From Candidatus Eiseniibacteriota bacterium (GTDB taxonomy: Bacteria; Eisenbacteria; RBG-16-71-46; CAZAMP01): a stretch of 64,000 bases of DNA. Shown here piece by piece: positions 1-64,000 of the stretch; positions within the stretch are counted from its first letter, which is position 1, and each line of letters begins with the position of its first letter. Position numbers and translations under genes: made by a program. The DNA lies in assembly GCA_965224245.1 (NCBI GenBank), contig OZ245046.1:544001-608000 (forward strand), written 5' to 3'. Below the pieces are notes generated by a model that was not told the DNA's origin, made no database searches, and worked only from the letters and a program-made list of their open reading frames with translations.

Positions 1-1015
1 CGTGTCCGTAGCCGGTGACGATCGCCTCGACGCACGCGATGCCCTCTTCCTCGGCCTTGTGGGCGAGCATCGGACCCTCGATGACGTCCCCGATCGCGTA
101 CACGCCCTCAGCCGACGTCCGGAAGTGCCGGTCCACGGGGATGCGGCCCCGCGCATCCACCTCGATCCCGACCGTCTCCAGGCCAAGCCCGTCGGTGTTC
201 GGGATCCGGCCCACCGCCACCAGCACACGATCGGCATGGATCGGGTCGCGACCCTCCACCTCGACCACGCAGCGGTCGCCGTCGACGCGGGCCGCGGTCA
301 CCCGCGCACCGAGCACGAACTCGAGCCCCTGCTTGCCGAGGACCCGCTTCGCCTCGGCGGCGATCTCGCCGTCCATCCCGGCGAGAATCCGATCCAAGTA
401 CTCCAGCACCGTGACGCGCGATCCCAGCCGCGACCACACCGAGCCCAGCTCCAGGCCGATGGCGCCGGCTCCGATCACGACGAGCTCCCCGGGCACCTCC
501 GCGTACGAGAGCGCCTCGGTGCTGGTCCCGATCCGGTCTCCGTCCTGCTCGACCCCCCCGAGCGGCGCGGAGACGCTCCCGGTGGCCAGCACGACGTGCG
601 AGGCCTCCAGCGTGTCGGCGCCGTTGTGTCGCTCCACGACGACCCGGCCGGCTCCCTCGAGCCGGCCGCGTCCCTCGTAGCGGGTGACGCGGTTCTTTCG
701 AAAGAGGCCGTCGACGCCCATGGTCAGCGTCGCGACCGTCTCGTCCTTGCGGGCGAGCATGCGTGCCAGGTCGAGCTCGACGCCCGGGACGCGGATGCCG
801 TGCGCAGCGAACCCATGTGTCGCCTCGCGGAACAGCTCGGACGACTCGAGCAACGCCTTGGAGGGGATGCACCCGATCCGGAGACAGGTCCCGCCGAGCC
901 GGGGCTCGACCTCCACGCACGCGGTGTCGAGACCCAGCTGCGCGGCGCGGATGGCGGCCACGTAGCCGCCGGGGCCGCCGCCGATGATGATCAGGTCGTG
1001 CCGTCGATCGGGCAT
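1..1015 (-). CDS. lpdA: Dihydrolipoyl dehydrogenase (E3), 3' end truncated by the window edge
   Basis: Not in the ORF track. Read manually from ATG at 1015: MPDRRHDLIIIGGGPGGYVAAIRAAQLG...GGTCLRIGCIPSKAL (FAD-binding motif and redox-active CxxxxC). Lies directly downstream of sucB. Confidence 0.95.
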   Translation of the reverse strand, partial: MPDRRHDLIIIGGGPGGYVAAIRAAQLGLDTACVEVEPRLGGTCLRIGCIPSKALLESSELFREATHGFAAHGIRVPGVELDLARMLARKDETVATLTMGVDGLFRKNRVTRYEGRGRLEGAGRVVVERHNGADTLEASHVVLATGSVSAPLGGVEQDGDRIGTSTEALSYAEVPGELVVIGAGAIGLELGSVWSRLGSRVTVLEYLDRILAGMDGEIAAEAKRVLGKQGLEFVLGARVTAARVDGDRCVVEVEGRDPIHADRVLVAVGRIPNTDGLGLETVGIEVDARGRIPVDRHFRTSAEGVYAIGDVIEGPMLAHKAEEEGIACVEAIVTGYGH

Positions 1016-1018
1016 CGG

Positions 1019-2329
1019 TCAGATCTCCAGCAGAATGCGCGTGGGGTTCTCCACGCACTCCTTGATTCGTTTGAGAAACGTGACCGCCTCCCGGCCGTCG
1101 ATGATGCGGTGATCGTACGTGAGCGCCACGTACATCATCGGCCGGATGACGACCTGTCCGTCGCGCGCCACCGGGCGATCGTCGATTCCGTGGAGACCCA
1201 GGATGCCGCTCTGAGGCGGGTTCACGATCGGCGTGGACAGGAGCGATCCGTACACGCCTCCGTTGGAGATGGTGAATGTCCCGCCCTGCAGCTCGTCCAG
1301 CTCCAGCGTGTTCTCCTGCGCGCGCTTGGCGAAGTCGGCGATGATCGACTCGATCTCCGCGAAGCTGTGCCGCTCGGCGTTCCGAATGACCGGCACCACG
1401 AGCCCACGCCCTCCGCCGACGGCGACCCCGATGTCGTAGTAGTCGTGGTAGACGATGTCGGTGCCGTCGATCCGGGCGTTCACCTCGGGGATCAGCTTGA
1501 GGGCCTCGACGGCGGCCTTCACGAAGAACGACATCAGACCGAGCTTGATGCCGTACCTGGCGGTGAAGGCGTCCTGATGCGTCGCCCTGAGCGCCTTGAC
1601 CTCGCTCATGTCGATCTCGTTGAACGTCGTCAGGAGCGCGGCGGTCTGCTGGGATTCGACGAGCCGCTCGGCGATGCGCTGGCGGAGACGCGTCATCCGC
1701 ACGCGCTCGGTGCGACGTGACGCCTCGGTGGACGGCGCCGGTGCCGTCTCGGGCCCGGGTCGGGACTCGCCGTCCGTGGAGCCGGTGTGCCGTCGAACGT
1801 CCTCCTTGAGGAGGCGCCCGCCGGGCCCCGTGGCCTCGACGTCGCTCGCCGATAGCCCGTGCTCCGCCAGGGCGCGCCGGGCCGCCGGCATCACCCGGAC
1901 GCCGGCGTCCGCGTCGCGATCCGGTGCATCCTCGTGCTCTCGCTCGGGCTCGGCCGGCGTGTCCGCCGCCGGCGGGGAGGTCGCCCGCGACCGTGTCTCG
2001 GCCGACGCGCCGTCCGCCTTCACCGGTGGGGCGGGCGCGTCCGAGCCGGCGTCGGTCGCGGTGGTCGCGCCGCCGCCATCGGCCCTGGCGGCGCTCTCGT
2101 CGATGTAGCCGATCACGTCGCCCACGTCGGCGGTGTCGCCCGTCTTCTTCAGGATCTTCGAGACGGTGCCGGACGCGGGCGCCGGAAGCTCGGCGGTCAC
2201 CTTGTCGGTCTCGAGCACGACGACCGGCTCGTCGGCCTCGACGCTCTCGCCTTCCTTCTTGAGCCACTCGCCCAGATAGGCCTCGGTGACCGACTCTCCA
2301 AACGACGGGATCTTCAGCTCGATCGCCAT
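1019..2329 (-). CDS. sucB: 2-oxoglutarate dehydrogenase E2, dihydrolipoamide succinyltransferase
   Basis: Lipoyl domain (ETDKV), E3-binding domain ([11 protein letters not shown]), catalytic DHRIIDG; between sucA and lpdA. Confidence 0.96.
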
Positions 2330-2393
2330 GCGAACCGTTCCCTTTCCGAGGCGCGCCGGACGGTGTGTCCGCGCGGGGTGGCGCGCACGTTCG

Positions 2394-5198
2394 TCACGGG
2401 GTCGCGAACGCGCGCGCGATCAGACGTTCCTGCTCCAGCCTGTGACTGGCCGCCGACCCGGTGGCCGGGCTCGCAGACGCTTCACGCGTGATGCCCTCGA
2501 AGCCCCAGCGCCCGAGAAGTCGCTCTCCGAAGCGAGCCCGGAGGTGACACCACGCGCCGGCATTCTCGGGCTCTTCCTGTACCCAGACGACGGGCACCGT
2601 GTCCGGGTACGGCGCGAGCGCCTCCCCGAGCACCTCGTCGGCGAGCGGGTAGAGCTGCTCGCACCGGAGGATGGCCACGTCGTCGTGCCCGAACTCGAGG
2701 CGCGCGGCATCCAGCTCGTAGTAGATCTTACCCGAGCACAGGAGCACCCGGCGCGCGCGGGTGGGGTCGACCGGAAGCGCATCGTCGATGATGCGCCGGA
2801 AACGACCCGTCGTGAAGTCGTCGAGCGGGGATACCGCACTCGCGTGGCGGAGCAGGCTCTTGGGCGTCATGACCACCAGGGGCTTTCGCCACGTCCGCAC
2901 GACCTGACGTCTCAGCGCGTGGAAGTACTGCGCGGGGGTCGTGGGATTCACGATCTGGATGTTGTCCTCCGCCGTCAGGGTCAGGAAGCGCTCGAGCCGG
3001 GCGCTCGAGTGCTCTGGGCCGTTGCCCTCGAAGCCGTGCGGCAGGAGGAGGACGAGCCCGGAGAGGCGGTTCCACTTGTCCTCGGCGCTGATGATGAACT
3101 GGTCGATGATCACCTGGGCCACGTTGCAGAAGTCGCCGAACTGTGCCTCCCACATGACCAGTCCGCTCGGATGATCGAGGCTGTACCCGTACTCGAATCC
3201 GAGCACGCCGACCTCCGAGAGCGGGCTGTTGATGATGTCCACCGGCGCCTGCTCGCTCGCGACGTGCTGGAGCGGGACGTACGGGGCTCCGGTCTCTTGA
3301 TCGTGCAGGATGGCGTGCCGGTGGCTGAAGGTCCCGCGGCCGGAGTCCTGTCCGGCCAGGCGCACGCGATGACCCTCCGCCGCCAGTGATGCGAGCGCGA
3401 GCGCCTCGCCGTTGGCCCAGTCCAGGTGCTTCTGTCCGCTCGCCATGGCCAGCCGGGCGTTCAGGAATCGCCGCAGCTTCGGGTGGAGCTGGAAGCCGTC
3501 GGGGACGTGGGCCTGCTCCTCCAGGAGCGCCGCACACGTCTCTCCCGGGACGCCGGTGTCGACGTCGGGCGCGTCCGCTTCCGGTCCGCCGCGGTACGTG
3601 TGCCAGACGCCCGCGAGCGTGTCGGGCGTCCCCGAGTACTCCGGGCTCCGCGCCACCGTGAGCTCGCGATCGAGCATCTCCCGGCGTTCGGTCACGATCT
3701 CCCGGGCCTCGTCCTTCGAGACGCCACCGAGTCGCATGAGTCGCTCGAGGTACGTCTCGCTGATCGGACGCCGCGCCCGGATCGCCTCGTACATGCGGGG
3801 CTGCGTGAACGCGGGCTCGTCGCCCTCGTTGTGCCCGTGGCGACGGTAGCAGTACATGTCGATCACGACGTCGCGGTGGAAGCGCTGGCGGAAGTCCATC
3901 GCGATCCGGAGTACCTGCGCGACCGCCTCGGGGTCCTCGCCGTTCACGTGGAAGATCGGGATCTGGAGCATCTTGGCCACGCCCGACGCGTAGATCGTCG
4001 AGCGCGCCTCGGAGGGGCCGGTCGTGAACCCGATCTGGTTGTTGACGATGACGTGCAGCGTACCGCCGGTCGTGTAGCCGTCGAGCTCGCTGAGGTTCAG
4101 CGTCTCCTGGATGACCCCTTGCCCGGCGAACGCCGCGTCGCCGTGGATCAGGATGACCATGCCGTCGGCGCCGCTGCCCCCGAGGCGCGCGGCATCCTGC
4201 TTGGCCCGCATGCGTCCCAGCGCGACCGGGTTGACGAACTCGAGGTGGCTGGGGTTGAAGCACAGCGAGAGGTGAACGTCGTTGCCCGAGAACGTCTTCT
4301 GGACGCGTGAGAAACCGAGGTGGTACTTCACGTCGCCGCCGCCCAGGTAGCGCTCGGGGTCGGCGTCCTCGAACTCCCAGAAGATCTGGGCCGGCGACTT
4401 GCCGATGATGTTCGCGAGCACGTTGAGCCGGCCCCGGTGGGCCATCCCGAACACGATCTCCGCCAGTCCCTCCTCTCCGGCCCGATGGATCGCCATGTCC
4501 AGGAGCGGGATCAGGCTCTCGGCGCCCTCGAGCGAGAAGCGCTTGGCGCCCAGGTACTTCTTCTGGATGAACTCCTCGAACATGACCGCGTCGGTGAGCT
4601 TGCGCAGGATCCGCAGCTGCTCTTCGCGCCGGAGCGAGATGCGATTCTGCGTGCTCTCCATGCGCGTCTGGAGCCACATCTTGATCTCGATGTCGTCGAT
4701 GTGCATGTACTGCACGCCGATGTAGCGGCAGTAGGTGTTGCGGAGCCGCTCCAGGATCTCGGCCAGGGTCAGCGTGTCGGGAGACCCGGCCAGCGTGCGG
4801 CTCGAGAAGCGGCGCTCGTGGTCCTCGGGGGTGAGTCCGTAGTACTCCGGCTCCAGCTCGGGATGCTGCGTGCGCGGCAGCTGGAGCGGATCGAACCGGG
4901 CCACGAGGTGTCCGCGCACCCGGTACGCCCGGATCAGCTGGTCCACCCGATCCTGCAGCTCCACGAGCCGGGAGAGATCGACCGGGCCCGAGCCGTTCGG
5001 GGTGGGAGAGGCCGGGTTGAACACGCTCCGGGGCGTGAACGCGGGACGTCGCGCACCGGCGGCCGGGCCGTCGCCGTCCATGGACGCGAAGTACGCACGC
5101 CAGCTCGCCGACACCGACGCTGGATCGCGACGGTACGCCTCGTACACGTCCTCGACGAAGGCGAGGTTCGTCATGCTCGGCAGGTCGTGGCGGGTCAT
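2394..5198 (-). CDS. sucA: 2-oxoglutarate dehydrogenase E1 component
   Basis: [19 protein letters not shown]-binding [30 protein letters not shown]. Confidence 0.97.
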
Positions 5199-5405
5199 GG
5201 TTCCGGATGTCCCTTCGGGAATCGGGCGATGACTCGAGAAGCGTCCGAGTGTACGCGTTCGGGCTGCGCCGGTCCACGCCCTGCGGCCCCACGCCCTGCC
5301 GGTCCGCCCGGGAGCCCCCGCTCACGGACGCCGGGGGGTTCCGGCTGGGGCCGCCGGACGGATCCCCATTGCCCGGCCGGACTCGCGATTGGTAGCGTCT
5401 CGGTC

Positions 5406-7142
5406 ATGAACTCACTCCGCATCGCGCTCGCGCAGATCAACACGACCGTCGGCGACGTCGCCGGAAACGCCCTTCTCGTCCGCCAGGGCATCGAACGAGC
5501 CCGCGGCGAGGGCGCCGAGCTCGTCGTGTTTCCCGAGGCGACCCTGCCCGGATACCCCGCCGACGATCTCGTCCTGAAGACGAGCTTCGTGGTCGCCACG
5601 CAGACGGCGGTGGCGGAGCTCGCCCCGTCGTCGCGGGGGCTGACCGTCCTCGTCGGCTTCGTCGACGACGTCGACGGGGGTATCGGCAACGCTGTTGCGA
5701 TCCTGCACGACGGCCGGCACGTCGGCACCGTGTTGAAGCACCACCTGCCCAACTACGGCGTCTTCGACGAGCGCCGCTACTTCACCCCCGCGACGCGTCC
5801 GGTACTCCTGTGCCGCGGGGGGGTTAGACTGGGTTTGACGATCTGTGAGGACATTTGGATTCGTCCGAGTCCCGCCGAGATCCAGTGCCGGGACGGCGGC
5901 GCCGACATCCTCGTGAACCTGTCCGCGTCCCCGTACGCGATCGGCAAACCGGCTCGCCGGGAGGCGCTGTTCGGCGCCCTGGCGGCGGAGCTCGGCGTGC
6001 ATCTCCTCGTGTGCAACCTGGTCGGGGGGCAGGACGAGCTCGTCTTCGACGGGACCTCGCTGGCGATCGGTCCGGACGGGTCGATGCTGGCCCGCGCGTC
6101 CAGCTTCTCCGAGGATCTCGTCGTGCTGGACGTTCCCGCGCGGGTCCACGCGTCGCCGCCGCCCGACCGAACCACGCTTCGAACGTTCGAGGTGGAGCCG
6201 ATCGACACGGGGGACGGAGTGGGGAGCGGGCGCATCCGCGTCGCGAAGGAGCCGGCCGAGAGGCTCGCGGTCGTCCGCGGGGGGCGCTGCGCCCCGCTCG
6301 CGGGCGTCGAGGAGACCTACGCGGCGCTCGTGCTGGGGACCCGCGACTACACCCTCAAGAACGGCTTCGAGCACGTCGTTCTCGGGCTCTCGGGCGGGAT
6401 CGACTCCGCGCTCGTGGCCGTGGTCGCTGCGGACGCGCTCGGACCCGCGCACGTGACCGCGATCGGGATGCCCTCCCCCTTCAGCTCCCCGGGCAGCGTG
6501 ACCGACGCACGCGCCCTCTCCGAGGCGCTCGGCATCGAGTTCCGGGTGATCGAGATCGATCGGGTGTACGAGGCACTCATCGAGGCGCTCGAGCCGTCGT
6601 TCCAGGGGTTGCCGTTCGGCCTCGCCGAGGAGAACCTCCAGGCTCGCGTGCGCGGGAATCTCCTGATGGCGCTGTCGAACAAGTTCGGGTGGCTCGTCCT
6701 GACCACGGGCAACAAGTCCGAGACCGCGGTCGGGTACTCGACGCTCTACGGGGACACCGCGGGCGGGTTCGCGGTCATCAAGGACCTCTACAAGACCAGC
6801 GTCTACGAGCACGCTCGGCATCGGAACGCATCGGGCGCCGTCATTCCCGAGTCGATCCTGACGAAGGCCCCGTCGGCCGAGCTGCGCCCCGATCAGAAGG
6901 ACTCCGATTCGCTCCCGCCGTACGACGTCCTCGATCGCATTCTGGTCGCGTACGTCGAGCGGGATCAGTCGATCGACGAGATCGCATCGGAGGAAACCGA
7001 CCGCGAGCTGGTCGCCCGCGTGACCGGGCTCGTGGACCGCGCGGAGTACAAGCGGCGACAGAGCCCGCCCGGCATCAAGATCACCACCCGCGCATTCGGC
7101 AAGGACCGCCGGCTTCCGATCACCAACCGCTGGGGTGGGTGA
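5406..7142 (+). CDS. nadE: Glutamine-dependent NAD+ synthetase
   Basis: Start taken at ATG 5406 (MNSLRIALAQIN). Nitrilase-type domain (FPE, LPNYGVFDERRYF, ICEDIW) plus synthetase domain (GLSGGIDS, ENLQAR, TGNKSE, PSAELRPDQKD). Confidence 0.96.
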   Translation: MNSLRIALAQINTTVGDVAGNALLVRQGIERARGEGAELVVFPEATLPGYPADDLVLKTSFVVATQTAVAELAPSSRGLTVLVGFVDDVDGGIGNAVAILHDGRHVGTVLKHHLPNYGVFDERRYFTPATRPVLLCRGGVRLGLTICEDIWIRPSPAEIQCRDGGADILVNLSASPYAIGKPARREALFGALAAELGVHLLVCNLVGGQDELVFDGTSLAIGPDGSMLARASSFSEDLVVLDVPARVHASPPPDRTTLRTFEVEPIDTGDGVGSGRIRVAKEPAERLAVVRGGRCAPLAGVEETYAALVLGTRDYTLKNGFEHVVLGLSGGIDSALVAVVAADALGPAHVTAIGMPSPFSSPGSVTDARALSEALGIEFRVIEIDRVYEALIEALEPSFQGLPFGLAEENLQARVRGNLLMALSNKFGWLVLTTGNKSETAVGYSTLYGDTAGGFAVIKDLYKTSVYEHARHRNASGAVIPESILTKAPSAELRPDQKDSDSLPPYDVLDRILVAYVERDQSIDEIASEETDRELVARVTGLVDRAEYKRRQSPPGIKITTRAFGKDRRLPITNRWGG

Positions 7143-7474
7143 TGGGATCGGCTCCGCGCTGGCACCGCCTGCTCGGTGAGCGACACGAGTACGACGAGGA
7201 GTGGGAGCGCGCGATCCGTTGCTATCTGGTCGCGCTCGATCAGGAGCCCGACGACCTCGAGACCTACTACCGCCTCGCGCGAATCTACGCGAAGCTGGGT
7301 GTCGAGAACGCGAACCTGGATCTCCTGGAGCAGGCCGGCAAGGTGGGCCGCGCCGGCCGCCGCCGGGCCGAGCCCGGAAGCGACTGGTTCCAGCGCTTCG
7401 ACGCGTTGCTCGGCGAGCTGGGACCGGCCTGGGAGGCCGCGGGCGGTGACACGGAAGACGTCGAGCCGAGGTAA
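7142..7474 (+). CDS. Small TPR-like protein (~110 aa)
   Basis: ATG overlaps the nadE stop (TGATG). WERAIRCYLVALDQEPDDLETYYRLARIY resembles a TPR helix pair. Confidence 0.7.
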   Translation: MGSAPRWHRLLGERHEYDEEWERAIRCYLVALDQEPDDLETYYRLARIYAKLGVENANLDLLEQAGKVGRAGRRRAEPGSDWFQRFDALLGELGPAWEAAGGDTEDVEPR

Positions 7475-7623
7475 ATCATTGTAGGATAATAATCAAGACG
7501 GATCAGTGTCTTTTCCGGCTCGGATCCTGTTCGGTCCTCGCGATTTCGGCGTTGGTGCGGGCGCAACGAGCCGCCGTCCCGATCACGGCGTCGCCCAGAC
7601 CATACGAAAAAGCGAGGCATGGC

Positions 7624-10600
7624 ATGTCGGTCCCGTCGTTTCGTCGCGCCACGCGCCCACGGGCGCTCTTCACGTTCACCACGGTGCTCGCGATGCTGCT
7701 CGCGCTGGCGGTCGTCGGGACCGTGGCGTCCGCGACGTCCGTCGCGGACGCGGTGGAGAAGCCGGCGCCCGGGATGCTGACGATCCCCGCCCCGACCTCC
7801 GACACCCCCGCGCCGCTCCTCGAGGAGCTCCGCCAGGCGAAGCGCGCCGGCGACGTCGCGGCGGCTCACGCGCTGCACGAGACGCTGGGCTGGACGAGCG
7901 AGGCTCGAGCCGGCGACGCCGCCACGACGGCGGCGACCGTGACCCGCGCCGTCAGGCGCTCGGGACTCCCCGGCGGCCCCGATCCGCTGCTCTACGATCA
8001 GCTCGTGAACCAGCCGGCCTGGTCGTCGGGGGCACCGGCGATCGCGAGCACGAACGACGGCGTTCTCTACGCCGTCGTCGAGGACCTCAACGGCGCGTAC
8101 CTGGACATCTACCGGTCCGACAGCGGTGGCTACTCGTGGACGTACGAGCTGAGCCTGACCGGGGTCGATCCGGTCCAGCCGGCGATCGCGATCGCCGAAG
8201 GCAACGAGAACCGGCTCCTCGTCGTGTACGTCGACGGAAGCACGACGGCGTCGGCCGCGATCAAGTCGTTCCGGATGGACATCGACACCGGTACCTCGGC
8301 GACGTCCACCATCTTCGCGCAGGCCTACGCGGTCCTGTCCGACCCGCACATCGCGCTGGACAGTCCCGAGTACGCGTACTGGTACCCCTACGTGACGTGG
8401 ATCCGCGGCACGGTCGGGCGCGGGGTCTCGTACGGCGTCGACTTCAGCCGATCGCTCGACTACGGCGAGACGTGGACGTCGTCCACGACGCTGGCCACCA
8501 GTGCGACGAGCGATCTCGAGCACGACGTCGACTTCGGGGCGTCCACGCTGCACGTGGCCTACACGGTGACCGCCGCGCCGGGTAACCGCGACGTATACCT
8601 GCGCCGGAGCACCGACTTCGGCGGGTCATTCGCCGCCGGGAGCGGCGTGGCCACCGCCTCCCAGGACGAGTACGAGCCGACCGTGGGCGCGACGCGCGAC
8701 GGGAGCCTGGTCGCGGTCGCGTTCACGAAGGCCTACACCGTGAGCAACACCGACGCCGAGGCGGTCGTGTCGATCGACGGCACGAGCTGGTCGCTGACGT
8801 ACCTGCCGTACGACGGCTTGCTGGAAGGGCAGGTCGATCTGGCCGCCAGCGAGAACGCGCCCATCGTTCACGCGGTCTATCGCCGGGATCCCGGTCGCGT
8901 GGCCACGACGTCGATGCACGCGGAGATCCTGAGCTGGGACCCCGCGCATCGCGTGAACGAGTCCGCGCTGGCCGATCCGACCTACGGCCCCGCCGTGGTG
9001 GCCACGCCGGTTCGCGCGCAGGAGGCGGGTGTCGTCTGGACCACCCAGGGCCCCGACGCGAAGCGCGTGATGTTCGACGCGGACTACCCGGTCGGAGATC
9101 TCGTCGTGGTGCTCGCCGATCCCTCGCTGGCCACGGCCGTCGCCGGGTACCGGAGCTGGAAGGAGTCGATCGGCTATCGGGTCGTGGTGACCGACGTGCC
9201 GGCGATCCTGGCTGCATATCCGTCCGGTGACGACGCGGAGCGGATCTTCGCCTACCTCGCCGATCACAGTGACGCCACTCGCCACGTGATGCTGGTCGGA
9301 GACGTGGACCTCCTCCCGATGCGGCTCCTCTATCCGGACGACAAGGGACTCGCGTACGGCTCGGACTTCTACTACGCCAGCGTGGGGACACTGGTGTGGG
9401 ACTCGGATGGGGACGATCGATGGGGGGAGTTCGTGGACGACGGCCTCGATCCCAACCCGGATCTCATCGTGGCCCGGCTCCCGTTCGACGACGCGACCAG
9501 CGTGGAGGCCGCCTGTACGAACATGGTCGCGTTCGAGCAGGCGACCGGCGCCTGGAAGCGCAGCGTGGTTCTGGCCAACGGGTTCATGGACCACGTAGAG
9601 AATACGCCGGCCGATCCGGTCACCGACGCCGCCTACTCGGGTGAGGCCACCCGCGCCGACTGCCTGACGCCGATGGGATGGGGCTCGACCCGTCTCTACG
9701 AGGAGGGCGGGATCTCGACCTCGGTGTTCACGGTCGACACACCGCTCAGCCAGACCGCCTATCGCGCCGAGCTCGGATGGGGCATGCACGGAATCGTGAA
9801 CAACATCGCGCACGGCAATCCCACGGGGATGGCAGGAGTCGTCTGGGACGCCGACCTCAACGAGAGCTTCACCCGCGACCTGCCCGAGGAGTGGAGCTAC
9901 AACTGGTTCAGCAACTCCGGCGACATCTCGACCGACCCCGCGGCCGGGGTCGTGTGCCTGTGGGGGTGCTCGACCGCTCACCTGTTCGGGCAGTGCAACG
10001 CCTTCTCGAGCTCACCCCTGCGATCGCGGTTCCTGATCCGCGAGACGCGATCGGACATGATGCTCAAGGAGTATCTCCGGAACGGTGCGGGCGCGGTCAT
10101 CGCCGCGACTGCGGGGAGCGACTACGGCGCCGGGTGGACGACGCCGGCGCAGGGCCATCAGCAGTCGCTCGCGTACTACCTCTTCTCGGAGATCGAGGGC
10201 GGGCGGAGACGCATGGGGGACGCGTTCCACGCGGCGGCCGCGCGCTACGCGTCCACTCACGGGCTCGCGCGAGGCATCCGGGTCTTCCACGCGTTCGGCG
10301 ACCCGACGCTCTCGCTGGACGACGTCGAGATCCCGGCCGGCGCCGAGCGCGTGGCGGGGCCGGTCGCCGCCCACGTGACGGTCGACCGGAGCGGCACCGA
10401 GCGTGGGGGGGATTGCGACCTGCCCGTCGACTCGGTCGACTGGTCTGCGCCGGTCGAGCTTCCCGGCGGGATGTCCATCCAGACGTTCGCGATCTCCGGC
10501 TACGATCTCTTCGCCGGCGGGATCAGCTCCGATGAGACGGGCACCCGCGGCAGCGTCTATCACAGTCCCGACGGCGGCCTCCTGTGGACGCGCCACGACG

Positions 10601-11706
10601 TGCCCGGCGCGCGCTCGATTCGCGTGATCGAGCCCACGCGCGCCGGCGCGCTGATCGCCGCCGGGATGTCCGAGGAGGACGGCGCGTACCCGGCCGCGAT
10701 CTATCGTTCCACCGACGGTGCGGTCTCGTGGACCCCGACGTGGTTCGGTGTCGAGGGTGTCGTCACCGACGTGGTCGAGCGCGCCGACGGCCGTCTGGTG
10801 GCCGTGACCGGGTGGGACGGCGAGGTTCTCGAATCCGAGGACGACGGTGAGAGCTGGATGGCGATCGCCGATCTGGGCCCCGGTGTCTCGATCAGCTCGA
10901 TCTCCGAGGTCGACGGCGAGCTCTTCGCCACGCTGGATGCGCCAATGGGGCTGTCGCCGGTTCTTCACTCGTCGGACGGCGCGTCCTGGGGCCCGGTCGC
11001 CGGGCTGGAGACCGTGGAAGCCGCGTACGACCTCGTGCGCGGGGGCGACGGCGACCTCTACGCGGGCGTTCGCGACCTCGGAGGCGCCGGCGTCGTGTAC
11101 CGGTCGTCGACGGCCGGCGAGCTCTGGGAGCCGACCACGGAGTTTCCCGATCCCGGGGCGGTGCGGGTCCGCACGCTCCTGGAGGGTCCCGACGGATCGA
11201 TCTACGCCGGCGCATCGAGTGCGCTCGGGGTGGCGAGCACGCGCGTGTATCGACTGGAGCCCGGTGGCACCGACTGGGAGCGTGTCGGCTCCGAGGTGGA
11301 CCTGGCCAACGACGTGCATGCCATGACGGTGTACGGTCCGAACGTCTACGCCGGCACCGGCGACCTCTACGGCAGGGTCTACCTGATCTCGCACGGCGTG
11401 CTCCTGGCGGCTCCGGCCACGACGCCCGAGATCGCGCTCCGCGTCGACGCGGTGGCGCCGAACCCGTTCACCACCACGACCGCGTTCCGCTACACGATCG
11501 GCGCTCCCGCGGACGTCACCCTGGACGTCTTCGATGCGATGGGCCGGCTCGTGCGGCAGCTGACCGATCACGCAGCGGCGGGATCGCACACGATCGGGTG
11601 GGACGGGACGAACGCAGCCGGCGAGGCGGTCTCCACGGGCGTGTACTTCTATCGCCTGCGTGCCGGCGGACTCGAGGAACGGGGCCGTGTGGTCGTGGCC
11701 CGGTGA
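7624..11706 (+). CDS. Secreted C25 (gingipain-like) cysteine peptidase with BNR/sialidase-like propellers and C-terminal FlgD/T9SS-like Ig domain
   Basis: Hydrophobic signal region; SxDxGxTW Asp-boxes; C25 motifs VMLVGDV, SDFYYA, IVARLP, NNIAHGNP (His), LWGCST (Cys), FGDPTL; tail PNPF..FDAMGRLVR..WDGTNAAG..TGVYFYRL. Start chosen at ATG 7624. Confidence 0.8.
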   Translation: MSVPSFRRATRPRALFTFTTVLAMLLALAVVGTVASATSVADAVEKPAPGMLTIPAPTSDTPAPLLEELRQAKRAGDVAAAHALHETLGWTSEARAGDAATTAATVTRAVRRSGLPGGPDPLLYDQLVNQPAWSSGAPAIASTNDGVLYAVVEDLNGAYLDIYRSDSGGYSWTYELSLTGVDPVQPAIAIAEGNENRLLVVYVDGSTTASAAIKSFRMDIDTGTSATSTIFAQAYAVLSDPHIALDSPEYAYWYPYVTWIRGTVGRGVSYGVDFSRSLDYGETWTSSTTLATSATSDLEHDVDFGASTLHVAYTVTAAPGNRDVYLRRSTDFGGSFAAGSGVATASQDEYEPTVGATRDGSLVAVAFTKAYTVSNTDAEAVVSIDGTSWSLTYLPYDGLLEGQVDLAASENAPIVHAVYRRDPGRVATTSMHAEILSWDPAHRVNESALADPTYGPAVVATPVRAQEAGVVWTTQGPDAKRVMFDADYPVGDLVVVLADPSLATAVAGYRSWKESIGYRVVVTDVPAILAAYPSGDDAERIFAYLADHSDATRHVMLVGDVDLLPMRLLYPDDKGLAYGSDFYYASVGTLVWDSDGDDRWGEFVDDGLDPNPDLIVARLPFDDATSVEAACTNMVAFEQATGAWKRSVVLANGFMDHVENTPADPVTDAAYSGEATRADCLTPMGWGSTRLYEEGGISTSVFTVDTPLSQTAYRAELGWGMHGIVNNIAHGNPTGMAGVVWDADLNESFTRDLPEEWSYNWFSNSGDISTDPAAGVVCLWGCSTAHLFGQCNAFSSSPLRSRFLIRETRSDMMLKEYLRNGAGAVIAATAGSDYGAGWTTPAQGHQQSLAYYLFSEIEGGRRRMGDAFHAAAARYASTHGLARGIRVFHAFGDPTLSLDDVEIPAGAERVAGPVAAHVTVDRSGTERGGDCDLPVDSVDWSAPVELPGGMSIQTFAISGYDLFAGGISSDETGTRGSVYHSPDGGLLWTRHDVPGARSIRVIEPTRAGALIAAGMSEEDGAYPAAIYRSTDGAVSWTPTWFGVEGVVTDVVERADGRLVAVTGWDGEVLESEDDGESWMAIADLGPGVSISSISEVDGELFATLDAPMGLSPVLHSSDGASWGPVAGLETVEAAYDLVRGGDGDLYAGVRDLGGAGVVYRSSTAGELWEPTTEFPDPGAVRVRTLLEGPDGSIYAGASSALGVASTRVYRLEPGGTDWERVGSEVDLANDVHAMTVYGPNVYAGTGDLYGRVYLISHGVLLAAPATTPEIALRVDAVAPNPFTTTTAFRYTIGAPADVTLDVFDAMGRLVRQLTDHAAAGSHTIGWDGTNAAGEAVSTGVYFYRLRAGGLEERGRVVVAR

Positions 11707-11804
11707 GAGCGAAGCCGACGCGCACTTTCCTGTGAGCGTCAGATCGTCGATACTTGCGGAGCGGGTGGGTAGTTCGGCTCGCCTGCTCCGTGAGGAGTAC
11801 GACG

Positions 11805-12386
11805 ATGTCCGAGACGCCCAGCCCCGCCGAGTCCTCGATCGAGCTCATCCGGCGCGTGCAGGCGGGCGACGACGACGCGCTGAACCGGCTCTGTGCCCGC
11901 TACCTGCCCATCCTCCAGCGGTGGGCGTCGGGCCGACTCCCGGCGCGTGCTCGCCAGGCCGTGGAGACCGCCGACCTCGTGCAGGACACGCTGGTGCAGA
12001 CGCTGGGCAACCTCGGCCCGTTCGAGCACCGGCGGGAGGGAGCGATCCTGGCGTACCTCAGGACCGCGCTCAGCAACCGCATCCGGAGCCAGATTCGCCG
12101 CGTGGATCGGCGTCCGGAAGAGGTGGACCTGGACGAGCGTCTGAACGCGCACCCGTCGCCCACGCCGATCGATACGCTCATCGGGTCGGAGAACGCGCGC
12201 CGGTACGAGACCGCGCTCGCGTCGCTGCGTCCGGTCGAGCGCGAGGTGATCATCGCGCGGCTCGAGTTCGGGCTGTCGTTCGCCGAACTGGCCGACGCGC
12301 TCGAGAAGCCGAGCGCCGACTCGGCGCGCATGTTCTTTCGCCGGGCCGTGCTGCGTCTGGCCGAGGCGATGCGCGATGACGCGTGA
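11805..12386 (+). CDS. ECF-type RNA polymerase sigma factor
   Basis: GAGGAG RBS upstream; region 2 (GDDDALNRLCARY..ETADLVQD) and region 4 (LASLRPVEREVIIAR..LSFAELA). Confidence 0.88.
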   Translation: MSETPSPAESSIELIRRVQAGDDDALNRLCARYLPILQRWASGRLPARARQAVETADLVQDTLVQTLGNLGPFEHRREGAILAYLRTALSNRIRSQIRRVDRRPEEVDLDERLNAHPSPTPIDTLIGSENARRYETALASLRPVEREVIIARLEFGLSFAELADALEKPSADSARMFFRRAVLRLAEAMRDDA

Positions 12387-15300
12387 TCCGACCGTCGAGC
12401 ACGTGCTGTCCGCGATCGCCGATCGCGACGCGGTGGACTGGGAGCACACGTTCTCGAAGTCCGGTGACGAGCCCACCCGGCGCACGCTCGAGGCGCTCCG
12501 GGTGATCGCGCGCATGCAGCAGCTCCCCGACCCCGGCGGGGTCTCTGATCCCGGCGGGACCTCCGACGCCGCCGGAGACGTGCCCACGCACTGGGGCACG
12601 CTGGAGATTCTCGAGCGCATCGGTGCCGGGAGCTTCGGCACGGTCTACCGCGCGCGGGATCCGGCGCTGGATCTCGAGGTCGCGCTGAAGGTGCTCCACG
12701 CCGCGAGCGAGGCGTCGAACGTCGCGATCCTCGAGGAGGGACGCTGGCTGGCCAAGCTCCGCCACCCGAACGTCGTGCGCGTGTACGGGGTGGACGAGCG
12801 CGACGGTCGGATCGGCCTCCGGATGGAGCTCATCCGCGGACGGTCGCTGGACCGGATCGTGCGCGAGGAAGGACCGATCGGTCCCTACGAGGTCACGCGC
12901 ATCGGCATGGACCTCTGTCACGCGCTCTCGGTGGTGCACGGGGCGGGACTGGTTCACGGCGATCTGAAGGCCCAGAACGTCATGCGTGACGACGACGGTC
13001 GCATCGTGCTGATGGACTTCGGGGCCGGATCACGCGTGGGCGACGAGGATGCATCGACGCCGACCCTGCGCGGCACGCCGATCTACCTGGCCCCCGAGGT
13101 GATCGCCGGGGGGGCGCGAACCACGGCCTCGGACATCTACGCGCTGGGGACCACGCTCTACTTTCTCGTCTCCGGACGCTTTCCGATCGAGGCCTCGACG
13201 CTCGCCGAGGTCGACGCGGCGCACGCGGAAGCCCGCGTGACGTCGCTGGCGGCGGTGAGCCCGGATCTGCCCGATGCGTTCGTGGCCGTCGTGGCGCATG
13301 CCACCGATCCGTCGCCCGACGCACGCCAGGCATCCGCGGCCGAGCTGGCGCGCGCGCTGGCTCGCGTGCTGGTGGTGCCGAGCGAAGGTGCGCGAGGAGA
13401 CTCGGCCACGCCGACGAACCTGCCGCCGAGCATGACGCGATTCATCGGGCGACGGCGGGCCCTCGAGGAGCTCTCGGCCCTGGCGAGCGAGCACCGACTG
13501 GTCACGCTGACGGGGCCGGGGGGATCGGGCAAGACGCGTCTGGCCGTCGAGCTCGGCGCCTCGCTCCTGGACGCGTTCGCCGACGGCGTGTGGATGGTCC
13601 CGCTGGCGCCGGTCCGGGACGCGGCCGGCGTCATCTCGGCGATCGAGCGCGTTCTCGGGGTGCCCGAGCAGTCGGGGGAGGCGTCGGTCGACGCGATCGC
13701 GAAGTCGATCGACGCCATCGCGCGGCACCTCGACGGTCGTCACATGCTGCTGCTCCTGGACAACTGCGAGCGCGTCGCCGGGGTGCTGGCCGATCACGTG
13801 ACCCGGCTGCTCTCACGCGGCACGTCGGCCAGGATCCTCGCCACCAGCCGCGAGCCGATCGGGATCCCCGGCGAGTGGATCTACGGCGTTTCCCCGCTGG
13901 ACGTCCCCGCCTCGATCGAGGCCGGGCGATCGGTCACCGGTGATGCCGCCGCGGTCGATCCCGACGAGCTCGTACGCACCGAGTCGATCCAGCTGTTCGT
14001 GGACCGAGCCCGCGCCGCCGCCGGTCGGTTCGAGCTGACCGACGCCAACCGGGACGCGGTCGCGAACATCTGTCGCCGCCTCGACGGGCTGCCGCTCGCG
14101 CTGGAGCTCGCAGCCGCCCAGGTACGCTCGCTCCCGGTGGACGAGCTGGCCCGGCGCCTGGAGACGCGGCTGGACGTACTCCGGGACCGTGGTGCGCCCG
14201 AGCCGGCGCATCACGAGACCCTGGGGACGTCGATCTCTTGGAGCCTCGATCGATTGACGCCACGCGACCGGGAGGCGCTCGTCGTCCTGTCCACGTTCGT
14301 GGGTGGATGGTCGCTGGAGGCGGCGGAGACCGTCTTGCCGGAGGCCTGCGGGATGCCCGAATCGGAGGTGATCGACGTGCTGTCGAGCGTCACGTCGAAG
14401 TCGCTCGTGCATCTGACGGACTCCGGAGGCGCGGGAGTGCGCTACGAGATGCTCGAGACGGTCCGGGAGTACACGCAGAGCCGGCCCGGCTCCGATGCCA
14501 CGCGAGACGCCGCACGGCCCGCCTTCGTCTCTTACTACCTGGCGCTGGCCACGTCGAGCAATCAGGCGCTCATGAGCGCCGGCGACGTGGAGGCACTGGC
14601 GCGGCTGGAGTCCGAGCGACACAACCTGCTCGCGGCGGTCCGCGCCTCTGTCGAGACGGACGACCTGGAGACCGCGATGCTCATCGCCGGCGCCCTCGGC
14701 CGATACTGGATGGTCAGCGCGCGAACGCGGGAGGGACTCTCGCTCTGCCGGGAGCTCCTCGCGCATCCGGCGTCGTCACGGCGCTCGCCGGCTCGCGCCA
14801 CCGTCGCGTCGTGGTGCGCGGTGTTCGTGAAGAACGCCGACGGGACCGCGTCGCGGCGGTACTGGGAGGAGGCTCTGTCCATTCGCCGTGACGCGGGCGA
14901 CCAGAGGGGCATCGCGTCCGTGTTGAATGGCCTGGCCGTCCTGGAGTACGACGCGGGAAACACCGCACGCGCCCGCGATCTGTACGACGAGAGCCTCGCG
15001 CTGCGACGGGAGCTCGACGAGGAGCGCGGCATCGCGCAGTCGCTGACGAATCTCGCGCTGTGCAGCGTCGCCGAGGGGCGCCTCGACGACGCGGCCGCGG
15101 AGTTCGAGGAAGCCCTGGCGATCCACCGCCGCCGCGAGAACGTCTGGGGCGTTGCCCACGTGACCGGCCAGCTCGGGTTCGTGCGGGCGCGCGCCGGAGC
15201 GCTCGACGAAGGCCGGCGTCTTCTGGAGGAGGCGATCGCGATTCACGAGGACCTGGGTCCCGAGGTCGCACTGAGCGTGCGCCTCGGCTTCGTGTACCTG

Positions 15301-15609
15301 TGGTCGGCGCTCTTCGAGGCGGCACGCGAGCGCTTTCGGATGGCCGTCCGGGTCAACGAGGCCACCGGTGACGACATGCCCCCATCGGAGGCGCTCCGCG
15401 GTCTGGCCCTCGTGGCGCTTCACCACGGCGAGCACGAGCAGGCCGCGCGACTCCTGGGCGCATCGGCCCGGAATCGCTTCGTGTCGCTCGATGCGTTCCA
15501 GCGCGCGGAGACCGAGAAGGCCGAACGGGCCCTGCGCGAAGCGCTCGGAGATGCCATCTACGAACGCGCGTGGACCGAGGGCGCCGACGATCCCGATCCC
15601 GCGGTGTAG
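12376..15609 (+). CDS. Ser/Thr protein kinase fused to an NB-ARC/STAND-like ATPase and TPR repeats
   Basis: GAGSFG, VALK, HGDLKAQN, DFG, APE; Walker A GPGGSGKT, Walker B LLLLDNCE, LDGLPLALELAAA; C-terminal TPRs; overlaps the sigma gene by 11 bp. Confidence 0.9.
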   Translation: MTRDPTVEHVLSAIADRDAVDWEHTFSKSGDEPTRRTLEALRVIARMQQLPDPGGVSDPGGTSDAAGDVPTHWGTLEILERIGAGSFGTVYRARDPALDLEVALKVLHAASEASNVAILEEGRWLAKLRHPNVVRVYGVDERDGRIGLRMELIRGRSLDRIVREEGPIGPYEVTRIGMDLCHALSVVHGAGLVHGDLKAQNVMRDDDGRIVLMDFGAGSRVGDEDASTPTLRGTPIYLAPEVIAGGARTTASDIYALGTTLYFLVSGRFPIEASTLAEVDAAHAEARVTSLAAVSPDLPDAFVAVVAHATDPSPDARQASAAELARALARVLVVPSEGARGDSATPTNLPPSMTRFIGRRRALEELSALASEHRLVTLTGPGGSGKTRLAVELGASLLDAFADGVWMVPLAPVRDAAGVISAIERVLGVPEQSGEASVDAIAKSIDAIARHLDGRHMLLLLDNCERVAGVLADHVTRLLSRGTSARILATSREPIGIPGEWIYGVSPLDVPASIEAGRSVTGDAAAVDPDELVRTESIQLFVDRARAAAGRFELTDANRDAVANICRRLDGLPLALELAAAQVRSLPVDELARRLETRLDVLRDRGAPEPAHHETLGTSISWSLDRLTPRDREALVVLSTFVGGWSLEAAETVLPEACGMPESEVIDVLSSVTSKSLVHLTDSGGAGVRYEMLETVREYTQSRPGSDATRDAARPAFVSYYLALATSSNQALMSAGDVEALARLESERHNLLAAVRASVETDDLETAMLIAGALGRYWMVSARTREGLSLCRELLAHPASSRRSPARATVASWCAVFVKNADGTASRRYWEEALSIRRDAGDQRGIASVLNGLAVLEYDAGNTARARDLYDESLALRRELDEERGIAQSLTNLALCSVAEGRLDDAAAEFEEALAIHRRRENVWGVAHVTGQLGFVRARAGALDEGRRLLEEAIAIHEDLGPEVALSVRLGFVYLWSALFEAARERFRMAVRVNEATGDDMPPSEALRGLALVALHHGEHEQAARLLGASARNRFVSLDAFQRAETEKAERALREALGDAIYERAWTEGADDPDPAV

Positions 15610-15729
15610 GCGACCGATCCCACCGGCACCGAGACGTTCCCTCTCCCCTCGCGCCCCCCAAGCGCCCATCGTGCCCGGTTGTGCTAGTCTGTCGCCGCAG
15701 GCTGATGGGGAAGGTGTGAGGAGGACACG

Positions 15730-16668
15730 ATGTTTCGTCCGTTGTCGTTCACGTTGGCCGCCACGGTCGCCTCGGGGGTTGCGCTCGGGGCGACGACGAT
15801 GGAGCCCCGTATCGGGCTTCCCTTCCAGCTGACCAGCGGACCCGCGCACGACACCAACCCGACCTGGTCGCCCGACGGGGCGTCGATCGCGTACGAGTCC
15901 ACGTCGACCGGATCCACCGCCGACATCTGGATCGTGCCGTCGGGTGGGGGAACGGCGGAGCCGCTCACCACGGGATCGCCCGCCGACACCGAGCCCACGT
16001 GGTCCCCGGACGGGTCCCAGGTGGCGTATGCATCGCAGACCATCTCCGCCTGGGACCTCTACGCGACCCCGGTGCTCGGTGGGTCGCCGACGCGTCTGAC
16101 GTTCTTCGGCGGCGCCGAGACCGACGCCGACTGGTCGTCCGGCGGCATCGCATTCGAGTCGGGCCGGAGCGGGAACGGCGACATCTGGGTGCTGGACATG
16201 GGCCCTCCGAGCGGCTCCGCCACCCAGATCACGTTCTCCCTGGACGAGGACCGCGATCCGACCTGGTCGCCGGACGGGTCGGAGATCGCGTTCGCATCCG
16301 ACCGGGACGTGGACTTGACCTTCGACATCTGGGTGATCCCTGCGACCGGGGGAGGCGCCGAGCAGCTCACCCGGACGATCGGCGACGCACTCGAGCCCGC
16401 GTGGTCACCCGACGGCCTCTGGATCGCGTTCACGCTGCGTCAGACCACGACGACCGACATCTGGATCGTCCCCGCCGCGGGTGGCAATCCGGTGCGCATC
16501 ACCACCGATCCCGCCCAGGACGAGGCGCCGACCTGGTCGCCCGATGGGAGTCAGCTCGCGTTCAGCTCGGATCGGGGTGGGAGCGCCGACATCTGGATCG
16601 TCGGCGTGGACGAGGTCCCGACGGTGCGTACGTCGTGGGCCGGCCTCAAGAGCCGGCATCGCGAATGA
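15730..16668 (+). CDS. Secreted TolB-like PD40-repeat beta-propeller protein
   Basis: GAGGAGG RBS; signal peptide; about six PTWSPDG..IAF..DIW repeats; ends TVRTSWAGLKSRHRE. Confidence 0.88.
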   Translation: MFRPLSFTLAATVASGVALGATTMEPRIGLPFQLTSGPAHDTNPTWSPDGASIAYESTSTGSTADIWIVPSGGGTAEPLTTGSPADTEPTWSPDGSQVAYASQTISAWDLYATPVLGGSPTRLTFFGGAETDADWSSGGIAFESGRSGNGDIWVLDMGPPSGSATQITFSLDEDRDPTWSPDGSEIAFASDRDVDLTFDIWVIPATGGGAEQLTRTIGDALEPAWSPDGLWIAFTLRQTTTTDIWIVPAAGGNPVRITTDPAQDEAPTWSPDGSQLAFSSDRGGSADIWIVGVDEVPTVRTSWAGLKSRHRE

Positions 16669-16692
16669 GTCGCCTCCCCGTCGGCGGTCCTT

Positions 16693-17976
16693 TCACCTGA
16701 TCAGCGCGACCTTCTCGTCGACGTGCCCGGATGCGGTCGACACGCGAACCGTGTACACACCCGCGGACAGACGTCGCCCGCCCGCGTCGCGCCCGTCCCA
16801 CACCTGCGTCGAGGTGCCCTCGCCGACGACGCCACGGTCCAGCGTGGCGACGCGGCGGCCGCGCGCGTCATAGACGGCGAAGTCGACGATCGTGCCGGGC
16901 TCCAGGTCGGCGACGTCCAGCTCGAACCGGATCGGTGCGCCGGCCCGCGCCGGGTTCGGCGATGCGTGGAGCGCGAGGGGGGTGCCCGGGCCGACCATGC
17001 CGTCGGCGACGTCGACCACCAGGGGCTGAGGTGCGTGATACGGCGTCGCCGAGCCGCCGGTCTTGATCAGCCAACCGTCGTGAACGTGGATGTCGATCAC
17101 GGGCTGGGCGAACCACGGAAGATCGGCGGTGTAGTCGTCCCAGGTCACGTAATCGGACGTGAAGAAGATCGAGCCCGCGCCGCCGCCGTTGCTCGACGCA
17201 CCGGCGACGAGCCGGCCGTCGTCGGCGATCTCCATCGCGGTGAGGTTGTAGGTGGTCGGGACGGTCGTGATCTCGGTCCAGGTGGCACCGTAGTCGGACG
17301 AACGCCACAGCGACCCGATACCGGCTCCATGGTAGACGTCGACCAGGAGCTCGCCCTCGCGGTACACGTGCGAGGAGATCTGCGTGGCGCCGGTGGGCGT
17401 GGTGGTGCTGGTCCAGCTCGCACCGAGATCGGTCGAGCGGTGAATGTCCGAGCCCGAGATCGCGCAGAGGGCGCTGCCGGCGGTGAAGATGTCCCACGTG
17501 GCATCGCCACCCGGGAGCGCCACCTCGACCCACGTGAGGCCGGCATCGTCGGATCGACGGAGCACGCCGTCGGCGGTTCCGAAGAGCGTGTCGCCGATCA
17601 CCAGGAGCATCGACAAGGTGGCGTCCTGAAACACGATCGGCTCCCAGGGGCCCCAGACGGCGCCGTCACGCAGGGACCGGAAGTTGAGATCCTCGAACGA
17701 CGCGCGGCCCATCACGAACACGTCGCCGACGCGCGCGAGCGACTGGACGGGGGCGTAGTCGTCCGAGAACACGCTGGCGATCGCCGCCCAGCTGTCGCCG
17801 TGGTCGTCGGAGGCGTAGACCGTGCCGGAGATCGAGCCGGCGTACAGCGCCTCGGATCCCGCGTAGAACATCTGGATGTGGTCGAACGAGCCGGGCTGTG
17901 ACACCTCCGTCCACTGGGCCGACGCAACCGACGTCACGATGGCGGCGGGAATCAACGACGCAAGAACGGCACGCAT
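16693..17976 (-). CDS. Secreted BNR/Asp-box propeller protein with FlgD/T9SS-like tail
   Basis: MRAVLASLIPAAIVTSVASAQ signal with GGAGG RBS; SDDHGDSW, SDDAGLTW, STDLGASW, SSDYGATW; tail YDARGRRV..WDGRDAGG..AGVY. Confidence 0.8.
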   Translation of the reverse strand: MRAVLASLIPAAIVTSVASAQWTEVSQPGSFDHIQMFYAGSEALYAGSISGTVYASDDHGDSWAAIASVFSDDYAPVQSLARVGDVFVMGRASFEDLNFRSLRDGAVWGPWEPIVFQDATLSMLLVIGDTLFGTADGVLRRSDDAGLTWVEVALPGGDATWDIFTAGSALCAISGSDIHRSTDLGASWTSTTTPTGATQISSHVYREGELLVDVYHGAGIGSLWRSSDYGATWTEITTVPTTYNLTAMEIADDGRLVAGASSNGGGAGSIFFTSDYVTWDDYTADLPWFAQPVIDIHVHDGWLIKTGGSATPYHAPQPLVVDVADGMVGPGTPLALHASPNPARAGAPIRFELDVADLEPGTIVDFAVYDARGRRVATLDRGVVGEGTSTQVWDGRDAGGRRLSAGVYTVRVSTASGHVDEKVALIR

Positions 17977-18139
17977 GCAATCCTCCGTTTCGGATGGGGA
18001 CCTCGACGCCCGGTCGACCGCCCGCACCAGTCTAGCGGATTCGCCACACGGGCCGGGCCGTGAACCGATCGGCACGCGTCGCGTGGTGGGCCTCCTCTGC
18101 CTGGACGCGTCGGAGGTCCGGTTTGATACCGGCGCGCCT

Positions 18140-20512
18140 TCAGCGGAGGACGAGCACCGGGCGCGTCACCCGATGGCCGCCGGCGTCGAGCTCCAGGAGG
18201 TACCGGCCCGACGGCACCGGCCGGTCCGCGTCCAGCGACCAGTCCACACGCTGTATACCCGGTCCGGCCGGGCCGGTGTGCAGGCGGAGTCGGCGACCGG
18301 TGACGTCGTAGAGCGCCACGCGGACCGAACGAACGTTCGCCCTCACCCGGTAGCGCACGACGAGTCGAGTGTCGCTCGCGCGCACGTCCACGACGTCGGC
18401 CGTTGGTGGGGCGACCGCCGGACCGTCGGGGTCGTCGCCGATGGGTGTGTAGTCCGGCGGACGCTCCAGACCCGTGCCCGGAAAGATCTCCACGTCGTCG
18501 ATGGCGGCCTCCACGATCGACGGTCCTGCGCGATCGGCGATCACGAAGCGAAAGCGCATCGCGCTCGTGATGTCCGCGTGGTCGTCGAGCCGGTAGTCGA
18601 CCTGGACCCAGCGGTGGTCCGAGCGTGCGCGCTCCTCGACGAGGCGCCACGTGATGCCGCCGTCGGCGGAGATCCACGCCTCGAACCGATCCCCGTCGGG
18701 GATCTCGTCTTCCCAGCGTGCGTCGAGCGAGAGCCATCGGTAGTAGCGGAAGATTGGATCCTCGACGCCGAGCAGGTCGATGACGGGGCTCGTGAGCGTG
18801 GTGCGTCCGCCATCCACGTCCGCGACGTCCAGCCAGTCGCCGGGCGCGCCGTTGCCGGTCACGAACGCGTGAGTGCCCGGCGGCGGCGTCTCGTCCGCGA
18901 GCGGCTGCACGTAGCCCGCCGCCGTGCCCACCGGCATCGCCCGGGTCCAGGTGCCCGCGGTGGCGTCGTCGTCGGGGCCGCCCACGAGCCAGCCGTTCTC
19001 GCTCTCGAACGTGTGGGTGTACACCGAGGCCGACAGGAAGAAGTCGCGCCGGGTCGTCTGCCCGGGCTCGACCGTGATCGGCACCTGGCTCGTGGCCGAT
19101 CCCATCGCGTCGACCTCGACGAGGTAGTCGCCGGCGGGCACCTGGGGCAGGAAGTAGTCTCCGGTGAGCTGGGCGGGGAACGCGATCGGGGTGTCGAGGA
19201 GCCGCACGATCGTGCCCTCCGGGTGTGCGGTGAGGGAGGGAAGCGTGATGGTGCCCCGAACCTCACCCGTCGGTCGCGGAACGAGCCCGCGGTCGAGCGG
19301 TATGGCCTCGCCCGGGCCCGTCTCCACGACGACCTCGTCGTCGAAGAAGCCGAACTTCACGAGCTCGATCTCGCGCGTGCCCGGCGGGACCCGGAGCCGG
19401 AACGCCCCCAGGGCCGACGTAATCGTGGACCGTCCCGAGGCGACGTCGCGCACGCGCACGTCGGGACAGAGTGCGCCCGTCCCGTCGTCGCGAACGAAGC
19501 CCTCCAGGAGCGCCCACCGATCGTCCAGAGCCAGCGTAACCAGGCCCAGCGTCGCGTCGCACGCGAAGAGGACGTCCGGGGTGCGCGCGAACGCGACCGC
19601 GCGAAGCTCCGAGCCGACCGCGCGCGATGCGACGGCTACCGGGTGCTCGAGGTCGGTGGTGTCGTAGACGTCGATCCGCGCGCTCTCCCACGCCACCGCG
19701 ATCCGGTCCCGCTGGCGCGCCACCGCGACCGGCGCACCGGACGCACCGTCGTCGTCTCCGATGCTCGCGACGAGCCGGATGTCCGAGAGGCGGGCGGTGC
19801 TCAGCAGAGACACGCGATCGCCGTCCGCGACCGCGAGCGCCGGCGAGAGCGATAATCGCCTCGCGTCGTCGGCCAGCGCGTGGGGCGTCGCACCCGGGTA
19901 CGTGATCCAGGCCACGAGATCGGGCGTCGACGCGAGATTCACCAGCGCCGACGAGACGCCGGTCGCGACGTGGGCCAGTCCCCCCAGTGGCACGACGTCG
20001 AGCACGTCGAACGCCGAGAACGGGGTCGTCCACGCGGGCTCCGGCAGGGTGGGATCGTCGATGGACAGCGCGTGGAGCCCAGTGGGTGTCCCGAACACCA
20101 GGAGGCGGTCCAGCACCGGATCGCGGACGATCCCGAGAGCGGTCTCGAACCACGTCTCGATCTCGTCCACCACCGACGGAGCGTCGGGCCGGGACCAGTC
20201 GACGATCTGGAGTCCACCGCCGCCGTCGGAGACCGCGTAGACGTGGTCGTCGTGCCACACGGCGTCGCGACGAGTCGCCGGGGGACCCGGAACGAATGCG
20301 ATCTCGACCGGCTCGCCGGGGACGGTGACGTCCACGAGCGCGACGCCGGACTCGGCCGTGATGAGGATGCCACCTGGCGCATCCCGTACCGAGAGGCACG
20401 GCGCCCGCGTGTCCAGCCATCCGAGTACGTCCAGCGAGGTGTCGGCCACGGCGCCCGGCGGCCCCAGACACGCCGCCGCGAGCGAGGTCGCGACGGCGGT
20501 GAGCGCTCTCAT
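18140..20512 (-). CDS. Secreted LVIVD-repeat / carboxypeptidase-regulatory-like domain protein with degenerate FlgD-like tail
   Basis: Signal MRALTAVATSLAAACL; GLQIVDWS-type LVIVD repeats; CarboxypepD-like beta domains; DVDGGRTTLTSP..EAAIDDV domain; ATG overlaps the stop of the upstream gene. Confidence 0.72.
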   Translation of the reverse strand: MRALTAVATSLAAACLGPPGAVADTSLDVLGWLDTRAPCLSVRDAPGGILITAESGVALVDVTVPGEPVEIAFVPGPPATRRDAVWHDDHVYAVSDGGGGLQIVDWSRPDAPSVVDEIETWFETALGIVRDPVLDRLLVFGTPTGLHALSIDDPTLPEPAWTTPFSAFDVLDVVPLGGLAHVATGVSSALVNLASTPDLVAWITYPGATPHALADDARRLSLSPALAVADGDRVSLLSTARLSDIRLVASIGDDDGASGAPVAVARQRDRIAVAWESARIDVYDTTDLEHPVAVASRAVGSELRAVAFARTPDVLFACDATLGLVTLALDDRWALLEGFVRDDGTGALCPDVRVRDVASGRSTITSALGAFRLRVPPGTREIELVKFGFFDDEVVVETGPGEAIPLDRGLVPRPTGEVRGTITLPSLTAHPEGTIVRLLDTPIAFPAQLTGDYFLPQVPAGDYLVEVDAMGSATSQVPITVEPGQTTRRDFFLSASVYTHTFESENGWLVGGPDDDATAGTWTRAMPVGTAAGYVQPLADETPPPGTHAFVTGNGAPGDWLDVADVDGGRTTLTSPVIDLLGVEDPIFRYYRWLSLDARWEDEIPDGDRFEAWISADGGITWRLVEERARSDHRWVQVDYRLDDHADITSAMRFRFVIADRAGPSIVEAAIDDVEIFPGTGLERPPDYTPIGDDPDGPAVAPPTADVVDVRASDTRLVVRYRVRANVRSVRVALYDVTGRRLRLHTGPAGPGIQRVDWSLDADRPVPSGRYLLELDAGGHRVTRPVLVLR

Positions 20513-23274
20513 TTCAGCAGGATCGACTTCTGCTCGAGACGCCGGGAGTCCGTCTCCAGGCGCGTCAGGTAGACGCCGCTCGGGAGGCCCGTGCCGCCGT
20601 CGTCGAGACCGTCCCAGACGATCTCGTGGCGACCGGCCGCGAGCACGTCGTCCACGAGCGTCCGCACGAGCCGGCCCGAGGCGTCGAACACCACGAGGCG
20701 CGCCGATCCTGGCGCAGGCAGGTCGAAGGCGTATGTCGTGCGCGGGTTGAACGGGTTGGGGTGGTTCTGCGCGAGCCGCACCGACGAGGGTACCGAGGTC
20801 GTGCTCGGCGCGTCGATCATGTCCACCGAGAACACGTAGAGCCCGCGCTGGATGTCCGACACCAGCACGTTTCCGCTGGGAAGATGCGAGAAGATTCCCC
20901 ACGCGCCGGCGTAGACGGGCGCATCGCTCTCGGGATGCGTGTCGAAGTAGCCGATCTCGCCGACCGCCATCGGGTCGGACGCGTCGAAGACCCGGAGCCC
21001 GCTGGTGTAGTTGGCCTCGAAGATCAACGACCCCGCCACCATCAGGTTGTGATCGATCGACGTCAGCCCGTTCGTGAACGTGGTCACGAGGGTCGGGTTG
21101 GTCAGGTCGGACACGTCGAAGACGTAGGTCGTGGTGGTGCTTCCGAACTCCTCCTCGTCCAGCTCGTCGCCGAGGTAGAACGTGTTCAGATCGGTGCTGA
21201 GCCAGCCCTGGTGGGCGTACGTCGTGCCCGGGTAGATCAGGGACGCGAGCTCGAACATGGCCGCCTTGCTCGTGACGTCCACGATCGCCAGCCCGAAGCC
21301 CTCCTGGGCCAGAAACGCGATCTCGCGGTCGGCATAGGCGGCGTGATCGGACGGGTAGGTGACGACGTAGCAGTCGTGAACTCTCGCCTCCCCGGTGTCG
21401 TAGGTGGCGGTCAGGACGGGAGCGGACGGGGTCGACAGGTCGACGACCGGGAGCCCACTCTCGGTGTTCGGGAGGCTCAGGTAGGCGAAGCCGCTGGCGG
21501 CGTTGACGGTGATGTTGTGCGCGTCGTCGATTCCGTCGAGCACGAAGTCGCCGACCTTCGTCACGACGCCCGAGTCGATGTCGGTCAGATCGAACACCTG
21601 GATGCCGTCACCACCACCGAAGCGCCACTGGTTCACGTTGTAGGCGTACTCGTCGTACACCGCCTGATCGCTCCACAGCGTCGTCTGGTCGTCGAACACG
21701 GCGAGCACCACGGGGCTCGCGGGGACCGTCACGTCGACGAAGCCCGTACCATGACCCAGACCCACGAGTGCGTACTCGCGGCCGGACGGAGAGACGTAGC
21801 CCCAGACGTCGTTCAGGTGGACACCGCATGCGAAGTCGCGGGTCGGGACGTGTCCGAGAAGCGTGACCCCGCTCGCGTCGAAGGGCTCGGGGCATCCCTC
21901 GTCGACGGCACCCACGAGCGCCCCGCACGTGCTGGCGGCGGCCCGGAGCGGTGAGGTCGGGTCGAGCGCGTAGTCGGCCCGGAAGAGCCCATCGACCGAG
22001 TAGAGCGGCGCCAGGTCGCAGCACGCCGGCTGACAGAACAACGGATCGACCGACGTGGATGCGGCGTCGAACGTCACGGAGCCGGGTCCCTCGATCCCGG
22101 TCAGGTCGACGTTGCTGCAATCGAAGTCGAGGCTCGAGCCGGCCGCCGCGTACACGGCGTCTCCGGCCCCGTCGGCACAGTTGCTCCACACGATCGTCCG
22201 ATCCGCTCCGGGCACGAGCGCCGACGGGCCGGCGCACACGCCGCCGCCCGAGCCGGTCGCACGGTTGTCGGCGATCGTGCACGAGTCGAGATCGCAGAGA
22301 CCGTCGGTGTAGACGCCGCCGCCGTCGGCGCCCGAGAGGTTCGTGACGATCACGGTCCCCGAGACGCTCGGACCCGCGTCGGCGCCCTCGACGAACAGGC
22401 CGCCGCCCCGGAGCCCCGACTCGTTGCCGATGAACGAGCCACCCTCGATCGACAGGAAGAGGTTGCTGACCGCGGCCAGTCCGCCGCCGTCGGTCCCCGC
22501 GGCGTTCTCGCGGAACTGGCAGTCGATGAAGCGGTGAAACGGGCTCGATCCGCCGGGAAGGAGCTCGGCCCCGCCCCCCGCACTCGTGGCGCCGTTGAAG
22601 CGGAAGATGACGTTCGTGAACGTACTGGACGACGGACCGCCCCCGGCGATGGCGAGGCCGCCACCGGCGCCGGCCACGTTGCTCGCGATCGTGGAGCTCT
22701 CGACCTCGACCGCGGACGTCTCGTCCACGAACAGCCCACCGCCTCGCACCGTGCCCGCGTTTGACGTGACGACCGTGCCCTGAATCAGCGGGAACGAGCC
22801 GGCGGTGGCCGCCACGCCGCCCCCGTGCGACCCGACCGCGTTGATGATCGTGCAGCCGACGATGGTCGGGGACGCCCCCTCGAGCAGAATCGCGCCCCCG
22901 GGTCCTCCACCGGCGTCGCCGTCGCGCAGCAGGAAGCCCTCGATGCGGGCGAGGCGCGTCTCGCCGCCGTGCAGATGAAAGAGGCGGCTCGTGCCGTCGG
23001 CGTCGATGGCCGTCGCGCTCCGCCCGTGTACCGAGCGAACGGTGATGTCCTTCCCGCCGAAGTCGAGGTTCACGTTACCCGCGCCGGAGTAGGTTCCGTC
23101 GTCGACCTCCACGACGTCGCCGTCGGCGGCGGCATCGATGGCCGCCTGAATCGTCCCGTACTCGGACGGTACCGAGAGAATCGGAGATCCGGCTCGTCCG
23201 GTGTCGATGAGTGCGGAAGCGGCCGAGAACGTGAACGCCACGGCCAGAACGCGAAGCGAGGCGGTCGGCGGCAT
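20509..23274 (-). CDS. Secreted choice-of-anchor-B family protein with N-terminal right-handed beta-helix repeats and FlgD/T9SS-like tail
   Basis: TIQAAIDAA..GGG/N-A-GGG beta-helix repeats; NDVWGY..GREYALVG, HQGWLS, GDELDE, IDHNL, ANYTSGLRVFD, GAWG; tail QNHPNPFNP..WDGLDDGG..SGVY. Start at ATG 23274 with GGAG RBS. Confidence 0.82.
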   Translation of the reverse strand: MPPTASLRVLAVAFTFSAASALIDTGRAGSPILSVPSEYGTIQAAIDAAADGDVVEVDDGTYSGAGNVNLDFGGKDITVRSVHGRSATAIDADGTSRLFHLHGGETRLARIEGFLLRDGDAGGGPGGAILLEGASPTIVGCTIINAVGSHGGGVAATAGSFPLIQGTVVTSNAGTVRGGGLFVDETSAVEVESSTIASNVAGAGGGLAIAGGGPSSSTFTNVIFRFNGATSAGGGAELLPGGSSPFHRFIDCQFRENAAGTDGGGLAAVSNLFLSIEGGSFIGNESGLRGGGLFVEGADAGPSVSGTVIVTNLSGADGGGVYTDGLCDLDSCTIADNRATGSGGGVCAGPSALVPGADRTIVWSNCADGAGDAVYAAAGSSLDFDCSNVDLTGIEGPGSVTFDAASTSVDPLFCQPACCDLAPLYSVDGLFRADYALDPTSPLRAAASTCGALVGAVDEGCPEPFDASGVTLLGHVPTRDFACGVHLNDVWGYVSPSGREYALVGLGHGTGFVDVTVPASPVVLAVFDDQTTLWSDQAVYDEYAYNVNQWRFGGGDGIQVFDLTDIDSGVVTKVGDFVLDGIDDAHNITVNAASGFAYLSLPNTESGLPVVDLSTPSAPVLTATYDTGEARVHDCYVVTYPSDHAAYADREIAFLAQEGFGLAIVDVTSKAAMFELASLIYPGTTYAHQGWLSTDLNTFYLGDELDEEEFGSTTTTYVFDVSDLTNPTLVTTFTNGLTSIDHNLMVAGSLIFEANYTSGLRVFDASDPMAVGEIGYFDTHPESDAPVYAGAWGIFSHLPSGNVLVSDIQRGLYVFSVDMIDAPSTTSVPSSVRLAQNHPNPFNPRTTYAFDLPAPGSARLVVFDASGRLVRTLVDDVLAAGRHEIVWDGLDDGGTGLPSGVYLTRLETDSRRLEQKSILLK

Positions 23275-23480
23275 GGAGCTCTCCTGGTATCGTCCGCGGA
23301 CGGACGTGATCGACGGGGCGGGCATCGAGCGCGGCCCGGGTCCGTGTTCGGGACTGTCGTGAGAGCCGCCTCGCCACATACTGTGCGGGAACGGTACGAT
23401 GTCGGTATTGTATCGTATCCGCGGCCGGGACTGCCAGGTATGGGGTCCTCGCGAGCTCGCGCGCACCCGATGGAGGATGG

Positions 23481-26063
23481 ATGCAGGCATCATCACGATC
23501 GACATCGCATTGGTTCGAGTGCTCGGAGCTCCGCCACCTACCGACCCGCCGCGCGCGGAATCCGATCGTGGGTGTGCTGGCGATCACGATCCTCGCCGCG
23601 TCGGGCTGCGGGACTCCGGACGACCGGACCCCGACCCCGACCGTGACCGACGACGCGCACAGGCCGCACTTCACGGACGTCACGCGAGCCGCCGGGATCG
23701 ACCACACGCACTCGAAGCCGCGCCTCGATCCGAAGCTCGACAACATCATGCCGTGGGTCTCCAGCGTGGGAGCCGCCGCGGCGGCCGGCGACGTCGACGG
23801 TGACGGATGGATCGATCTCTACGTGACCACGTCTCGCAAGGGCGCCCAGAACCTCCTCTATCGGAACCAGGGCGACGGAACGTTCACGAACGTGGCGAGC
23901 ACGGCCGGCGTCGCCGACGTGAACGACGACGACGGGGTCAGCATCGACTGCATCTTCGGAGACGTCGACGACGACGGATGGACCGATCTCTACCTGGTCC
24001 GGTGGGGTCGCGACCGTCTGTTCCTGAACGACGGAGACGGCACGTTCACCGAGGTCACGCGCGAGCGCTTCACCCGGCGCGACGGCATGCCGGGCACGGA
24101 CTGGGCGAACGGGTGCGGTGCGGTCTTCCTCGACTACGATCGGGACGGCCGTCTGGACATCTACGTCGCGAACTACTTCCGCGACGTCGATCTGTGGGAT
24201 CTGACGTCGACTCGAATCATGCACGACGACTTCGAGCACTCTCGAAACGGGGGAGAGAACTTTCTCTACCACCAGGAGCCCGACGGCACGTTCCGGGAGG
24301 TCGCCTCGTCGCTGGGGATGGAGGATCCCGGCTGGACGCTCGCCGTCGGGTCCGCGGACGTCGACAACGACGGGTGGCTGGACGTCTACTGTGCGAACGA
24401 CTTCGGGCCCGACCAGCTCTTCCTCAACCAGGCGGACGGCACGTTCTCGAACGTGTCGGACGTCGCGCTCGAGTACGATACGAAGAAGGGCATGAACGTC
24501 GACTTCGGAGACGTCAACAACGACGGATGGCTCGACATCTACGTCACGAACATCACCACGGCCGAGTACCTCCGCGAGGGGAACATGCTCTGGCACAACA
24601 ACGGCCCGTCGGACGAGGCGCGCGTCGACTTCGTCGACATCGCCACCGTCTCCGACACGTACGACGGGGGCTGGGGCTGGGGCGCAAAGTTCTTCGACGC
24701 CGACAACGACGGGAGCCTCGACCTCGTGGCCGGAAACGGCTTCATCAGCGCCGGGGAAGGCGAGTACTGGTTCGAGCTGGCCTCCTGGACGGTCATCGCC
24801 GAGGATCCGGCCGACGCCGCCAACTGGCCCGCCATCGGAGAGCGCTCCTTCTCGGGGTTCGAGCCCATTCGATTCTGGCTCAATCGAGAAGGAACCTTCG
24901 TGGAGTCGGCAGCGGCCTCGGGGCTCACGACCCGACGCGACGAACGGGGCGTGGTCACGATCGACTACGACAACGACGGGGATCTGGATCTCTATCTCGC
25001 GAATCAGGGGCAGCCTCCCTGCCTGTACCGCAACGACACACCTGCCCGCCACCACTGGCTCACCGTGGCCCTCGAGGGACGGAGTGACGCGATCGGCGCG
25101 CGTGTGACCGTCGTGACGCCGGACGCCACACGCATCCGGGAGCGCGACGGAGGGAACGGCTACTCCGGTCAGAGCGATCCCCGCATTCACGTCGGGCTGG
25201 GCGAGAACGAGTTGGTCGAGCTCGTGGAGGTCCGCTGGTCGGACGGTGGGCTGCAGTACCTCGAGAATCTGCCGGTGGATCAGATCGTCACCGTCGAGCA
25301 GGATCGGGCGCGCTACGTGGCCAGCGTCCCGCGCGTCGCGGCGATGCCCGAGCGCATCGTGCTCGACACCGCCGAGTCGGAGACGCCGGCGATCGATCCC
25401 GCCGAGCTGGACGAGCTCTTGACGGAGCTCGAGACCGCCATCCGCTCGGGGGACACGACGCTCCGGACCACGAGCCTCTATCGAAACCGCTGCATCACGT
25501 ACGGCGTACACGAGCGTTCGGTGCGCTTCTTCGAGGCGCTCGTGAACGAGCACCCCGACCAGAGCCGCCATCGAGTGAACCTCGCGCTGGCCTACGTGGA
25601 CAAGATCCCGACCTGCGGTGGGGTGGCCGCGGTCGTCAGCAAGGGTACGCTGGCTCGAAAGTCGCTCGACGAGGTGACGCGTGTGATCGATCATGACGGC
25701 GGCACGTGGCTGACACACTACATCCGGGGCATGAACCATCTGCACTGGCCGCGCGCGCTCCGCCACTCCGACGATGCGGCCGCCGAGTTCGAACGCTGCC
25801 TCGAGATCCAGAGCGCGGCGTCGGATCCCCGCGATTACTTCGTACGTACGCATGTAGCACTGGGCGACGCTTATGCCAAGGATGGCCACGCCGATCGCGC
25901 GCGCGCCGTCTGGAGGGCGGCCCTCGAGCACTACCCGGACGCCGAGGCGATCTCGACGCGACTCGGGATCACCGACGACGACGCGCTGCTCGATTTCGTC
26001 GAGGACGCGCGGAGCATCGACCGTCCGATCGATACGGACATGTCGTTCGTCGAGCGGTACTGA
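23481..26063 (+). CDS. CRTAC1/ASPIC-UnbV (enediyne E4-like) FG-GAP repeat protein with C-terminal TPR domain, probable lipoprotein
   Basis: Multiple D-x-D-x-D-G-W-x-D-L-Y repeats, GWGWGAKFFDADNDG, UnbV domain AIGARVTV..GGNGYSGQSD.RIHVGLG..VRW; lipobox-like ILAASGC; helical TPR tail. Exact start uncertain. Confidence 0.85.
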   Translation: MQASSRSTSHWFECSELRHLPTRRARNPIVGVLAITILAASGCGTPDDRTPTPTVTDDAHRPHFTDVTRAAGIDHTHSKPRLDPKLDNIMPWVSSVGAAAAAGDVDGDGWIDLYVTTSRKGAQNLLYRNQGDGTFTNVASTAGVADVNDDDGVSIDCIFGDVDDDGWTDLYLVRWGRDRLFLNDGDGTFTEVTRERFTRRDGMPGTDWANGCGAVFLDYDRDGRLDIYVANYFRDVDLWDLTSTRIMHDDFEHSRNGGENFLYHQEPDGTFREVASSLGMEDPGWTLAVGSADVDNDGWLDVYCANDFGPDQLFLNQADGTFSNVSDVALEYDTKKGMNVDFGDVNNDGWLDIYVTNITTAEYLREGNMLWHNNGPSDEARVDFVDIATVSDTYDGGWGWGAKFFDADNDGSLDLVAGNGFISAGEGEYWFELASWTVIAEDPADAANWPAIGERSFSGFEPIRFWLNREGTFVESAAASGLTTRRDERGVVTIDYDNDGDLDLYLANQGQPPCLYRNDTPARHHWLTVALEGRSDAIGARVTVVTPDATRIRERDGGNGYSGQSDPRIHVGLGENELVELVEVRWSDGGLQYLENLPVDQIVTVEQDRARYVASVPRVAAMPERIVLDTAESETPAIDPAELDELLTELETAIRSGDTTLRTTSLYRNRCITYGVHERSVRFFEALVNEHPDQSRHRVNLALAYVDKIPTCGGVAAVVSKGTLARKSLDEVTRVIDHDGGTWLTHYIRGMNHLHWPRALRHSDDAAAEFERCLEIQSAASDPRDYFVRTHVALGDAYAKDGHADRARAVWRAALEHYPDAEAISTRLGITDDDALLDFVEDARSIDRPIDTDMSFVERY

Positions 26064-26074
26064 CTCCGAGTGCC

Positions 26075-26218
26075 GGGGCGGCAGGCGTGGTGTCTCCTCC
26101 GCTCAAACCTGCCGGCGTGGCCCTCGGGGAAGGTGGGGGTGTCGTTTCGTGCGGGAGCGGTGACGGAGACGTGCTGGTCGCATCCATTCGCTCACCCCGA
26201 CACCACGCCTGCCGCCCC
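26075..26218. repeat. Perfect 20-bp inverted repeat GGGGCGGCAGGCGTGGTGTC (26075-26094 / 26199-26218)
   Basis: Read directly from the sequence; 104-nt spacer; lies between convergent genes. Confidence 0.85.
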
Positions 26219-26219
26219 T

Positions 26220-26360
26220 GTGTCGGGGGATCGACCGGCGCCCGGATGTCGAGGTGTGGGGGATGGTGCGGATCTCCCGGAACTCGGACGCCATCCGATG
26301 TAGAGTGCGCTCCGGCTTGGGCATGACACGGAGGTTGGGGCGGCGGTGTCGGGGGATCGA
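26220..26360. repeat. 15-bp direct repeat GTGTCGGGGGATCGA (26220-26234 and 26346-26360)
   Basis: Read directly from the sequence. Confidence 0.8.
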
Positions 26361-26379
26361 ACGGGGTCGGTCCGAAGAG

Positions 26380-26415
26380 AAATGAAAAGGGGCGATGCCG
26401 GGGTGGCATCGCCCC
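26380..26415 (-). terminator. Rho-independent terminator of the 26438-28003 gene
   Basis: 11-bp stem GGGGCGATGCC/GGCATCGCCCC with a 5-nt loop, followed on the minus strand by TTTTCATTT. Confidence 0.85.
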
Positions 26416-26437
26416 ATCGACACGATGGTCGTGTTCG

Positions 26438-28003
26438 CTACTTCAGCATGACCGCCTGTCGCGTCTCGACGACGTGACCGTCCACGACCAGCTCGTAGAA
26501 GTACGTTCCGGAGGCCAGGAGACGGCCGGATTCGTCGCGACCGTCCCAGTTCACCCGATGCGATCCCGCGCTCACGTGCGCGTCCACGAGCGTGCGCAGG
26601 AGGCGCCCCGTCGCGTCGTAGATGCGGATCTGCGCGGTGCCGGCGTTCTCCAGCACGAAGGGGAGCGCCGTCGAGGGGTGGAACGGGTTCGGCCGAGGCG
26701 CCAGCAGCCGCGTACCGGCGGCGACCCCGGTCTGCGGGCTGGAGAGCGGCGTCACGTCGCCGGTGCCCATGCGGACGGTGCCGACGGTGGACCCGCCCAG
26801 GCCCTCGAGAATGCTGCCCGGTGCACCCTGGAAGTCGATCCGGTAGGCGATGTCGAAGAAGCTGTCGACCTGGAAGTCGCCGCTGGGTAGCTGCGTCAGC
26901 GTCGTGTGTCCCGGGCTCGGGAGACCGAACTCGGTACCGCCGGTGATGCCGAGGAACTCGAAGTCCGGATCTCCGAACAGCTTACCCTGCAGCCGCACCA
27001 TGTCGTTGTCGAACTCCTGGACCGGGTCGCCCGGCGTCCGCGGACCGGTGTGCACCTCGCACTGGATCGGGATGATCATCGTGCGTGCGTAGCCCTCGAG
27101 GTCGCCGGTGCCGTTGAGCGTCATCGTCAGCTGCGACTGGAACTGCTCGATCTCGCCGCCCAGCGTGCCGCCCGGTGTCGCGACCACGTTGAAGAACCGG
27201 TCGTGAATCGGGTCGAACTCGATCGTCGTTCCCGGTGGAAGGCCGTCGATGATCATGTGGACCTGGTCCGGCGACAGGTACTGACAGCCGTCGGGCGGCA
27301 GGCGGACGGTACCCGTCCCGTCGTCGGCGACCACGCACGGGTTGTCGGGAGCCGGCTCGCCGCCCTGCATCCGTACGGTTCCCTCGGTCGGGCCGCCGAA
27401 GCCCTCGAGGATGCTTCCCGGCGCGCCCTGGAACTCGATCCGGTAGGCGATGTCGAAGAAGCTGTCGACGTTGAAGTTGCCGTTGGGGAGCTGCGTGAGC
27501 GTCGTCTGACCGGGGCTCGGGAGGCCGAACGACGAGCCCGCGACGATCTGGATGAAGTCGAAGTCCGGGTCGCCGAAGAGCTGGCCCTGGAGCTGCACCA
27601 TCTCGTTCGGAAACGTCTGCACGGGGTCGCCGGGCGAGCGCGGACCGGTGTGAACCTCGCACGCGATCGGGATCGCCATCGTTCGGGCAAACCCGGCCAG
27701 ATCGCCGGTTCCCGTCATCTGCATGAACAGGAACGACTGGAACTGCTCGACCTCGCCGCCGAGCGACCCGCCCGGGAATCGCACCTCGTTGAAGAACTTC
27801 GCGTGCTCGGCCGCGACGTGGATCTCGGTGCCCGCCGGGAGGTTGCCGATCATGATGTGCAGATCGTCCGGAGAGACGTATCCGCATCCGGGCGGTGGCA
27901 GGTCGACGGTCCCGGTGCCATTGTCGGGTACCTCGCACACGTCCGCTCTCGCGATCGAGCCGACCAGCGCGGCCATACATACGACGCTCCAAAGACGCGA
28001 CAT
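26438..28003 (-). CDS. Secreted protein with two tandem 200-aa repeats (VDSFFDIAYRI motif) and FlgD/T9SS-like tail; function unknown
   Basis: GGAGG RBS; signal MSRLWSVVCMAALVGSIARA; repeats C-x-V-x-D-x-GTGTV-x-LPP-x-GC..EVHTGPR..LFGDPDF..VDSFFDIAYRI at an exact 600-bp offset; tail PNPF..YDATGRLLR..WDGRDESG..SGTYFY. Confidence 0.85.
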   Translation of the reverse strand: MSRLWSVVCMAALVGSIARADVCEVPDNGTGTVDLPPPGCGYVSPDDLHIMIGNLPAGTEIHVAAEHAKFFNEVRFPGGSLGGEVEQFQSFLFMQMTGTGDLAGFARTMAIPIACEVHTGPRSPGDPVQTFPNEMVQLQGQLFGDPDFDFIQIVAGSSFGLPSPGQTTLTQLPNGNFNVDSFFDIAYRIEFQGAPGSILEGFGGPTEGTVRMQGGEPAPDNPCVVADDGTGTVRLPPDGCQYLSPDQVHMIIDGLPPGTTIEFDPIHDRFFNVVATPGGTLGGEIEQFQSQLTMTLNGTGDLEGYARTMIIPIQCEVHTGPRTPGDPVQEFDNDMVRLQGKLFGDPDFEFLGITGGTEFGLPSPGHTTLTQLPSGDFQVDSFFDIAYRIDFQGAPGSILEGLGGSTVGTVRMGTGDVTPLSSPQTGVAAGTRLLAPRPNPFHPSTALPFVLENAGTAQIRIYDATGRLLRTLVDAHVSAGSHRVNWDGRDESGRLLASGTYFYELVVDGHVVETRQAVMLK

Positions 28004-28287
28004 CGTCTAACCTCCTGCCGTCGACACCGCGCCGTTCGTCTCTCGTACGGCGAACGATCTCCGGCCAACGGTTTTGTAGGATGATGCGGGCGCATCACGC
28101 GAACGCGATTCGATCCGGTCCGAATGCCCTCGACCGGCTCGAAGGACGGCCACGATCCGAGGAAGCGGGTGACCCCAAAAAACGGCCATCGGGAAACTCT
28201 CATCGAAATGATACTGTGTTGCCCGGAAACTGGACAAGCACGTGCTGAGGATCTTGCCCCGCGAGGACCGAGATCGATGATCCTGGC

Positions 28288-30978
28288 ATGAAATCGCGCC
28301 ATGCGCCGCCGACGCGTCCACGCCCGCTCCCGTGGGGGTGGAGCCTCTCGCATCCCACGCTTATTCTCCTGTTCGTCGCGGTTGTGACCGCGTTTCTGGG
28401 AGCCGGGCTGGGTCGGCTGCGGCTGCGGACCGATGGACACGCCCTGATTCCGGCCGAGCGGGCCGAGATCGTCGAGGACGCCGAGATCCGTGAGCGGTTC
28501 GGCGTTCGGGATCCCGTGATCGTCCTGGTGCGGTCGTCGAGCCCGGAGGGGATCTACACGGTCCCGGCGCTGGCGGCGCTGGTCGAGCTCTCGGACTCGC
28601 TGTCGGCGCTGGCCGGGCCCGGGTCCGTGATGAGCCTGGCCACCGAGCGCGGCGATCGCTTCGAGCGGGGCACGCTCAGGTATCGCCGCTTTCTGTCACC
28701 ACTGCCGGCATCCGAGGGGGCGATCGACACGCTTCGCTCCGACCTGGCCGCGCTCGCCCTGCCGGTGGGGACGCTCGTCTCCGACGACGGAGCCGGCGCC
28801 GCCATCTACGTGGACGTCGATCCGGGGGCGGAGCGGAGCGCGTTCCTGGCCCGGGTCATGGACCTGGTCGCCCGACACCGCACCGAGGATCTACGGCTCG
28901 ACGTCATCGGGGCTCCGATCGCGGAGAGCCTGCTCGGGCTGCACATCCTCGCCGACCTTGGATTGCCCGGGGCGGCGCGCGCCCACGCCGACGACGTCGA
29001 CCCCGATCGGCCCGCCGCCGGGTGGGAGCGGACACGTGACGTGATCACGCGGCCCGGCCTCGTTCCGATCGCCATCGTCATCATGTTCGTCGTGTTCGTG
29101 GTCGCGTTCCGGAGTGTTCCCGCGGCAGTTCTGCCCTTGATCGAGGTGCTCGCCTGTCTGATCTCGGTGCTCGGGCTCATGGGCTGGATGGGCGTGCCGT
29201 TCTACCTGACGATCGCGCCGATGCCCGTGATCCTGACCATGATGGGGGTCGCGGACGAGGTCCATCTGTTCGCACGTCATGCGCGCCTCCGCACCGAAGA
29301 CCCCAGTGCCGACCCGAGGGAGGTCGTCGACGCCACGATGCGCGACCTCGTGCGACCGGTCGTGTGGACCTCGGTGACGACGGCGATCGGGTTCGCGTCG
29401 TTCGCGCTGTCGCCGATCGCACCGGTGCGTGCGTTCGGGGTGTTCACGGCGCTGGGCGTGATGTATTGCCTGGGATGGTCGCTTCTGGTCACGCCGGCGC
29501 TCCTCGTGCGTCTACCCGCGTCACAGGTGGGAGATCCACGGCTGCCATCGGCGCCGCTCGATCGGCTGGGTCGTCTGGTCACCGGTCACCCGAAGGCGAC
29601 GCTGGGGGTGGCCGGGCTCGTCGTGCTCCTGTCGATACCGGGACTGGTGCGGCTGAAGGTGCAGGACAGCTGGATCTCGGGCTTCTCGGAGCGGAGCCGG
29701 TTTCGATCCGCGACCGAATGGTACGACGCGCACTTCCTCGGGATGCACCGGCTCTTGATCGAGGTCCGGGGCGAGCCCGTCGACGTGGTCGGCGCGATCC
29801 CCGTAGACCGACTCGAGCGGCATCGGCTGACGCTGCCGTCCGGGAGCGTCTCCGATCCCGGGCGGCTGGTCGGCTGCCGGATCGCGCTGTCCCCGGACGG
29901 CTGGCGTCACGACGAACCCGAGCAACGCTGGGAGTCGTGGATCGTGCTCGCCGAGGAGACCGCCGACGGCCTCGTGCTGATGACGCCCCGCCGCGATGGG
30001 TCTGCGCGGATGCGCTTCGGGGATCAGCTCACGGGCGTGGTGAGATACGAGATCCGGTCGCGGACGTTCTCCTGGCACGAGCACCTCCGCCGTGTCGAGG
30101 CGTTCGAGGCGGTCGTGGCATCGCGGCGGGACGACACCGTGGGGGGCGTGATCGGCGCCGCCGCCCACGTTGCCACCGCCGACTACGTGGTGACGCGTCG
30201 CGATTCCACCGCACGCGAGGTTCCTGACGACCCCGATCGCGTGGGCTGGCTGCTAAGCCAGTACGGGCGCGTTCACGGCGAGCGCCGTCTCCGCGCCATC
30301 GTGGATCCCGACCTCGAGCGCGCGCTCGTGACCGTCTTCATGCGCGCCGCGAACTACCGGGCCACCGCGTCGTTGATGCGGGAGACCCGGGCCTACGCGC
30401 GAGAGCATCTCGAGCCCGCCGGGCTGTCGATCCGATTCGCCGGTGACGTCGCGGTGAGCCAGACGCTGATCGAGTCCATCGTCAGCACCCAGCGACGCTC
30501 TCTGGGGCTCTCGCTCGTGGGGATCCTGGTCGTGCTCGTGGGCCTGATGCGATCGCCGGTGCGCGCCGTCATGGGCGTGCTGCCATCGGCGATGGCCGTC
30601 GGCATCGGGCTGGCCATGCTGGGCGCGACCGGGCGCTCGCTCGGGGTGTCCACGTCCATGTTCGCCGGCATGACGCTCGGTGTGGGCGTCGACTTCTCCA
30701 TTCACCTGCTGGCGGCGCATGCGCGGGCGGTCGGGACCCGTGCCGAGCGGATCCGGCTCGCACTGGCCGATGCCGGTCCCGCGATGACGATCGATGCGCT
30801 GGCGGTTGCGCTCGGGTTCGGCGTGCTGTGTGTGTCGGGGGTGCCGGCCAACGTCGCGCTGGGGTCCCTGGCCCTGGTGTGCATTCTGACCTGCCTGGCC
30901 GTCACGCTCGGGGTGGTGCCGGCGCTCCTGTCCCTCGGTGCCGGCGGGAATGGACCGGAGGACGGGTCGAGCGCATAG
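28288..30978 (+). CDS. MMPL/RND-family membrane transporter
   Basis: Two halves, each with 1+5 TM segments and a large extracytoplasmic loop; GVADEVHL and GVGVDFSIHL motifs; TTAIGFASF. Confidence 0.85.
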   Translation: MKSRHAPPTRPRPLPWGWSLSHPTLILLFVAVVTAFLGAGLGRLRLRTDGHALIPAERAEIVEDAEIRERFGVRDPVIVLVRSSSPEGIYTVPALAALVELSDSLSALAGPGSVMSLATERGDRFERGTLRYRRFLSPLPASEGAIDTLRSDLAALALPVGTLVSDDGAGAAIYVDVDPGAERSAFLARVMDLVARHRTEDLRLDVIGAPIAESLLGLHILADLGLPGAARAHADDVDPDRPAAGWERTRDVITRPGLVPIAIVIMFVVFVVAFRSVPAAVLPLIEVLACLISVLGLMGWMGVPFYLTIAPMPVILTMMGVADEVHLFARHARLRTEDPSADPREVVDATMRDLVRPVVWTSVTTAIGFASFALSPIAPVRAFGVFTALGVMYCLGWSLLVTPALLVRLPASQVGDPRLPSAPLDRLGRLVTGHPKATLGVAGLVVLLSIPGLVRLKVQDSWISGFSERSRFRSATEWYDAHFLGMHRLLIEVRGEPVDVVGAIPVDRLERHRLTLPSGSVSDPGRLVGCRIALSPDGWRHDEPEQRWESWIVLAEETADGLVLMTPRRDGSARMRFGDQLTGVVRYEIRSRTFSWHEHLRRVEAFEAVVASRRDDTVGGVIGAAAHVATADYVVTRRDSTAREVPDDPDRVGWLLSQYGRVHGERRLRAIVDPDLERALVTVFMRAANYRATASLMRETRAYAREHLEPAGLSIRFAGDVAVSQTLIESIVSTQRRSLGLSLVGILVVLVGLMRSPVRAVMGVLPSAMAVGIGLAMLGATGRSLGVSTSMFAGMTLGVGVDFSIHLLAAHARAVGTRAERIRLALADAGPAMTIDALAVALGFGVLCVSGVPANVALGSLALVCILTCLAVTLGVVPALLSLGAGGNGPEDGSSA

Positions 30979-31132
30979 GGACCTGGTATCACCGACGCGA
31001 TCGCGTTTATACTGATCTTTCCGTTCGGCGGTCCCTTTTTGGCGGCCCGTCCCGTGCCGGCGGCGTCGGCGCTCGACCCGGGAACCATCACGAACGGTCA
31101 TCTCGCTGGCCCGCGAGGAGCAGGTTTCACAC

Positions 31133-32101
31133 GTGAAGACGCTTCCGACGCTGCGCCGGCGGCTCTTCGGCATCTCCAGCGCCGAAGCCGAGTTCGCGCG
31201 ACGCGGTTTTGAGCCGACCACCGGCGCCAAGCAACGCGTCCTCGAGACCGCCGGCGCGACGTTCATCGAGGGATACAACCGTGCGATCGCGCACGGACGC
31301 GGCACCGGCGTGGCCGACCTTCTCTTCGACGTCGATCCGAGCCGGCTGGGGTTCGCGTTCGAAGGAGCCGCCATGGCGCTCGCACTTCTCGACCGGCTCC
31401 TGCCGTGGCGCGGCACTCGCCTCCAGACCCTGCTCGCCGGAGACGGCGATCCCCACCGGTACATGGTGTTCGTCGGTGCGGGCTGGGCGCTGGCCAGGCT
31501 GCGTCGATCGCCGCGTTCGCTTCTGGGCCTCGATCCCATTCTAGGCTGGCTCGCCGTGGACGGAATGGGATTCCACGACGCGTACTTCCACCCGGATCGG
31601 ACGATCGGCCGGGCCGAGCGGTCGGCGCGCGCGATGGGTGTCGCCGCTCACGTGTTCGACCAGGGTGTCGGACGGGCGATGTGGTTCGTGTGCGGGGCGA
31701 ACGTCACCCGGACGTCGTCGACCGTGTCGGGATTCTCGGCCGAGCGGCACGCCGATCTGTGGAGTGGGGTCGGGCTCGCGGCCACGTACGCCGGTGCGGT
31801 CGATCGTGACGAGCTCCTCGCGTTGCGCGAGGCGTCGGGAGAGCATGCCTCGCATCTCGGTCAGGGATCGGCGTTCGCCGCCAAGGCGCGGATGCGAGCC
31901 GCGAATCCGACGCCGCACGTCGACGCGGCGACCGACGTGCTCTGCGGGCTCTCGTGCGGAGCCGCTGCCGATCTGACCGACGAGGCGCTGTCGGCCACCC
32001 TCGCGATCGTCGATCGATCCGATCGTGAGGACGGCGAGCCCGCATACGAGCGGTGGCGAGCCGGGGTGAGGTCGCGCCTGGAAGCGAGTGCGAGAGTATG
32101 A
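31133..32101 (+). CDS. UnbL/DUF1702 family protein (enediyne E3/E2-like)
   Basis: F.RRGF, GFAFEGAAMAL, H.YM..VGAGWALARL, WLAVDG.GFH.AYF, DQGVGRAMWF, DLWSGVGLAATYAG, PAYERWR; GTG start with GAGGAG RBS; stop overlaps the PKS ATG. Confidence 0.9.
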   Translation: MKTLPTLRRRLFGISSAEAEFARRGFEPTTGAKQRVLETAGATFIEGYNRAIAHGRGTGVADLLFDVDPSRLGFAFEGAAMALALLDRLLPWRGTRLQTLLAGDGDPHRYMVFVGAGWALARLRRSPRSLLGLDPILGWLAVDGMGFHDAYFHPDRTIGRAERSARAMGVAAHVFDQGVGRAMWFVCGANVTRTSSTVSGFSAERHADLWSGVGLAATYAGAVDRDELLALREASGEHASHLGQGSAFAAKARMRAANPTPHVDAATDVLCGLSCGAAADLTDEALSATLAIVDRSDREDGEPAYERWRAGVRSRLEASARV

Positions 32102-35100
32102 GCCGGTCCTCGACGAGACCGCTCCAGCCCCGGGGCTCGACACCGGGCGGGGCGGCCATCGCGGTCGTGGGCATGGCCTGCCGTTACCCGGATGCGGACT
32201 CTCCTCAGGCGCTCTGGGAGAACGTCCTCGCCCAGCGCCAGTCGTTCCGGCGCATGCCGCGCGAGCGCCTGGACCTCGACGACCACTACTCCGACGACCG
32301 CGGGGCGCCCGACCGCACCTACGCCACCATGGCCGCCGTGCTGGAGGGCTATGCGTTCGATCGCGTCGCGCATCGCGTCGCCGGCTCGACCTATCGCTCG
32401 GCCGACCTGGCACACTGGCTCGCCCTGGACGTGGCGACCGATGCGCTCGCGGACGCGGGCCTGCCCGCCGGGGACGGGCTTCCGCGCGATACCACCGGCG
32501 TTCTGATCGGCAACTCCCTGACCGGCGAGTTCTCCCGCGCTGCGACGCTCCGGGTGCGGTGGCCGTACGTGAAGCGCGTGGTCGGCGCGGCACTCGCCGG
32601 CGGCGGCTGGTCGGACGAGGACGTCTCGTCGTTCCTCCGCCGGCTGGAGGTGTCGTACAAGGCTCCGTTCGCCCCCGTCGGGGACGAGACGCTCGCCGGC
32701 GGGCTCTCCAACACGATCGCCGGACGCATCTGCAACGCGTTCGACTTCAAGGGCGGTGGCTACACGGTCGACGGCGCCTGCAGCTCGTCGCTCCTGGCCA
32801 TCGCCAACGCGTGCTCGGCGCTGACGGTGGGCGACCTCGACGCGGCGATCGTGGGGGGCGTGGACCTGAGCCTGGATCCGTTCGAGATCGTCGGGTTCGC
32901 GAAGGTGGGCGCGCTCGCACCGGATCGGATGCGCGTCTACGATGCACGCTCCGCCGGATTCTGGCCGGGCGAGGGATCGGGCATGCTGGTCCTGATGCGG
33001 CTGGCGGACGCGATCGCGACCGGGCGGCGTGTCCTGGGCATCATCCGTGGCTGGGGCATCTCGTCCGACGGCACCGGCGGCATCACCCGGCCCGAGGTGG
33101 CCGGGCAGCGCCTGGCCATCGCGCGCGCCTACGCCCGTGCGGGCTACGGAATCGACACGCTCGGCTACGTCGAGGGGCACGGAACCGGAACCACGGTCGG
33201 CGACGCCACCGAGATCGACGTCCTCGGCGGCGCGCTGCGAGAGGCGGGGGCAGGGCGTCGCGTGGCCCTCGGCTCGATCAAGGCCAACATCGGGCACACG
33301 AAGGCGGCCGCCGGCGCCGCGGGCTTCCTGCGCGCGCTCCTGGCCGTGGGACACGGCATCGTGCCGCCGCACGCCGGCACACGTACGCCCCATCCGTCGC
33401 TCGAGGCCGGCGACGCGCCGCTCCGTCTTCCGAGAGAGCCGGAGGGTTGGGACGCCGCCTCGCGCCGCGCCGGCGTCAGCTCGATGGGCTTCGGCGGCAT
33501 CAACGTGCACATCACGCTGGAGGCAGACGGAAGCGACGCTCCGCGCGGGCGTCGCCTCGCGCCGCGTACCGCGCGACTCGCACGCACGCCGCAGGACGTC
33601 GAGCTGTTCGGGATCACCGCCCCGACCCGGGAGGCGCTCGGACGTCGGCTCGAGTCGCTGCGCTCGCAGTGCGAGACGCTCGCATTCTCCGAGCTACCCG
33701 ACCTTGCGGCCACGCTGGCGCGGGAAGCCGCACGGGGGCCGCACCGCGTCGCGTTGATCGCCGACTCGCCGGCCGAGCTCGCCCGCCGCATCGACGACTC
33801 GCTGGCACGGCTCTCGATGGACGGCCCGGTGGTGGACGGATCGGGTGGGCTCTTCATCGGGTCCGGACCCGCACCGCGCATCGGCTTTCTCTTTCCGGGA
33901 CAGGGCTCGCCGTCCCGGCCCGACGGCGGCTCGGTGCGCCGGCGCTTCGAGCGCGCGGCGGCCCTCTACGAGCGCGTGGGCAGAGACGGGCTGTTCCCCG
34001 CCGTCGAGGATCCCACCGACACCGCCCTGGCACAGCCGGCCATCCTCGCGGCGACGCTGGTCACGCTCGAGGTGCTGGATGCGGTCGGGGTGCGGGCACG
34101 CGCCGCGCTCGGGCACAGCCTGGGCGAGATCGCGGCGCTGGCGTGGGGGGGCGCGCTGTCGCACGAGGGTGCGCTCCGACTGTCGGCGGCGCGCGGGCGC
34201 GCAATGGCGAGCGTGCCCGGACCCGCCGGCGCGATGGCGTCGATCGCCGCGTCTCCGGAGGACGTCGCCGCGTGGCTCGCGGAGCTCGATCTCGCGGCCG
34301 GCGCCACCGGCGACGCCACGGCACCCGGAGCGGTGCCGGATCGGGGAGGCGCCGTAGGTCACGGGGTCGTCATTGCCGGCTACAATGGTCCCGCGCGAAC
34401 CGTCGTGTCCGGTCCGAGCGAGGCGGTGGACGCGTTCGTCGAGCGGGTGACCGCACGCGGCGCCACCGCCACGCGGCTTCGCGTCTCGCACGCGTTTCAT
34501 TCCGGGCTGATGGCGCCCGCGAGCACCGGCCTCGCGGCGGCCATCGCCGCCGAGTCGTGGCGGCCGTGCTCGCGCGTGGTCGTGTCCACGGTCACCGGCG
34601 ACCGCGTTCCCGAGCGTGCGGACGTCGGCGACCTGCTGCGTCGCCAGCTCACCGAGCCGGTTCGGTTCTCCGATGCCCTTTCCGTGCTCGCGCGCGACGT
34701 GGATCTCCTGATCGAGGTCGGACCCGGGACGTCGCTCGCGACCCTGGCCGCAGCGCAGGTCTCGACACCGGTGGTGGCCACCGACGGATGTGGGGATTCG
34801 CTGCGCGGACTTCTGGGCGCGATCGGTGCGGCGTGGGCGCTCGGGGCATCCGTGGATCTCGAGTCGCTCTTCGGCGACCGCGCCGTGCGGCCGTTCGATG
34901 GGCATCGTCCCCACGCGTTTCTGGCGAACCCGTGTGAGTCCGCGCCCCGACCCGGTGCGCCGGACGGGTCGCCGGTCACGCCTTCCCACGCCGGGACGCT
35001 GCCCGCGCCCGCGATTCCGGCGGCGGCGAGTCCGCCGGGACACACCGGCGGGGGGGGCGCGACGCTCGACGAACGAGTCGATGATGCCCGCGATGAAGGG

Positions 35101-38100
35101 CTGCCGGACGAGAGCGGCACGGGTCCCGCTTCGGCCCTCGACGTGGTGCGCACGCTGGTCGCCACTCGCGCCGAGCTGCCGCTCGAGTCCATCGGCGAGG
35201 ACGATCACGTGCTCGACGACCTCCGGCTCAACTCCATCGTCGTGGGTGAGATCGTCACCAACGCCGCGCGCCGCCTCGGACTCGACGCCCCGACGGCGCC
35301 GGCCGAGTTCGCCGACTCGACCGTCGGCGAGATCGCGGCCGCCCTGGCGGCGCTTCTGGAAGACGGTCCGCGCGGACGCGATCGATCGCTCGGGCTCGCG
35401 CCGGACGACGAGATCCCCGAGGGCGTCTCGACGTGGTTTCGGACCTTCGCCACCGAGTGGGTCGAGGCGCCGGCGCCCGCGAGCGCCCCGCTACCGGACG
35501 TCCGGTGGGAGGTGCTGGGGGACCCGACCGATGGGCTGGTGGCCGAGCTCACCGCGCGTCTCGGAGAGGCCGGCTCCGGCGATGCCGAGGCACCCGGTGG
35601 AACGCTCGTCGTCCTTCCGGCACGGGTGTCCGACGACGACGTCGTCGCCGCCGTGGATGCGGCCGGCGCGCACCTCGGACGCGGAGGAACGCACTTCGTT
35701 CTGGTCCAGCGCGCGGACACGCTGGCGAGCCTCGCCCGGACGCTCCACCTCGAGGACCGGCGGGTCACGACCCGCATCGTCACCGTGCCCGACGGCTCGC
35801 CCCGCTCCGCCCGCGCGATCCTGGCGGAGATCGCCGGAGACGGGCAAATCGTCGAGGCGCGCTACGAGTCCGATGGGCGCCGGGTCGTTCCCGTTCTCGG
35901 GCACGTTCCGATCGGGCGCGATGGAGCGAGCGCCGATGGGTCCGGCACGGTCGAGCCGGCCGCCGGGCTCGGTGCCGACGACGTCCTGCTCGTGACCGGC
36001 GGAGGCAAAGGCATCGCCGCCGAGTGCGCGCTCGCGATCGCCGCCAAGACCCGGACCGCGCTGCTGCTGATCGGACGCTCGGATCCGGCACACGACCCCG
36101 TGCTCGCGGGAAACCTGGCGCGGATCGCCGGCGCCGGGTGTCGCGCACACTACGCGCGCGCCGACGTCACCGACCCGGCGGCGGTCGCGAACGCGGTGGC
36201 CGAGGGAGCCCGCGTGCTCGGCCCGATCACGGGCGTCCTTCACGGGGCGGGGCGAAACGAGCCGTCGCGGATTCGCATGCTCGATCGAGACCGGGTGCTC
36301 GCGACGCTCGCCCCGAAGACGCGGGGCCTCGAGCACGTGCTCGCGTCCGTGGACCCCTCGTCGCTTCGGCTGCTGGTGACGTTCGGATCGATCATCGCCA
36401 CCGCCGGTCTGGCCGGAGAGGCCGACTATGCGATCGCCAACGAGCGCCTGGCGGCGATGACCGCGGCGTTCGGGCACGCCAATCCGACGTGTCGCTGCGT
36501 GTGTCTGGGATGGTCCATCTGGTCGGGAACCGGAATGGGAGAGCGTCTGGGCCGCGTCGAGACGCTCGCGCGTCAGGGGGTCGTTGCGATCACGCCCGAC
36601 GCCGGAGTCGACGTCCTCGGGCGTATCCTGCGAGCACCGGCGCTTCCCACGCACCTCGTGGTGACCGGCCGGTTCGGAGACCCGCCGACCGTTCGAACCG
36701 AGCCCGGCGAGCTGCCGCTCCGGCGTTTCCTGGAGCGGCCGCGTGTGCACGTCCCCGGCGTCGAGCTCGTCGCCGACGCGACCGTCGATCCCGCGCACGA
36801 TCCGTATCTGGACGACCACGTTCTCGACGGGGTCCGGGTGTTCCCCGCCGTGATGGGCCTCGAGGCGATGGCCCAGGTCGCGATGGCGCTGGCGAGGCGC
36901 GACGACCCGCCGGCCTTCCACGACGTCCGGTTCGATCGTGCCGTGACGATTCCCGAGACGGGTGCGACGTTGCGGATCGCCGCACTCGCGGACGTCGACG
37001 GCGCACACCCGGGCGCGGGTGTGATTCGTGTCGTCGTCAGGTCCTCCGAGACGTCGTACGCCGTCGATCACTTCACCGCACGCTGCCGGTTCACCGACGC
37101 GCCGCCGCCCGACGTGGATCCGATCGCGAACGGACGCCCGGCCCGGTTCGATCTCGGGGATCGTCTGTACCGCGAGATCCTGTTCCAGCGCGGTCGCTTC
37201 GCCCGCGCCGGAGGGTACGACGACGTGCAGGCGCGACGTTGCGTCGGCCGGCTCACGGCCGCGCCGCCGGTCGGCTGGTTCGGTGCGTTTCTGCCCCAGG
37301 CGCTCGTGCTGGGCGATCCCGGCCGTCGCGATGCCATGCTCCACGGGATCCAGGTCAGCGTTCCGCACCGCCGGCTGCTTCCGGTGTCGGCGACCGAGAT
37401 CGTGTTCCGGCCGTGCGGCGGCGCCGCGGAGCCCGGCGCGCCTCGGAGCGCATCGGACGCGGCGGTGTTCCGGGCGGTCGAGACCGCGCACCGGGGGGCC
37501 GACTACACCTACGACGTCGACGCCGGCGAGGAGCGCGGAGTCGTCGTCGAGTGCTGGCGCGGACTCGTCTTCCGGGCCGTGGGCCCGATACCCCTGCCCG
37601 AGACGTGGCCCCGCCCCTTGCTCGGCTCGTATCTCGAGCGGCGGATCGCCGAGACGTGGCCCGACCGCGTCTCGCACGTCGCGGTGGATCGATCCGGGAC
37701 GTCGACCGAGGACATCCTGCGCGCCGCGATCGCGGCGTCGACACACGTGCACCGGCGGCCCGACGGGAAGCCCGTGCTGTCGAACGGGACGCCGGTGGCG
37801 ATCTCGACGCACGGTCCGCTCGCGCTCGCGGTCGTCGCGGCCGATCCGGCACCGGTCGGGTGTGACGTCGAGGCGGTCGTCCCGCGTGACCGAGACGCCT
37901 GGCGGGCGCTCGTCGGGGATCGCGGCTGCGAGGTCGCGGAGCTCGTGTCCATGCGTGTCCCGGAGCCGTTCGACGCGGCGGCGACGCGCGTGTGGTGCAT
38001 CAAGGAGTCCGTGCGCAAGGCGGGGGGAACCTGGAATGAGGTGCTGAGCGTGACGTCGGTCGACGATGCCGCCTGGGTTCGCTTCAGGGCCGGATCGTTC

Positions 38101-38235
38101 CAGGTGGCGACGCTGCGCGTCGTGCTGGAGCCGGACCCGGATCTCGATGCGGGCGGCACAGGGTGCGGCGGTCCGATGATCGTCGCGGTGCTCGTCGAAG
38201 AACGCGGCTCGGAGGCGGCGCGTGAAGGCGTATGA
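32098..38235 (+). CDS. pksE: Enediyne-type iterative type I polyketide synthase (KS-AT-ACP-KR-DH-PPTase)
   Basis: KS (GNSLTGEFSRA, TVDGACSSSL, EGHGTGT, NIGHTKAAAG), AT (GHSLG, HAFH), central ACP (DDLRLNSIVVGEIV), KR (VTGGGKGI, ADYAIANE), DH (YLDDHVLDG..FPAVMGLEAMAQ), PPTase (GCDVE, WCIKESVRKA); ATG at 32098. Confidence 0.95.
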   Translation: MSRSSTRPLQPRGSTPGGAAIAVVGMACRYPDADSPQALWENVLAQRQSFRRMPRERLDLDDHYSDDRGAPDRTYATMAAVLEGYAFDRVAHRVAGSTYRSADLAHWLALDVATDALADAGLPAGDGLPRDTTGVLIGNSLTGEFSRAATLRVRWPYVKRVVGAALAGGGWSDEDVSSFLRRLEVSYKAPFAPVGDETLAGGLSNTIAGRICNAFDFKGGGYTVDGACSSSLLAIANACSALTVGDLDAAIVGGVDLSLDPFEIVGFAKVGALAPDRMRVYDARSAGFWPGEGSGMLVLMRLADAIATGRRVLGIIRGWGISSDGTGGITRPEVAGQRLAIARAYARAGYGIDTLGYVEGHGTGTTVGDATEIDVLGGALREAGAGRRVALGSIKANIGHTKAAAGAAGFLRALLAVGHGIVPPHAGTRTPHPSLEAGDAPLRLPREPEGWDAASRRAGVSSMGFGGINVHITLEADGSDAPRGRRLAPRTARLARTPQDVELFGITAPTREALGRRLESLRSQCETLAFSELPDLAATLAREAARGPHRVALIADSPAELARRIDDSLARLSMDGPVVDGSGGLFIGSGPAPRIGFLFPGQGSPSRPDGGSVRRRFERAAALYERVGRDGLFPAVEDPTDTALAQPAILAATLVTLEVLDAVGVRARAALGHSLGEIAALAWGGALSHEGALRLSAARGRAMASVPGPAGAMASIAASPEDVAAWLAELDLAAGATGDATAPGAVPDRGGAVGHGVVIAGYNGPARTVVSGPSEAVDAFVERVTARGATATRLRVSHAFHSGLMAPASTGLAAAIAAESWRPCSRVVVSTVTGDRVPERADVGDLLRRQLTEPVRFSDALSVLARDVDLLIEVGPGTSLATLAAAQVSTPVVATDGCGDSLRGLLGAIGAAWALGASVDLESLFGDRAVRPFDGHRPHAFLANPCESAPRPGAPDGSPVTPSHAGTLPAPAIPAAASPPGHTGGGGATLDERVDDARDEGLPDESGTGPASALDVVRTLVATRAELPLESIGEDDHVLDDLRLNSIVVGEIVTNAARRLGLDAPTAPAEFADSTVGEIAAALAALLEDGPRGRDRSLGLAPDDEIPEGVSTWFRTFATEWVEAPAPASAPLPDVRWEVLGDPTDGLVAELTARLGEAGSGDAEAPGGTLVVLPARVSDDDVVAAVDAAGAHLGRGGTHFVLVQRADTLASLARTLHLEDRRVTTRIVTVPDGSPRSARAILAEIAGDGQIVEARYESDGRRVVPVLGHVPIGRDGASADGSGTVEPAAGLGADDVLLVTGGGKGIAAECALAIAAKTRTALLLIGRSDPAHDPVLAGNLARIAGAGCRAHYARADVTDPAAVANAVAEGARVLGPITGVLHGAGRNEPSRIRMLDRDRVLATLAPKTRGLEHVLASVDPSSLRLLVTFGSIIATAGLAGEADYAIANERLAAMTAAFGHANPTCRCVCLGWSIWSGTGMGERLGRVETLARQGVVAITPDAGVDVLGRILRAPALPTHLVVTGRFGDPPTVRTEPGELPLRRFLERPRVHVPGVELVADATVDPAHDPYLDDHVLDGVRVFPAVMGLEAMAQVAMALARRDDPPAFHDVRFDRAVTIPETGATLRIAALADVDGAHPGAGVIRVVVRSSETSYAVDHFTARCRFTDAPPPDVDPIANGRPARFDLGDRLYREILFQRGRFARAGGYDDVQARRCVGRLTAAPPVGWFGAFLPQALVLGDPGRRDAMLHGIQVSVPHRRLLPVSATEIVFRPCGGAAEPGAPRSASDAAVFRAVETAHRGADYTYDVDAGEERGVVVECWRGLVFRAVGPIPLPETWPRPLLGSYLERRIAETWPDRVSHVAVDRSGTSTEDILRAAIAASTHVHRRPDGKPVLSNGTPVAISTHGPLALAVVAADPAPVGCDVEAVVPRDRDAWRALVGDRGCEVAELVSMRVPEPFDAAATRVWCIKESVRKAGGTWNEVLSVTSVDDAAWVRFRAGSFQVATLRVVLEPDPDLDAGGTGCGGPMIVAVLVEERGSEAAREGV

Positions 38236-38647
38236 GTACCGGCACCTCGTCGGCTTCGCGGAGACGAACGTCGTGGGGAACGTCTACTTCTCCCACCACG
38301 TCGCCTGGCAGGGGCGCTGTCGCGAGGCGTTCCTCCGCGAGCACTGTCCGTCGTTGCTCGACGAGCTCACGTCGGGGCTCGCGCTGGTCACGCTCAGCTG
38401 CCGTTGCGAGTACGTGTCCGAGGTGCTCGCGCTCGAAGAGGTGATCGTGCGCATGACCCTCGCGGAGTCGTCGCAGAACCGCGTCGCGATGCGGTTCGAC
38501 TACGTGGTCGTGCGGGATGGCACCGAGCGGATCGTGGCCCGCGGCGGGCAGGAGATCGCGTGCATGCGCCGGACCGCCGGCGGCCTCGAGGCCACGAGCG
38601 TTCCCGTCGAGCTGTCCCGGGCGCTGGAGCCGTACCGCTCGCGCTGA
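38222..38647 (+). CDS. Hotdog-fold thioesterase, enediyne E10/E7 type
   Basis: YEYRH.VGF.ETN.VGNVY...WQGRCRE.FL signature; overlaps the PKSE end. Confidence 0.92.
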   Translation: MKAYEYRHLVGFAETNVVGNVYFSHHVAWQGRCREAFLREHCPSLLDELTSGLALVTLSCRCEYVSEVLALEEVIVRMTLAESSQNRVAMRFDYVVVRDGTERIVARGGQEIACMRRTAGGLEATSVPVELSRALEPYRSR

Positions 38648-38671
38648 CGAGCCGAGCTCCGCCGAACGACG

Positions 38672-39652
38672 TCAGTCCACCGGTGCGCCGGCGACGATGA
38701 GTCGGTCCACGGCCGACGTCACGTCGCGGAGCGCGACCGCGCCCGCCCCTCGGCCATCCGGCGCCACGATCGCGAGCGTCCCCGTTCGACGATGAAACCA
38801 CTCACCGACGCGCCCTGCTGCCCGTCCGTCCCAGTTGCCGAAGATCACGACGGTCGGACGATCCGACATCTGGGCCACGTGTCCGGGGGCGCAGTCGTTC
38901 GTGACCACGACGTCGCTGGCGCGGACGACCGCGGCGATCGTCGACAGCGGGGCCGAGCACACCGTCGATGAGATGCTCCCGAGCTCGGACGCGGCGATCT
39001 GGCCGGCCATGTGCGCCTCTCGAGGTCCGAGCACGAACACGAAGCGGATCCCGGGCTCCGTCGCCCGCCGATCCGCGCCGTACGCGAGGAACCGCTCGAG
39101 TCCCCAGTGCTTGCGGTCCTCGGAGCCGCACGGCATCAGGCAGTGGAGCGGACCCGCCGTGGGCGACGTCCACGAGCTCCTGCGGGCCAGCGCATCCACC
39201 GAGACCGGGATGCCGGCCCGGGGCACCGGGACCCCGAGGGGCTCGAGGACGTCCAGGAACGCGAGCGCCCGGTAGCGACTCTTGTCGAGCGGAACGGTGT
39301 GCGTGAAGAACAGGGCGTTGACTCGATGTGCGAACGCGACCCGCACGCGCGCACCGGTGAGGGCGAGCGGAATGTGGGTGCGCAGCGACTTGCGCCGGAA
39401 CGAGACCACCGCGTCTGGACGGCCGGCGACGAGTCGTCGCGTGAGCGCGATCGGGTCTCTCGTGTACACGTGATGCTCGTGGGCCACGCCGGCCTCCACG
39501 AGCGCCGCGCCGACCGTCGTCGTGGAGTGAAGCGTCACGTGGCACTCGGGATGGCGTTCGCGCAGGGCGTGGAGCATCGGCAGGTGCATGGACACCGCCC
39601 CCAGAAAGGGGCGGTTCTGCAGGACGACGGCGACGCGTCGGAGCCGCGTCAT
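38672..39652 (-). CDS. Glycosyltransferase family 9 (heptosyltransferase-like)
   Basis: LG......LP.LHALRERHP, PCGSEDRKHW, GPRE, VVTNDCAPGHVA, PTVVIFG. Confidence 0.82.
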   Translation of the reverse strand: MTRLRRVAVVLQNRPFLGAVSMHLPMLHALRERHPECHVTLHSTTTVGAALVEAGVAHEHHVYTRDPIALTRRLVAGRPDAVVSFRRKSLRTHIPLALTGARVRVAFAHRVNALFFTHTVPLDKSRYRALAFLDVLEPLGVPVPRAGIPVSVDALARRSSWTSPTAGPLHCLMPCGSEDRKHWGLERFLAYGADRRATEPGIRFVFVLGPREAHMAGQIAASELGSISSTVCSAPLSTIAAVVRASDVVVTNDCAPGHVAQMSDRPTVVIFGNWDGRAAGRVGEWFHRRTGTLAIVAPDGRGAGAVALRDVTSAVDRLIVAGAPVD

Positions 39653-39783
39653 GGCACTCCTCGATGATCCCGCCGGGCCGCGGGACGGTCGATGTGACGA
39701 TGTGATCGGAGCAAGCCGCCCGATGGTGGCATCTGCCGGTCGTCCCGGCAATCGCCCTGTCTCCGTGGCGCCGTCATCCGGGC

Positions 39784-39817
39784 AAACGAAGAGCCCCGGC
39801 GCGGTGGGCGCCGGGGC
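39784..39817 (-). terminator. Rho-independent terminator of the 39858-40574 gene
   Basis: 10-bp stem GCCCCGGCGC/GCGCCGGGGC (39793-39817) followed on the minus strand by TCTTCGTTT. Confidence 0.7.
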
Positions 39818-39857
39818 CGGCATCAGCGCTCTCCGAACCGGGGAGAGCCCGGACGGA

Positions 39858-40574
39858 TCAGTGGTCGTAGAGCGCCTTGATCGAGCCCCACGACGACTCG
39901 ATCGTGGGCGTGCCGATGACGCGGTTGCCGATGAACACCTTGGCGACGTCGCCTTCGATGAGGTCCACCGAGATGCACTCGCCCGTGGTCGACTCCCAGC
40001 CGTCCATCAACGTCTCGCAGACCTCGTAGACGCCGGGATCGATGAAGAACCAGCAGGCCACGCCGTCGGCGTCGGTGAGCTTGCACTCGAGGTCCTCGGG
40101 ACCGGTGCCGCACATCTCCCAGCCCGGAAGGAGCTCCTCGTCGCCCTTGTCGTACACGCCGTCGCCGTCCTCGTCGTGGATCTTGAACACACAAAGGCCA
40201 CCGGCCGCGACGAGATACCCGATCGCGCGCTCGGCGGACAGGACGGCACCGGTGCGGTAGTACTCGGCACGGTAGCGATAGACGCCCCACTCCGCGTCCG
40301 TCGGAATCCCCCACGTCATGTCGTGCGACATCTCGGTGGTCGATTCCCACGAGTAGACCGTCTCACCGGACGGGCTCATCACCCAGATTCGCAGCAGCTC
40401 GGGAGAGGTCCCATCGGGGTGGACGACGGCGCTGGCCTCGATCACGCCACCGGGGGCGAGATCGGCCGGGATGTGGCCGCTCGTGTCGACCTCGATCCAC
40501 GGCCGGGCAGTGGCCGCCGTCGCCGCTACGGAGAGTATCGAGAACGCGAGACCCAGGTTCCGATGCAAGCCCAT
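39858..40574 (-). CDS. Secreted protein with SdrD-B/Cna-B-like domain and C-terminal SWGSIKALY motif
   Basis: GGGAGG RBS; signal peptide; FKIHDEDGDGVYDKGDE..LPGW..TDADG..PGVYEV.E; ends TPTIESSWGSIKALYDH. Confidence 0.75.
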   Translation of the reverse strand: MGLHRNLGLAFSILSVAATAATARPWIEVDTSGHIPADLAPGGVIEASAVVHPDGTSPELLRIWVMSPSGETVYSWESTTEMSHDMTWGIPTDAEWGVYRYRAEYYRTGAVLSAERAIGYLVAAGGLCVFKIHDEDGDGVYDKGDEELLPGWEMCGTGPEDLECKLTDADGVACWFFIDPGVYEVCETLMDGWESTTGECISVDLIEGDVAKVFIGNRVIGTPTIESSWGSIKALYDH

Positions 40575-40924
40575 CGCAGCCTCCCCAGATGAATGCCGGC
40601 GGACCGACGAACGATCCGCGCCGACCGGCCGTGAAACCGCCGACCATGCACTCCGTCTCGTGCACGGCGAAGATCCGACGCCTGCATCATGGATTCTAGT
40701 CCCGGGCCTGCGATCCTCGTAATGGTTTCTTCACAAACGTCGGCGAACGCGGGTGAGATATGGACTTTTGAATGTACTCACGTGGCGGCCATCTCGGCCA
40801 GTCGTTTCGATTGTCGGCTCCGGTGGCGTGAGCCGGGTCCGACAACGCGCTGACCGAATGGCCGTCCATGGATTGTGGTTCATCGAGACCGACGTGGATG
40901 TCGGTGGCAAGCCTCGCGCCGGCG

Positions 40925-41344
40925 CTACCACCGACCGAGAGGCACCCGGATGCGACCCGGCCCGGTCAGGAGCAGCGCGACGTAGACCCCCAGAAGCTCG
41001 AGCGCGTGCGAGGCCCCCTTCCACCCGGCCCCTGACGCGTCCTCGGGCAGACTCAGGTGCCGGATGACGGCCACGAGCATCGTGAACGCGAGCATCGCCG
41101 CCGACGGTCGGAACAGAACGCCGAGCACCAGGAGGGCCGAGCAGACCACCTCGGCGAACATGGCCATGAAGCCCCAGAAGACCGGTGCGAACCGGATGCC
41201 GAGGTTCGCCATCTGGCCGCCCAGTCCTTCCCACCGCTCGGGACCTCCCTGGAGCTTGCCCCAGCCGTGAAAGACGAGCATCGACAGACCGATCACCAGC
41301 CTCAACACGAACAGACCGATGTCGCGGCGCCGGGCGTTCTCCAT
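40925..41344 (-). CDS. DoxX family membrane protein
   Basis: GLFVLRLVIG...HGWGKL, AEVV..LLVLG..R, LLLTGPGR; GGAGG RBS. Confidence 0.88.
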   Translation of the reverse strand: MENARRRDIGLFVLRLVIGLSMLVFHGWGKLQGGPERWEGLGGQMANLGIRFAPVFWGFMAMFAEVVCSALLVLGVLFRPSAAMLAFTMLVAVIRHLSLPEDASGAGWKGASHALELLGVYVALLLTGPGRIRVPLGRW

Positions 41345-41545
41345 GTGGTGTCCTCCAGGGGGCGTCGGGCCGGCGAGTGGACGCCGGCAATCGAATCGCG
41401 GACGGCGCCGGCCCGTTCGCGTCCGGACCGACCACCGAGTTCGGCGGAGTCTAGTCGGCACGGGTCACGGTGGCAAACGACGCCGCGCGAGACGGGTGTT
41501 GCGCGCGCTCGTACTTGCTTGTGTTCGACCGCGGTCCCGCGCACC

Positions 41546-42607
41546 ATGGCGGCCATGGAGCTTCTGGTACCGATGGCGATCGCCGCGATCGCGCTCGCGC
41601 TCGTCTTCGACTTCACGAACGGGTACAACGACTCCGGCAGCCTCGTGGCCACGATGGTGGCATCGAGGGCGCTGTCGGCTCGGCGGGCCGTCGTCCTGGC
41701 GGGCGTGTTCGAGTTCCTGGGGCCGATGCTGGGTGGAACGGCGGTCGCGAACACGGTCGGGAAGATCCTGATCCTGGACGCGACAGGCACGCTGGTCCCG
41801 GTCGTCCTGGCCGGGGTGTCCGCCGCGATCTTCTGGAACGTCATCACCTGGTACGTCGGCATCCCGTCCAGCTCATCGCACGCGATCTTCGGAGGGCTCG
41901 TCGGCGCGGCGCTCGTGGCCACCGGAGACGCCAGCGCCGTGGACTGGGGGATCGAAGGCTTCGACGCACGACATCCGCGTGGAGTCGCGGGTGTCGCGAT
42001 GACGCTGTTCGTGTCGCCGTTCGTGGGGTTCGCGATCGGGTTCGTGTTCCAGAAGGTCACCTCGCGGCTGCTGCGCGGCGCCACGCCACGCGCGAACCGG
42101 GTACTTCGCCGGCTGCAGCTCGTGACGGCATCGGCGCTGGCGTTCAGCCACGGCACCAACGACGCGCAGAAGACGATGGGCATCATCACGGTCGTGCTCG
42201 TGTCCGCGGGGTGGGCGACGGCCTTCGAGGTTCCGACCTGGGTCAAGCTGGGGGCGGCCACGATGATCGCGGCCGGTGCGATGACCGGTGGATGGCGGAT
42301 CATGAAGACCGTGGGATCGGGGATCTTCCGCGTGCGGCCGATTCACGGGTTCAGCTCCCAGGGGGCCTCGGCGGCCATCATCCTGTCCAGCGCGCTGCTC
42401 GGCGGTCCGGTGTCGACCGCGCACGTCGTGTCGTCGTCGGTGATGGGCGTCGGCAGCGCCGCCCGTCGGCGAGCCGTCCGCTGGGGCCGCGTCCGGGAGA
42501 TTCTCGTCACGTGGGCGATCACGATCCCGGCGAGCGCGGCGCTCGCCGGCCTCCTGTCGTGGTGGCTGAGGCTGGTGCTCGGAACACGAGGAGGCGCGGG
42601 TGTCTGA
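41546..42607 (+). CDS. pit: PiT-family inorganic phosphate transporter
   Basis: FDFTNGYND, GIPSSSSHA, HGTNDAQKTMG, GGWRIMKTVG, PVSTAH; start at 41546 or 41555. Confidence 0.92.
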   Translation: MAAMELLVPMAIAAIALALVFDFTNGYNDSGSLVATMVASRALSARRAVVLAGVFEFLGPMLGGTAVANTVGKILILDATGTLVPVVLAGVSAAIFWNVITWYVGIPSSSSHAIFGGLVGAALVATGDASAVDWGIEGFDARHPRGVAGVAMTLFVSPFVGFAIGFVFQKVTSRLLRGATPRANRVLRRLQLVTASALAFSHGTNDAQKTMGIITVVLVSAGWATAFEVPTWVKLGAATMIAAGAMTGGWRIMKTVGSGIFRVRPIHGFSSQGASAAIILSSALLGGPVSTAHVVSSSVMGVGSAARRRAVRWGRVREILVTWAITIPASAALAGLLSWWLRLVLGTRGGAGV

Positions 42608-43223
42608 GACGAGGTGGTGGCGGCGGCTGATCTCGTCGGAGCCGGACTTCTTCGCGCTGCTGTCGAAGCACGCATCCGTGGTGGATGAAGGCGTGAAGGC
42701 ACTCCATCGATACCTGAGCCAGCGAGACGAGCGCGACGCGATCCGCGTGCGCCAGCTCGAGAAGGATGCGGACGACCTCCGCCGCGAGCTGCGAGGCGAG
42801 ATCTTCGACGCGTTCTCGACCCCGATCGACCGGGAGGACCTGTTCTACCTGAGTCGGCGTCTGGACGAGGTCATCAACTACGCCAAGCACACGCTGAGAG
42901 ACGTGCAGATTCTCGACACGCCCACCACGAGCCTCACCCGGGAGATGTCCGCGGCGCTGGTCGAGGGCTCGGGGCACCTGCTGGAGGCGATCCGGCACCT
43001 CCCGGCCGCCGACGCCACCTGTCACCACCACGCCCGGGCGGCCAAGAACTGCGAGAACGACGTGACGAAGCTCTATCCGCGGGCGCTCAAGGCCCTCTTC
43101 GAGGGAGAGGACGTCAAGGAGATCCTCAAGCAGTGGGAGCTCCTTCGCAATCTGGACATGACGGCCGATCGCATCGACGAGGTCGCCGACGTGATCATGC
43201 ACATCGTCATCAAGGAGGCGTAG
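42600..43223 (+). CDS. DUF47 (PhoU-like) phosphate transport regulator
   Basis: LEKDADD, F.TPIDREDL..L...LDEV, E...D; overlaps the pit stop. Confidence 0.9.
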   Translation: MSETRWWRRLISSEPDFFALLSKHASVVDEGVKALHRYLSQRDERDAIRVRQLEKDADDLRRELRGEIFDAFSTPIDREDLFYLSRRLDEVINYAKHTLRDVQILDTPTTSLTREMSAALVEGSGHLLEAIRHLPAADATCHHHARAAKNCENDVTKLYPRALKALFEGEDVKEILKQWELLRNLDMTADRIDEVADVIMHIVIKEA

Positions 43224-43226
43224 CCG

Positions 43227-44912
43227 ATGGACGCGCTCGTCATGTCGTTGCAGATCGTCGGCGCCCTCGGGGTCTTTCTCTACGGTCTGACCGTGATGAG
43301 CGACGGACTCCAGAAGGCCGCCGGCGACGAGCTCCGAGCCATCCTGCGGAAGGCGACCGAGAACCGGTTCCTGGCCACGCTGTCGGGGTTTCTCGTGACC
43401 TGCGCCGTTCAGTCGTCCAGCGTGACCACCGTGATGGTGGTCGCGCTGTGCAGCGCCCAGCTCCTGACCTTGAGCCAGAGTCTCGGGGTGATCTTCGGCG
43501 CCAACATCGGCACGACGACGACGGCCTGGCTGGTCAGCCTCCTCGGCTTCAAGGTGAAGATCTCGGCGTTCGCGGTGCCGATGGTGGGGATCGGGTTCTT
43601 CTCGCGGTTCATCAAGCGATGGAGCCTGCCCCACAAGGTCGGGCAATCGATGGTCGGCTTCGGGTTGCTCTTCCTGGGCCTTCAGCTGCTGAAGGACGGG
43701 ATTCCCGACGTCAAGGACTCACCGGCCGTGATGGAGTGGATCGCCAGGATCGAGCCGAGCGGCTTCCTGGGGATCGTGAGCGCGATCCTGTTCGGCACCG
43801 TGATCACGCTGATCGTCCAGTCCTCGAGCGCCGCGATGGCCATCACGCTGACCGCCGCCGCCAAGGGATACATCGACTTTCCGACGGCGTGTGCGATCAC
43901 GCTGGGCGAGAACATCGGGACCACGATCACGGCCGCCCTGGCCTCGATCGGGGCGCCGCCGCTGGCCCGCCGGGCCGCTCTGGGGCACTTCCTGTTCAAC
44001 TTCCTGGGCGTCATCTGGCCGGTCGCGTTCTTCGGCGCCGTCGTCGGGGTCGTCGATCGCCTGGTGCCGGGCGACCCGTTCGGGACGAGCGAGTCCGCGA
44101 TGCTGCTGGCGATTCCCACCCACATCGCCGCGTTTCACACGTCGTTCAACGTGGTCAACACGGCGCTCTTTCTCCCGCTGGTCAAGCAGCTGGAGCGGCT
44201 GATCTGTCGGCTCCTGCCCGAGCGCGGCGATGCGGTGGTGGACGACCACGAGCTGGTCTATCTCACGACGCCGTTTGGTGCGACTCCGGAGCTGGCCATC
44301 CCGAGCGCCCGCCAGGAGGTCGATCGGATGGCCGGCATCACGCTGAAGATCATGGCACGCATCCGGCAGGCGCTGGTCGCGTCGGGTGCCGAGCGAACCC
44401 GGTTGCTCCAGAAGATCCAGGCTCACGAACGAGCGACCGACGTGCTGGAGCACAAGATCACCCATTATCTGGCGGCTCTCGTCCATGGTCAGCTCTCGTC
44501 GTCCGCCACGCGTTCGGCGCTCTCCCTGTTGAGCATGATCAACGATCTGGAGCGCATCGGTGATCACGGCGAGAAGTTCGCGCTCGTGCTGGAGCGACAG
44601 AACGGATCGATCACGTTTTCGGAGGAGGTCCTCGAGGAGCTTCAGGAGATGGCCGAGCTCACGGCGCTGAATCTCCAGGCGATGCGCCGGTCGATCCTCC
44701 ATCCGGAGGGGGACCCGCTCATCGCCGCGCGCGAGCGTGAGAACGCGCTCAACGACATGCGAAATCGGCTGCGCCGCGCCCATCTTCGCCGCATGGAGCA
44801 GGGCCGGGTCGATCCCGTCTCGGGGATCGCCTTCATGGACATCGTCACGGGCTTCGAGAAGATGGGTGATCACTCGTACAACGTGATCGAGGCCACGGTC
44901 GGACTCAAGTGA
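43227..44912 (+). CDS. Na+/Pi cotransporter with C-terminal PhoU domains
   Basis: QSSS and GANIGTT / QSSS and GENIGTT repeats; DLERIGDH, FEKMGDH. Confidence 0.92.
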   Translation: MDALVMSLQIVGALGVFLYGLTVMSDGLQKAAGDELRAILRKATENRFLATLSGFLVTCAVQSSSVTTVMVVALCSAQLLTLSQSLGVIFGANIGTTTTAWLVSLLGFKVKISAFAVPMVGIGFFSRFIKRWSLPHKVGQSMVGFGLLFLGLQLLKDGIPDVKDSPAVMEWIARIEPSGFLGIVSAILFGTVITLIVQSSSAAMAITLTAAAKGYIDFPTACAITLGENIGTTITAALASIGAPPLARRAALGHFLFNFLGVIWPVAFFGAVVGVVDRLVPGDPFGTSESAMLLAIPTHIAAFHTSFNVVNTALFLPLVKQLERLICRLLPERGDAVVDDHELVYLTTPFGATPELAIPSARQEVDRMAGITLKIMARIRQALVASGAERTRLLQKIQAHERATDVLEHKITHYLAALVHGQLSSSATRSALSLLSMINDLERIGDHGEKFALVLERQNGSITFSEEVLEELQEMAELTALNLQAMRRSILHPEGDPLIAARERENALNDMRNRLRRAHLRRMEQGRVDPVSGIAFMDIVTGFEKMGDHSYNVIEATVGLK

Positions 44913-44933
44913 CCGCACCCCGTCGGCGGCCGT

Positions 44934-45671
44934 TCACCGGCCTCCGGCGCTCGATCCGTCCTCGCCGACGTGGAGGAGCGTGCGCCAGCCGCCGAAGCCG
45001 TCCTCCTCGCGCGCCTCGACGAGCGGGTCGGGGATCCATCGCTCTCCGTCGATCACGATCTGGTACGCGTGGTCGCCGGGCTCGAGTCGGATCGTCACCT
45101 CCCACAGGCCGTCTCCGTCGGGGTCGGACATCACGTGCGTCGCCGCGTTCCAGCCGTCGAAGGTGCCCGCGACGGACACCGCGTTCACGTGCGGGCCGCG
45201 GGGCCGGTACCGAAAGACGACGTCGACGCCCGGCGGAGGCTCGTCGGCGCCGGGGCCGGCGCCGGCGTCGCCGACCGTGATCGGCTCCTCGCCGATCTCC
45301 ACCACCGAGTTCCGGCCGCCGAAGCCATCGTCGGTGAAGGCCGCCGCGGACTCGTCGGTGAACCAGTCCGTGCCGCCGACCACGAACTTGTACTGATGGG
45401 TGCCCGGCGAGATCCGGAGCGTGACCTCCCAGATGCCGTCCCCGTCCGGATCGGCCATCGGGCTGGCCCCGGGATTCCAGTCGTTGAACGTGCCCGCCAC
45501 GGTCACCGGGCCAGCGTCACCCGGCGGGCGGAAGCGAAAGCGGACGGACGTGAGCGCGTCATCGCCCCGGGCGGGTGTTCCCGCTGTCAGCAGAAGCGCC
45601 ACGAGCCCGGGAGCGACCCCGGCGCGCGCGAGCGCCCAGGCCGTCCGCGGGAGATCGAGTGCTCCGATCAT
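44934..45671 (-). CDS. Secreted protein with two CBM48/AMPK-type glycogen-binding domains
   Basis: Two repeats V.VAGTFN/D.WN....M.DPDGDG.WEVT..(I/L).PG.H.Y......W..D......DGFGG. Confidence 0.82.
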   Translation of the reverse strand: MIGALDLPRTAWALARAGVAPGLVALLLTAGTPARGDDALTSVRFRFRPPGDAGPVTVAGTFNDWNPGASPMADPDGDGIWEVTLRISPGTHQYKFVVGGTDWFTDESAAAFTDDGFGGRNSVVEIGEEPITVGDAGAGPGADEPPPGVDVVFRYRPRGPHVNAVSVAGTFDGWNAATHVMSDPDGDGLWEVTIRLEPGDHAYQIVIDGERWIPDPLVEAREEDGFGGWRTLLHVGEDGSSAGGR

Positions 45672-45812
45672 GGCTCGGCTCCAACCGGGGTGTGACGGGT
45701 CGCGGCCTCCGCGCTCGGGGGCGGAGCTGCCGCGTCCGACGAGGCCGCGGACGATTGCGATCGCGTCGGACTCCCTGCTAGCGTACGGCACCCACGACGA
45801 GGAGCCAACCGC

Positions 45813-47966
45813 GTGACGACCCGATCCCGACACGATCGAGCCCGACACCGACCGGACCGATCCCTCGCGCGGGACCGGTCGTCGAGCCGGCAGGGGAACC
45901 GGAGACGGCGCGGACGCCGGACCACCATCGCCGGCCTGGCACTGCTGACCGTCGTTGCGCATGCCGCAGGGGCGGATACCTCACGGACGGTGCGTTCACC
46001 CCACGATCGGATCGCGTTCACGCTGGAGCTCGACGCGGGGGGTCGACCGCACTACCGGATCACCCACGACGACGTCGTGATCGTCGATCGGTCGCGCCTC
46101 GGGTTCACGTTCCGGTCGATGACGCCGCTCGACCGCGGCCTCGAGATCGCGCGGGCCGACACGAGAGCGTCCGTGGAGACGTACGCACTGCCCTGGGGCG
46201 AGCGCCGGGACGTCGCCGCGCCGTTCACGGAGCTCACGCTGGAGCTCCGCGAGTCGGCACCTCCGGCCCGACGGATGACGATGACGGTGCGCGTGTTCGA
46301 CGACGGCGTGGGGTTCCGGTTCGCGTGGCCGCGTCAGGCAGGCATGGACGCGTTCGTGATCACCGACGAGCTCACCGAGTTCGTCCTGCCCGGGGATCCA
46401 CGCGCGTGGTGGATCCCGGCCTACGCCGGCAATCGCTACGAGTATCCCTACCGCGGGACGCGGCTGAGCGCGATCGCCGCCGACCGGACCGTCCGTGCGG
46501 TGCACACCCCGATCACGTTCGAGACCGAGGACGGTCGCTACGTCAGCGTTCACGAGGCGGCGCTGACCGACTACGCGGCGATGACGCTTCGCGTCGAGTC
46601 CGGCTCGGTGCTCGCGTGCGATCTCGTGCCGTGGTCGGACGGCTCCAAGGTCGTCGGGGCCACCCCGTTCCGGACGCCCTGGCGCACGATCCAGATCGCG
46701 GCCACGCCCGGGGAGCTGATCGAGTCGACGCTCGTGCTGAACCTGAACGAACCCTCGCGGCTGACCGACGTCGACTGGATCCATCCGGCCAAGTACGTGG
46801 GGATCTGGTGGTCGCTCCACATCGGCAAGGAGAGCTGGAAGACGGGACCCGACCACGGCGCCACCACCGAGAACGCATGTCGCTACATCGACTTCGCCGC
46901 CGAGAACGGCTTTCGCGGGGTTCTCGTCGAGGGCTGGAACGTGGGCTGGGACCAGGGCTGGCTGACCGAGGGCGTGTTCGACTACACGACCCCCACGCCC
47001 GACTACGACCTCGAGGAGGTGGCGCGCTACGCGCGCGAGCGAGGCGTCCACCTGATCGGCCATCTCGAGACCGGTGGCGACGTGCACGGGTTCGAGAGCC
47101 GCATGGACGCCGCGTTCGCGCAGTGTCGCCGGCTCGGCATCGACACGGTGAAGATGGGGTACGTCAGCCACGGGCAGGGGATCCGCCGCTACGACGAGTC
47201 CGGAGACCTGATCGCCAAGGAGTGGCAGCACGGCCAGTACATGGTCCGGCACTACCGGAAGATGGTCGAGCGCGCGGCCGAGTACGGGATCATGGTGAAC
47301 GTCCACGAGCCCATCAAGGACACCGGAATCCGGCGCACGTGGCCCAACCTGCTCACACGCGAGGGGGCCAGGGGACAGGAGTACAATGCCTGGAGCGAGG
47401 GAAACGCCCCCGAGCACACGACCATTCTGCCCTTCACCCGGCTTCTGGGTGCGCCGATGGACTACACGCCCGGCGTCTTCGACGTGATGATCGAGCCCTA
47501 CCGGCCGGACAACCGCGTGCACGCGACGATCGCCAAGCAGCTCGCGCTGTACGTCGTGATCTACAGTCCGCTTCAGATGGTCACCGATCTTCCGGAGCAC
47601 TACCGAGGTCATCCCGGATTCGGGTTCATCCGGGCCGTCCCCGTGGAGTGGGACGAGACGCGCGTGCTCAACGGCGCCATCGGTGACTACGTGACGATCG
47701 TCCGGCGCGAGCGCGGCGGAGACGAGTGGTATCTCGGGAGCATCACCGACGAGCACCCGCGCACCTTCGCCGTTCCGCTCCGATTCCTGGACCCCGGGAT
47801 GACCTACGTCGCGTCCGTTTACGGCGACGGCGACGGCGCGGACTACCGTTCGAACCCCACCCGGATGCGGATCACGCGCGAGTTCGTGACCGCCGACACG
47901 TTGCTCCGGATCGACCTGGCGCCGGGGGGTGGGCAGGCGATCCGCTTCCGACCGCTCGACGAGTGA
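45813..47966 (+). CDS. Glycoside hydrolase family 97 (SusB-like alpha-glucosidase)
   Basis: TPWRTIQI, KYVGIWW.LH, YIDFAA, LVEGWN.GW, HLET, NVHEPIK, REGARGQEY, PMDYTPG; start may lie further downstream. Confidence 0.92.
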   Translation: MTTRSRHDRARHRPDRSLARDRSSSRQGNRRRRGRRTTIAGLALLTVVAHAAGADTSRTVRSPHDRIAFTLELDAGGRPHYRITHDDVVIVDRSRLGFTFRSMTPLDRGLEIARADTRASVETYALPWGERRDVAAPFTELTLELRESAPPARRMTMTVRVFDDGVGFRFAWPRQAGMDAFVITDELTEFVLPGDPRAWWIPAYAGNRYEYPYRGTRLSAIAADRTVRAVHTPITFETEDGRYVSVHEAALTDYAAMTLRVESGSVLACDLVPWSDGSKVVGATPFRTPWRTIQIAATPGELIESTLVLNLNEPSRLTDVDWIHPAKYVGIWWSLHIGKESWKTGPDHGATTENACRYIDFAAENGFRGVLVEGWNVGWDQGWLTEGVFDYTTPTPDYDLEEVARYARERGVHLIGHLETGGDVHGFESRMDAAFAQCRRLGIDTVKMGYVSHGQGIRRYDESGDLIAKEWQHGQYMVRHYRKMVERAAEYGIMVNVHEPIKDTGIRRTWPNLLTREGARGQEYNAWSEGNAPEHTTILPFTRLLGAPMDYTPGVFDVMIEPYRPDNRVHATIAKQLALYVVIYSPLQMVTDLPEHYRGHPGFGFIRAVPVEWDETRVLNGAIGDYVTIVRRERGGDEWYLGSITDEHPRTFAVPLRFLDPGMTYVASVYGDGDGADYRSNPTRMRITREFVTADTLLRIDLAPGGGQAIRFRPLDE

Positions 47967-48093
47967 TCCGAGCTCGCCGACTCTCGGCGGCGTGCGGTAC
48001 CCTGGACGGGTCCATCGGTCGGCTCGAGAACGCGTGCTTCGCGCGCGGCGCTCGCTCGACCGTCGTCCCCGCCATCCACCAGGAGCCCCCGAC

Positions 48094-49479
48094 GTGACGA
48101 CGACGTCCGCGCAATCGTTGGCCTCGATCAACCCCGCCACCGGCGAGGTCGTGGGGACGGTGTCCGTGACGCCGGCGTCGGAGATTACCCGGATCGTCGC
48201 GAGAGCCCGAGCCGCGCAGGCCGGCTGGGCGGCCACGTCGCTCGAGGCCCGTGGCGCGATGCTGGTGCGTGGTGGGGAGCGTCTCACCGAGAACTGCGAG
48301 GCGCTCGGCCTGCTCCTGACCCGGGAGATGGGCAAGCCGCTGTCGCACGGCATCGGAGAGGTGGCGAGCTGCGGCCGCGGCATGGCGAGCACGGTCGAGG
48401 ACATCGCGCGTGCACTGGCCCCCACGCCCTGCGAGGACGATCGCACGCGCTCGACGATCTACCACGATCCGCTCGGGGTGTGCGCGGCGATCTCGCCCTG
48501 GAACTTCCCGATCTCGATGCCGCACTGGCTCGTCGTGCCGGCGCTGATGGCCGGCAACACGGTCGTGCTGAAGCCGTCCGAGGAGACGCCGCTGATCGCG
48601 CAGGAGTACGTCGACGCGCTGAACGCGTTTCTGCCCGAGGGTGTGCTCCAGATCGTGCACGGCGCCGACGAGCAAGGGAAGGCGCTCGTCGCCGCCGACG
48701 TCGATCTGATCGCGTTCACCGGATCGCGCGAGACCGGGAAGCGGATTCTGAGTGCGGCGGCGCCCGCTCTCAAGCGCGTGATCCTCGAGCTCGGAGGCAA
48801 GGACCCGATGATCGTGCTGGACGACGCCGATCTCGATCGGGCGGCGACGTTCGCGGCGATGAACTCGTTTCGGAACGCGGGGCAGGTATGCGTGTCGACC
48901 GAGCGGATCTACGTGCACGAGCACGTGGCCGACGACTTCGTGGAGAAGCTCGTGCGGGCGGCCGGCGAGCTCGAGGTCGGGGACGGCACCGAGCCCGACG
49001 TCGTGATCGGTCCGATGATCAACGCACGCCAGCGCGACCACGTGCTGACTCAGGTCGCCGATGCGGTGCGGGCCGGCGCGCGGGTGGTGCATGGCGGGGG
49101 CGAGACCCGCGGGAACGTCGTGACCCCCATCGTGCTCGTCGACACCACGCACGAGATGGCCATCATGCGCGACGAGACGTTCGGGCCCGTCGCCTGTGTG
49201 ACGCGGGTCGGATCCGACGACGAGGCCGTGGCCCTGGCCAACGATTCCCCGTTCGGTCTGGGCGCGTGCGTGTTCGGGGGCGACGAGACGCGTGCCCGTG
49301 CGATCGCACGCCGGTTGACGGCCGGCATGATCGGCATCAACAAGGGCTGCGGCGGTGCGGCGGGGACACCGTGGGTGGGCGCCCGCCAGAGCGGCTACGG
49401 CTATCACAGCTCGCCCGAGGGCCATCGGCAGTTCACGCAGGCCCGGGTCGTGAGCGTCTCGCGGCCGGAGGGTGCGTGA
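48094..49479 (+). CDS. NAD(P)-dependent aldehyde dehydrogenase
   Basis: SINPATGE, PWNFP, KPSE, FTGS, LELGGKDP, AGQVCVS, ETFGPV; GTG start with AGGAG RBS. Confidence 0.93.
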   Translation: MTTTSAQSLASINPATGEVVGTVSVTPASEITRIVARARAAQAGWAATSLEARGAMLVRGGERLTENCEALGLLLTREMGKPLSHGIGEVASCGRGMASTVEDIARALAPTPCEDDRTRSTIYHDPLGVCAAISPWNFPISMPHWLVVPALMAGNTVVLKPSEETPLIAQEYVDALNAFLPEGVLQIVHGADEQGKALVAADVDLIAFTGSRETGKRILSAAAPALKRVILELGGKDPMIVLDDADLDRAATFAAMNSFRNAGQVCVSTERIYVHEHVADDFVEKLVRAAGELEVGDGTEPDVVIGPMINARQRDHVLTQVADAVRAGARVVHGGGETRGNVVTPIVLVDTTHEMAIMRDETFGPVACVTRVGSDDEAVALANDSPFGLGACVFGGDETRARAIARRLTAGMIGINKGCGGAAGTPWVGARQSGYGYHSSPEGHRQFTQARVVSVSRPEGA

Positions 49480-49554
49480 CGCGTTCCAGGATCGTCGTCG
49501 GGGAGACCGCGGATGCCGCGCGCTGCGACCGGGCCGTCCCCGTGGTGGCCGCGT

Positions 49555-52500
49555 TCAGCGGCGCACGTCGGCCGCCGCACTCGCGGCGCGATCGAGCGTC
49601 TTGCGCAGCACGTCGACCAGCGACGCGAGGCTGAACGGCTTCTCGACGATCGTGACCGTGGAGTCGTCGAGGTACCGCCGCGCGATGTCCCGGCCCACGT
49701 ACCCCGACATGTAGACCACCGCCACTCCCGGTCGCGACACCCGCACCCGTTCGGCCAGCTCGGGCCCGTTCATCTCCGGCATCACGACGTCGGTCAGGAG
49801 CAGGTCGAACGCGACGTCCCCGTCGGCGGCGAGCGCGGCGGCCTCGACCCCGTTCGCCGCCGTGATGACCGCATAGCCGTACGAGCGCAGTCCACGGCTG
49901 ATGAGGGTGCGGACCGGCTCGTCGTCCTCGGCCAGGAGGATCGTCTCGTTGCCCTGAGCGGCGCTCGACGGGACGGGCGGATGCGCGGACGCCTCGCCGG
50001 GCGCCGTCACCTGCGGCAGGTACACCGAGAACGTGGAGCCCGCACCCGCGACGCTTCTGACCTGGATGCGGCCACCGCTCTGCTCGATGATGCCGTGAGC
50101 GGTCGACAGGCCCAGCCCGGTGCCGCTCTCCTTCGTGGTGAAGAACGGATCGAAGACGTGCCGCAGCGTGTCCGGGTCCATGCCGATCCCGTCGTCGTGG
50201 ACCTCGATGACCGCGTACGCTCCGGGCTCGAGTCCGAGCCCGCCGGTGGCTCGCGACCCGAGTACGACGGACGACGTCGTGACCCGGACCTCGCCGCCAT
50301 CCGGCAAGGCGTCCCGGGCGTTGATGACGAGATTGACCACGACCTGCTCGATCTGCCCCGGATCCACCCGGACCCGACCGGCGTCGTGCGCGAGCACGAA
50401 GCTGAGCGCGATGTCGGCGCCGATGAGCCGTCGCAGGAGCGATTCGATTCCCTCGATGACCGCGTTCAGCGGCAGCACGCGCGGCTGCAGGATCTGGCCG
50501 CGACCGAACGCCAGGAGCTGCCGGGTCAGCGCCCCTGCACGCTCCTGGGCTCGGAGGATCTGCTCGGCGCTCTCGCGGACCGACCCGGTCTCGTGGGGGG
50601 CCGACGCGATGAGGTCGGCGTGTCCGCCGATCACGGTCAGGAGGTTGTTGAAGTCGTGCGCGACGCCGCCGGCGAGGAGCCCGATCGCCTCCATCTTCTG
50701 GGACTGCCGGAGCTGGGACTCGAGACGGCGCCGCTCGTCGTCGGCGTGGGACAGCTCGGTCACGTCGAGCGCATGTCCGACGACGGACGGGCCGACCTCG
50801 GGGTCGTCCAGTCGTACGTTCCGGTACTGCCAGATGCGCTCCTGGCCGGTTCGCGTCCGAACCCGAAGCGAGCCCTGGTCGTGCTCCCGGGTTCGGATCC
50901 GTGCCAGGTAGTCCTCCAGCGAGGGGTCCGACCGCGAATCGAGCACGTCACGCAGCGACCGACCGATGATCTCGTCGCTCGCGTAGCCGAGGTGCCGTGC
51001 CGCGGCGGGATTCAGGGCGGTGATCACGCCGTCGAACGTGTGCGCGAACATCAGCCCGGGCGTGTTGTCGGCCAGGCTCCGGTACCGGCGCTCGCTCTCG
51101 TGGAGCTGCCGTCGGTGGCGCCGGGCGCGACGCAGAGTGTACGTGGCACCACCCACCACGGCCGCCAGCCACAGACTGCCTCCGATCAGGAGCCCGGGCC
51201 TCAGATACCAGGGTGGCGCGATGACGACCTGGACCCGGGCGGGCTCGGAGAGGTCGCCGAAGAGGCTCTTCGACTGGACGTCGAGCACGTGGCCCCCGGA
51301 CTCGAGGTCCGCGGCGGACGCCTCGCGCTGGGTGCTCCACGGTGACCACGATCCGCCGTCCCAGCGGTGGCGGGTCTCGATCTCCTCGGCGGGCATCTCG
51401 GCCTCGAACGCCTCGACGCGCCAGCGCGCGAACACGCCCTCGTCCGCCGACCAGGTCTCGGTGATCGTGATGCGTGGGGGCGGGTTGTCGGACTCGGCGA
51501 GGGCCAGCGAGATGAGGCCGTTGCCCAGGCTTCCCGCGTACACCCGATCCGACGCGATCGAAAGCGGCCACAGTCGGCTGGCCGGATTGCCGCTCTGGCG
51601 ATCGAAGGTCGCGAAGCTGCCGTCGCGGTAGCTCGCCAGCCCGGCGGCGGTCGCGATCCAGAGCGTGCGGTCGAGTCCGAACGCGACGTCCCACACCCGG
51701 TTGTCGACGAGACCGTCCGCCACCGTGAAATGGCGCACGCGCCCCTCCGCGTCGATCGTTCCCAGGCCGAACGGCCGGTCGTGGTGGCCGAACCAGGGAC
51801 GGCCCTCGGCGTCGAGCGCGATCTCGTAGATCCCGAGCCCGACTCGGTCGGGGTCGTGCCAGTGTCGCCACTCGCCGTCTCGCCAGCGACTGATTCCCTT
51901 CAAGGTCCCGAACCAGCGAGTACCGTCCGGCGCCTCGGCGAACGCGTAGACCCGATCGTGCAGCAATCCCTCGCGCGTGCTCCAGTGATGAAACGCCCGA
52001 CCGTCGTACATGTACGCGCCCGGCTCGGGTGACTCGCCGAACACCTTTCCGACTCCGAGGAACCAGAGGTTCCCCCCGCGATCGGGCACGATCCTGTGAA
52101 TGCGCTCGGCCCCGAGCCCGTCCTCGGGACCCACATGGGTCCACGTGCCGTCCTGCCATCGGTACGCGCCGTCGAAGTCCGCGCCGCTCGACATCCAGAC
52201 GCCGCCCTCACGATCCTCGGCGAGGCCGGTCACGACGCCGACGTGGACTTCGCCGATCCGGGTCACGCGGTCGATCTCACCCGACGCGCGCAGCATGGCC
52301 ACGCCGTCGCCGGTGGCGAGCCAGATGTCGCCGTTTCCACGGCGCAGGATCGCGTTGACGCAGTTGTCTCGATCCGACGGCCCGACCGACACCTGCGTCC
52401 ATCGTCGGTGCGCGCGATGGGAGAAGACGCCCTGGTTGGTCGACACCCACAGGTCTCCGTCATCCTCCAGGAAGACGAACCGCGCCTCCTCGAGTGGGGC

Positions 52501-53397
52501 GGGAGCCGATGCGAACGTGCTCCACAGGCCCGCCTGGCGGCGTCGAACGAGCCCGTTCTGATGAACGACGATGACGTCTCCCGATGCGTTCATGTCGAGC
52601 GCCACCACGATCGAGCCGGTCTGCCCGGCCAGTCGCTCGGGCGGAGCGGCTCCGGTCCAGGTCCACACGCCGTTCCGTTCCAGCGCGAGGTTCACCGCGA
52701 GGACACCTTCGGAGCCGTTACCCGCGACGTGGGCCACGCCGGATCCGAAGCGCTCCTGCCACCGGTTGCCCGTCCACTCGTAGACGCCGTCTCGAGTGAC
52801 GAACCACGGTGCGCCCGCGTCCGCGACCAGGCGTCCCGCGGGCGTTCGCCGGAGACCCATCGGCCACGGAAGCGGCTCGACGCGTCCGTTCTGGAGCCGA
52901 TGGAGACCGTCGTCGGACTGGAGGAAGACGCTTCCGTCCGACGCGGGGATCGCGATGTGGACGGCGAGCGTATCCCGGTCGACGGTCACGGGCACGTGAC
53001 GGAGACCGGACGCGTCGCCGGCGTAGAGCCGGCCCCCGGAGGTGACCAGGATGCCACGTTCGCCGTACGGCTCCATCCGGTAGCCGGTGTTCGAGTGGGG
53101 TGACCATCGCTCCGCGTGGACCCGGTGCCACGCGTAGCCGTCGAACCGGGCGATGCCCTCTCTGTCCAGCGCCCACGGTGTGCCGTCGTTGGCGACGACG
53201 ACCGCATCCACGGCGTCGCTGGGCAGCCCCGACTCGACCCCGAATCGGGTCCAGCGCCAGGACTCCCGGATCGGATCGGTATGCGCGGAGGCGAGGGACG
53301 CGAGAACCGAGGTCGCGGCGGCGGCATCGCGGATCCGACGTTGCCAGCGGCGGCGCGCATCGGTGGGGCGCGAAGCGGCGTTGGGCCAGTGGCGCAT
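49555..53397 (-). CDS. Hybrid sensor histidine kinase (periplasmic Reg_prop beta-propellers, TM, PAS, HisKA, HATPase, REC)
   Basis: DGL..D.V/LWIAT repeats; TM GLLIGGSLWLAAVVGG; PAS; AHDFNNLL; DPFFTTK..GTGLGL; LLTDVVMP. Start uncertain. Confidence 0.9.
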   Translation of the reverse strand: MRHWPNAASRPTDARRRWQRRIRDAAAATSVLASLASAHTDPIRESWRWTRFGVESGLPSDAVDAVVVANDGTPWALDREGIARFDGYAWHRVHAERWSPHSNTGYRMEPYGERGILVTSGGRLYAGDASGLRHVPVTVDRDTLAVHIAIPASDGSVFLQSDDGLHRLQNGRVEPLPWPMGLRRTPAGRLVADAGAPWFVTRDGVYEWTGNRWQERFGSGVAHVAGNGSEGVLAVNLALERNGVWTWTGAAPPERLAGQTGSIVVALDMNASGDVIVVHQNGLVRRRQAGLWSTFASAPAPLEEARFVFLEDDGDLWVSTNQGVFSHRAHRRWTQVSVGPSDRDNCVNAILRRGNGDIWLATGDGVAMLRASGEIDRVTRIGEVHVGVVTGLAEDREGGVWMSSGADFDGAYRWQDGTWTHVGPEDGLGAERIHRIVPDRGGNLWFLGVGKVFGESPEPGAYMYDGRAFHHWSTREGLLHDRVYAFAEAPDGTRWFGTLKGISRWRDGEWRHWHDPDRVGLGIYEIALDAEGRPWFGHHDRPFGLGTIDAEGRVRHFTVADGLVDNRVWDVAFGLDRTLWIATAAGLASYRDGSFATFDRQSGNPASRLWPLSIASDRVYAGSLGNGLISLALAESDNPPPRITITETWSADEGVFARWRVEAFEAEMPAEEIETRHRWDGGSWSPWSTQREASAADLESGGHVLDVQSKSLFGDLSEPARVQVVIAPPWYLRPGLLIGGSLWLAAVVGGATYTLRRARRHRRQLHESERRYRSLADNTPGLMFAHTFDGVITALNPAAARHLGYASDEIIGRSLRDVLDSRSDPSLEDYLARIRTREHDQGSLRVRTRTGQERIWQYRNVRLDDPEVGPSVVGHALDVTELSHADDERRRLESQLRQSQKMEAIGLLAGGVAHDFNNLLTVIGGHADLIASAPHETGSVRESAEQILRAQERAGALTRQLLAFGRGQILQPRVLPLNAVIEGIESLLRRLIGADIALSFVLAHDAGRVRVDPGQIEQVVVNLVINARDALPDGGEVRVTTSSVVLGSRATGGLGLEPGAYAVIEVHDDGIGMDPDTLRHVFDPFFTTKESGTGLGLSTAHGIIEQSGGRIQVRSVAGAGSTFSVYLPQVTAPGEASAHPPVPSSAAQGNETILLAEDDEPVRTLISRGLRSYGYAVITAANGVEAAALAADGDVAFDLLLTDVVMPEMNGPELAERVRVSRPGVAVVYMSGYVGRDIARRYLDDSTVTIVEKPFSLASLVDVLRKTLDRAASAAADVRR

Positions 53398-53620
53398 CGT
53401 GCTCTCGAGTTCCGGTTGAAGGGAAGCGCGGGCGAGTCGGCGAGACCGCCGAATACCGGTCGCTCGCGGTCGCACGAAACGTGATCCTACCCGATCGGCG
53501 GTGGTCCACCAAACCCCGCGCCCGGGCTCCACCGGGCCCTCGCTCGCGCGACGGTGCCTTGCGGCGCCGAGGAGGCGGGCGCTATTCTCGCGACCACACT
53601 GATCCAACGCGCAGTGCGCG

Positions 53621-56272
53621 ATGCACTCGATCGAGAGGACGCCGTCGCCCGTGCCGACCGACTCGCTCCGCTTTCGACTCAACGGCCGTGACGTCGATGC
53701 GGACGTACGACCGGGGGAGTCGCTCCTGGAGACGCTTCGCGAGCGCTGCGGCGTCGTCTCCACCAAGGACGGCTGCCGCCCGCAGGGACAGTGCGGCTGC
53801 TGCCTGGCACTCGTGGATGGTCAGCCCAAGGTGACCTGTGCGATGCCGGCCACGAAGGCGGCCGGTCGGGACATCCTCACGCTGGAGGGCCTGCCCCGGG
53901 ACGAGCGCGAGCTGATCGCGAACGCATTCGTGGCGGCCGCGGGTCTGCAGTGCGGGTTCTGCATCCCCGGCTTCGCGCTCCGGGCCAGGCATCTCCTGGA
54001 TCGGAATCCATCGCCCACGCGGGCCGAGATCGCCCGCGCGATCGACGTGCACCTGTGCCGCTGTACCGGGTACACGAAGATCCTGGACGCGATCGAGCTC
54101 CTGGCCGCGGCGAAGCGCGGAGAGACCGTCCCCACGCCGGTCGCCGACGGTCGCGTCGGATCGTCGCTCGCGCGCTACGGTGGGATCGAGCTCGCACTCG
54201 GCGACCGTCCCTACGTCGACGACCTCGTCGTGGACGGGATGCTGCACGGAGCGGTCACGCTCTCACCGCACGCTCGGGCCCGTGTGCTCGCGATCGACAC
54301 CCGCCGAGCGCTCGCCCATCCCGGCGTCGTCAGCGTGATCACCGCGGACGACGTTCCCGGCGACCGCTGGGTCGGTCTCATTCGAGCCGACTGGCCGGTC
54401 TTCGTCGCCGTCGGAGAGGAGGTACGCTGCGTCGGTGACGTCGTGGCCGCGATCGCGGCCACGGACGCGGCGTCGGCCCGCGAGGCGGCCGCGCTGGTCG
54501 ACGTCGAGTACGAGCGGCTGACTCCCGTGCTGGACTGCGATGCCGCGATGGCGCCGGACGCTCCGCGCGTGAGCGCCCGCTCCGGAAACGTGCTGTCCAG
54601 GACGACCGTGCGACGGGGATCGGCCGACGAGGCGCTCGCCGCGTGCGCGCACACGGTGACGGGTACCTGGCGAACGCAGCGCATCGAGCACCTGTATCTC
54701 GAGCCCGAGAGCGCGTTCGCCGAGCCGTTGCCCGACGGCCGGCTCCGCCTCTGCACCCAGGGACAGGGTATCTTCGACGACCGGCGGCAGGTGGCGGGCG
54801 TGCTCGGAATCGACGAGAGCCGGATTCACGTCGAGCTCGTGCCCAACGGAGGCGCGTTCGGTGGCAAGGAGGACATGTCGATCCAGGCGCAGACCGCGCT
54901 CCTGGCCACCGTGACCGGACGGCCGGTCAAGCTGACGCTCACGCGCGAGCAGTCGATCCGCCTGCATCCCAAGCGTCATCCCATCGAGATGACGTACACG
55001 GTGGGCTGCGATGCGGGCGGCCACCTCCTCGCGGTGCGGGCGCGAATGGTCGGGGATACCGGCGCGTACGCGTCGGTGGGGGCGAAGGTGCTGGAGCGCG
55101 CGGCCGGACACGCCTGCGGACCCTACCGGGTGCCGAACGTCGACGTGGAATCGGTCGCGGTGCACACGAACAACCCGCCGTGCGGGGCGATGCGCGGGTT
55201 CGGAGCCAACCAGGCTCACTTCGCGATGGAAGCATGCATGGACCTCCTGGCGTGCGAGGCCGGGGTCGACACCTGGGAGATGCGCTACCGGAACGCGCTG
55301 GACGTGGGCGACACGTTCACCACGGGACAGGTGCTCGAGAAGTCGGTGGGCATCAAGAAGACGCTCCTGGCGGTCAAGGACCGGTACGACGCGGCGCGCG
55401 CCTCCGGACGCGCAGTCGGAATCGCGTGCGGCATCAAGAACAGCGGCATCGGCAACGGGGCCAGCGAATGGGGCAAGGCGCGGCTCGTGGTCGAGCCGGA
55501 CGACACGATCTCGCTCTACAACGGCTACACCGAGATGGGCCAGGGGCTGTTGACCGTTCTCACACAGTGCGCGGTGGAGGTGACGGGCTTGGATCCGGCC
55601 GTCTTCCGGCCCAAGGTCGACTCCACGTTCGCGCTGGCGTGTGGTCAGACGACGGGCTCCCGGGCCACGCTGTTCGGGGGGCGGGCGGTCAAGAGCGCCG
55701 CCGAGAAGCTCGCCCGCGACCTGGCGACGAAGCCGCTCCGGGCGCTTCGCGGCAACGTGTACGCGGCCGACGTGCTCGTGGACGACACGACGGCGCCGGG
55801 CGCCGATACGAAGGTGGTGAAGACGCACACCGCCTTCGGCTACGCGACGCAGCTCTGCATCCTGGACGAAGCCGGACGCGTCGAGCACGTCGTGGCCGCT
55901 CACGACGTCGGGCGCGCGGTGAATCCCGCTCTTTGCGAGGGGCAGATCGAGGGATCGATCCACATGGGGCTCGGCTACGCCCTCACCGAGGATCTGCCGT
56001 GCCCCGGCGGCATGCCCGCGACGTTCAAGCTCCGCGACCTCGGGGTCCTCCGCGCGCGCGACATGCCGGGGATCGACGTGGTGCTGGTGGAGGATCCGGA
56101 GCCGGAAGGCCCGTTCGGGGCCAAGGGGGTCGGAGAGATCGGACTCGTGCCGACCGCGGCCGCCGTGGCGGGGGCGCTGGAGGCGTTCGATGGGGTCCGG
56201 CGCTACGCGCTGCCCATGAAGGACTCACCGGCCGCCCGCGCGATGAGCGTCGGGCGCATTCGATCGCGATGA
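53621..56272 (+). CDS. xdh: Fused 2Fe-2S / molybdopterin xanthine dehydrogenase-like enzyme (selenium-dependent molybdenum hydroxylase type)
   Basis: [45 protein letters not shown]; no FAD domain. Confidence 0.88.
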
Positions 56273-57420
56273 CGGGCACCCACGCCGAGCGCGGTCGCGT
56301 CAACGCGCACACGCACGTCTACAGCGGCCTCGCGCCGTTCGGCATGCCCACCCCCACGCCCCCGCCGACGCGCTTCCCCGAGATTCTGGAGCGCGTGTGG
56401 TGGCGACTGGATCGCGCGCTGGACGAGGCGTCGCTCCGCGCGAGCGCGCGCTACTACGTGGCCGAGTCGCTCCTCGCCGGGACGTCGACGCTCGTGGATC
56501 ATCACGAGTCGCCGGGCTTCATCGACGGCTCTCTGGACGTGATCGCCGAGGCCTGCCGCGAGCTCGGGATGCGCGCGATCCTGTGCTTCGGCGCCACCGA
56601 GCGCAACGGCGGGCGGGAGGAGGCTCGACGGGGTCTGGCCGAGTGTCGGCGCTTCATCGCCGGCAACACGTGCGCGCTCGTCCGCGGCGTCGTGGGCCTT
56701 CACGCGTCGTTCACGGTGTCCGACGACACCATCGCCGAGGCCGCCGCGCTCTGCCGGGAGCTCGACACCGTCATGCACGTGCACCTCGCCGAGGACGAAT
56801 GCGACGTCACCGACGCGAGGGCGCGGGGGTACGACGGGCCTCTGGAACGCCTCCTGGCATTCGATGCGCTGCCGCCGGGCTCGATCGTCGCGCACGGCGT
56901 GCATCTGGGCGCCGCCGAGGTACGCCGTCTCGCCGAGCGGGAGGTCTGGATCGTGCAGAATCCTCGTTCGAACCGCGGCAACGGGGTCGGCTATCCGCGG
57001 GCGCTCACCGCGAGCGCTCGCGTCGCGCTCGGGACCGACGGCTACCCGTCCGACCTTCATGCGGAGGCCGGCGTCCTCGTCGAACTCGCGTCGGCCGCGG
57101 GCGAGCCCGCGGCGGAGGTGGCGGCCCGCGTGCACGCGGGACACCGGCTGGTCGCCCAGCGGTTCGGCAGCGAGGCCACGGAGGGCGGCACCGGCGCGGA
57201 GGGCGACGACGTCACCACCGTCGCCGACGAGGCGGTCTTCGACGCGCCACCGGATCCGGCCGTCGGGCTGGCGCCCGGGCCCGTGGTGCGTCTCTCGATC
57301 AGCGGACGCGAGGTCGTGGCGGACGGCCGCCTGATCACCGGAAATGCCGACGCGATCCGACGCGACGCGGTCCGCGAGGCGGGCCGCCTGTGGCGCCGCA
57401 TGCGTTCGCTTCAGACCTGA
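56269..57420 (+). CDS. ssnA: SsnA-like metal-dependent amidohydrolase
   Basis: [62 protein letters not shown] overlaps the xdh stop. Confidence 0.85.
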
Positions 57421-57431
57421 GGATGCACACG

Positions 57432-58934
57432 ATGTCCATACCCGAGCTCGACACGTCGATCGCCGATCCCGGCGCATACGCCAACGCCGTCGCCCACCTG
57501 GGGTCGCTCGGCGTTCGCCTGCCCACGTTCTCGGATCTGACGGATCCGTCGCGGATCGACGCGGCGATCACGGCCGCGCTCGGCGGCGTGCACGCGAACG
57601 AGCCCCATCCGCTGAACCTCTTCCGCGTCCACTGGCACAACGACGCCCACGGAGACGCGATCGCGGTACCCGATCACGTCGTGTTGCCGGAAGCGCTGAC
57701 CGGGGTGTCGGCTCCGATCGTCGTCCTTCTCGGGGACCGGTTCCCGATGATCGGCGCGCACAAGGTGCTCGCCGCTTACGGATGTCTCGCCCCGCGACTC
57801 GTGACCGGCCGGTTCGACCCGACCCGCCACCGCGCGGTCTGGCCCTCCACCGGGAACTACTGTCGCGGCGGCGTCGCGATCTCGCGGATCGCCGGGTGCC
57901 GCGGCGTCGCGGTGCTTCCCGAGGGCATGAGTCGCGAGCGCTTCGAGTGGCTCGACGCCTGGGTGAGCGGTCCCGAGGACGTCATCCGGACGCCGGGTAC
58001 CGAGAGCAACGTGAAGGAGATCTACGACGAGTGTCGCCGCCTCGAGCGGGATCCCGACGTCGTCGTCTTCAATCAGTTCCGGGAGCTGGGGAACTACCTC
58101 GTGCACTACCTGGCCACCGGACGAGCCGTGGAGCGTGTGGTGGAGACGCTCGCGGACCGACTTCCGACCCTTCGCTGTCGGGCGTTCGTGTCCGCGACCG
58201 GCTCGGCCGGGACGCTCGGTGCGGGCGACTGGGTGAAGGACCGCCTCGGGGCCGCCATCGTCGCGGTGGAGGCGCTCGAGTGCCCCACGCTGCTCTACAA
58301 CGGGTTCGGCGAGCACAACATCCAGGGCATCGGGGACAAGCACGTTCCGTTCATCCACAACGTCATGAACACCGACGTCGTGATGGCGGTGTCCGAGCGC
58401 GCGACCGACGCCGTCGACGTGCTGTTCAACACCGACGTCGGGCGACGATACCTGTCCTCGCGGCACGGGGTGCCCGACGCCGTGCTCGCGTCGCTGGGAT
58501 CGTTCGGACTCTCGGCGATCTGCAACGTGATCGCGGCGATCAAGACCGCGCGCTACCTCGGCTGCGGTCCCGACGACGCGATCGTCACCGTGGCCACCGA
58601 TGGAGCGTCCCTGTACGAGACCGAGCGCCGGAAGACCACGGCACGGAATTACGGGGGGGAGCTGGACACGACGGCCGCGGCGGAGACGTTCGGGCGCTAC
58701 GTGCTCGGGGCGGCGACCGATCACGTCGCCGAGCTCTCCTCCCGCGATCGGGACCGGATCTTCAACCTCGGCTACTTCACCTGGGTCGAGCAGCAAGGGG
58801 TATCCGTGGAGGACTTCGTCGCGCGCCGCGACCCGGCGTTCTGGCGGGCCCTCCACACGCTCCCGGCTCGGTGGGACGCGATGATCGACGATCTCAACCG
58901 CCGCTCGGGAGCGATCGCGCCGGGGGACCTTTGA
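57432..58934 (+). CDS. Fold-type II PLP-dependent enzyme (cysteine synthase / Trp synthase beta-like)
   Basis: GAHKV (PLP lysine), [27 protein letters not shown]. Confidence 0.85.
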
Positions 58935-60412
58935 CCGCGAACGTCAGCATGCTCCGTTGCACCGGCTGCGGACACGTGGTCCGCGGGGCCGATGAGCCCT
59001 TTCGCTGCCCGGAGGCCGACCCCGGTGACGACGTCGATCACGTGCTCCGGCGGGAGCTGGATCTCGGGGATGCGTCGCTCGTGACACGCTTGCGGAGCGA
59101 CTTCGACCGGGACGACGAGAGCCCGTTCCGCCGCTACCGGGGGCTTCTGCACACGGCGCGCGGGATCGTGGCGCGCGACGGCGAGCCGTCCTACCACGCT
59201 CTGGTCGACGGGCTCGAGGCCGAGATCGCGCGCACGAGCGGCTCGGGGGATCGCGGCTTCCGGGTGACGCCGTTCGGCGAGCACCCGGCTCTGGCCCGCG
59301 CGGTCGGGCTCGGCACCGGCCACCGCCTCTTCGTCAAGGACGAGACCGGCAACGTGACCGGCACGCACAAGGCGCGGCACCTGATGACGATCCTCCTGCA
59401 CCTGGAGGCGCGCCGCGATCGGCGCGCGTCCGCCGGATCCGCAGACACGAAGGCCGAGCGCCTCGCGATCTCGAGCTGTGGGAATGCCGCGCTGGCGGCA
59501 GCCGTGCTGGCGCGAGCAGCGGGGCGACCACTCGACGTGTTCGTCCCGCCCGATGCCGCCCCGTCCGTCGTCGACCGGCTGCGCTCGCTCGGTGCGCACG
59601 TCTCGGTGCGGGTGCGCACCGAAGGCACGACAGGGGATCCCTGCTACCACGCCTTTCGTGCGGCGGTGGACCACGGCGCGGTGCCGTTCGCCTGCCAGGG
59701 GAACGAGAACGCGCTGAACATCGACGGCGGCAAGACGCTCGGCTGGGAGATCGTGTCCGCGCTACGCGGGGGGAACACGTCGCTCGATCGGCTGTTCGTT
59801 CAGGTCGGAGGCGGTGCGCTGGCCAGCGCCTGTGCGCAGGCGCTCTGCGAGGCACGCGCGCTCGGTGCGCTGTCGCATCTCCCCCGGCTGTACGCGGTGC
59901 AGACCCGCGGCGCGGCGCCGCTGCGTCGGGCGTACGACCGGGTCGTGGCCCTGCTTCGGGAGCGAGGCGACGTACCCCAGGGCGACTCCCCGGCCGGGCG
60001 TCCGACCGAGGACACGATCGCCCTCCAAGACGCCGACACGATCGCGAGCTGGATCGCGGACCACGTTCCGGAGACCGCCGTCGATTCTGCGCTGGCGGAG
60101 GCCGCCTCCCACCGCTCCCGGTTCATGTGGGCCTGGGAGCGCGAGCCCCGAAGCGTCGCGTCGGCAATCCTCGACGACGAGACCTACGACTGGCTCGGGG
60201 TAGTGCGGGGCATGCTCGTGAGCGGCGGCTTCCCGATCGTCGTCGACGATCCCGAGTTGATCGAGGCGCACGCCCTGGCCCGATCCGAGACGTCCATCCC
60301 GGTGTCGGTGTCGGGAGCCGCCGGGCTGGCCGGGCTCCTCGCGACGGTGAGGGCCGGGGGTGTGGACGAGTCCGACGTCGTGGCCGTGCTGTTCACCGGC
60401 GTCCAGCGCTGA
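58931..60412 (+). CDS. Threonine synthase-like PLP-dependent enzyme with N-terminal Cys motif
   Basis: [52 protein letters not shown] overlaps the upstream stop (alternative ATG at 58949). Confidence 0.82.
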
Positions 60413-60427
60413 TCGACGGCGGGTCGA

Positions 60428-61942
60428 TCAGCGCTCCGACACGCGATCGCGATACACCGACGGGAACCGGGCCAGGAACGCGATCACCGGCGCGAGCTCG
60501 CGGGTGTCCACGCACTCGCCGATCTTGTGCGTGTTCTGCTCGATTCCCGGGCCGATCCCGAACATCGCGGGATGCCGGAACGAGCCGGCCTCGACCCACC
60601 GCTTCGATCGTGGCACCTCGAGCGAGCCGGCGATAGGCAGCGGCACGCCGACACCGTCGGTCGAGAACACCCAGCGCGAGACGCGAGGCTCGGTAGAGAG
60701 GCCTCCGGCAGGCGCATCGCCGACGATCGGCGTGATCACGCGCCGGTACGACTCGACCGCGGCCCGGATGGCGGGGTGGTCGTCGGGCGTGACCCACCCC
60801 GGATAGATCTGTTCGTTTCCGGGTGTGTAGCCGCGCCACGTGGATCGGTCGTACGTGGGCACGCGGACGTCCACGATCAGACCCGCGTCGCGCGCACGCG
60901 CGACCGCGGGCAGGGCCTCGACGGCAACCCGCGCGGCCTCGGGATCCTCGCCGGCGGTCAGGCGCCGGTCGAACCGGAACGTGAATCGTTCGGGCACCGC
61001 GCAGTCGCTCGGGGTGTCCAGCGTGGCGAAGCTGGCGGTGCGGGTGCCGGCGCCGAGGAAGTCGTCGTCGCCGAAGGCATCGTCGCGCGCGGCGGCCCCG
61101 GTGGCGTCGGTAAGGATGGCGGCTCCGTGCTCGAGCGGATTGCGGCCCTCGTGCGGCATCGATCCGTGACAGCTCTTGCCGGTCACCACGACCTCGATCT
61201 GCATGCGGCCGCGCTGGCCCCGGTAGATTCCGAGCGCGCCGTCTCTGGAGCAGCCGGTGCCCTCGGTCAGGATGTACACGTCGGGGATGCGGCCCGGGGG
61301 CGCGTCGCGGAGCGCGTGGCGCATGACGTACATCGGACCGCCGCCGTCGTTGTCCTCCTCGGCGACGGTGGCCAGGCTCTCGACGACGATGCCGTCGAGC
61401 GCACCCTCGGACCGGAGCTCACGGAGGATCTTCGTCGCGACGATCTGGCAAACCACGCCGCCGAGCTGGTCGGCCGAGCCACGTCCCCACAGGAGGTGCT
61501 CCCACTGGTCGTCCGGCGGGAGGTAGCCCAGCTCGCGGCGGAGCACCGCCACGTTCACGCGGTCGGGGTCGGTCAGGCCATCGTACGGATCCATGCCGGT
61601 GCCCACGAGCTCGTGCCAGCGTGGCCGGAGCGCCTGCACCGTGTCCGTGTGACCGTCGAGATAGACGACGACCTTCTCGTCGGCCGGGATGCCGTCGGCG
61701 GGATTGGAGACGCTCCACCGGAGGTTCCCGAACGCGTCGAAGCCGACATCGTCCGGGGAGTCCACCGCGCCGACCTCGACGCACGTCCGGCGGAGGTACT
61801 CGAGTCTCGGCCCCTCGTGGTTGGACAGACCGCACTCGGGATCGGTGCTCACGTGGTCGGCGGGGATCCGGATCGCCTCGCGCAGGATCTCGATCGCGAC
61901 GGGCTGGTACGCGCGCGCGAGATCGGAGAATCTCGAGTCCAT
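60428..61942 (-). CDS. ygeY: YgeY-like M20-family metallohydrolase
   Basis: DGHTDTV, WGRGSADQLGG, EEDNDG, GQRGR..V.G.SCHGS.P, DRRLT.GE, FSTDGV; ATG overlaps the ygeW stop. Confidence 0.85.
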   Translation of the reverse strand: MDSRFSDLARAYQPVAIEILREAIRIPADHVSTDPECGLSNHEGPRLEYLRRTCVEVGAVDSPDDVGFDAFGNLRWSVSNPADGIPADEKVVVYLDGHTDTVQALRPRWHELVGTGMDPYDGLTDPDRVNVAVLRRELGYLPPDDQWEHLLWGRGSADQLGGVVCQIVATKILRELRSEGALDGIVVESLATVAEEDNDGGGPMYVMRHALRDAPPGRIPDVYILTEGTGCSRDGALGIYRGQRGRMQIEVVVTGKSCHGSMPHEGRNPLEHGAAILTDATGAAARDDAFGDDDFLGAGTRTASFATLDTPSDCAVPERFTFRFDRRLTAGEDPEAARVAVEALPAVARARDAGLIVDVRVPTYDRSTWRGYTPGNEQIYPGWVTPDDHPAIRAAVESYRRVITPIVGDAPAGGLSTEPRVSRWVFSTDGVGVPLPIAGSLEVPRSKRWVEAGSFRHPAMFGIGPGIEQNTHKIGECVDTRELAPVIAFLARFPSVYRDRVSER

Positions 61943-63117
61943 CAGCGACGCGACTCCTTTCCAGGGCTCGCGGCATCGAGCGCCGACAACCGCTCGGTCA
62001 GCGCCTCCGCCTTCGTCACCGCGAGGAGCGCCATGATCACGAAGACTTTCGCGTTGGCCTCGCGAGCCAGATCCACCACGAACCGTTCCATCACACCGGG
62101 GCTGACCTCGGCGCCGATGTCGGCGGGCAGGCAGTGCATGTACAGGCCGTCGCCGCCGGCCGTCAGGCCCATCCGGCGCTCGTCGCAGATCCAGTCCCGG
62201 TGCGTGGCGTTGCGCTCGAGGGCGCGTCGCTCGATGTCGCCCAGCGCCGCGCGGTCGCCGCCGCGGTTGGCCTCGACCCGCTCCAGCATCAGGTCGTAGG
62301 GGCCCCAGCTCTTCGGGTACACGACGTCCGCGCCGTCGAACGCGGCATCCATGTCCGGGACCACGGTGAAGCTCCCTCCGGCCTCGGCCGCGAACCGCGT
62401 CGCATCCTCCACGCACTCGGGAACGAGGCGATACCCGTCGGGATGCGCGAGTCGCACGTGCATGCCGAACCGCGTCAGGAGCGTGATCAGACCCTGGGGC
62501 ACCGACAGCGGCTTCGCATAGCTCGGCGAGTACGCCCAGCTCACGCCGATCGTGCGACCGGCCAGCCCGTCCGGGAAGCGCTGCCGCAGCCACGCCAGGT
62601 CCGCGAGCGTCTGCGTGGGGTGATCGACGTCGCACTGGAGGTTGATCGTGGGGACGGCACGATCGCATCCGGTCGCATCCAGGTAGTGGCGGAGCCCGGC
62701 GGCGGCCTCGCGCATGAACCGGTTGCCTTCGCCGAGAATCAGGTCGTGCCGGATGCCGAGCGCGTGCGCGTTCATGCCCAGCATCGTGCCGGTCTCCTGG
62801 GCCGTCTCGCCGTGCGAGACCTGTGTCGAGGATCCGTCCACGATCACCGGGTGTGCGCCGAGCCGGGTCGCGGCGCCCGCCCAGCTGGACTTGGTGCGCG
62901 TCGAGTTGTCGAAGAAGAGCGCGTAGTGAAGCTCGTTCGGAAACAGGGAGGCCACCACCCGGTCACGCTCGAACGACGCGAACAGGGCGGCCAGCGTCGT
63001 GATCGTGTCGAGCTCGGCACGACTCCACTCGCGGGTCAGGAGCATGCTGCGTCCGATCAGCCCGTCGAGCACGGAGGCGTCCAGCGACGCGATCAGGGAG
63101 TCTCGCGGGGTCGACAT
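61942..63117 (-). CDS. ygeW: YgeW knotted carbamoyltransferase
   Basis: DNSTRT, HGET, NLQCDVDHPTQ, WAYSPSYAKPLSVPQG, YPKSW, YMHCLPADI. Confidence 0.92.
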   Translation of the reverse strand: MSTPRDSLIASLDASVLDGLIGRSMLLTREWSRAELDTITTLAALFASFERDRVVASLFPNELHYALFFDNSTRTKSSWAGAATRLGAHPVIVDGSSTQVSHGETAQETGTMLGMNAHALGIRHDLILGEGNRFMREAAAGLRHYLDATGCDRAVPTINLQCDVDHPTQTLADLAWLRQRFPDGLAGRTIGVSWAYSPSYAKPLSVPQGLITLLTRFGMHVRLAHPDGYRLVPECVEDATRFAAEAGGSFTVVPDMDAAFDGADVVYPKSWGPYDLMLERVEANRGGDRAALGDIERRALERNATHRDWICDERRMGLTAGGDGLYMHCLPADIGAEVSPGVMERFVVDLAREANAKVFVIMALLAVTKAEALTERLSALDAASPGKESRR

Positions 63118-63121
63118 CGGG

Positions 63122-64000
<879 letters not shown>

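What the first reader, a model, noticed from the sequence alone, without database searches (positions are those of the whole stretch)
23481..38647. Compact, rearranged enediyne-type PKS locus in an apparently non-actinobacterial, diderm-type genome
Seen: a complete PKSE (KS-AT-ACP-KR-DH-PPTase, catalytic motifs intact), translationally coupled to a UnbL/DUF1702 gene upstream and an E10-type thioesterase downstream, with a UnbV/ASPIC (E4-like) gene about 6 kb upstream. Established: E3-E4-E5-PKSE-E10 is the conserved enediyne core cassette, and PKSE plus TE alone make a linear C15 heptaene. Here the order is E4-TPR, secreted repeat protein (opposite strand), MMPL, E3, PKSE, E10. The flanks (choice-of-anchor-B gene, GT9) show no oxygenases, flavin reductases, sugar pathways, regulators or self-resistance genes. 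Inference: this is a minimal PKSE system that makes and exports a polyene or polyyne for an envelope, pigment or protein-bound role, rather than a classical enediyne antibiotic.
Basis: partly seen in the sequence, partly recalled or inferred. Interest (0 to 1): 0.92.

Follow-up and report, generated by a model that had tools for sequence, protein, structure and literature searches.

The report
Enediyne-type synthase missing two helper genes
A Gram-negative-type bacterium carries an intact enediyne-type polyketide synthase with only part of its usual helper genes plus an exporter, so it probably makes and exports a simpler polyene, and it offers a natural test of what the missing helpers do.

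Summary
Window 31133-38647 encodes DUF1702/E3, a complete PKSE (KS-AT-ACP-KR-DH-PPTase, 44% identical to SgcE over 98% of its length) and a DynE7/CalE7/SgcE10-type thioesterase, with overlapping start and stop codons. An MMPL exporter, a secreted repeat protein and an FG-GAP/UnbV/TPR lipoprotein lie upstream.

This is unusual: 26 of 29 assessable PKSE loci from other, mostly non-actinobacterial, genomes have E3-E4-E5-PKSE. So does a same-class relative, which also has the same MMPL and repeat-protein neighbours.

The UnbV-TPR gene is not E4. It belongs to E4's sister clade and recurs beside PKSE-thioesterase in six metagenome loci and one Chloroflexota genome.

The genome is diderm (LpxC and Omp85 are present). 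C-1027 queries found no tailoring genes.

PKSE genes outside Actinobacteria are already published, so that part is not new. The E5-less, E4-swapped, exporter-linked form is a new variant. I found no description of it, but my searches were few.

The product (an exported C15 polyene or derivative) is inferred, not shown.

Earlier scan notes report E3/E4/E5 without a PKSE in other genomes. I did not check them.

The parts
23481..26063 (+). FG-GAP/UnbV_ASPIC beta-propeller fused to C-terminal TPR (860 aa), with a lipobox-like N-terminus (LAASGC). It belongs to the clade sister to canonical E4 and is a probable, unproven, partner of the PKSE.
   Evidence: Pfam. N-terminus. Best of about 20 own-genome paralogues on the E4 profile: 268 bits against 156 and 106 for the next two, while true E4s score 925-1145. 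Tree. Relatives lie beside PKSE-TE in L041, L075, L090, L092, L093, L094 and L102.
26389..26415 (-). Terminator-like hairpin (11-bp stem followed by a T run) just after the repeat-protein gene.
   Evidence: The number of such sites in the region is no more than chance (4 found, 3.1 expected).
26438..28003 (-). Secreted protein: signal peptide, two tandem repeats of about 195 aa (69% identical to each other) of an unnamed all-beta domain, and a FlgD_ig/T9SS-type C-terminal tail.
   Evidence: Model with pLDDT 85.7. Only the tail matches a solved fold. Homologues of 54-62% identity lie directly upstream of E3 in G021 and L028.
28288..30978 (+). MMPL/RND-type inner-membrane transporter (896 aa), the probable exporter of the product.
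   Evidence: Pfam MMPL, Patched and sterol-sensing domains. HAE3 scores 152.6 bits, below its cut-off. Other matches in the genome reach only 21-34% identity over parts of the protein. Full-length homologues of 37-39% identity lie next to PKSE loci in G021, L011, L038 and L050.
31133..32101 (+). DUF1702 protein (E3/UnbL homologue), the only copy in the genome.
   Evidence: 39% identical to SgcE3. All-alpha model with pLDDT 92 and no solved-fold match.
32098..38235 (+). PKSE: iterative type I PKS with KS-AT-ACP-KR-DH-PPTase, 2045 aa.
   Evidence: 44.2% identity over 98% of its length to the PKS of the C-1027 plasmid SGLP1. AT region against DynE8, E 3.4e-53. Trees.
38222..38647 (+). Hot-dog thioesterase of the enediyne E10 type, 141 aa.
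   Evidence: Six solved thioesterases lead the list, among them DynE7, CalE7 and an 'ACP-polyene thioesterase', at E 1.9e-41 to 1.1e-37. The next hit has E 5.6e-05.

Best explanation
This is a functional, reduced PKSE system.

Shown:
- An intact, self-phosphopantetheinylating iterative PKS of the enediyne type.
- Its dedicated E10-type thioesterase and the E3/DUF1702 protein, all translationally coupled.
- No canonical E4 and no E5 anywhere in the genome.
- An MMPL transporter and a secreted repeat protein that also accompany the full cassette in a same-class relative.

Inferred, step by step:
1. PKSE builds a conjugated polyene on its own ACP, and the thioesterase releases it. From the literature, PKSE plus TE give 1,3,5,7,9,11,13-pentadecaheptaene.
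2. E3 acts on the polyene, or with the PKS, in the cytoplasm. Its chemistry is unknown.
3. The MMPL pump moves the hydrophobic product out of the inner membrane.
4. In the periplasm or at the outer membrane, the UnbV-TPR lipoprotein binds or modifies it. This protein is the nearest relative of E4, which itself carries an N-terminal membrane anchor. The T9SS-tailed repeat protein may take part too.
5. With no E5 and no tailoring or resistance genes, the end product is most likely a linear polyene or a simple derivative used at the cell envelope, not a 9- or 10-membered enediyne.
For: - PKSE identity and integrity.
- Thioesterase type.
- Coupling.
- E5 absent:
  - tblastn with 9 E5 proteins finds only a 27-31% partial hit 3.9 Mb away.
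  - The E5 profile gives that hit 66.5 bits, against 430-502 bits for true E5s.
  - That gene has 56-59% orthologues in two relatives with no DUF1702 match, G005 and G020.
- Canonical E4 absent.
- No SgcE7, E8, E9 or E11 homologue in the genome.
- Relative G021 has the order MMPL / repeat protein-E3-E4-E5-PKSE-TE.
- Verrucomicrobial locus L028 has repeat protein-E3-PKSE-TE. Its genome has no E5 match at all, but has a 59%-identical UnbV-TPR.
- UnbV-TPR relatives lie beside PKSE-TE in 6 of 80 metagenome loci and in L041. MMPL-family genes lie beside them in 4 of the 80.
- UnbV-TPR proteins and canonical E4 share one side of a 95* split, away from the generic paralogues.
- UnbV-TPR of at least 49% identity occurs in 3 of 3 genomes without canonical E5, the window's own included, against 2 of 31 with it.
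- Heptaene from PKSE+TE, and E3-E5 as conserved genes of unknown function: PMC4480864 and PMC9992847 (passages).
Against: - No product, expression or localisation data exist.
- In the window's own UnbV-TPR subclade (19 rows), 7 loci with at least 5 kb on both sides show no PKSE, E3, TE or MMPL hit. Only the window and L075 are linked.
- Two genomes with a canonical E5 (G065, G071) also carry close UnbV-TPR genes.
- The repeat protein has a 58% paralogue elsewhere in the genome, among unrelated secreted proteins. Its domain family is large: 599 cluster representatives at E<=1e-30.
- The window's PKSE has the longest terminal branch in the C-terminal tree, 1.01 against a median of 0.38. That could mean relaxed constraint.
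- The L041/L094 form keeps a divergent E5, so 'UnbV-TPR replaces E4 and E5' does not hold for every variant.
- Many of the compared genomes are incomplete MAGs, and they are related to one another.
Confidence: 0.5

Rival explanations
1. It still makes an enediyne-like or polyyne core. UnbV-TPR does the work of E4, and the work of E5 is dispensable or is done by another membrane protein such as the MMPL pump or the distant RnfD-like gene.
For: UnbV-TPR is the sister clade of E4 and the best E4 relative in the genome. E3, PKSE and TE are all intact. The L041/L094 form shows that divergent E4/E5 versions can travel with PKSE.
Against: No E5 of either kind is present. The only RnfD-like gene is a lineage gene found in relatives that have no DUF1702 match. 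No tailoring or self-resistance homologues were found with C-1027 queries or in the flanks. All characterised enediyne clusters keep all five genes (PMC5181780, passages).
Confidence: 0.15
2. It is a decaying remnant. A canonical cassette like that of G021 lost E4-E5 by deletion, the pathway no longer makes its original product, and the UnbV-TPR and repeat-protein genes are unrelated neighbours.
For: The nearest PKSEs in the C-terminal tree include G021, which has the full set. The window's PKSE branch is long. Most members of the window's UnbV-TPR subclade are not next to a PKSE. The genome has about 20 UnbV/ASPIC genes.
Against: The 2045-codon frame is open with every motif in place, and start/stop overlaps are kept on both sides. 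The same reduced layout, together with a 59% UnbV-TPR in the genome, recurs in an unrelated verrucomicrobial genome. This is the genome's only member of the E4-sister clade, and it lies 6 kb from the PKSE in a 6.9-Mb genome. My estimate for that by chance is roughly 0.3%, from 2 x 10 kb / 6.9 Mb.
Confidence: 0.2
3. The functional unit is only MMPL-E3-PKSE-TE, a single co-directional block. UnbV-TPR and the repeat protein are separate surface proteins of this secretion-rich region.
For: UnbV-TPR and the repeat protein are separate transcription units, with a terminator-like hairpin between them. The window is full of FlgD_ig-tailed secreted proteins. The repeat protein has a paralogue elsewhere.
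Against: Repeat-protein homologues of 54-62% identity sit directly upstream of E3 in G021 and L028. That is higher than the 46-47% identity of the PKSEs themselves. UnbV-TPR is linked to PKSE-TE in 7 other loci.
Confidence: 0.15

Closest known systems
Minimal enediyne PKS cassette E3/E4/E5/E/E10, e.g. sgcE3-sgcE4-sgcE5-sgcE ... sgcE10 of the C-1027 cluster on Streptomyces globisporus plasmid SGLP1
   Same: The PKSE has the same domain order and is 44% identical over 98% of its length. It has an E3/DUF1702 (39% to SgcE3) and an E10-type thioesterase (48% to SgcE10).
   Different: No E5 and no canonical E4. Only one DUF1702 gene. No SgcE6-E11-type genes nearby. E3 is fused by overlap directly to PKSE. 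An MMPL pump and secreted proteins take the place of tailoring genes. The host is diderm.
Uncharacterised PKSE cassettes of non-actinobacterial phyla (KS surveys in PMC10308959; loci L010-L045 here, from Cyanobacteriota, Verrucomicrobiota, Planctomycetota, Acidobacteriota and Chloroflexota)
   Same: Same PKSE clade. PKSE identity is 37-49%. No known product. Several also carry MMPL-family genes.
   Different: 26 of 29 assessable loci keep a canonical E5 in the locus, usually in the order E3-E4-E5-PKSE. The window does not.
Rearranged cassette of Ktedonobacteraceae locus L041 and metagenome locus L094: E3-PKSE-E10-UnbV-TPR-divergent E5
   Same: E3 lies directly before PKSE. The UnbV protein comes with TPR. 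There is no canonical E4 or E5.
   Different: Those loci keep a divergent RnfD-like E5. The two copies are 70% identical to each other and about 30% to canonical E5. Their UnbV-TPR follows the thioesterase. Their PKSEs form a separate clade (100*) away from the window's.
PKSE plus thioesterase pairs (SgcE/SgcE10, DynE8/DynE7) that make 1,3,5,7,9,11,13-pentadecaheptaene in E. coli
   Same: Both proteins are present, intact and coupled. This is the only biochemically established activity that the locus can be expected to have (PMC4480864, PMC9992847, PMC9682884, passages).
   Different: In the known producers the heptaene is an intermediate or shunt product of a larger pathway. Here it may be the end of the cytoplasmic pathway.

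Membership tests
Enediyne polyketide synthase (PKSE) | Single iterative module with KS-AT-ACP-KR-DH and a C-terminal PPTase domain | tested here: met
   Pfam finds the domains in that order. ACPS is weak (20.8 bits, cut-off 25), but NCBIfam AcpT matches 1888-2007. Motifs.
Enediyne polyketide synthase (PKSE) | Groups with characterised PKSEs rather than with other PKS/PUFA synthases | tested here: met
   KS-AT tree: the window, SgcE (L065) and 29 others form one clade, 100* against two outgroup PKSs. 44.2% identity to SgcE over 98% of its length. CalE8 and the DynE8 KS domain were not available for the tree.
Enediyne E10-type thioesterase (DynE7/CalE7/SgcE10) | Hot-dog fold protein of about 140-160 aa, closest to the enediyne thioesterases, encoded next to PKSE | tested here: met
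   the six top solved structures (DynE7, CalE7, an 'ACP-polyene thioesterase' and others) have E 1.9e-41 to 1.1e-37. The gene overlaps the PKSE end.
Minimal enediyne PKS cassette (E3/E4/E5/E/E10) | E3 (DUF1702/UnbL) present | tested here: met
Minimal enediyne PKS cassette (E3/E4/E5/E/E10) | E4 (canonical UnbV) present | tested here: not met
   The best own-genome score on a profile of 15 canonical E4s is 268 bits, against 925-1145 for members. In the tree the window protein lies outside the canonical E4 clade, which has support 100*.
Minimal enediyne PKS cassette (E3/E4/E5/E/E10) | E5 (UnbU, RnfD-like membrane protein) present | tested here: not met
   only a 66.5-bit partial match, in an unrelated context, with orthologues in relatives that have no DUF1702 match. 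The genome is 97.4% complete, so a missed copy is unlikely but not excluded.
9- or 10-membered enediyne biosynthetic gene cluster | Core-maturation, tailoring and self-resistance genes around the cassette | tested here: not met
   The flanks hold none. There is no homologue of SgcE7, E8, E9 or E11 in the genome. Only the C-1027 gene set was used as query. Apoprotein and other resistance types were not searched.
MMPL / RND (HAE3-like) transporters | Match to the family model over its cut-off, with a 12-TM two-lobe layout | tested here: inconclusive
   Pfam MMPL scores 72.8 against a cut-off of 20.5, in two stretches. NCBIfam HAE3 scores 152.6, below its cut-off of 351.9. A crude hydropathy scan finds 11 hydrophobic segments in two groups.
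Type IX secretion cargo (type A C-terminal domain) | C-terminal sorting domain, and T9SS machinery in the genome | tested here: inconclusive
   The repeat protein scores 24.9 on TIGR04183 against a cut-off of 23. Its tail resembles FlgD and the PorU C-terminus. I did not search for the machinery; an earlier scan note mentions PorV-like barrels.

The most novel reading that the evidence does not exclude
There may be a distinct, repeatedly evolved branch of PKSE systems in diderm bacteria. In it, the membrane pair E4/E5 is replaced by a TPR-fused E4-sister lipoprotein working with an MMPL-type exporter. The polyene would then be finished or deployed outside the cytoplasm as an envelope or surface molecule.

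By extension, the E4/E5 steps of true enediyne biosynthesis would be membrane-associated and extracytoplasmic. The window and the verrucomicrobial L028 genome would be two independent cases of this swap.
Probability: 0.25. Interest if true: 0.75.

Novelty: new variant of a known kind. Interest (0 to 1): 0.55.

Why it matters
- The functions of E3, E4 and E5 are described as unknown in the papers read here (PMC9992847), yet the genes are used as the hallmark of enediyne clusters.
- A natural, intact E3-PKSE-E10 set without E4/E5 sits beside a same-class relative that keeps the full set with the same exporter and secreted partner. Comparing the products of the two should show what E4/E5 add.
- The locus also suggests that many 'enediyne' calls made outside Actinobacteria from KS or PKSE sequence alone may not encode enediynes.

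Tried and rejected
- **Island boundaries.** Comparison with the same-family genome G001 failed. The flanking DNA maps to scattered contigs.
- **Phylum.** A search with the 2-oxoglutarate dehydrogenase E1 gene gave 62-70% hits, and the few named ones span several phyla, so there was no resolution. The phylum name Eisenbacteria comes only from an earlier scan note and was not checked.
- **Fold of the repeat domain.** Foldseek against the PDB matched only the C-terminal FlgD-like tail. The ESM Atlas gave no usable hit. The VIA-align library was not available.
- **Fold of E3.** The model is confident (pLDDT 92), but there was no PDB match (best E 0.38) and no PDB sequence relative.
- **More of the metagenome contig behind L075**, to see what lies upstream of its PKSE. 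Those records are not held.
- **Literature searches.** DUF1702, enediyne + MMPL, UnbV/UnbL/UnbU (swamped by unrelated words), named E3-E5 proteins and phylum names (badly designed) found no description of an E5-less cassette. This covers only those searches in the held library. Rudolf et al. 2016 is not held, and supplements were not opened.
- **Idea rejected: the distant RnfD-like gene at 4.43 Mb is the missing E5.** It has 56-59% orthologues in relatives that have no DUF1702 match.
- **Idea rejected: the UnbV-TPR-linked PKSEs form one lineage.** They fall in at least three places in the tree.
Full report
**What is in the window**

ORF listing and Pfam/NCBIfam scans confirm six genes between 23481 and 38647.

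- 23481-26063(+), 860 aa: five FG-GAP repeats, an UnbV_ASPIC domain and a C-terminal TPR. The N-terminus reads like a lipoprotein signal (LAASGC).
- 26438-28003(-), 521 aa: Pfam sees only a C-terminal FlgD_ig / T9SS-type tail.
- 28288-30978(+), 896 aa: an MMPL/RND transporter.
- 31133-32101(+): a DUF1702 protein (E 2.4e-103).
- 32098-38235(+), 2045 aa: a PKS with KS, AT, ACP, KR, DH and PPTase domains.
- 38222-38647(+), 141 aa: a hot-dog thioesterase.

The E3 stop and the PKSE start share ATGA at 32098-32101. The thioesterase GTG lies 14 nt inside the PKSE. The active-site motifs I looked for are all present. Their identity as catalytic residues is recalled, not tested.

The flanks carry secreted FlgD_ig-tailed proteins, an ECF-type sigma factor, a STAND kinase, phosphate transporters, GH97 and an aldehyde dehydrogenase. 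They hold no oxygenases, sugar genes or resistance genes.

**Is the PKS an enediyne-type PKSE?**

Yes.

- The thioesterase's six best solved relatives include DynE7, CalE7 and an 'ACP-polyene thioesterase', at E 1.9e-41 to 1.1e-37.
- The AT region matches DynE8 at 3.4e-53.
- A tblastn against plasmids found the PKS of the C-1027 producer's plasmid SGLP1 at 44.2% identity over 98% of the query. The annotated region gave me SgcE2-E11 as references.
- In a KS-AT tree of 33 rows, the window, SgcE and 29 other PKSEs form one clade, separated 100* from two outgroup PKSs. The window's place inside that clade is unresolved.

**What is normal for such loci**

A scan of species genomes returned 49 loci. 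41 of them (L010-L050) hold PKSE relatives, mostly from Cyanobacteriota, Verrucomicrobiota, Planctomycetota, Acidobacteriota and Chloroflexota. A PKSE outside Actinobacteria is therefore common in sequence data. It has also been published: PMC10308959 links most metagenomic enediyne-type KS domains to non-actinobacterial phyla, from which no such compound is known (passages).

In 29 loci the PKSE N-terminus and at least 4.4 kb upstream are present. 26 of these carry a canonical E5 in the locus, usually in the order E3-E4-E5-PKSE-TE. The exceptions are L028, L041 and L042, and L042's genome has an E5 elsewhere. The papers read describe E3/E4/E5/E/E10 as common to all characterised enediyne clusters. 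They describe E3-E5 as of unknown function (PMC5181780, PMC4480864, PMC9992847; passages).

**What is missing here**

E5:
- Nine E5 proteins taken from the related loci are 47-61% identical to the first of them in alignment A1. In the own genome they find only a 27-31% partial match at C1:4.43 Mb.
- A profile of these E5s scores that match at 66.5 bits. It scores 430-502 bits for E5s in eight other genomes.
- The 4.43-Mb gene is an RnfD-family protein among mechanosensitive-channel genes. It has 56-59% orthologues in relatives G005 and G020, neither of which has a DUF1702 match. It is not a cassette gene.

E4:
- A profile of 15 canonical E4s scores members at 925-1145 bits. The window's UnbV-TPR scores 268.

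Other genes:
- DUF1702 occurs once in the genome.
- SgcE7, E8, E9 and E11 have no homologue. SgcE6 has only a weak, generic one.
- The genome is 97.4% complete and is diderm, with LpxC at 288 bits and Omp85 at 164 bits.

**The accessory genes**

- Distribution among relatives: only 1 of 40 relatives has DUF1702, so the system is patchy in this class.
- That relative, G021 (same class, different family), has the order MMPL (39% identity, divergent) / repeat protein (57-62%) - E3 - E4 - E5 - PKSE (46%) - TE.
- The window's MMPL has only partial matches of 21-34% identity elsewhere in its own genome. Full-length homologues of 37-39% identity lie beside PKSE loci L011, L038 and L050.
- The repeat protein consists of two units of about 195 aa, 69% identical to each other.
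  - A 54-59% homologue lies directly upstream of E3 in verrucomicrobial locus L028.
  - Against a specific link, a 58% paralogue sits elsewhere in the genome among other secreted proteins.
  - The domain family is large: 599 cluster representatives at E<=1e-30, often in giant multi-repeat proteins.
  - Its model is confident (pLDDT 85.7) and all-beta, but only the tail matches a solved fold.

**Is UnbV-TPR part of the system?**

Evidence for:
- It is the genome's best relative of E4 by a wide margin.
- In a FastTree of 114 UnbV proteins, the canonical E4s (27 rows, 100*) and all UnbV-TPR proteins lie on one side of a 95* split. The generic paralogues, including five from this genome, lie on the other.
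- A metagenome scan kept 80 loci. Six have PKSE and TE in the same locus (L075, L090, L092, L093, L094, L102). L094 reads E3-PKSE-TE-UnbV-TPR, like the Ktedonobacteraceae locus L041. Four have an MMPL-family gene next to UnbV-TPR.
- In L075 a MacB/HlyD exporter lies between the two.
- The linked PKSEs fall in at least three places in a C-terminal tree: L041/L093/L094 (100*), L075 with Limisphaerales (98*), and the window with G021 and two Isosphaeraceae (87-90). The association has therefore arisen more than once.
- Among 34 genomes scored for both traits, UnbV-TPR of at least 49% identity occurs in 3 of 3 without canonical E5 (the window's genome, G041 and G042). It occurs in 2 of 31 with canonical E5 (G065, G071).

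Evidence against:
- The family is very large and mostly unlinked.
- In the window's own subclade, 7 loci with at least 5 kb on both sides show none of the cassette genes.
- The genome counts are small, include the discovery case, and come from related and incomplete genomes.
- L041 and L094 keep a divergent E5 right after UnbV-TPR. The window and G041 do not.

I put the link at about 60%.

**How it most likely works**

Shown: the gene content, its integrity and coupling, and the absences.

Inferred:
1. PKSE and its thioesterase make a C15 conjugated polyene. Heptaene is the published product of such pairs.
2. E3 acts in the cytoplasm. Its model is all-alpha with pLDDT 92 and no solved-fold match, so its chemistry stays open.
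3. MMPL exports the product.
4. The UnbV-TPR lipoprotein, and perhaps the T9SS-tailed repeat protein, handle it outside the cytoplasm.

Canonical E4s also begin with a hydrophobic anchor. A crude scan found one in 12 of 15, and SgcE4 shows one by eye. This fits an extracytoplasmic role for the whole E4 family.

The rival readings are given separately with their odds:
- an enediyne or polyyne is still made;
- the locus is a decaying remnant with chance neighbours;
- the functional unit is only MMPL-E3-PKSE-TE.

**Novelty and score**

- A PKSE in a non-actinobacterial diderm is already known from sequence surveys.
- The reduced, E5-less, E4-swapped, exporter-linked layout is a new variant of a known kind. 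It recurs in an unrelated verrucomicrobial genome.
- I found no description of it in six literature searches. Supplements and Rudolf et al. 2016 were not seen.
- Two earlier scan notes report E3/E4/E5 without a PKSE in other genomes. I did not check them, but they point to the same modularity.
- Interest 0.55. The case is real and useful for an old open question. It has no product and only moderate surprise.

Noticed in passing
window 26438-28003 (-), residues about 21-415: The repeat of about 195 aa (three Cys; conserved GDPDFD, GLPSPG and VDSFFD motifs) belongs to an unnamed domain family with no Pfam model. It has 599 cluster representatives at E<=1e-30, often as 3-7 copies in proteins of up to 2980 aa. 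The model is confident and all-beta, with no solved-fold match.
   Followed up: partly
L041 6747-17910; L094 2306-13517: A complete but reordered cassette, E3-PKSE-E10-UnbV-TPR-divergent E5, occurs in a Ktedonobacteraceae genome and a metagenome contig. The two divergent E5s are 70% identical to each other but only about 30% to canonical E5.
   Followed up: partly
L028 (genome G041): A verrucomicrobial genome has repeat protein-E3-PKSE-TE, no E5 profile match anywhere, and a 59%-identical UnbV-TPR on a separate 4.4-kb contig. It is an apparent independent second case of the window's layout.
   Followed up: partly
L031 2313-5171 and 7556-9992; L039 4-5102: Herpetosiphon aurantiacus and a Deferrimicrobium MAG each carry two E4-E5 pairs next to one PKSE.
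   Followed up: no
G005:C1:1586494-1588161; G065:C82:1942-3639; G048, G061, G043 hits: Several UnbV/CRTAC1-type matches in other genomes contain a single in-frame TGA or TAG. These could be selenocysteine, pseudogenes or sequencing errors.
   Followed up: no
window 7552-23505: A run of large secreted proteins with FlgD_ig / T9SS-type tails: a C25 peptidase-like protein (7552-11706), a BNR/sortilin-like protein (16693-18075) and a choice-of-anchor B protein (20509-23505). The run is interrupted by an ECF-type sigma factor (11754-12386) and a Ser/Thr kinase-STAND-TPR protein (12376-15609).
   Followed up: no
G000:C1:2047429-2050609: A second KS-plus-AT-like locus in the genome, about 30% identical to SgcE. 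It could be fatty-acid synthesis genes or another PKS.
   Followed up: no
window 57344-60412 (+): A 1022-aa ORF in which Pfam recognises only a PALP domain at residues 640-867. The first 640 residues are unassigned.
   Followed up: no
window 31133-32101 (+): The DUF1702/E3 model is an all-alpha bundle with pLDDT 92 and pTM 0.92, and has no Foldseek match in the PDB (best E 0.38). Columns invariant in the 19 homologues aligned include E77, D87, D143 and H148.
   Followed up: partly

Follow-up and report, generated by a model that had tools for sequence, protein, structure and literature searches.

A secreted tandem beta-barrel protein beside an MMPL exporter and an enediyne-type polyketide synthase cassette in Eisenbacteria, a possible extracytoplasmic product carrier

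The window analyzed here is a 64,000-nucleotide stretch of contig OZ245046.1 from a Candidatus Eiseniibacteriota bacterium. Its gene at positions 26438 to 28003 (minus strand), read from the open frame and translation, encodes a 521-amino-acid secreted two-barrel protein, REP (P0001), and has a GC3 of 0.90. An AGGAGG ribosome-binding site (28011 to 28016, minus strand) lies 7 nt 5' of the ATG, and 3' of the stop codon a terminator-like hairpin with 11 base pairs, of which 9 are G-C, is followed by a T-rich tail (26389 to 26415, minus strand); the terminator scan returned this one site in the region against a shuffle mean of 0.9. The divergent spacer between REP and the MMPL gene (28004 to 28287) is 284 bp long and contains a sigma-70-like promoter match on the minus strand (28208 to 28237) that agrees at 9 of 12 hexamer positions and is a consensus match only (one site against a shuffle mean of 0.2). 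On the other side of the spacer, the plus strand encodes an MMPL/RND (HAE3-like) exporter (28288 to 30978; PF03176 and a partial TIGR00921 match), a DUF1702 protein of the enediyne cassette E3/UnbL type (31133 to 32101; PF08012, E value of 2.4e-103), which is the sole copy in the genome, an iterative polyketide synthase of type I with the PKSE domain order KS-AT-ACP-KR-DH-PPTase as assigned by Pfam (32053 to 38235), and a hot-dog thioesterase of the E10 type (4HBT_2; 38222 to 38647; PF13279, E value of 1.5e-10). Beyond the 3' end of REP lies an E4-like FG-GAP/UnbV_ASPIC/TPR gene (23481 to 26063, plus strand; PF07593, E value of 4.6e-21, plus FG-GAP repeats). Thus, the PKSE domain order, the thioesterase, E3 (DUF1702), and E4 (UnbV) of the minimal enediyne cassette are all present in the window. 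The UnbV_ASPIC domain alone is not specific, since the genome has 22 matches to it, and E4-like homologs with 43 to 46% identity adjoin E3 in two related loci (L087 and L129), while a thioesterase homolog follows the PKSE in three (L041, L047, and L070). An earlier note on this DNA, made from the sequence alone, had described the strong ribosome-binding site, the terminator, the 284-bp divergent intergenic region, and the E4-like gene and MMPL-E3-PKSE-TE operon on either side, and each of these is borne out.

REP begins with a Sec signal peptide read by eye from the translation (residues 1 to 20, MSRLWSVVCMAALVGSIARA and then DV; 27944 to 28003, minus strand), continues with barrel repeats 1 (residues 21 to 220; 27344 to 27943, minus strand) and 2 (residues 221 to 420; 26744 to 27343, minus strand), and ends in a T9SS type A sorting domain or FlgD_ig-like tail (residues ~437 to 521; 26441 to 26695, minus strand). 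The two repeats align without gaps at an offset of 200 residues, with 135 of 200 amino acids and 434 of 600 nucleotides identical and with identities of 0.77, 0.82, and 0.58 at codon positions 1, 2, and 3, respectively. A self-comparison of the protein gave 143 matches at this offset versus 42 at the next-best one, and no exact match at the 600-nt offset is longer than the 35-nt repeat at 26835 to 26869 and 27435 to 27469. The exact 600-bp offset and the 35-nt repeat of the earlier note therefore stand, whereas its description of the domains as near-identical does not fit an identity of 67%. In the tail, PF13860 (FlgD_ig) matches residues 452 to 504 with an E value of 1.8e-11, and TIGR04183 (T9SS type A sorting domain) matches residues 438 to 513 at 24.9 bits, a small margin above the cutoff of 23. 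The same genome encodes a full-length PorU (NF033707, 469.6 bits; cutoff, 420) and an SprA (TIGR04189, 540 bits summed; cutoff, 200). The signal peptide, sorting domain, and secretion machinery read from the sequence together support REP as a predicted secreted cargo of the type A T9SS, in agreement with the signal peptide, FlgD-like tail, and surface location proposed previously.

AlphaFold2 modeling of repeat 2 with an alignment of 144 barrel repeat units (A2), which also includes repeat 1, predicted eight long antiparallel strands with a pLDDT of 92 and a pTM of 0.85, arranged as an eight-stranded up-and-down barrel; a five-row alignment only gave a poor model (pLDDT of 68). The suggestion that each repeat forms a beta-barrel is thus upheld at the level of prediction. 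Five of the eight long strands have one face that clearly exceeds the other in both conservation and hydrophobicity, as in the face FVSFIYIFG, with an entropy of 0.21, and the face EEFSLMLG, with an entropy of 1.24 versus 3.14 on the opposite polar face. Such a combination of a conserved hydrophobic face with a variable polar one is typical of soluble barrels whose interior is hydrophobic. The best structural matches in VIA-align are the outer-membrane barrels, led by PagL (Z score of 10.7) and including NspA, the OmpA/OprF N-domain, and OmpW (Z scores of 10.7 to 9.0 over 121 to 154 residues, with a root mean square deviation [rmsd] of 3.2 to 3.5 Å), and the REP strands are as long as those of membrane barrels. 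However, the conservation pattern differs from that of outer-membrane barrels, the repeats stand in tandem behind a signal peptide and carry surface sorting tails, and none of the Pfam outer-membrane protein families matches REP or the 144 units; conservation and domain architecture together led to the rejection of a barrel embedded in the membrane. The tandem copies, a conserved cysteine pair, and the surface anchors instead fit an extracytoplasmic soluble domain. The cysteine pair consists of C3 and C20, which are conserved across the family, while C95, which is present in both repeats of REP, is a cysteine in only about half of 210 units; of the three conserved cysteines noted earlier, two therefore hold, and covalent attachment at the third was dropped as a candidate. 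The hydrophobic face is so conserved and aromatic that its own side chains could also fill the barrel.

No similarity to a described family was detected. Pfam placed no family on the repeat region of REP at an E value of ≤0.01 and no relevant family on the 144 units at an E value of ≤1, none of the NCBIfam models matched the repeat, the A2 profile had no match among all PDB chains at an E value of ≤10, and Foldseek had none in the PDB at an E value of ≤0.001, its top rows (LmcA, nitrobindin, a hemophore, and hoefavidin) reaching TM-scores of only 0.23 to 0.29. The earlier statement that the repeat is unrelated in sequence to neocarzinostatin-type apoproteins is in accord with the Pfam result. 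The barrel is an undescribed domain family of about 1,000 clusters (1,005 at 50% identity) that is covered by no public family library. Its anchors vary by lineage and include the T9SS C-terminal domain, IPTL-CTERM (above the cutoff in L020 and L078), other tails with a transmembrane segment and arginines, and dockerin-like tails. This behavior resembles that of the "choice-of-anchor" domains (e.g., TIGR04312), in which one extracellular domain is combined with many alternative C-terminal sorting signals; since the repeat matches no NCBIfam model, it is a new domain of this behavioral class and falls outside the named families. In the window, the next gene but one to REP encodes a choice-of-anchor B protein.

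Seven polar residues, R87, Q109, D125, D127, D160, D164, and Y167, are invariant or nearly so across the 210 units over which residue conservation was counted. Because they are the same in members linked and not linked to the pathway described below, they point to a shared site, whether for metal, catalysis, or structure, and not to a plain greasy pocket. One reading is that the barrel is an extracytoplasmic enzyme acting on an exported polyketide, by cyclization or by pericyclic or oxidative chemistry, through the invariant Asp, Arg, Gln, and Tyr residues. Eight-stranded barrel enzymes do occur among the fold matches (PagL; the Diels-Alderases Cyc15, PyrI4, AbnU, and PloI4, with Z scores of 5.7 to 6.3; and pyocyanin demethylase, with a Z score of 6.3), and periplasmic chemistry is plausible given that E4 is extracytoplasmic by an N-terminal anchor in L089. 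However, these Z scores fall in the range common for barrels and none stands out, the Asp-rich motifs GDPDF and VDSFFD might just as well bind calcium in an extracellular domain, and enzymes seldom occur as up to seven copies per chain or under every kind of surface anchor. Proteins of the family contain up to seven units and reach 2,980 amino acids, alongside dockerin and DUF7901, which also weighs against a carrier role. An enzymatic role is therefore regarded as quite unlikely.

To identify the genes that accompany the barrel, all genes of 75 related loci were clustered without preselection. The commonest neighbor family is the MMPL exporter, found in 17 of the 75 loci by tblastn and, by clustering, in 16 of the loci plus the window. 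In every case its gene comes directly next to the barrel gene, within about 650 bp, in divergent, codirectional, and convergent orientations, and all 18 MMPL homologs in the 1.07 Mb of related loci adjoin a barrel gene. A full PKSE occurs in 5 of the 75 loci, with 44 to 49% identity to that of the window; a PKSE-type DUF1702 occurs in 4, and a distant DUF1702 with discrete KS genes in 4 of the 75, where the barrel family also stands beside DUF1702 clusters with discrete KS/ACP/FabA genes and without a PKSE. The closest and most constant partner of the barrel gene is thus the MMPL exporter and not the PKSE. A complex prediction for the MMPL exporter (residues 20 to 815; 12-row alignment) with one barrel (144 rows), run without controls, scored 0.00 and 0.01, where the mark was 0.32, and speaks neither for nor against an interaction.

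Forty-one loci could be judged, 22 as linked and 19 as unlinked, the flanks of the other 34 being too short. The linked loci span at least seven phylum-level labels, as given in their record titles, and hold from one to many barrels, so a fixed stoichiometry of two barrels per locus was dropped. On the barrel tree, the linked and unlinked states require 20 changes versus a shuffled mean of 31, and at least six changes are forced by well-supported branches; the MMPL-linked barrels are accordingly not a single specialized clade. Within the phylum of the window, none of 20 further loci has an MMPL or PKSE gene nearby, and two of five PKSE loci have no barrel protein within 10 kb. Among eight PKSE-type loci reached via DUF1702 and not via the barrel (G046, G132, G160, G161, G298, G212, G233, and G631), a barrel lies within about 10 kb only in G046 and G132; the view of G298 begins at a contig end, and in the 14 kb covered for G212, E3, UnbV, and MMPL genes were seen and a PKSE was not. 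A DUF1702 match in G624 that seemed to overlap the barrel gene of L015 was rejected, since the two lie on different contigs despite near-equal coordinates. A paralog of REP in the same genome stands beside a multiheme cytochrome gene and has no link to a polyketide synthase.

At the genome level, DUF1702 is present in 32 of the 41 judgeable genomes (18 of the 22 with linkage, 14 of the 19 without), compared with base rates of 5 of 206 genomes in the window's own phylum and 8 of 401 in a sample of Planctomycetota (~2%). In the "unlinked" genomes, DUF1702 lies beside KS pairs or beside an MMPL gene 43 to 45% identical to that of the window. The co-occurrence of barrel and DUF1702, counted in two-by-two tables that leave out the center genome, gave Fisher P values of 0.019 for the own phylum and 0.0038 for Planctomycetota, although the counted genomes are related metagenome-assembled genomes, so that the statistics overstate independence. 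The enrichment test that the earlier note had proposed, with PKSE/UnbL genes across genomes, thus favors a link. Conversely, of the 38 genomes in the own phylum that have a barrel (a count that takes in the unpublished genome G072), 34 are without DUF1702, as are 4 of 7 in Planctomycetota. The association of the barrel with the pathway is not due to chance, but it is facultative.

These results bear on the possibility that the barrel is a general module for the surface or for adhesion that has no functional connection with the pathway and whose adjacency to it reflects shared islands of envelope genes. The contexts of the barrel family are indeed wide, and other T9SS cargo genes abound in the window (7552 to 11706, 16693 to 18075, and 20509 to 23505). 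However, such a module would hardly be expected to adjoin every MMPL homolog in the related loci, to keep this adjacency through three gene orientations and across phyla, or to occur with DUF1702 far above the base rates, and this explanation is considered very unlikely. A different view takes the barrel for a surface protein whose receptor or anchor is the exported lipid, so that the lipid serves the protein and not the reverse. The DUF1702/polyketide synthase and MMPL genes would then build a special lipid of the outer layer on which barrels dock, including those of the giant multidomain proteins. The presence of the domain in surface proteins of very large size that also contain other modules, the polar site that is identical in all contexts, and DUF1702 in the 14 genomes whose barrel gene lies away from the pathway all agree with this view, and the MMPL adjacency fits it as well as it fits a carrier. 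However, most members have dedicated anchors (T9SS C-terminal domain, IPTL-CTERM, or transmembrane segment plus arginines), which makes a second anchor seem redundant, and the many barrel-positive genomes of the own phylum without DUF1702 also speak against it. Docking on an exported lipid is accordingly considered unlikely.

Nine-membered enediynes are stabilized by apoproteins, and those of the neocarzinostatin/CagA type are secreted, are encoded in PKSE clusters, sequester the labile product, and are small Ig-like sandwiches of about 110 amino acids. The earlier note had proposed that the locus makes such an enediyne and that the barrels are its stabilizing apoprotein. In line with this, REP is secreted and associated with a PKSE, the PKSE, thioesterase, E3, and E4 genes are all in the locus, and linkage to a PKSE recurs among the related loci. 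In contrast, the REP domain is an eight-stranded barrel of about 200 amino acids with no Pfam match to any apoprotein family, and no apoprotein entry is among the 50 fold matches listed, although one may rank lower. The locus also lacks an E5/UnbU-type gene, which in L089 and L128 is a 309-amino-acid multitransmembrane gene between E4 and the PKSE; the sole match in the genome of the window is weak (E value of 2.1e-12, 34% identity over 175 amino acids) and lies 3.9 Mb away (C1:4429995). Pfam annotation of the 19 remaining gene calls in the window named no tailoring, sugar, aromatic-moiety, or self-resistance gene. In addition, the same barrel occurs beside KS/ACP/FabA clusters without a PKSE, and no actinomycete is named in the record titles of the 75 loci. 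Because E5 and the tailoring genes are missing, the locus gives no support for a true enediyne apoprotein, and this proposal is highly improbable.

In many environmental bacteria the barrel is accompanied by a lipid exporter and by polyketide genes of the enediyne type, and it is therefore probably a carrier of their product outside the cell. The best explanation is that REP is a surface-anchored carrier of a polyene-type product exported by the MMPL pump, functionally like ApeL/ApeM or DynF, and this explanation is put forward tentatively, with slightly less than an even chance of being correct. On the established chemistry of PKSEs and their thioesterases, the PKSE and thioesterase would make a linear polyene that E3 (DUF1702) and E4 may modify. 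The MMPL/RND pump, judged by its family membership and synteny, would remove the product from the inner membrane, and the barrel would take it into its conserved hydrophobic interior, whether in the periplasm, ahead of passage of the folded protein through the T9SS, or on the surface of the cell. By the sequences of the tails, each lineage keeps the barrel at the envelope by an anchor of its own, and the outcome would be a surface-displayed lipid-protein (chromoprotein) complex. More speculatively, the barrels may supply the extracytoplasmic component that is missing from a widespread but undescribed DUF1702 (E3) pathway of nonactinomycetes, in which a polyene or polyyne is loaded in the periplasm and carried as part of a folded holoprotein through the T9SS, or through the lineage's own sorting system, to the surface. 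This broader proposal has a small chance of being right; if true, the barrels would be a new class of surface chromoproteins and would represent a new way for a reactive hydrophobic polyketide to cross the outer membrane.

PKSE cassettes have been described almost exclusively in actinomycetes that produce enediynes, and of the five conserved genes of the cassette three are without known function (PMC9992847). E3 (DUF1702) is accompanied, in Planctomycetota, Acidobacteriota, Eisenbacteria, and further little-studied phyla, by an MMPL exporter and by a secreted barrel of a new kind, a partnership that holds both with a PKSE and with discrete KS/ACP genes. It offers a testable handle on the products of nonactinomycete cassettes, on the exit of a labile hydrophobic product from a diderm cell, and on its retention at the surface. 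No paper joining the barrel, MMPL, and DUF1702/PKSE was found in a search whose scope ended short of subscription journals and preprint supplements.

The carrier reading has partial parallels in two described systems. DynF of the dynemicin cluster (6ubl) is, like the REP domain as modeled, an eight-stranded barrel encoded in a PKSE cluster; it was crystallized with palmitate inside the barrel and is proposed to bind the PKSE heptaene, a role that coexpression did not confirm (PMC8725005). DynF superimposes on the REP barrel with a Z score of 7.7 and an rmsd of 3.1 Å over 125 residues at 13% identity, which is in the common range for small barrels and ranks 16th among the fold matches, below outer-membrane barrels and avidins. 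Unlike DynF, to which the A2 profile search of the PDB found no relation, REP is secreted and tandem; no signal sequence is mentioned for DynF in its paper, where the term "signal" occurs 0 times (PMC8725005). The second parallel is the aryl-polyene system, in which ApeM (RND), ApeL (LolA-like), and ApeN make up an export route dedicated to a polyene lipid, which they are proposed to shield and deliver to the outer envelope (PMC8253772). As with ApeL, ApeM, and the LolB-like ApeN, an RND exporter here stands beside a small extracytoplasmic beta-rich protein near a polyene-making synthase. However, the synthase is an iterative type I PKSE, whereas aryl-polyene clusters use a type II system, and, in contrast to ApeL and ApeN, the REP barrel is not a LolA-type member (none of the 144 units by Pfam and none in P0001). 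The REP domain also differs from ApeL as a closed eight-stranded barrel that is often repeated and bears surface anchors. A LolA_like gene (PF17131, E value of 3.1e-26) directly follows the barrel gene in L021, and a cluster-mate does likewise in L010.

The ORF at 26438-28003 (-) is open and encodes a protein of 521 residues, referred to here as the barrel protein, whose N terminus is typical of a Sec signal peptide (MSRLWSVVCMAALVGSIARA, judged by eye from the translation). Residues 21 to 220 (repeat 1) and 221 to 420 (repeat 2) align without gaps at an offset of exactly 200 residues, sharing 135 of 200 amino acids and 434 of 600 nucleotides, and self-comparison of the protein gave 143 matches at offset 200 and 42 at the runner-up offset. 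Identities at codon positions 1, 2, and 3 are 0.77, 0.82, and 0.58, respectively, and the low third-position value is what selection on a duplicated coding sequence should leave. At the 600-nt offset, no exact run is longer than the 35-nt match (26835-26869 and 27435-27469). The protein tail matches FlgD_ig (PF13860; E value of 1.8e-11) and the type A sorting domain of the type IX secretion system (T9SS) (TIGR04183), the latter by a small margin (24.9 bits against a curated cutoff of 23). The sequence reads AGGAGG, a ribosome-binding site, 7 nt 5' of the ATG (-), a terminator-like hairpin follows the gene (26415-26389, -), and a 284-bp divergent spacer separates it from an MMPL exporter gene. 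The earlier note had described a secreted tandem-repeat protein in an enediyne-type polyketide synthase (PKSE) locus, and this observation is confirmed, with the signal peptide, FlgD-like tail, 600-nt offset, 35-nt repeat, ribosome-binding site, and spacer all found as claimed; the two 200-residue repeats at an exact offset also hold, but "near-identical" overstates an identity of 67%.

The repeat is covered by no Pfam or NCBIfam model. A search of 144 separate repeat units against Pfam returned no relevant family at E values of ≤1, and a profile built from the units found nothing among PDB chains at E values of ≤10. A HMMER search with repeat 2 as the query, run in full over 1.84 billion cluster representatives, identified 1005 proteins at E values of ≤0.001 (549 at ≤1e-30), each with one to seven matched stretches and up to 2980 residues long. 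According to record names and titles, they come from Planctomycetota (mostly Phycisphaerae), Acidobacteriota, Eisenbacteria, "Deltaproteobacteria," Verrucomicrobiota, Krumholzibacteriia, Binatia, and others; no actinomycete appeared in the record titles of the 75 loci fetched.

The suggestion that each repeat may be a beta-barrel is borne out at the level of prediction. AlphaFold2 gave a poor model from a 5-row alignment (pLDDT 68), and with 144 repeat units it predicted (pLDDT 92, pTM 0.85) a cysteine-bridged N-terminal segment followed by eight long antiparallel strands of 8 to 17 residues. Foldseek returned no significant match to this model. An exhaustive VIA-align search returned eight-stranded barrels throughout, including PagL (Z 10.7), NspA (9.6), the OprF N-domain (9.3), OmpW (9.0), avidins (about 8), DynF of the dynemicin pathway (7.7, rank 16), and several Diels-Alderases (about 6); since the tool's own warning gives Z values of 7 to 8 as a common best value, these matches establish barrel topology and no relationship. 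In five of the eight long strands, conservation and hydrophobicity are clearly higher on one face; the opposite face is polar and variable on the clearest strands, as in EIEQFQSQLTMTLNG, the clearest case, where entropy is 1.24 on the face EEFSLMLG versus 3.14 on the face IQQQTTN. A membrane barrel is expected to show the opposite pattern. Taken with the tandem repeats and the C-terminal surface sorting signals, this strand-face pattern leads us to read the modeled domain as soluble, a barrel whose hydrophobic interior may be a cavity or a packed core. Seven polar residues (R87, Q109, D125, D127, D160, D164, and Y167) vary little or not at all across 210 units. Of the three cysteines per domain claimed to be conserved, C3 and C20 are nearly invariant in these units, but the third is kept in only about half.

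Pfam annotation of the flanks agrees with the neighbors first described, all on the (+) strand: an FG-GAP/UnbV_ASPIC/TPR protein resembling E4 (23481-26063), the MMPL/RND exporter (28288-30978), an E3-type DUF1702 protein (31133-32101), a PKSE with the domain order KS-AT-ACP-KR-DH-PPTase (32053-38235), and a hot-dog thioesterase (38222-38647). As listed, the PKSE ORF begins at a GTG inside the 3' end of the DUF1702 gene, an overlap of 49 nt (32053-32101); translation may in fact begin farther downstream, or it may be coupled between the two genes. Because this genome (G000) has 22 occurrences of the UnbV_ASPIC domain, the domain by itself is weak grounds for an E4-like label.

Related loci were taken as the best 75 of 377 matched stretches from species-representative genomes and searched with the window proteins. 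An MMPL homologue was found in 17 of the 75, with identities of 39 to 47% over all or most of the available length in twelve and of 28 to 30% in five. A full-length PKSE was present in five (L012, L041, L047, L060, and L070), a PKSE-type DUF1702 in four, a thioesterase in three, and an E4 homologue in three; another four (L020, L021, L031, and L035) pair a distant DUF1702 with two or three discrete KS genes, to which L031 and L035 add ACP genes and L031 also a FabA gene. Unbiased all-against-all clustering of every called gene in the 75 loci ranked MMPL as the commonest neighbor family (16 loci plus the window), followed by DUF1702 (6 plus the window) and PKSE (5 plus the window). All MMPL homologues in the 1.07 Mb of related loci directly adjoin a barrel gene, at distances up to about 650 bp, in divergent, co-directional, or convergent orientation depending on the locus. 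Among the judgeable loci, 22 were linked and 19 unlinked (at least 6 kb on both flanks and no pathway neighbor); the other 34 of the 75 were too short.

DUF1702 was found in 18 of 22 linked genomes (absent from those of L019, L045, L058, and L078) and in 14 of 19 unlinked ones (absent from those of L037, L057, L069, L073, and L077), that is, in 32 of 41 judgeable barrel genomes, with base rates of 5 in 206 genomes of the organism's own phylum and 8 in 401 of an even Planctomycetota sample. In the "unlinked" genomes, it lies beside KS genes (L130, L131, L132, L134, and L136), beside an MMPL 43 to 45% identical to that of the window (L133 and L135), or within a PKSE cassette that includes an MMPL (L137). 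The barrel, MMPL, DUF1702, and synthase genes are thus pairwise adjacent in shifting combinations, the usual signature of one functional system. With the center genome left out, barrels were present in 3 of 4 DUF1702 genomes versus 34 of 201 others in the own phylum (Fisher P = 0.019) and in 2 of 7 versus 4 of 393 in the Planctomycetota sample (P = 0.0038), P values that overstate independence as the genomes are related MAGs. The proposed enrichment of the repeat with PKSE/UnbL genes, whose absence the note had named as refuting its reading, is therefore favored, within the limits of 75 loci, 41 genomes, and two base-rate samples.

The association is facultative and, among window-like members of the family, strong. 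In the own phylum, DUF1702 is missing from 34 of the 38 genomes with a barrel (a tally including G072, flagged unpublished), and 20 additional barrel loci all lack an MMPL or PKSE neighbor. Of its five PKSE loci, three have a barrel and MMPL (G000, G046, and G132), and those of G160 and G161 have neither within 10 kb; G161 carries a barrel on another contig, and G160 has none anywhere in its genome. In Planctomycetota, no barrel was found in the stretches fetched at the PKSE loci of G298, where the contig begins, and G233, which has a barrel-MMPL pair on a different contig, or at the E3-UnbV-MMPL locus of G212, which has no PKSE in the 14 kb fetched. A paralogue in G000 (P0116; 534 aa, two barrels, the same FlgD_ig tail), 61% identical to the barrel protein, is encoded 255 kb away (G000:C1:315435-316631, corresponding to L005:10250-11947, +), directly downstream of a multiheme c-type cytochrome gene and near a PLP decarboxylase gene, a MarR gene, and further T9SS cargo genes; neither a synthase nor an MMPL lies beside it. 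Linked units cluster on a tree of 210 repeat units: their state changes 20 times, against a mean of 31 over 500 shuffles, one of which gave so low a count; the same tree rules out a single clade of linked barrels. The domain also alternates with DUF7901 in giant surface proteins ending in a dockerin. The alternation is seen in P0127, P0150, and P0239, DUF7901 (PF25470) being another uncharacterized domain of about 205 aa.

The protein had been proposed to be secreted and surface displayed, and its signals fit the machinery encoded in G000, which has a full-length PorU (469.6 bits; cutoff, 420), SprA (540 bits summed; cutoff, 200), and about fifty proteins with T9SS/FlgD_ig-type tails. It is accordingly best read, from sequence, as a T9SS cargo that would end attached to the cell surface. 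Linked barrel proteins bear T9SS/FlgD_ig tails in the window, L012, and L070; IPTL-CTERM tails over the cutoff in L020 and L078; similar hydrophobic-plus-arginine tails in L019, L036, L040, and L060; "TWGxVKxLY" tails in L041 (twice) and L048; "DGFESGD..W" tails in L039, L050, and L061; and dockerin-like tails in L007 and L022. Several loci have two single-barrel genes in tandem in place of one two-barrel gene. Diverse tails on a common barrel indicate that the barrel is the payload and that each lineage supplies the tether.

The original interpretation stands for the barrel, its secretion, and its pathway linkage, but the reading as an enediyne apoprotein is unsupported by the locus. The cassette has E, E10, E3, and E4 and lacks E5; the 309-aa membrane protein lying between E4 and PKSE in L089 and L128 has only one, weak match in G000, 3.9 Mb away. 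Pfam annotation named no tailoring or resistance gene among the other 19 called window genes, and this barrel and MMPL are also found with DUF1702 clusters that rely on discrete KS genes (some with ACP and FabA). For these reasons, we infer that the product is more likely a polyene- or polyyne-type lipid than a finished enediyne. The synthase and its partners would make a hydrophobic polyunsaturated chain, the MMPL pump would extract it from the inner membrane, the barrel would shield it inside its hydrophobic interior, and the sorting tail would hold the barrel at the cell surface. T9SS cargo crosses the outer membrane only after folding in the periplasm, so loading could occur in that compartment, which, if true, would also explain the passage of the product across the outer membrane. 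Fold class, secretion signals, synteny, and co-occurrence are the observed parts of this mechanism; that the barrel is a surface-held carrier of an MMPL-exported polyunsaturated product, with the ligand binding and product identity it presumes, is a tentative proposal whose chance we put slightly below even.

The closest functional analogue of the proposed barrel-MMPL route is the aryl-polyene export module described in PMC8253772, which comprises ApeM (RND), ApeL (LolA-like), and ApeN (LolB-like). Within enediyne clusters, the analogue is DynF, an eight-stranded barrel crystallized with palmitate, for which binding of the PKSE heptaene is only proposed in PMC8725005. By sequence, the domain belongs to neither the LolA/LolB-like nor the DynF family, and it behaves like "choice-of-anchor" domains but matches no named model; it is a new domain family in a known kind of role. 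Three PKSE cassette genes are of unknown function according to PMC9992847, and no open-access paper was found that joins PKSE, MMPL, and DUF1702 or describes the domain. The family offers a clear way to approach by experiment what PKSE/E3 pathways do outside the actinomycetes.

The distant DUF1702 (89 to 132 bits) with two or three discrete KS genes constitutes a second, apparently undescribed cluster type (L020:11071-15074, L021:15398-20223, L031:2662-9134, and L035:3006-8185; also L130, L131, L132, L134, and L136), which sometimes adjoins the same MMPL clade (L133 and L135) or LolA_like and FtsX/MacB genes (L021). A choice-of-anchor B/LVIVD protein in the window (20509-23505, -; TIGR04312, E value of 2.2e-90; FlgD_ig tail) has a 42%-identical homologue with an IPTL-CTERM tail just past the KS genes in L020 and a second, 32% identical, in L048, and could be another component that recurs in the system. 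P0261 (39858-40574, -), a secreted-looking protein of 238 aa with no Pfam match and a C terminus of ...SSWGSIKALYDH, shares a "WGxVKxLY"-type tail with the single-barrel proteins of L041 (twice) and L048; the tail also occurs near the C terminus of P0249, where an acidic tail continues beyond it, and may be an undescribed C-terminal sorting motif. Upstream in the window, a 1384-aa gingipain-like Peptidase_C25 protein with BNR repeats and a FlgD_ig tail (7552-11706, +) is followed by an ECF-type sigma factor and a Ser/Thr kinase with STAND/TPR domains. A third conserved barrel context was seen in Sedimentisphaerales and Pirellulales (L057, L064, L077, L051, L075, and L076), in which a Peptidase_C39-like gene lies directly upstream of the barrel gene on the opposite strand, with genes for an HD-domain protein, a PP2C phosphatase, a Ser/Thr kinase, and a LuxR-type response regulator nearby.

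Follow-up and report, generated by a model that had tools for sequence, protein, structure and literature searches.

An MMPL-type transporter gene heads an E5-less PKSE operon in a Candidatus Eiseniibacteriota genome

Gene content of the PKSE locus

The window analysed here is a 64,000-nucleotide stretch from an uncultured-type soil bacterium of the phylum labelled Candidatus Eiseniibacteriota, the genome of which is ~97% complete (2.6% missing). Four genes follow each other in direct succession on its forward strand: an MMPL/HAE-type RND transporter gene (28288..30978), E3/UnbL (DUF1702; 31133..32101; PF08012, 345.8 bits, full length), the enediyne-type iterative polyketide synthase gene PKSE (32053..38235), the frame of which overlaps the E3 end, and an E10-type hotdog thioesterase gene (38222..38647; PF13279, 42 bits), the start of which overlaps the PKSE stop by 14 nt. 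A first reading of this DNA from sequence only (the sequence-only reading) had placed an 896-aa MMPL at the head of the PKSE operon, and the intact MMPL frame followed by E3, PKSE and E10 on the same strand confirmed this. The E3 gene is the only DUF1702 copy in the genome, and the Pfam domain order of PKSE is KS-AT-ACP-KR-DH-PPTase. For comparison, 80 E3-anchored loci were examined, among at least 359 E3-positive loci. Over ~2000 aa, PKSE shares 42-47% identity with its counterparts in most of these 80, and the E10 thioesterase is 46-57% identical over ~138 aa to the post-PKSE gene of most other loci.

Upstream on the forward strand, an E4-type protein (23481..26063) combines FG-GAP repeats (FG-GAP_3, 160.8 bits), a UnbV/ASPIC domain (UnbV_ASPIC, 74.9 bits) and a C-terminal TPR extension (TPR at 789-829; all Pfam). 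It starts with a lipoprotein-type signal peptide, in which the N-terminus and a hydrophobic segment lead to a lipobox with the cysteine after ...LAASG. The protein matched canonical E4 with 194-221 bits, and its paralogues in the genome fell far behind (<=69 bits); it is the E4/UnbV of the minimal cassette, albeit from a divergent subgroup and not adjacent to E3. Between it and the transporter gene, and divergent from the latter, a reverse-strand gene (26438..28003) encodes a secreted repeat (beta-barrel) protein with a signal peptide and a C-terminal FlgD_ig/T9SS-type sorting domain (Pfam FlgD_ig, 44.3 bits; TIGR04183 Por_Secre_tail, 24.9 bits). A terminator-like hairpin of 11 pairs followed by a T-run (26389..26415, reverse strand) lies in the gap where the E4-type and beta-barrel genes converge. 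It was the single such site found in a scan of 25900-32300, which saw none in the MMPL-E3 interval, and it is weak evidence alone because 1.8 sites were expected in shuffled sequence. The frames of all seven genes of the locus are uninterrupted, and their GC bias at third codon positions is the one expected of coding regions in this genome. Further downstream, at a distance of 2-3 kb, come a DoxX gene (40925-41461) and a PHO4 gene; a tblastn match to DoxX was seen in 0 of the 80 E3-anchored loci. The transporter had been described as the only polytopic membrane gene present, which holds for the conserved core and fails once the DoxX and PHO4 genes are counted.

The locus resembles the actinomycete E3/E4/E5/E/E10 cassette (UnbL/UnbV/UnbU/PKSE/TEBC) in its full PKSE, its stop-overlapping E10, the E3 directly upstream and the E4-type gene nearby. 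It differs in that the genome lacks E5, the one member of the minimal cassette not found, and in having an MMPL and a secreted beta-barrel protein as additional members; moreover, the E4, which carries the TPR tail, is ~30% identical to E4 of canonical order and is located two genes away, past an opposite-strand gene. In actinomycetes the PKSE/TE pair yields a heptaene, and E3, E4 and E5 are conserved genes of which the function is described as unknown (PMC4480864, PMC9992847). The host group is non-actinomycete; according to PMC10308959, no enediyne is reported from the group, and enediyne-type PKS genes are common in phyla without a known product.

The MMPL transporter

The transporter scored 72.8 bits against PF03176 (cut-off 20.5), with further Pfam matches to Patched SSD and the sterol-sensing domain. 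Its hydropathy profile shows TM1 at 24-42 and two TM bundles, at 256-456 and 738-881; a loop of 213 aa separates TM1 from the first bundle, and a second loop, of 281 aa, separates the two bundles. Its AlphaFold model (pLDDT 90.8, pTM 0.88) has 12 TM. The best Foldseek matches were MmpL4, MmpL5, MmpL3, HpnN and NPC1; for the MmpL and HpnN structures, E-values ran from 2.5e-23 (MmpL4, 9gi0_B) to 2e-19 (HpnN, 5khn_B) and query-normalised TM-scores were 0.55-0.65. The charged residues D323-E324-x-H326 in TM4 and D802/H806 in TM10 are kept, and these, together with the score above the Pfam cut-off, the 12-TM fold and two large outside loops, characterise the protein as an MMPL family member. Judged by the confident model, the folds of lipid and siderophore exporters that it resembles and the acidic and histidine residues of TM4 and TM10, it is predicted to be a competent transporter. 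It stayed below the cut-offs of the more specific NCBIfam models: the best match was HAE3 (TIGR00921; 152.6 vs 351.9 bits), and neither the HpnN equivalog models (TIGR03480, 69.2 vs 751.85 bits; NF052374, 23.8 vs 1100) nor the actII/MMPL model (76 vs 875 bits) claimed it.

The sequence-only reading had also remarked on a long insertion in the second loop. Loop 2 indeed exceeds loop 1, and the AlphaFold model places an additional beta-rich subdomain in it, at ~487-590. All 42 members of the clade in the alignment share the subdomain (loop 2 has a median length of 287 aa), and it is therefore not an insertion peculiar to the window MMPL. Compared with MmpL3, MmpL4/5 and HpnN, the protein shares the 12-TM fold, the two periplasmic domains and the TM4/TM10 charges, but it is only 12-17% identical to them and its second periplasmic domain carries this family-specific subdomain.

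Absence of E5 and the E5-like genes of relatives

That no E5/UnbU ORF fits the intergenic gaps (375, 285 and 155 bp, the last between MMPL and E3) was borne out by both profile and tblastn searches of the window. A profile derived from the E5 genes of other PKSE loci (68 sequences) had 0 matches among window ORFs of >=30 aa with filters off (hmmsearch --max), and tblastn with seven E5/E5-like queries (word size 2, E up to 50) returned only chance matches (best E 0.03), so that no E5 remnant was found in the window either. Across the ~97%-complete genome, the canonical E5 profile detected no orthologue among 59,396 six-frame ORFs. Its only match was an RnfD-like protein (C1:4429698-4430768) at 72 bits, compared with 417-605 bits for true E5 genes. 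This protein was rejected as the missing E5. It scores 72-100 bits, vs 234-304 bits for whole divergent E5-like genes with the same type of profile and >400 bits for canonical ones (an E5-like copy in L060, which a contig end cuts, scores 152 bits). Furthermore, its gene shares an operon with a DUF2330 gene, and both partners have orthologues (51-53% and 55-62% identity) in G161 and in G132 and G160, the latter two of which also have an E5-like gene. In the tree, canonical and divergent E5 form one clade (98/100) and the RnfD-like protein falls outside it. E5 is thus genuinely absent from the genome.

Among the E3-anchored loci, E5 occurs in 61 of 65 PKSE loci (58 canonical and three divergent), and two of the remaining four have it elsewhere in the genome. 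Since E5 is nearly universal in PKSE loci, its loss could mean a crippled pathway, that is, a decaying cassette that makes a heptaene shunt product or nothing useful, with the MMPL as a retained neighbour. The gene order of relatives would agree with such a loss: in G160, L077, L072 and L062 an E5-like gene comes right after the UnbV and TPR genes, and in the window the frame stops after the TPR part. These relatives (L062 together with G132) are like the window in that E3 abuts PKSE and in having an E4 of the same subgroup (39-47% identity) and the same TPR module, and G132/L062 also carries the same MMPL clade, placed after E10; they differ in that the E5-like gene is kept, whereas in the window TPR is fused to E4 and the E5-like gene is absent. 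Decay is nevertheless unlikely in our estimation. The seven frames are intact with the expected codon bias, the searches found no E5 remnant beside them, the conserved charged residues of the MMPL are retained, and two unrelated assemblies of unstated completeness, G206 and G207, likewise have PKSE with no E5 detected. A DUF1702 survey of 401 genomes in the phylum of G207 returned G207 alone and no further E5-less case. The E3 tree bearing on the origin of E5-less loci has deep branches without support, and therefore shows neither a single nor several losses of E5.

The fusion of UnbV to TPR is shown by the window, L162 and G207 only; an apparent fusion in G206, a 996-aa open frame, was discarded since a TAA stop and a new ATG separate the two genes. 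The E5-like domain itself also occurs in fusions, with the TPR part in L062 and with E3 in L072, where one ORF (L072:9005-11023) contains both. An intact E5-less cassette and relatives with divergent or E3-fused E5-like genes make up a comparative series for the contribution of E5. They also caution that E5 alone is unsuitable as a probe for PKSE loci beyond actinomycetes.

Co-occurrence of MMPL with E5 and a proposed role

The sequence-only reading had preferred a functional replacement of E5 by the MMPL, which would serve as membrane platform for E3 and hand the polyene over to the E4-type protein outside the cytoplasm. Several observations speak for it: the genome is without E5, the MMPL is the sole polytopic membrane protein of the operon, 155 bp upstream of E3, the natural E5-like/E3 fusion of L072 suggests that E3 requires a membrane partner, and the MMPL gene directly neighbours DUF1702 in the window, in L032/L147 and in 11 loci with a distant DUF1702 and two KS genes. 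However, co-occurrence contradicts it. Among the seven MMPL-linked PKSE loci with a visible PKSE-upstream region, six have E5, or a divergent E5-like gene, as well (L142, L147 = L032, L101, L085/G046, L062/G132 with the divergent gene, and L037), and the window is the sole exception. In L142 the order is E3-E4-E5-PKSE-E10-MMPL, and in L142, L062, L155 and L124 alike the MMPL follows E10, away from E3. Reciprocally, G206 and G207 have only distant, weak HAE3 paralogues and none of this MMPL clade. The folds, too, are unrelated, RND for the MMPL and RnfD/NqrB-like for E5. We therefore consider replacement of E5 by the MMPL quite improbable, since the two occur together elsewhere. The two outcomes named beforehand as speaking against the sequence-only reading, an E5 orthologue elsewhere in the genome and an MMPL clade unlinked to PKSE in relatives, were not observed; the overall interpretation is supported in part, without the replacement that it preferred.

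The MMPL clade was found in only two of the 65 E3-anchored PKSE loci (three with a cut copy in L037) and is an uncommon accessory of such loci. Within the phylum, E3 occurs in five of 206 genomes and the MMPL clade in four, beside PKSE in three of those four, and the E3 and MMPL-clade genes stand side by side in three genomes. Of 79 MMPL-anchored metagenome loci, many on short contigs, 15 have PKSE and/or E10 and 11 the distant DUF1702 with two KS genes, the linked loci coming from many lineages; homologues of the beta-barrel gene adjoin the clade in nine of the 79 and in G046. The MMPL tree places the distant DUF1702+KS loci in a supported clade and nine of the 14 PKSE-linked rows in a less supported one (91, not starred), and the window MMPL is a long branch without firm placement. 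This recurrent linkage makes it very unlikely that the MMPL is a general envelope-lipid transporter lying beside PKSE genes by chance, although such a reading could draw on scores far below the curated HpnN and HAE3 cut-offs and on clade members in L097, L112 and L121, which have long flanks and unrelated neighbours. Seven MMPL loci with >=8 kb on both flanks have 0 PKSE, E10 or DUF1702 genes (two of them, L137 and L157, with weak beta-barrel matches of 75 and 59 bits), and a second MMPL copy in G046 has no PKSE, E3, E10, E5, beta-barrel or UnbV-like gene in its 7-10 kb flank. The clade is tied to PKSE/DUF1702 pathways, though not exclusive to PKSE.

A further reading takes E3 as a membrane-docked enzyme with a swappable partner, canonically E5, with the MMPL family as a second partner dedicated to DUF1702 enzymes and as their outlet, so that in E5-less genomes MMPL and E3 would carry the whole membrane step. 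It would explain why the MMPL neighbours DUF1702 in two unrelated synthase contexts, PKSE and the KS/KS pair. We hold it to be a doubtful proposition; if true, the four-gene core MMPL-E3-PKSE-E10 would yield an exported polyene lipid and offer a simpler, tractable system for the roles of E3 and E4.

Collectively, we consider it reasonably probable that the MMPL is an accessory lipid-type exporter joined to a variant, E5-less PKSE polyene cassette and is no substitute for E5. By analogy with the actinomycete PKSE/TE pairs, PKSE and E10 most likely make and release a conjugated polyene, on which E3 would work in the cytoplasm or at the membrane. We infer that the MMPL acts as a proton-driven lipid-type RND exporter: it would extract the hydrophobic product from the inner membrane and pass it towards the envelope, to be received there by the secreted beta-barrel protein and the UnbV-TPR lipoprotein of E4 type. 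Service to the extracytoplasmic E4 is plausible because of the lipoprotein signal of the E4-type protein and because MMPL is repeatedly paired with UnbV where no PKSE is visible (L162, L105, L118 and G207:C279). With E5 absent and no substitute for it in the MMPL, the end product is probably a lipid or pigment that derives from the polyene and is exported, and it need not be an enediyne; the chemistry may differ from that of enediyne producers or end before it. The linkage of exporter, beta-barrel protein and E4-type lipoprotein suggests a product located in the envelope rather than a cytotoxic warhead.

We found no literature record of a PKSE-MMPL link or of an E5-less cassette, and earlier genome-neighbourhood work may already describe such variants. 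In aryl-polyene clusters, the export module consists of an RND-type exporter and LolA/LolB-like carriers. The window is alike in logic only: genes for a polyene synthase and an MMPL-type exporter are accompanied by one for a putative lipid carrier that is small and secreted. Its synthase, however, is of the iterative type I (PKSE) instead of a type II system, and the putative carrier is the repeat beta-barrel protein with a T9SS-type tail.

The PKSE locus and the search for E5

The real genes in the window, whose G+C content is ~70%, were chosen by third-position GC together with Pfam/NCBIfam matches. These are an E4-type protein that combines FG-GAP/UnbV_ASPIC domains with a TPR tail at its C-terminus (23481-26063, +), a secreted repeat protein with a FlgD_ig/T9SS-type C-terminus (26438-28003, -), the 896-aa MMPL/RND protein (28288-30978, +; hereafter MMPL), E3/DUF1702 (31133-32101, +; 345.8 bits), the enediyne-type polyketide synthase PKSE with a KS-AT-ACP-KR-DH-PPTase organization (32053-38235, +), and the E10 hotdog thioesterase (38222-38647, +). 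A lipoprotein-type signal was found on the E4-type protein and a signal peptide on the repeat protein. PKSE shares bases with both neighbours, its frame with E3 and its stop with E10, and no terminator-like site was found between MMPL and E3 in the window; the gene content and order given by the sequence-only reading were thus correct. In the portions available of the cited papers, the five genes E10/E/E5/E4/E3 are described as shared among all known enediyne loci and a heptaene as the product of PKSE plus TE (PMC4480864), three extra genes as conserved and of unknown function (PMC9992847), and enediyne-type KS domains as occurring in many non-actinomycete phyla, with products not known (PMC10308959). 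No literature on a link between MMPL and PKSE or on cassettes without E5 was found.

Because no library model names E5, its identity was derived from gene context. A one-genome-per-species scan anchored on an alignment of E3 homologues matched at least 359 relatives, from which the best 80 loci were kept. The usual order in most of these 80 was E3-E4-x-PKSE-E10, in which gene x, corresponding to E5, encodes a membrane protein of ~300 aa that weakly matches NQR2/RnfD/RnfE, and phmmer from a single x copy gave 73 matches in the same loci. Using thresholds that we set ourselves (PKSE >300 bits; canonical E5 ≥250 bits; divergent E5 55-250 bits), PKSE was present in 65 of the best 80 loci; canonical E5 accompanied it in 58 of the 65, a divergent E5-like gene in three (L062, L072, and L077), and E5 was not in view in four (L009, L056, L057, and L075).

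The genome carrying the window (6.94 Mb, 27 contigs, 97.4% complete; the window lies on the 6.45-Mb contig) was searched with the canonical E5 profile in 59,396 six-frame ORFs. A single match of 72 bits was obtained at C1:4429698-4430768, with nothing else below E = 2, and a profile extended with the divergent E5 forms gave 99.7 bits at the same site (23 bits for the true RnfD). This match was rejected as the missing E5, since it is DUF2330-linked and falls outside the clade formed by canonical and divergent E5 (support 98/100, branch length 3.0). The RnfD-like gene overlaps a DUF2330 gene and adjoins an ECF sigma factor gene (C1:4429797-4432056, equal to L082:9798-12057). Orthologues of the pair were found in G132, G160, and G161 of the same phylum (51-53% and 55-62% identity), and G132 and G160 have an E5-like gene (276-306 bits) besides the pair. 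The DUF2330-linked protein is a separate family that can be mistaken for E5. Based on the profile searches, these orthologues, the tree, and the lack of any E5 remnant within the window, the genome is without E5, subject to the 2.6% of marker content that is missing, and the absence proposed earlier was borne out at whole-genome scale.

The MMPL clade and its linkage to PKSE and DUF1702 genes

An AlphaFold model of MMPL built on a 42-row alignment was confident (pLDDT 90.8, pTM 0.88), and its top Foldseek matches were MmpL4, MmpL5, MmpL3, HpnN, and NPC1-type proteins (E 2.5e-23 to 2e-19, identity 12-17%); the protein scores under the curated cut-offs of HpnN, actII/MMPL, and HAE3. Charged residues are kept in TM4 (D323, E324, H326) and TM10 (D802, H806), and these are the clade majority in 35-41 of 42 rows. 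The long insertion noticed in loop 2 was confirmed in that this loop is longer than loop 1 (281 vs 213 aa) and contains a subdomain rich in beta structure at ~487-590; it is not specific to this gene, since the clade median of 287 aa makes it a family-wide feature.

Among 206 species genomes of the phylum, E3 was above the cut-off in five (G000, the window's genome; G046; G132; G160; G161) and the MMPL clade (E ≤1e-30) was present in four, G000, G046 (two copies), G132, and G091 (a fragment; genome 79% complete). In G046, MMPL is followed divergently by the beta-barrel protein, E3, E4, canonical E5, PKSE, and E10, and the G132 locus, whose DNA is that of L062, starts with E4-type and TPR+E5-like and continues on the opposite strand with E3, PKSE, E10, and MMPL. 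The second G046 copy (C8:96972-99635, L088) has no PKSE, E3, E5, or beta-barrel gene within the 7-10 kb of flank that the analysis covered.

A metagenome scan anchored on MMPL yielded 79 loci, many on short contigs, with PKSE and/or E10 in 15, a distant DUF1702 (92-122 bits) plus two KS genes in 11, a UnbV-type protein in three, and none of these genes or the beta-barrel gene in the remaining loci. Homologues of the window's beta-barrel protein (26438-28003, -) adjoin the MMPL clade in nine of the 79 and in G046 (57-62% identity). By description only, it may be set beside DynF of the dynemicin cluster, which the part available of PMC8725005 describes as an eight-stranded beta-barrel with bound palmitate. 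In L113:4746-12709 and L109:5756-12853, the MMPL clade member divergently adjoins the distant DUF1702 (94-104 bits, Pfam), with two ketosynthase genes confirmed in L113 and one, by Pfam, in L109; L094, L096, L098, L107, L116, L125, L136, L158, and L163 are arranged likewise, and PKSE is absent from all of these.

In the MMPL tree (62 rows, of which 23 have short flanks), the distant DUF1702+KS loci formed a supported clade (99) and nine of 14 PKSE-linked rows fell in another with weaker support (91). The window copy has a long branch and belongs to a basal group of unresolved order that also contains other PKSE-linked copies from its own phylum. Seven MMPL-clade loci with full flanks carry no PKSE, E10, or DUF1702 genes. 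The clade is thus linked to PKSE/DUF1702 pathways, also in relatives, and the seven loci show that this linkage is not exclusive.

MMPL presence and E5 absence

The sequence-only reading had offered, as one of two options, that MMPL replaces E5. Seven MMPL-linked PKSE loci have an inspectable region upstream of PKSE; in the other twelve MMPL-linked loci the sequence ends before the expected E5 place. Canonical E5 was found in five of the seven (L142; L147, which equals L032; L101, truncated where its contig ends; L085/G046; and L037) and a divergent E5-like gene in one (L062/G132), leaving the window as the only one without E5. For the four PKSE loci in which no E5 was visible, the search was widened to the whole genome. 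An E5-like gene was located at another site in G208 and G209 (240-244 bits), and no match was obtained in G206 and G207, assemblies whose completeness is not given. These two also have no MMPL-clade member, with only weak HAE3 paralogues in pieces of 92-150 bits vs ≥730 bits for clade members. Because E5 or an E5-like gene accompanies MMPL in six of the seven loci and G206/G207 lack both, MMPL presence and E5 absence are uncorrelated in the sample at hand, which speaks against replacement; the two proteins also have unrelated folds. E5 absence is real and recurs in these two assemblies. The best reading is that MMPL belongs with the PKSE genes, as proposed, in the role of a predicted accessory exporter that E5-containing cassettes carry as well.

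Arrangements of E4-type, TPR, and E5-like genes

The window E4-type protein is the genome's top match to canonical E4, and its subgroup is common to L009, L062, L072, L077, L060, L162, and G207 (39-60% identity). The UnbV protein, TPR protein, and E5-like protein are encoded by three successive genes in G160, L077, and L072; the E5-like protein of L062 has the TPR part as its N-terminal region; and the window, L162, and G207 show a UnbV-TPR fusion with no E5-like gene after it. G206 keeps UnbV and TPR as two genes, with a TAA stop, three bases, and then an ATG between them; next come a TPR-FG-GAP-UnbV protein and an ABC exporter instead of an E5-like gene. In these gene structures, a single TPR module moves between partners, as an E4-type fusion, an E5-like fusion, or free-standing (G160, L077, L072, and G206).

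A 672-aa ORF on a Planctomycetia MAG contig (L072:9005-11023, +), directly upstream of PKSE, fuses an E5-like membrane domain to E3; in the stop-to-stop frame the E5-like profile matches aa 54-320 and a full E3/DUF1702 domain spans aa 358-691. This natural fusion argues that E3 may work on E5 at the membrane. The E3 tree neither showed nor refuted a shared origin of the E5-less cases.

TPR module sites are window 25400-26063, L062:5829-7484, L087:10552-11583, L077:15908-17011, and L171:12158-13180. The ~1200-aa TPR-FG-GAP-UnbV protein adjoins the E4-type gene in both no-E5 assemblies (L171:6565-12112 and L172:196-8881); it also neighbours the ABC exporter in G206 and, in G207, a distant MMPL of 795 aa. 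The second-best match to the window E4-type protein in its own genome (656 bits) is a ~2300-aa open frame at C1:6130728-6137669.
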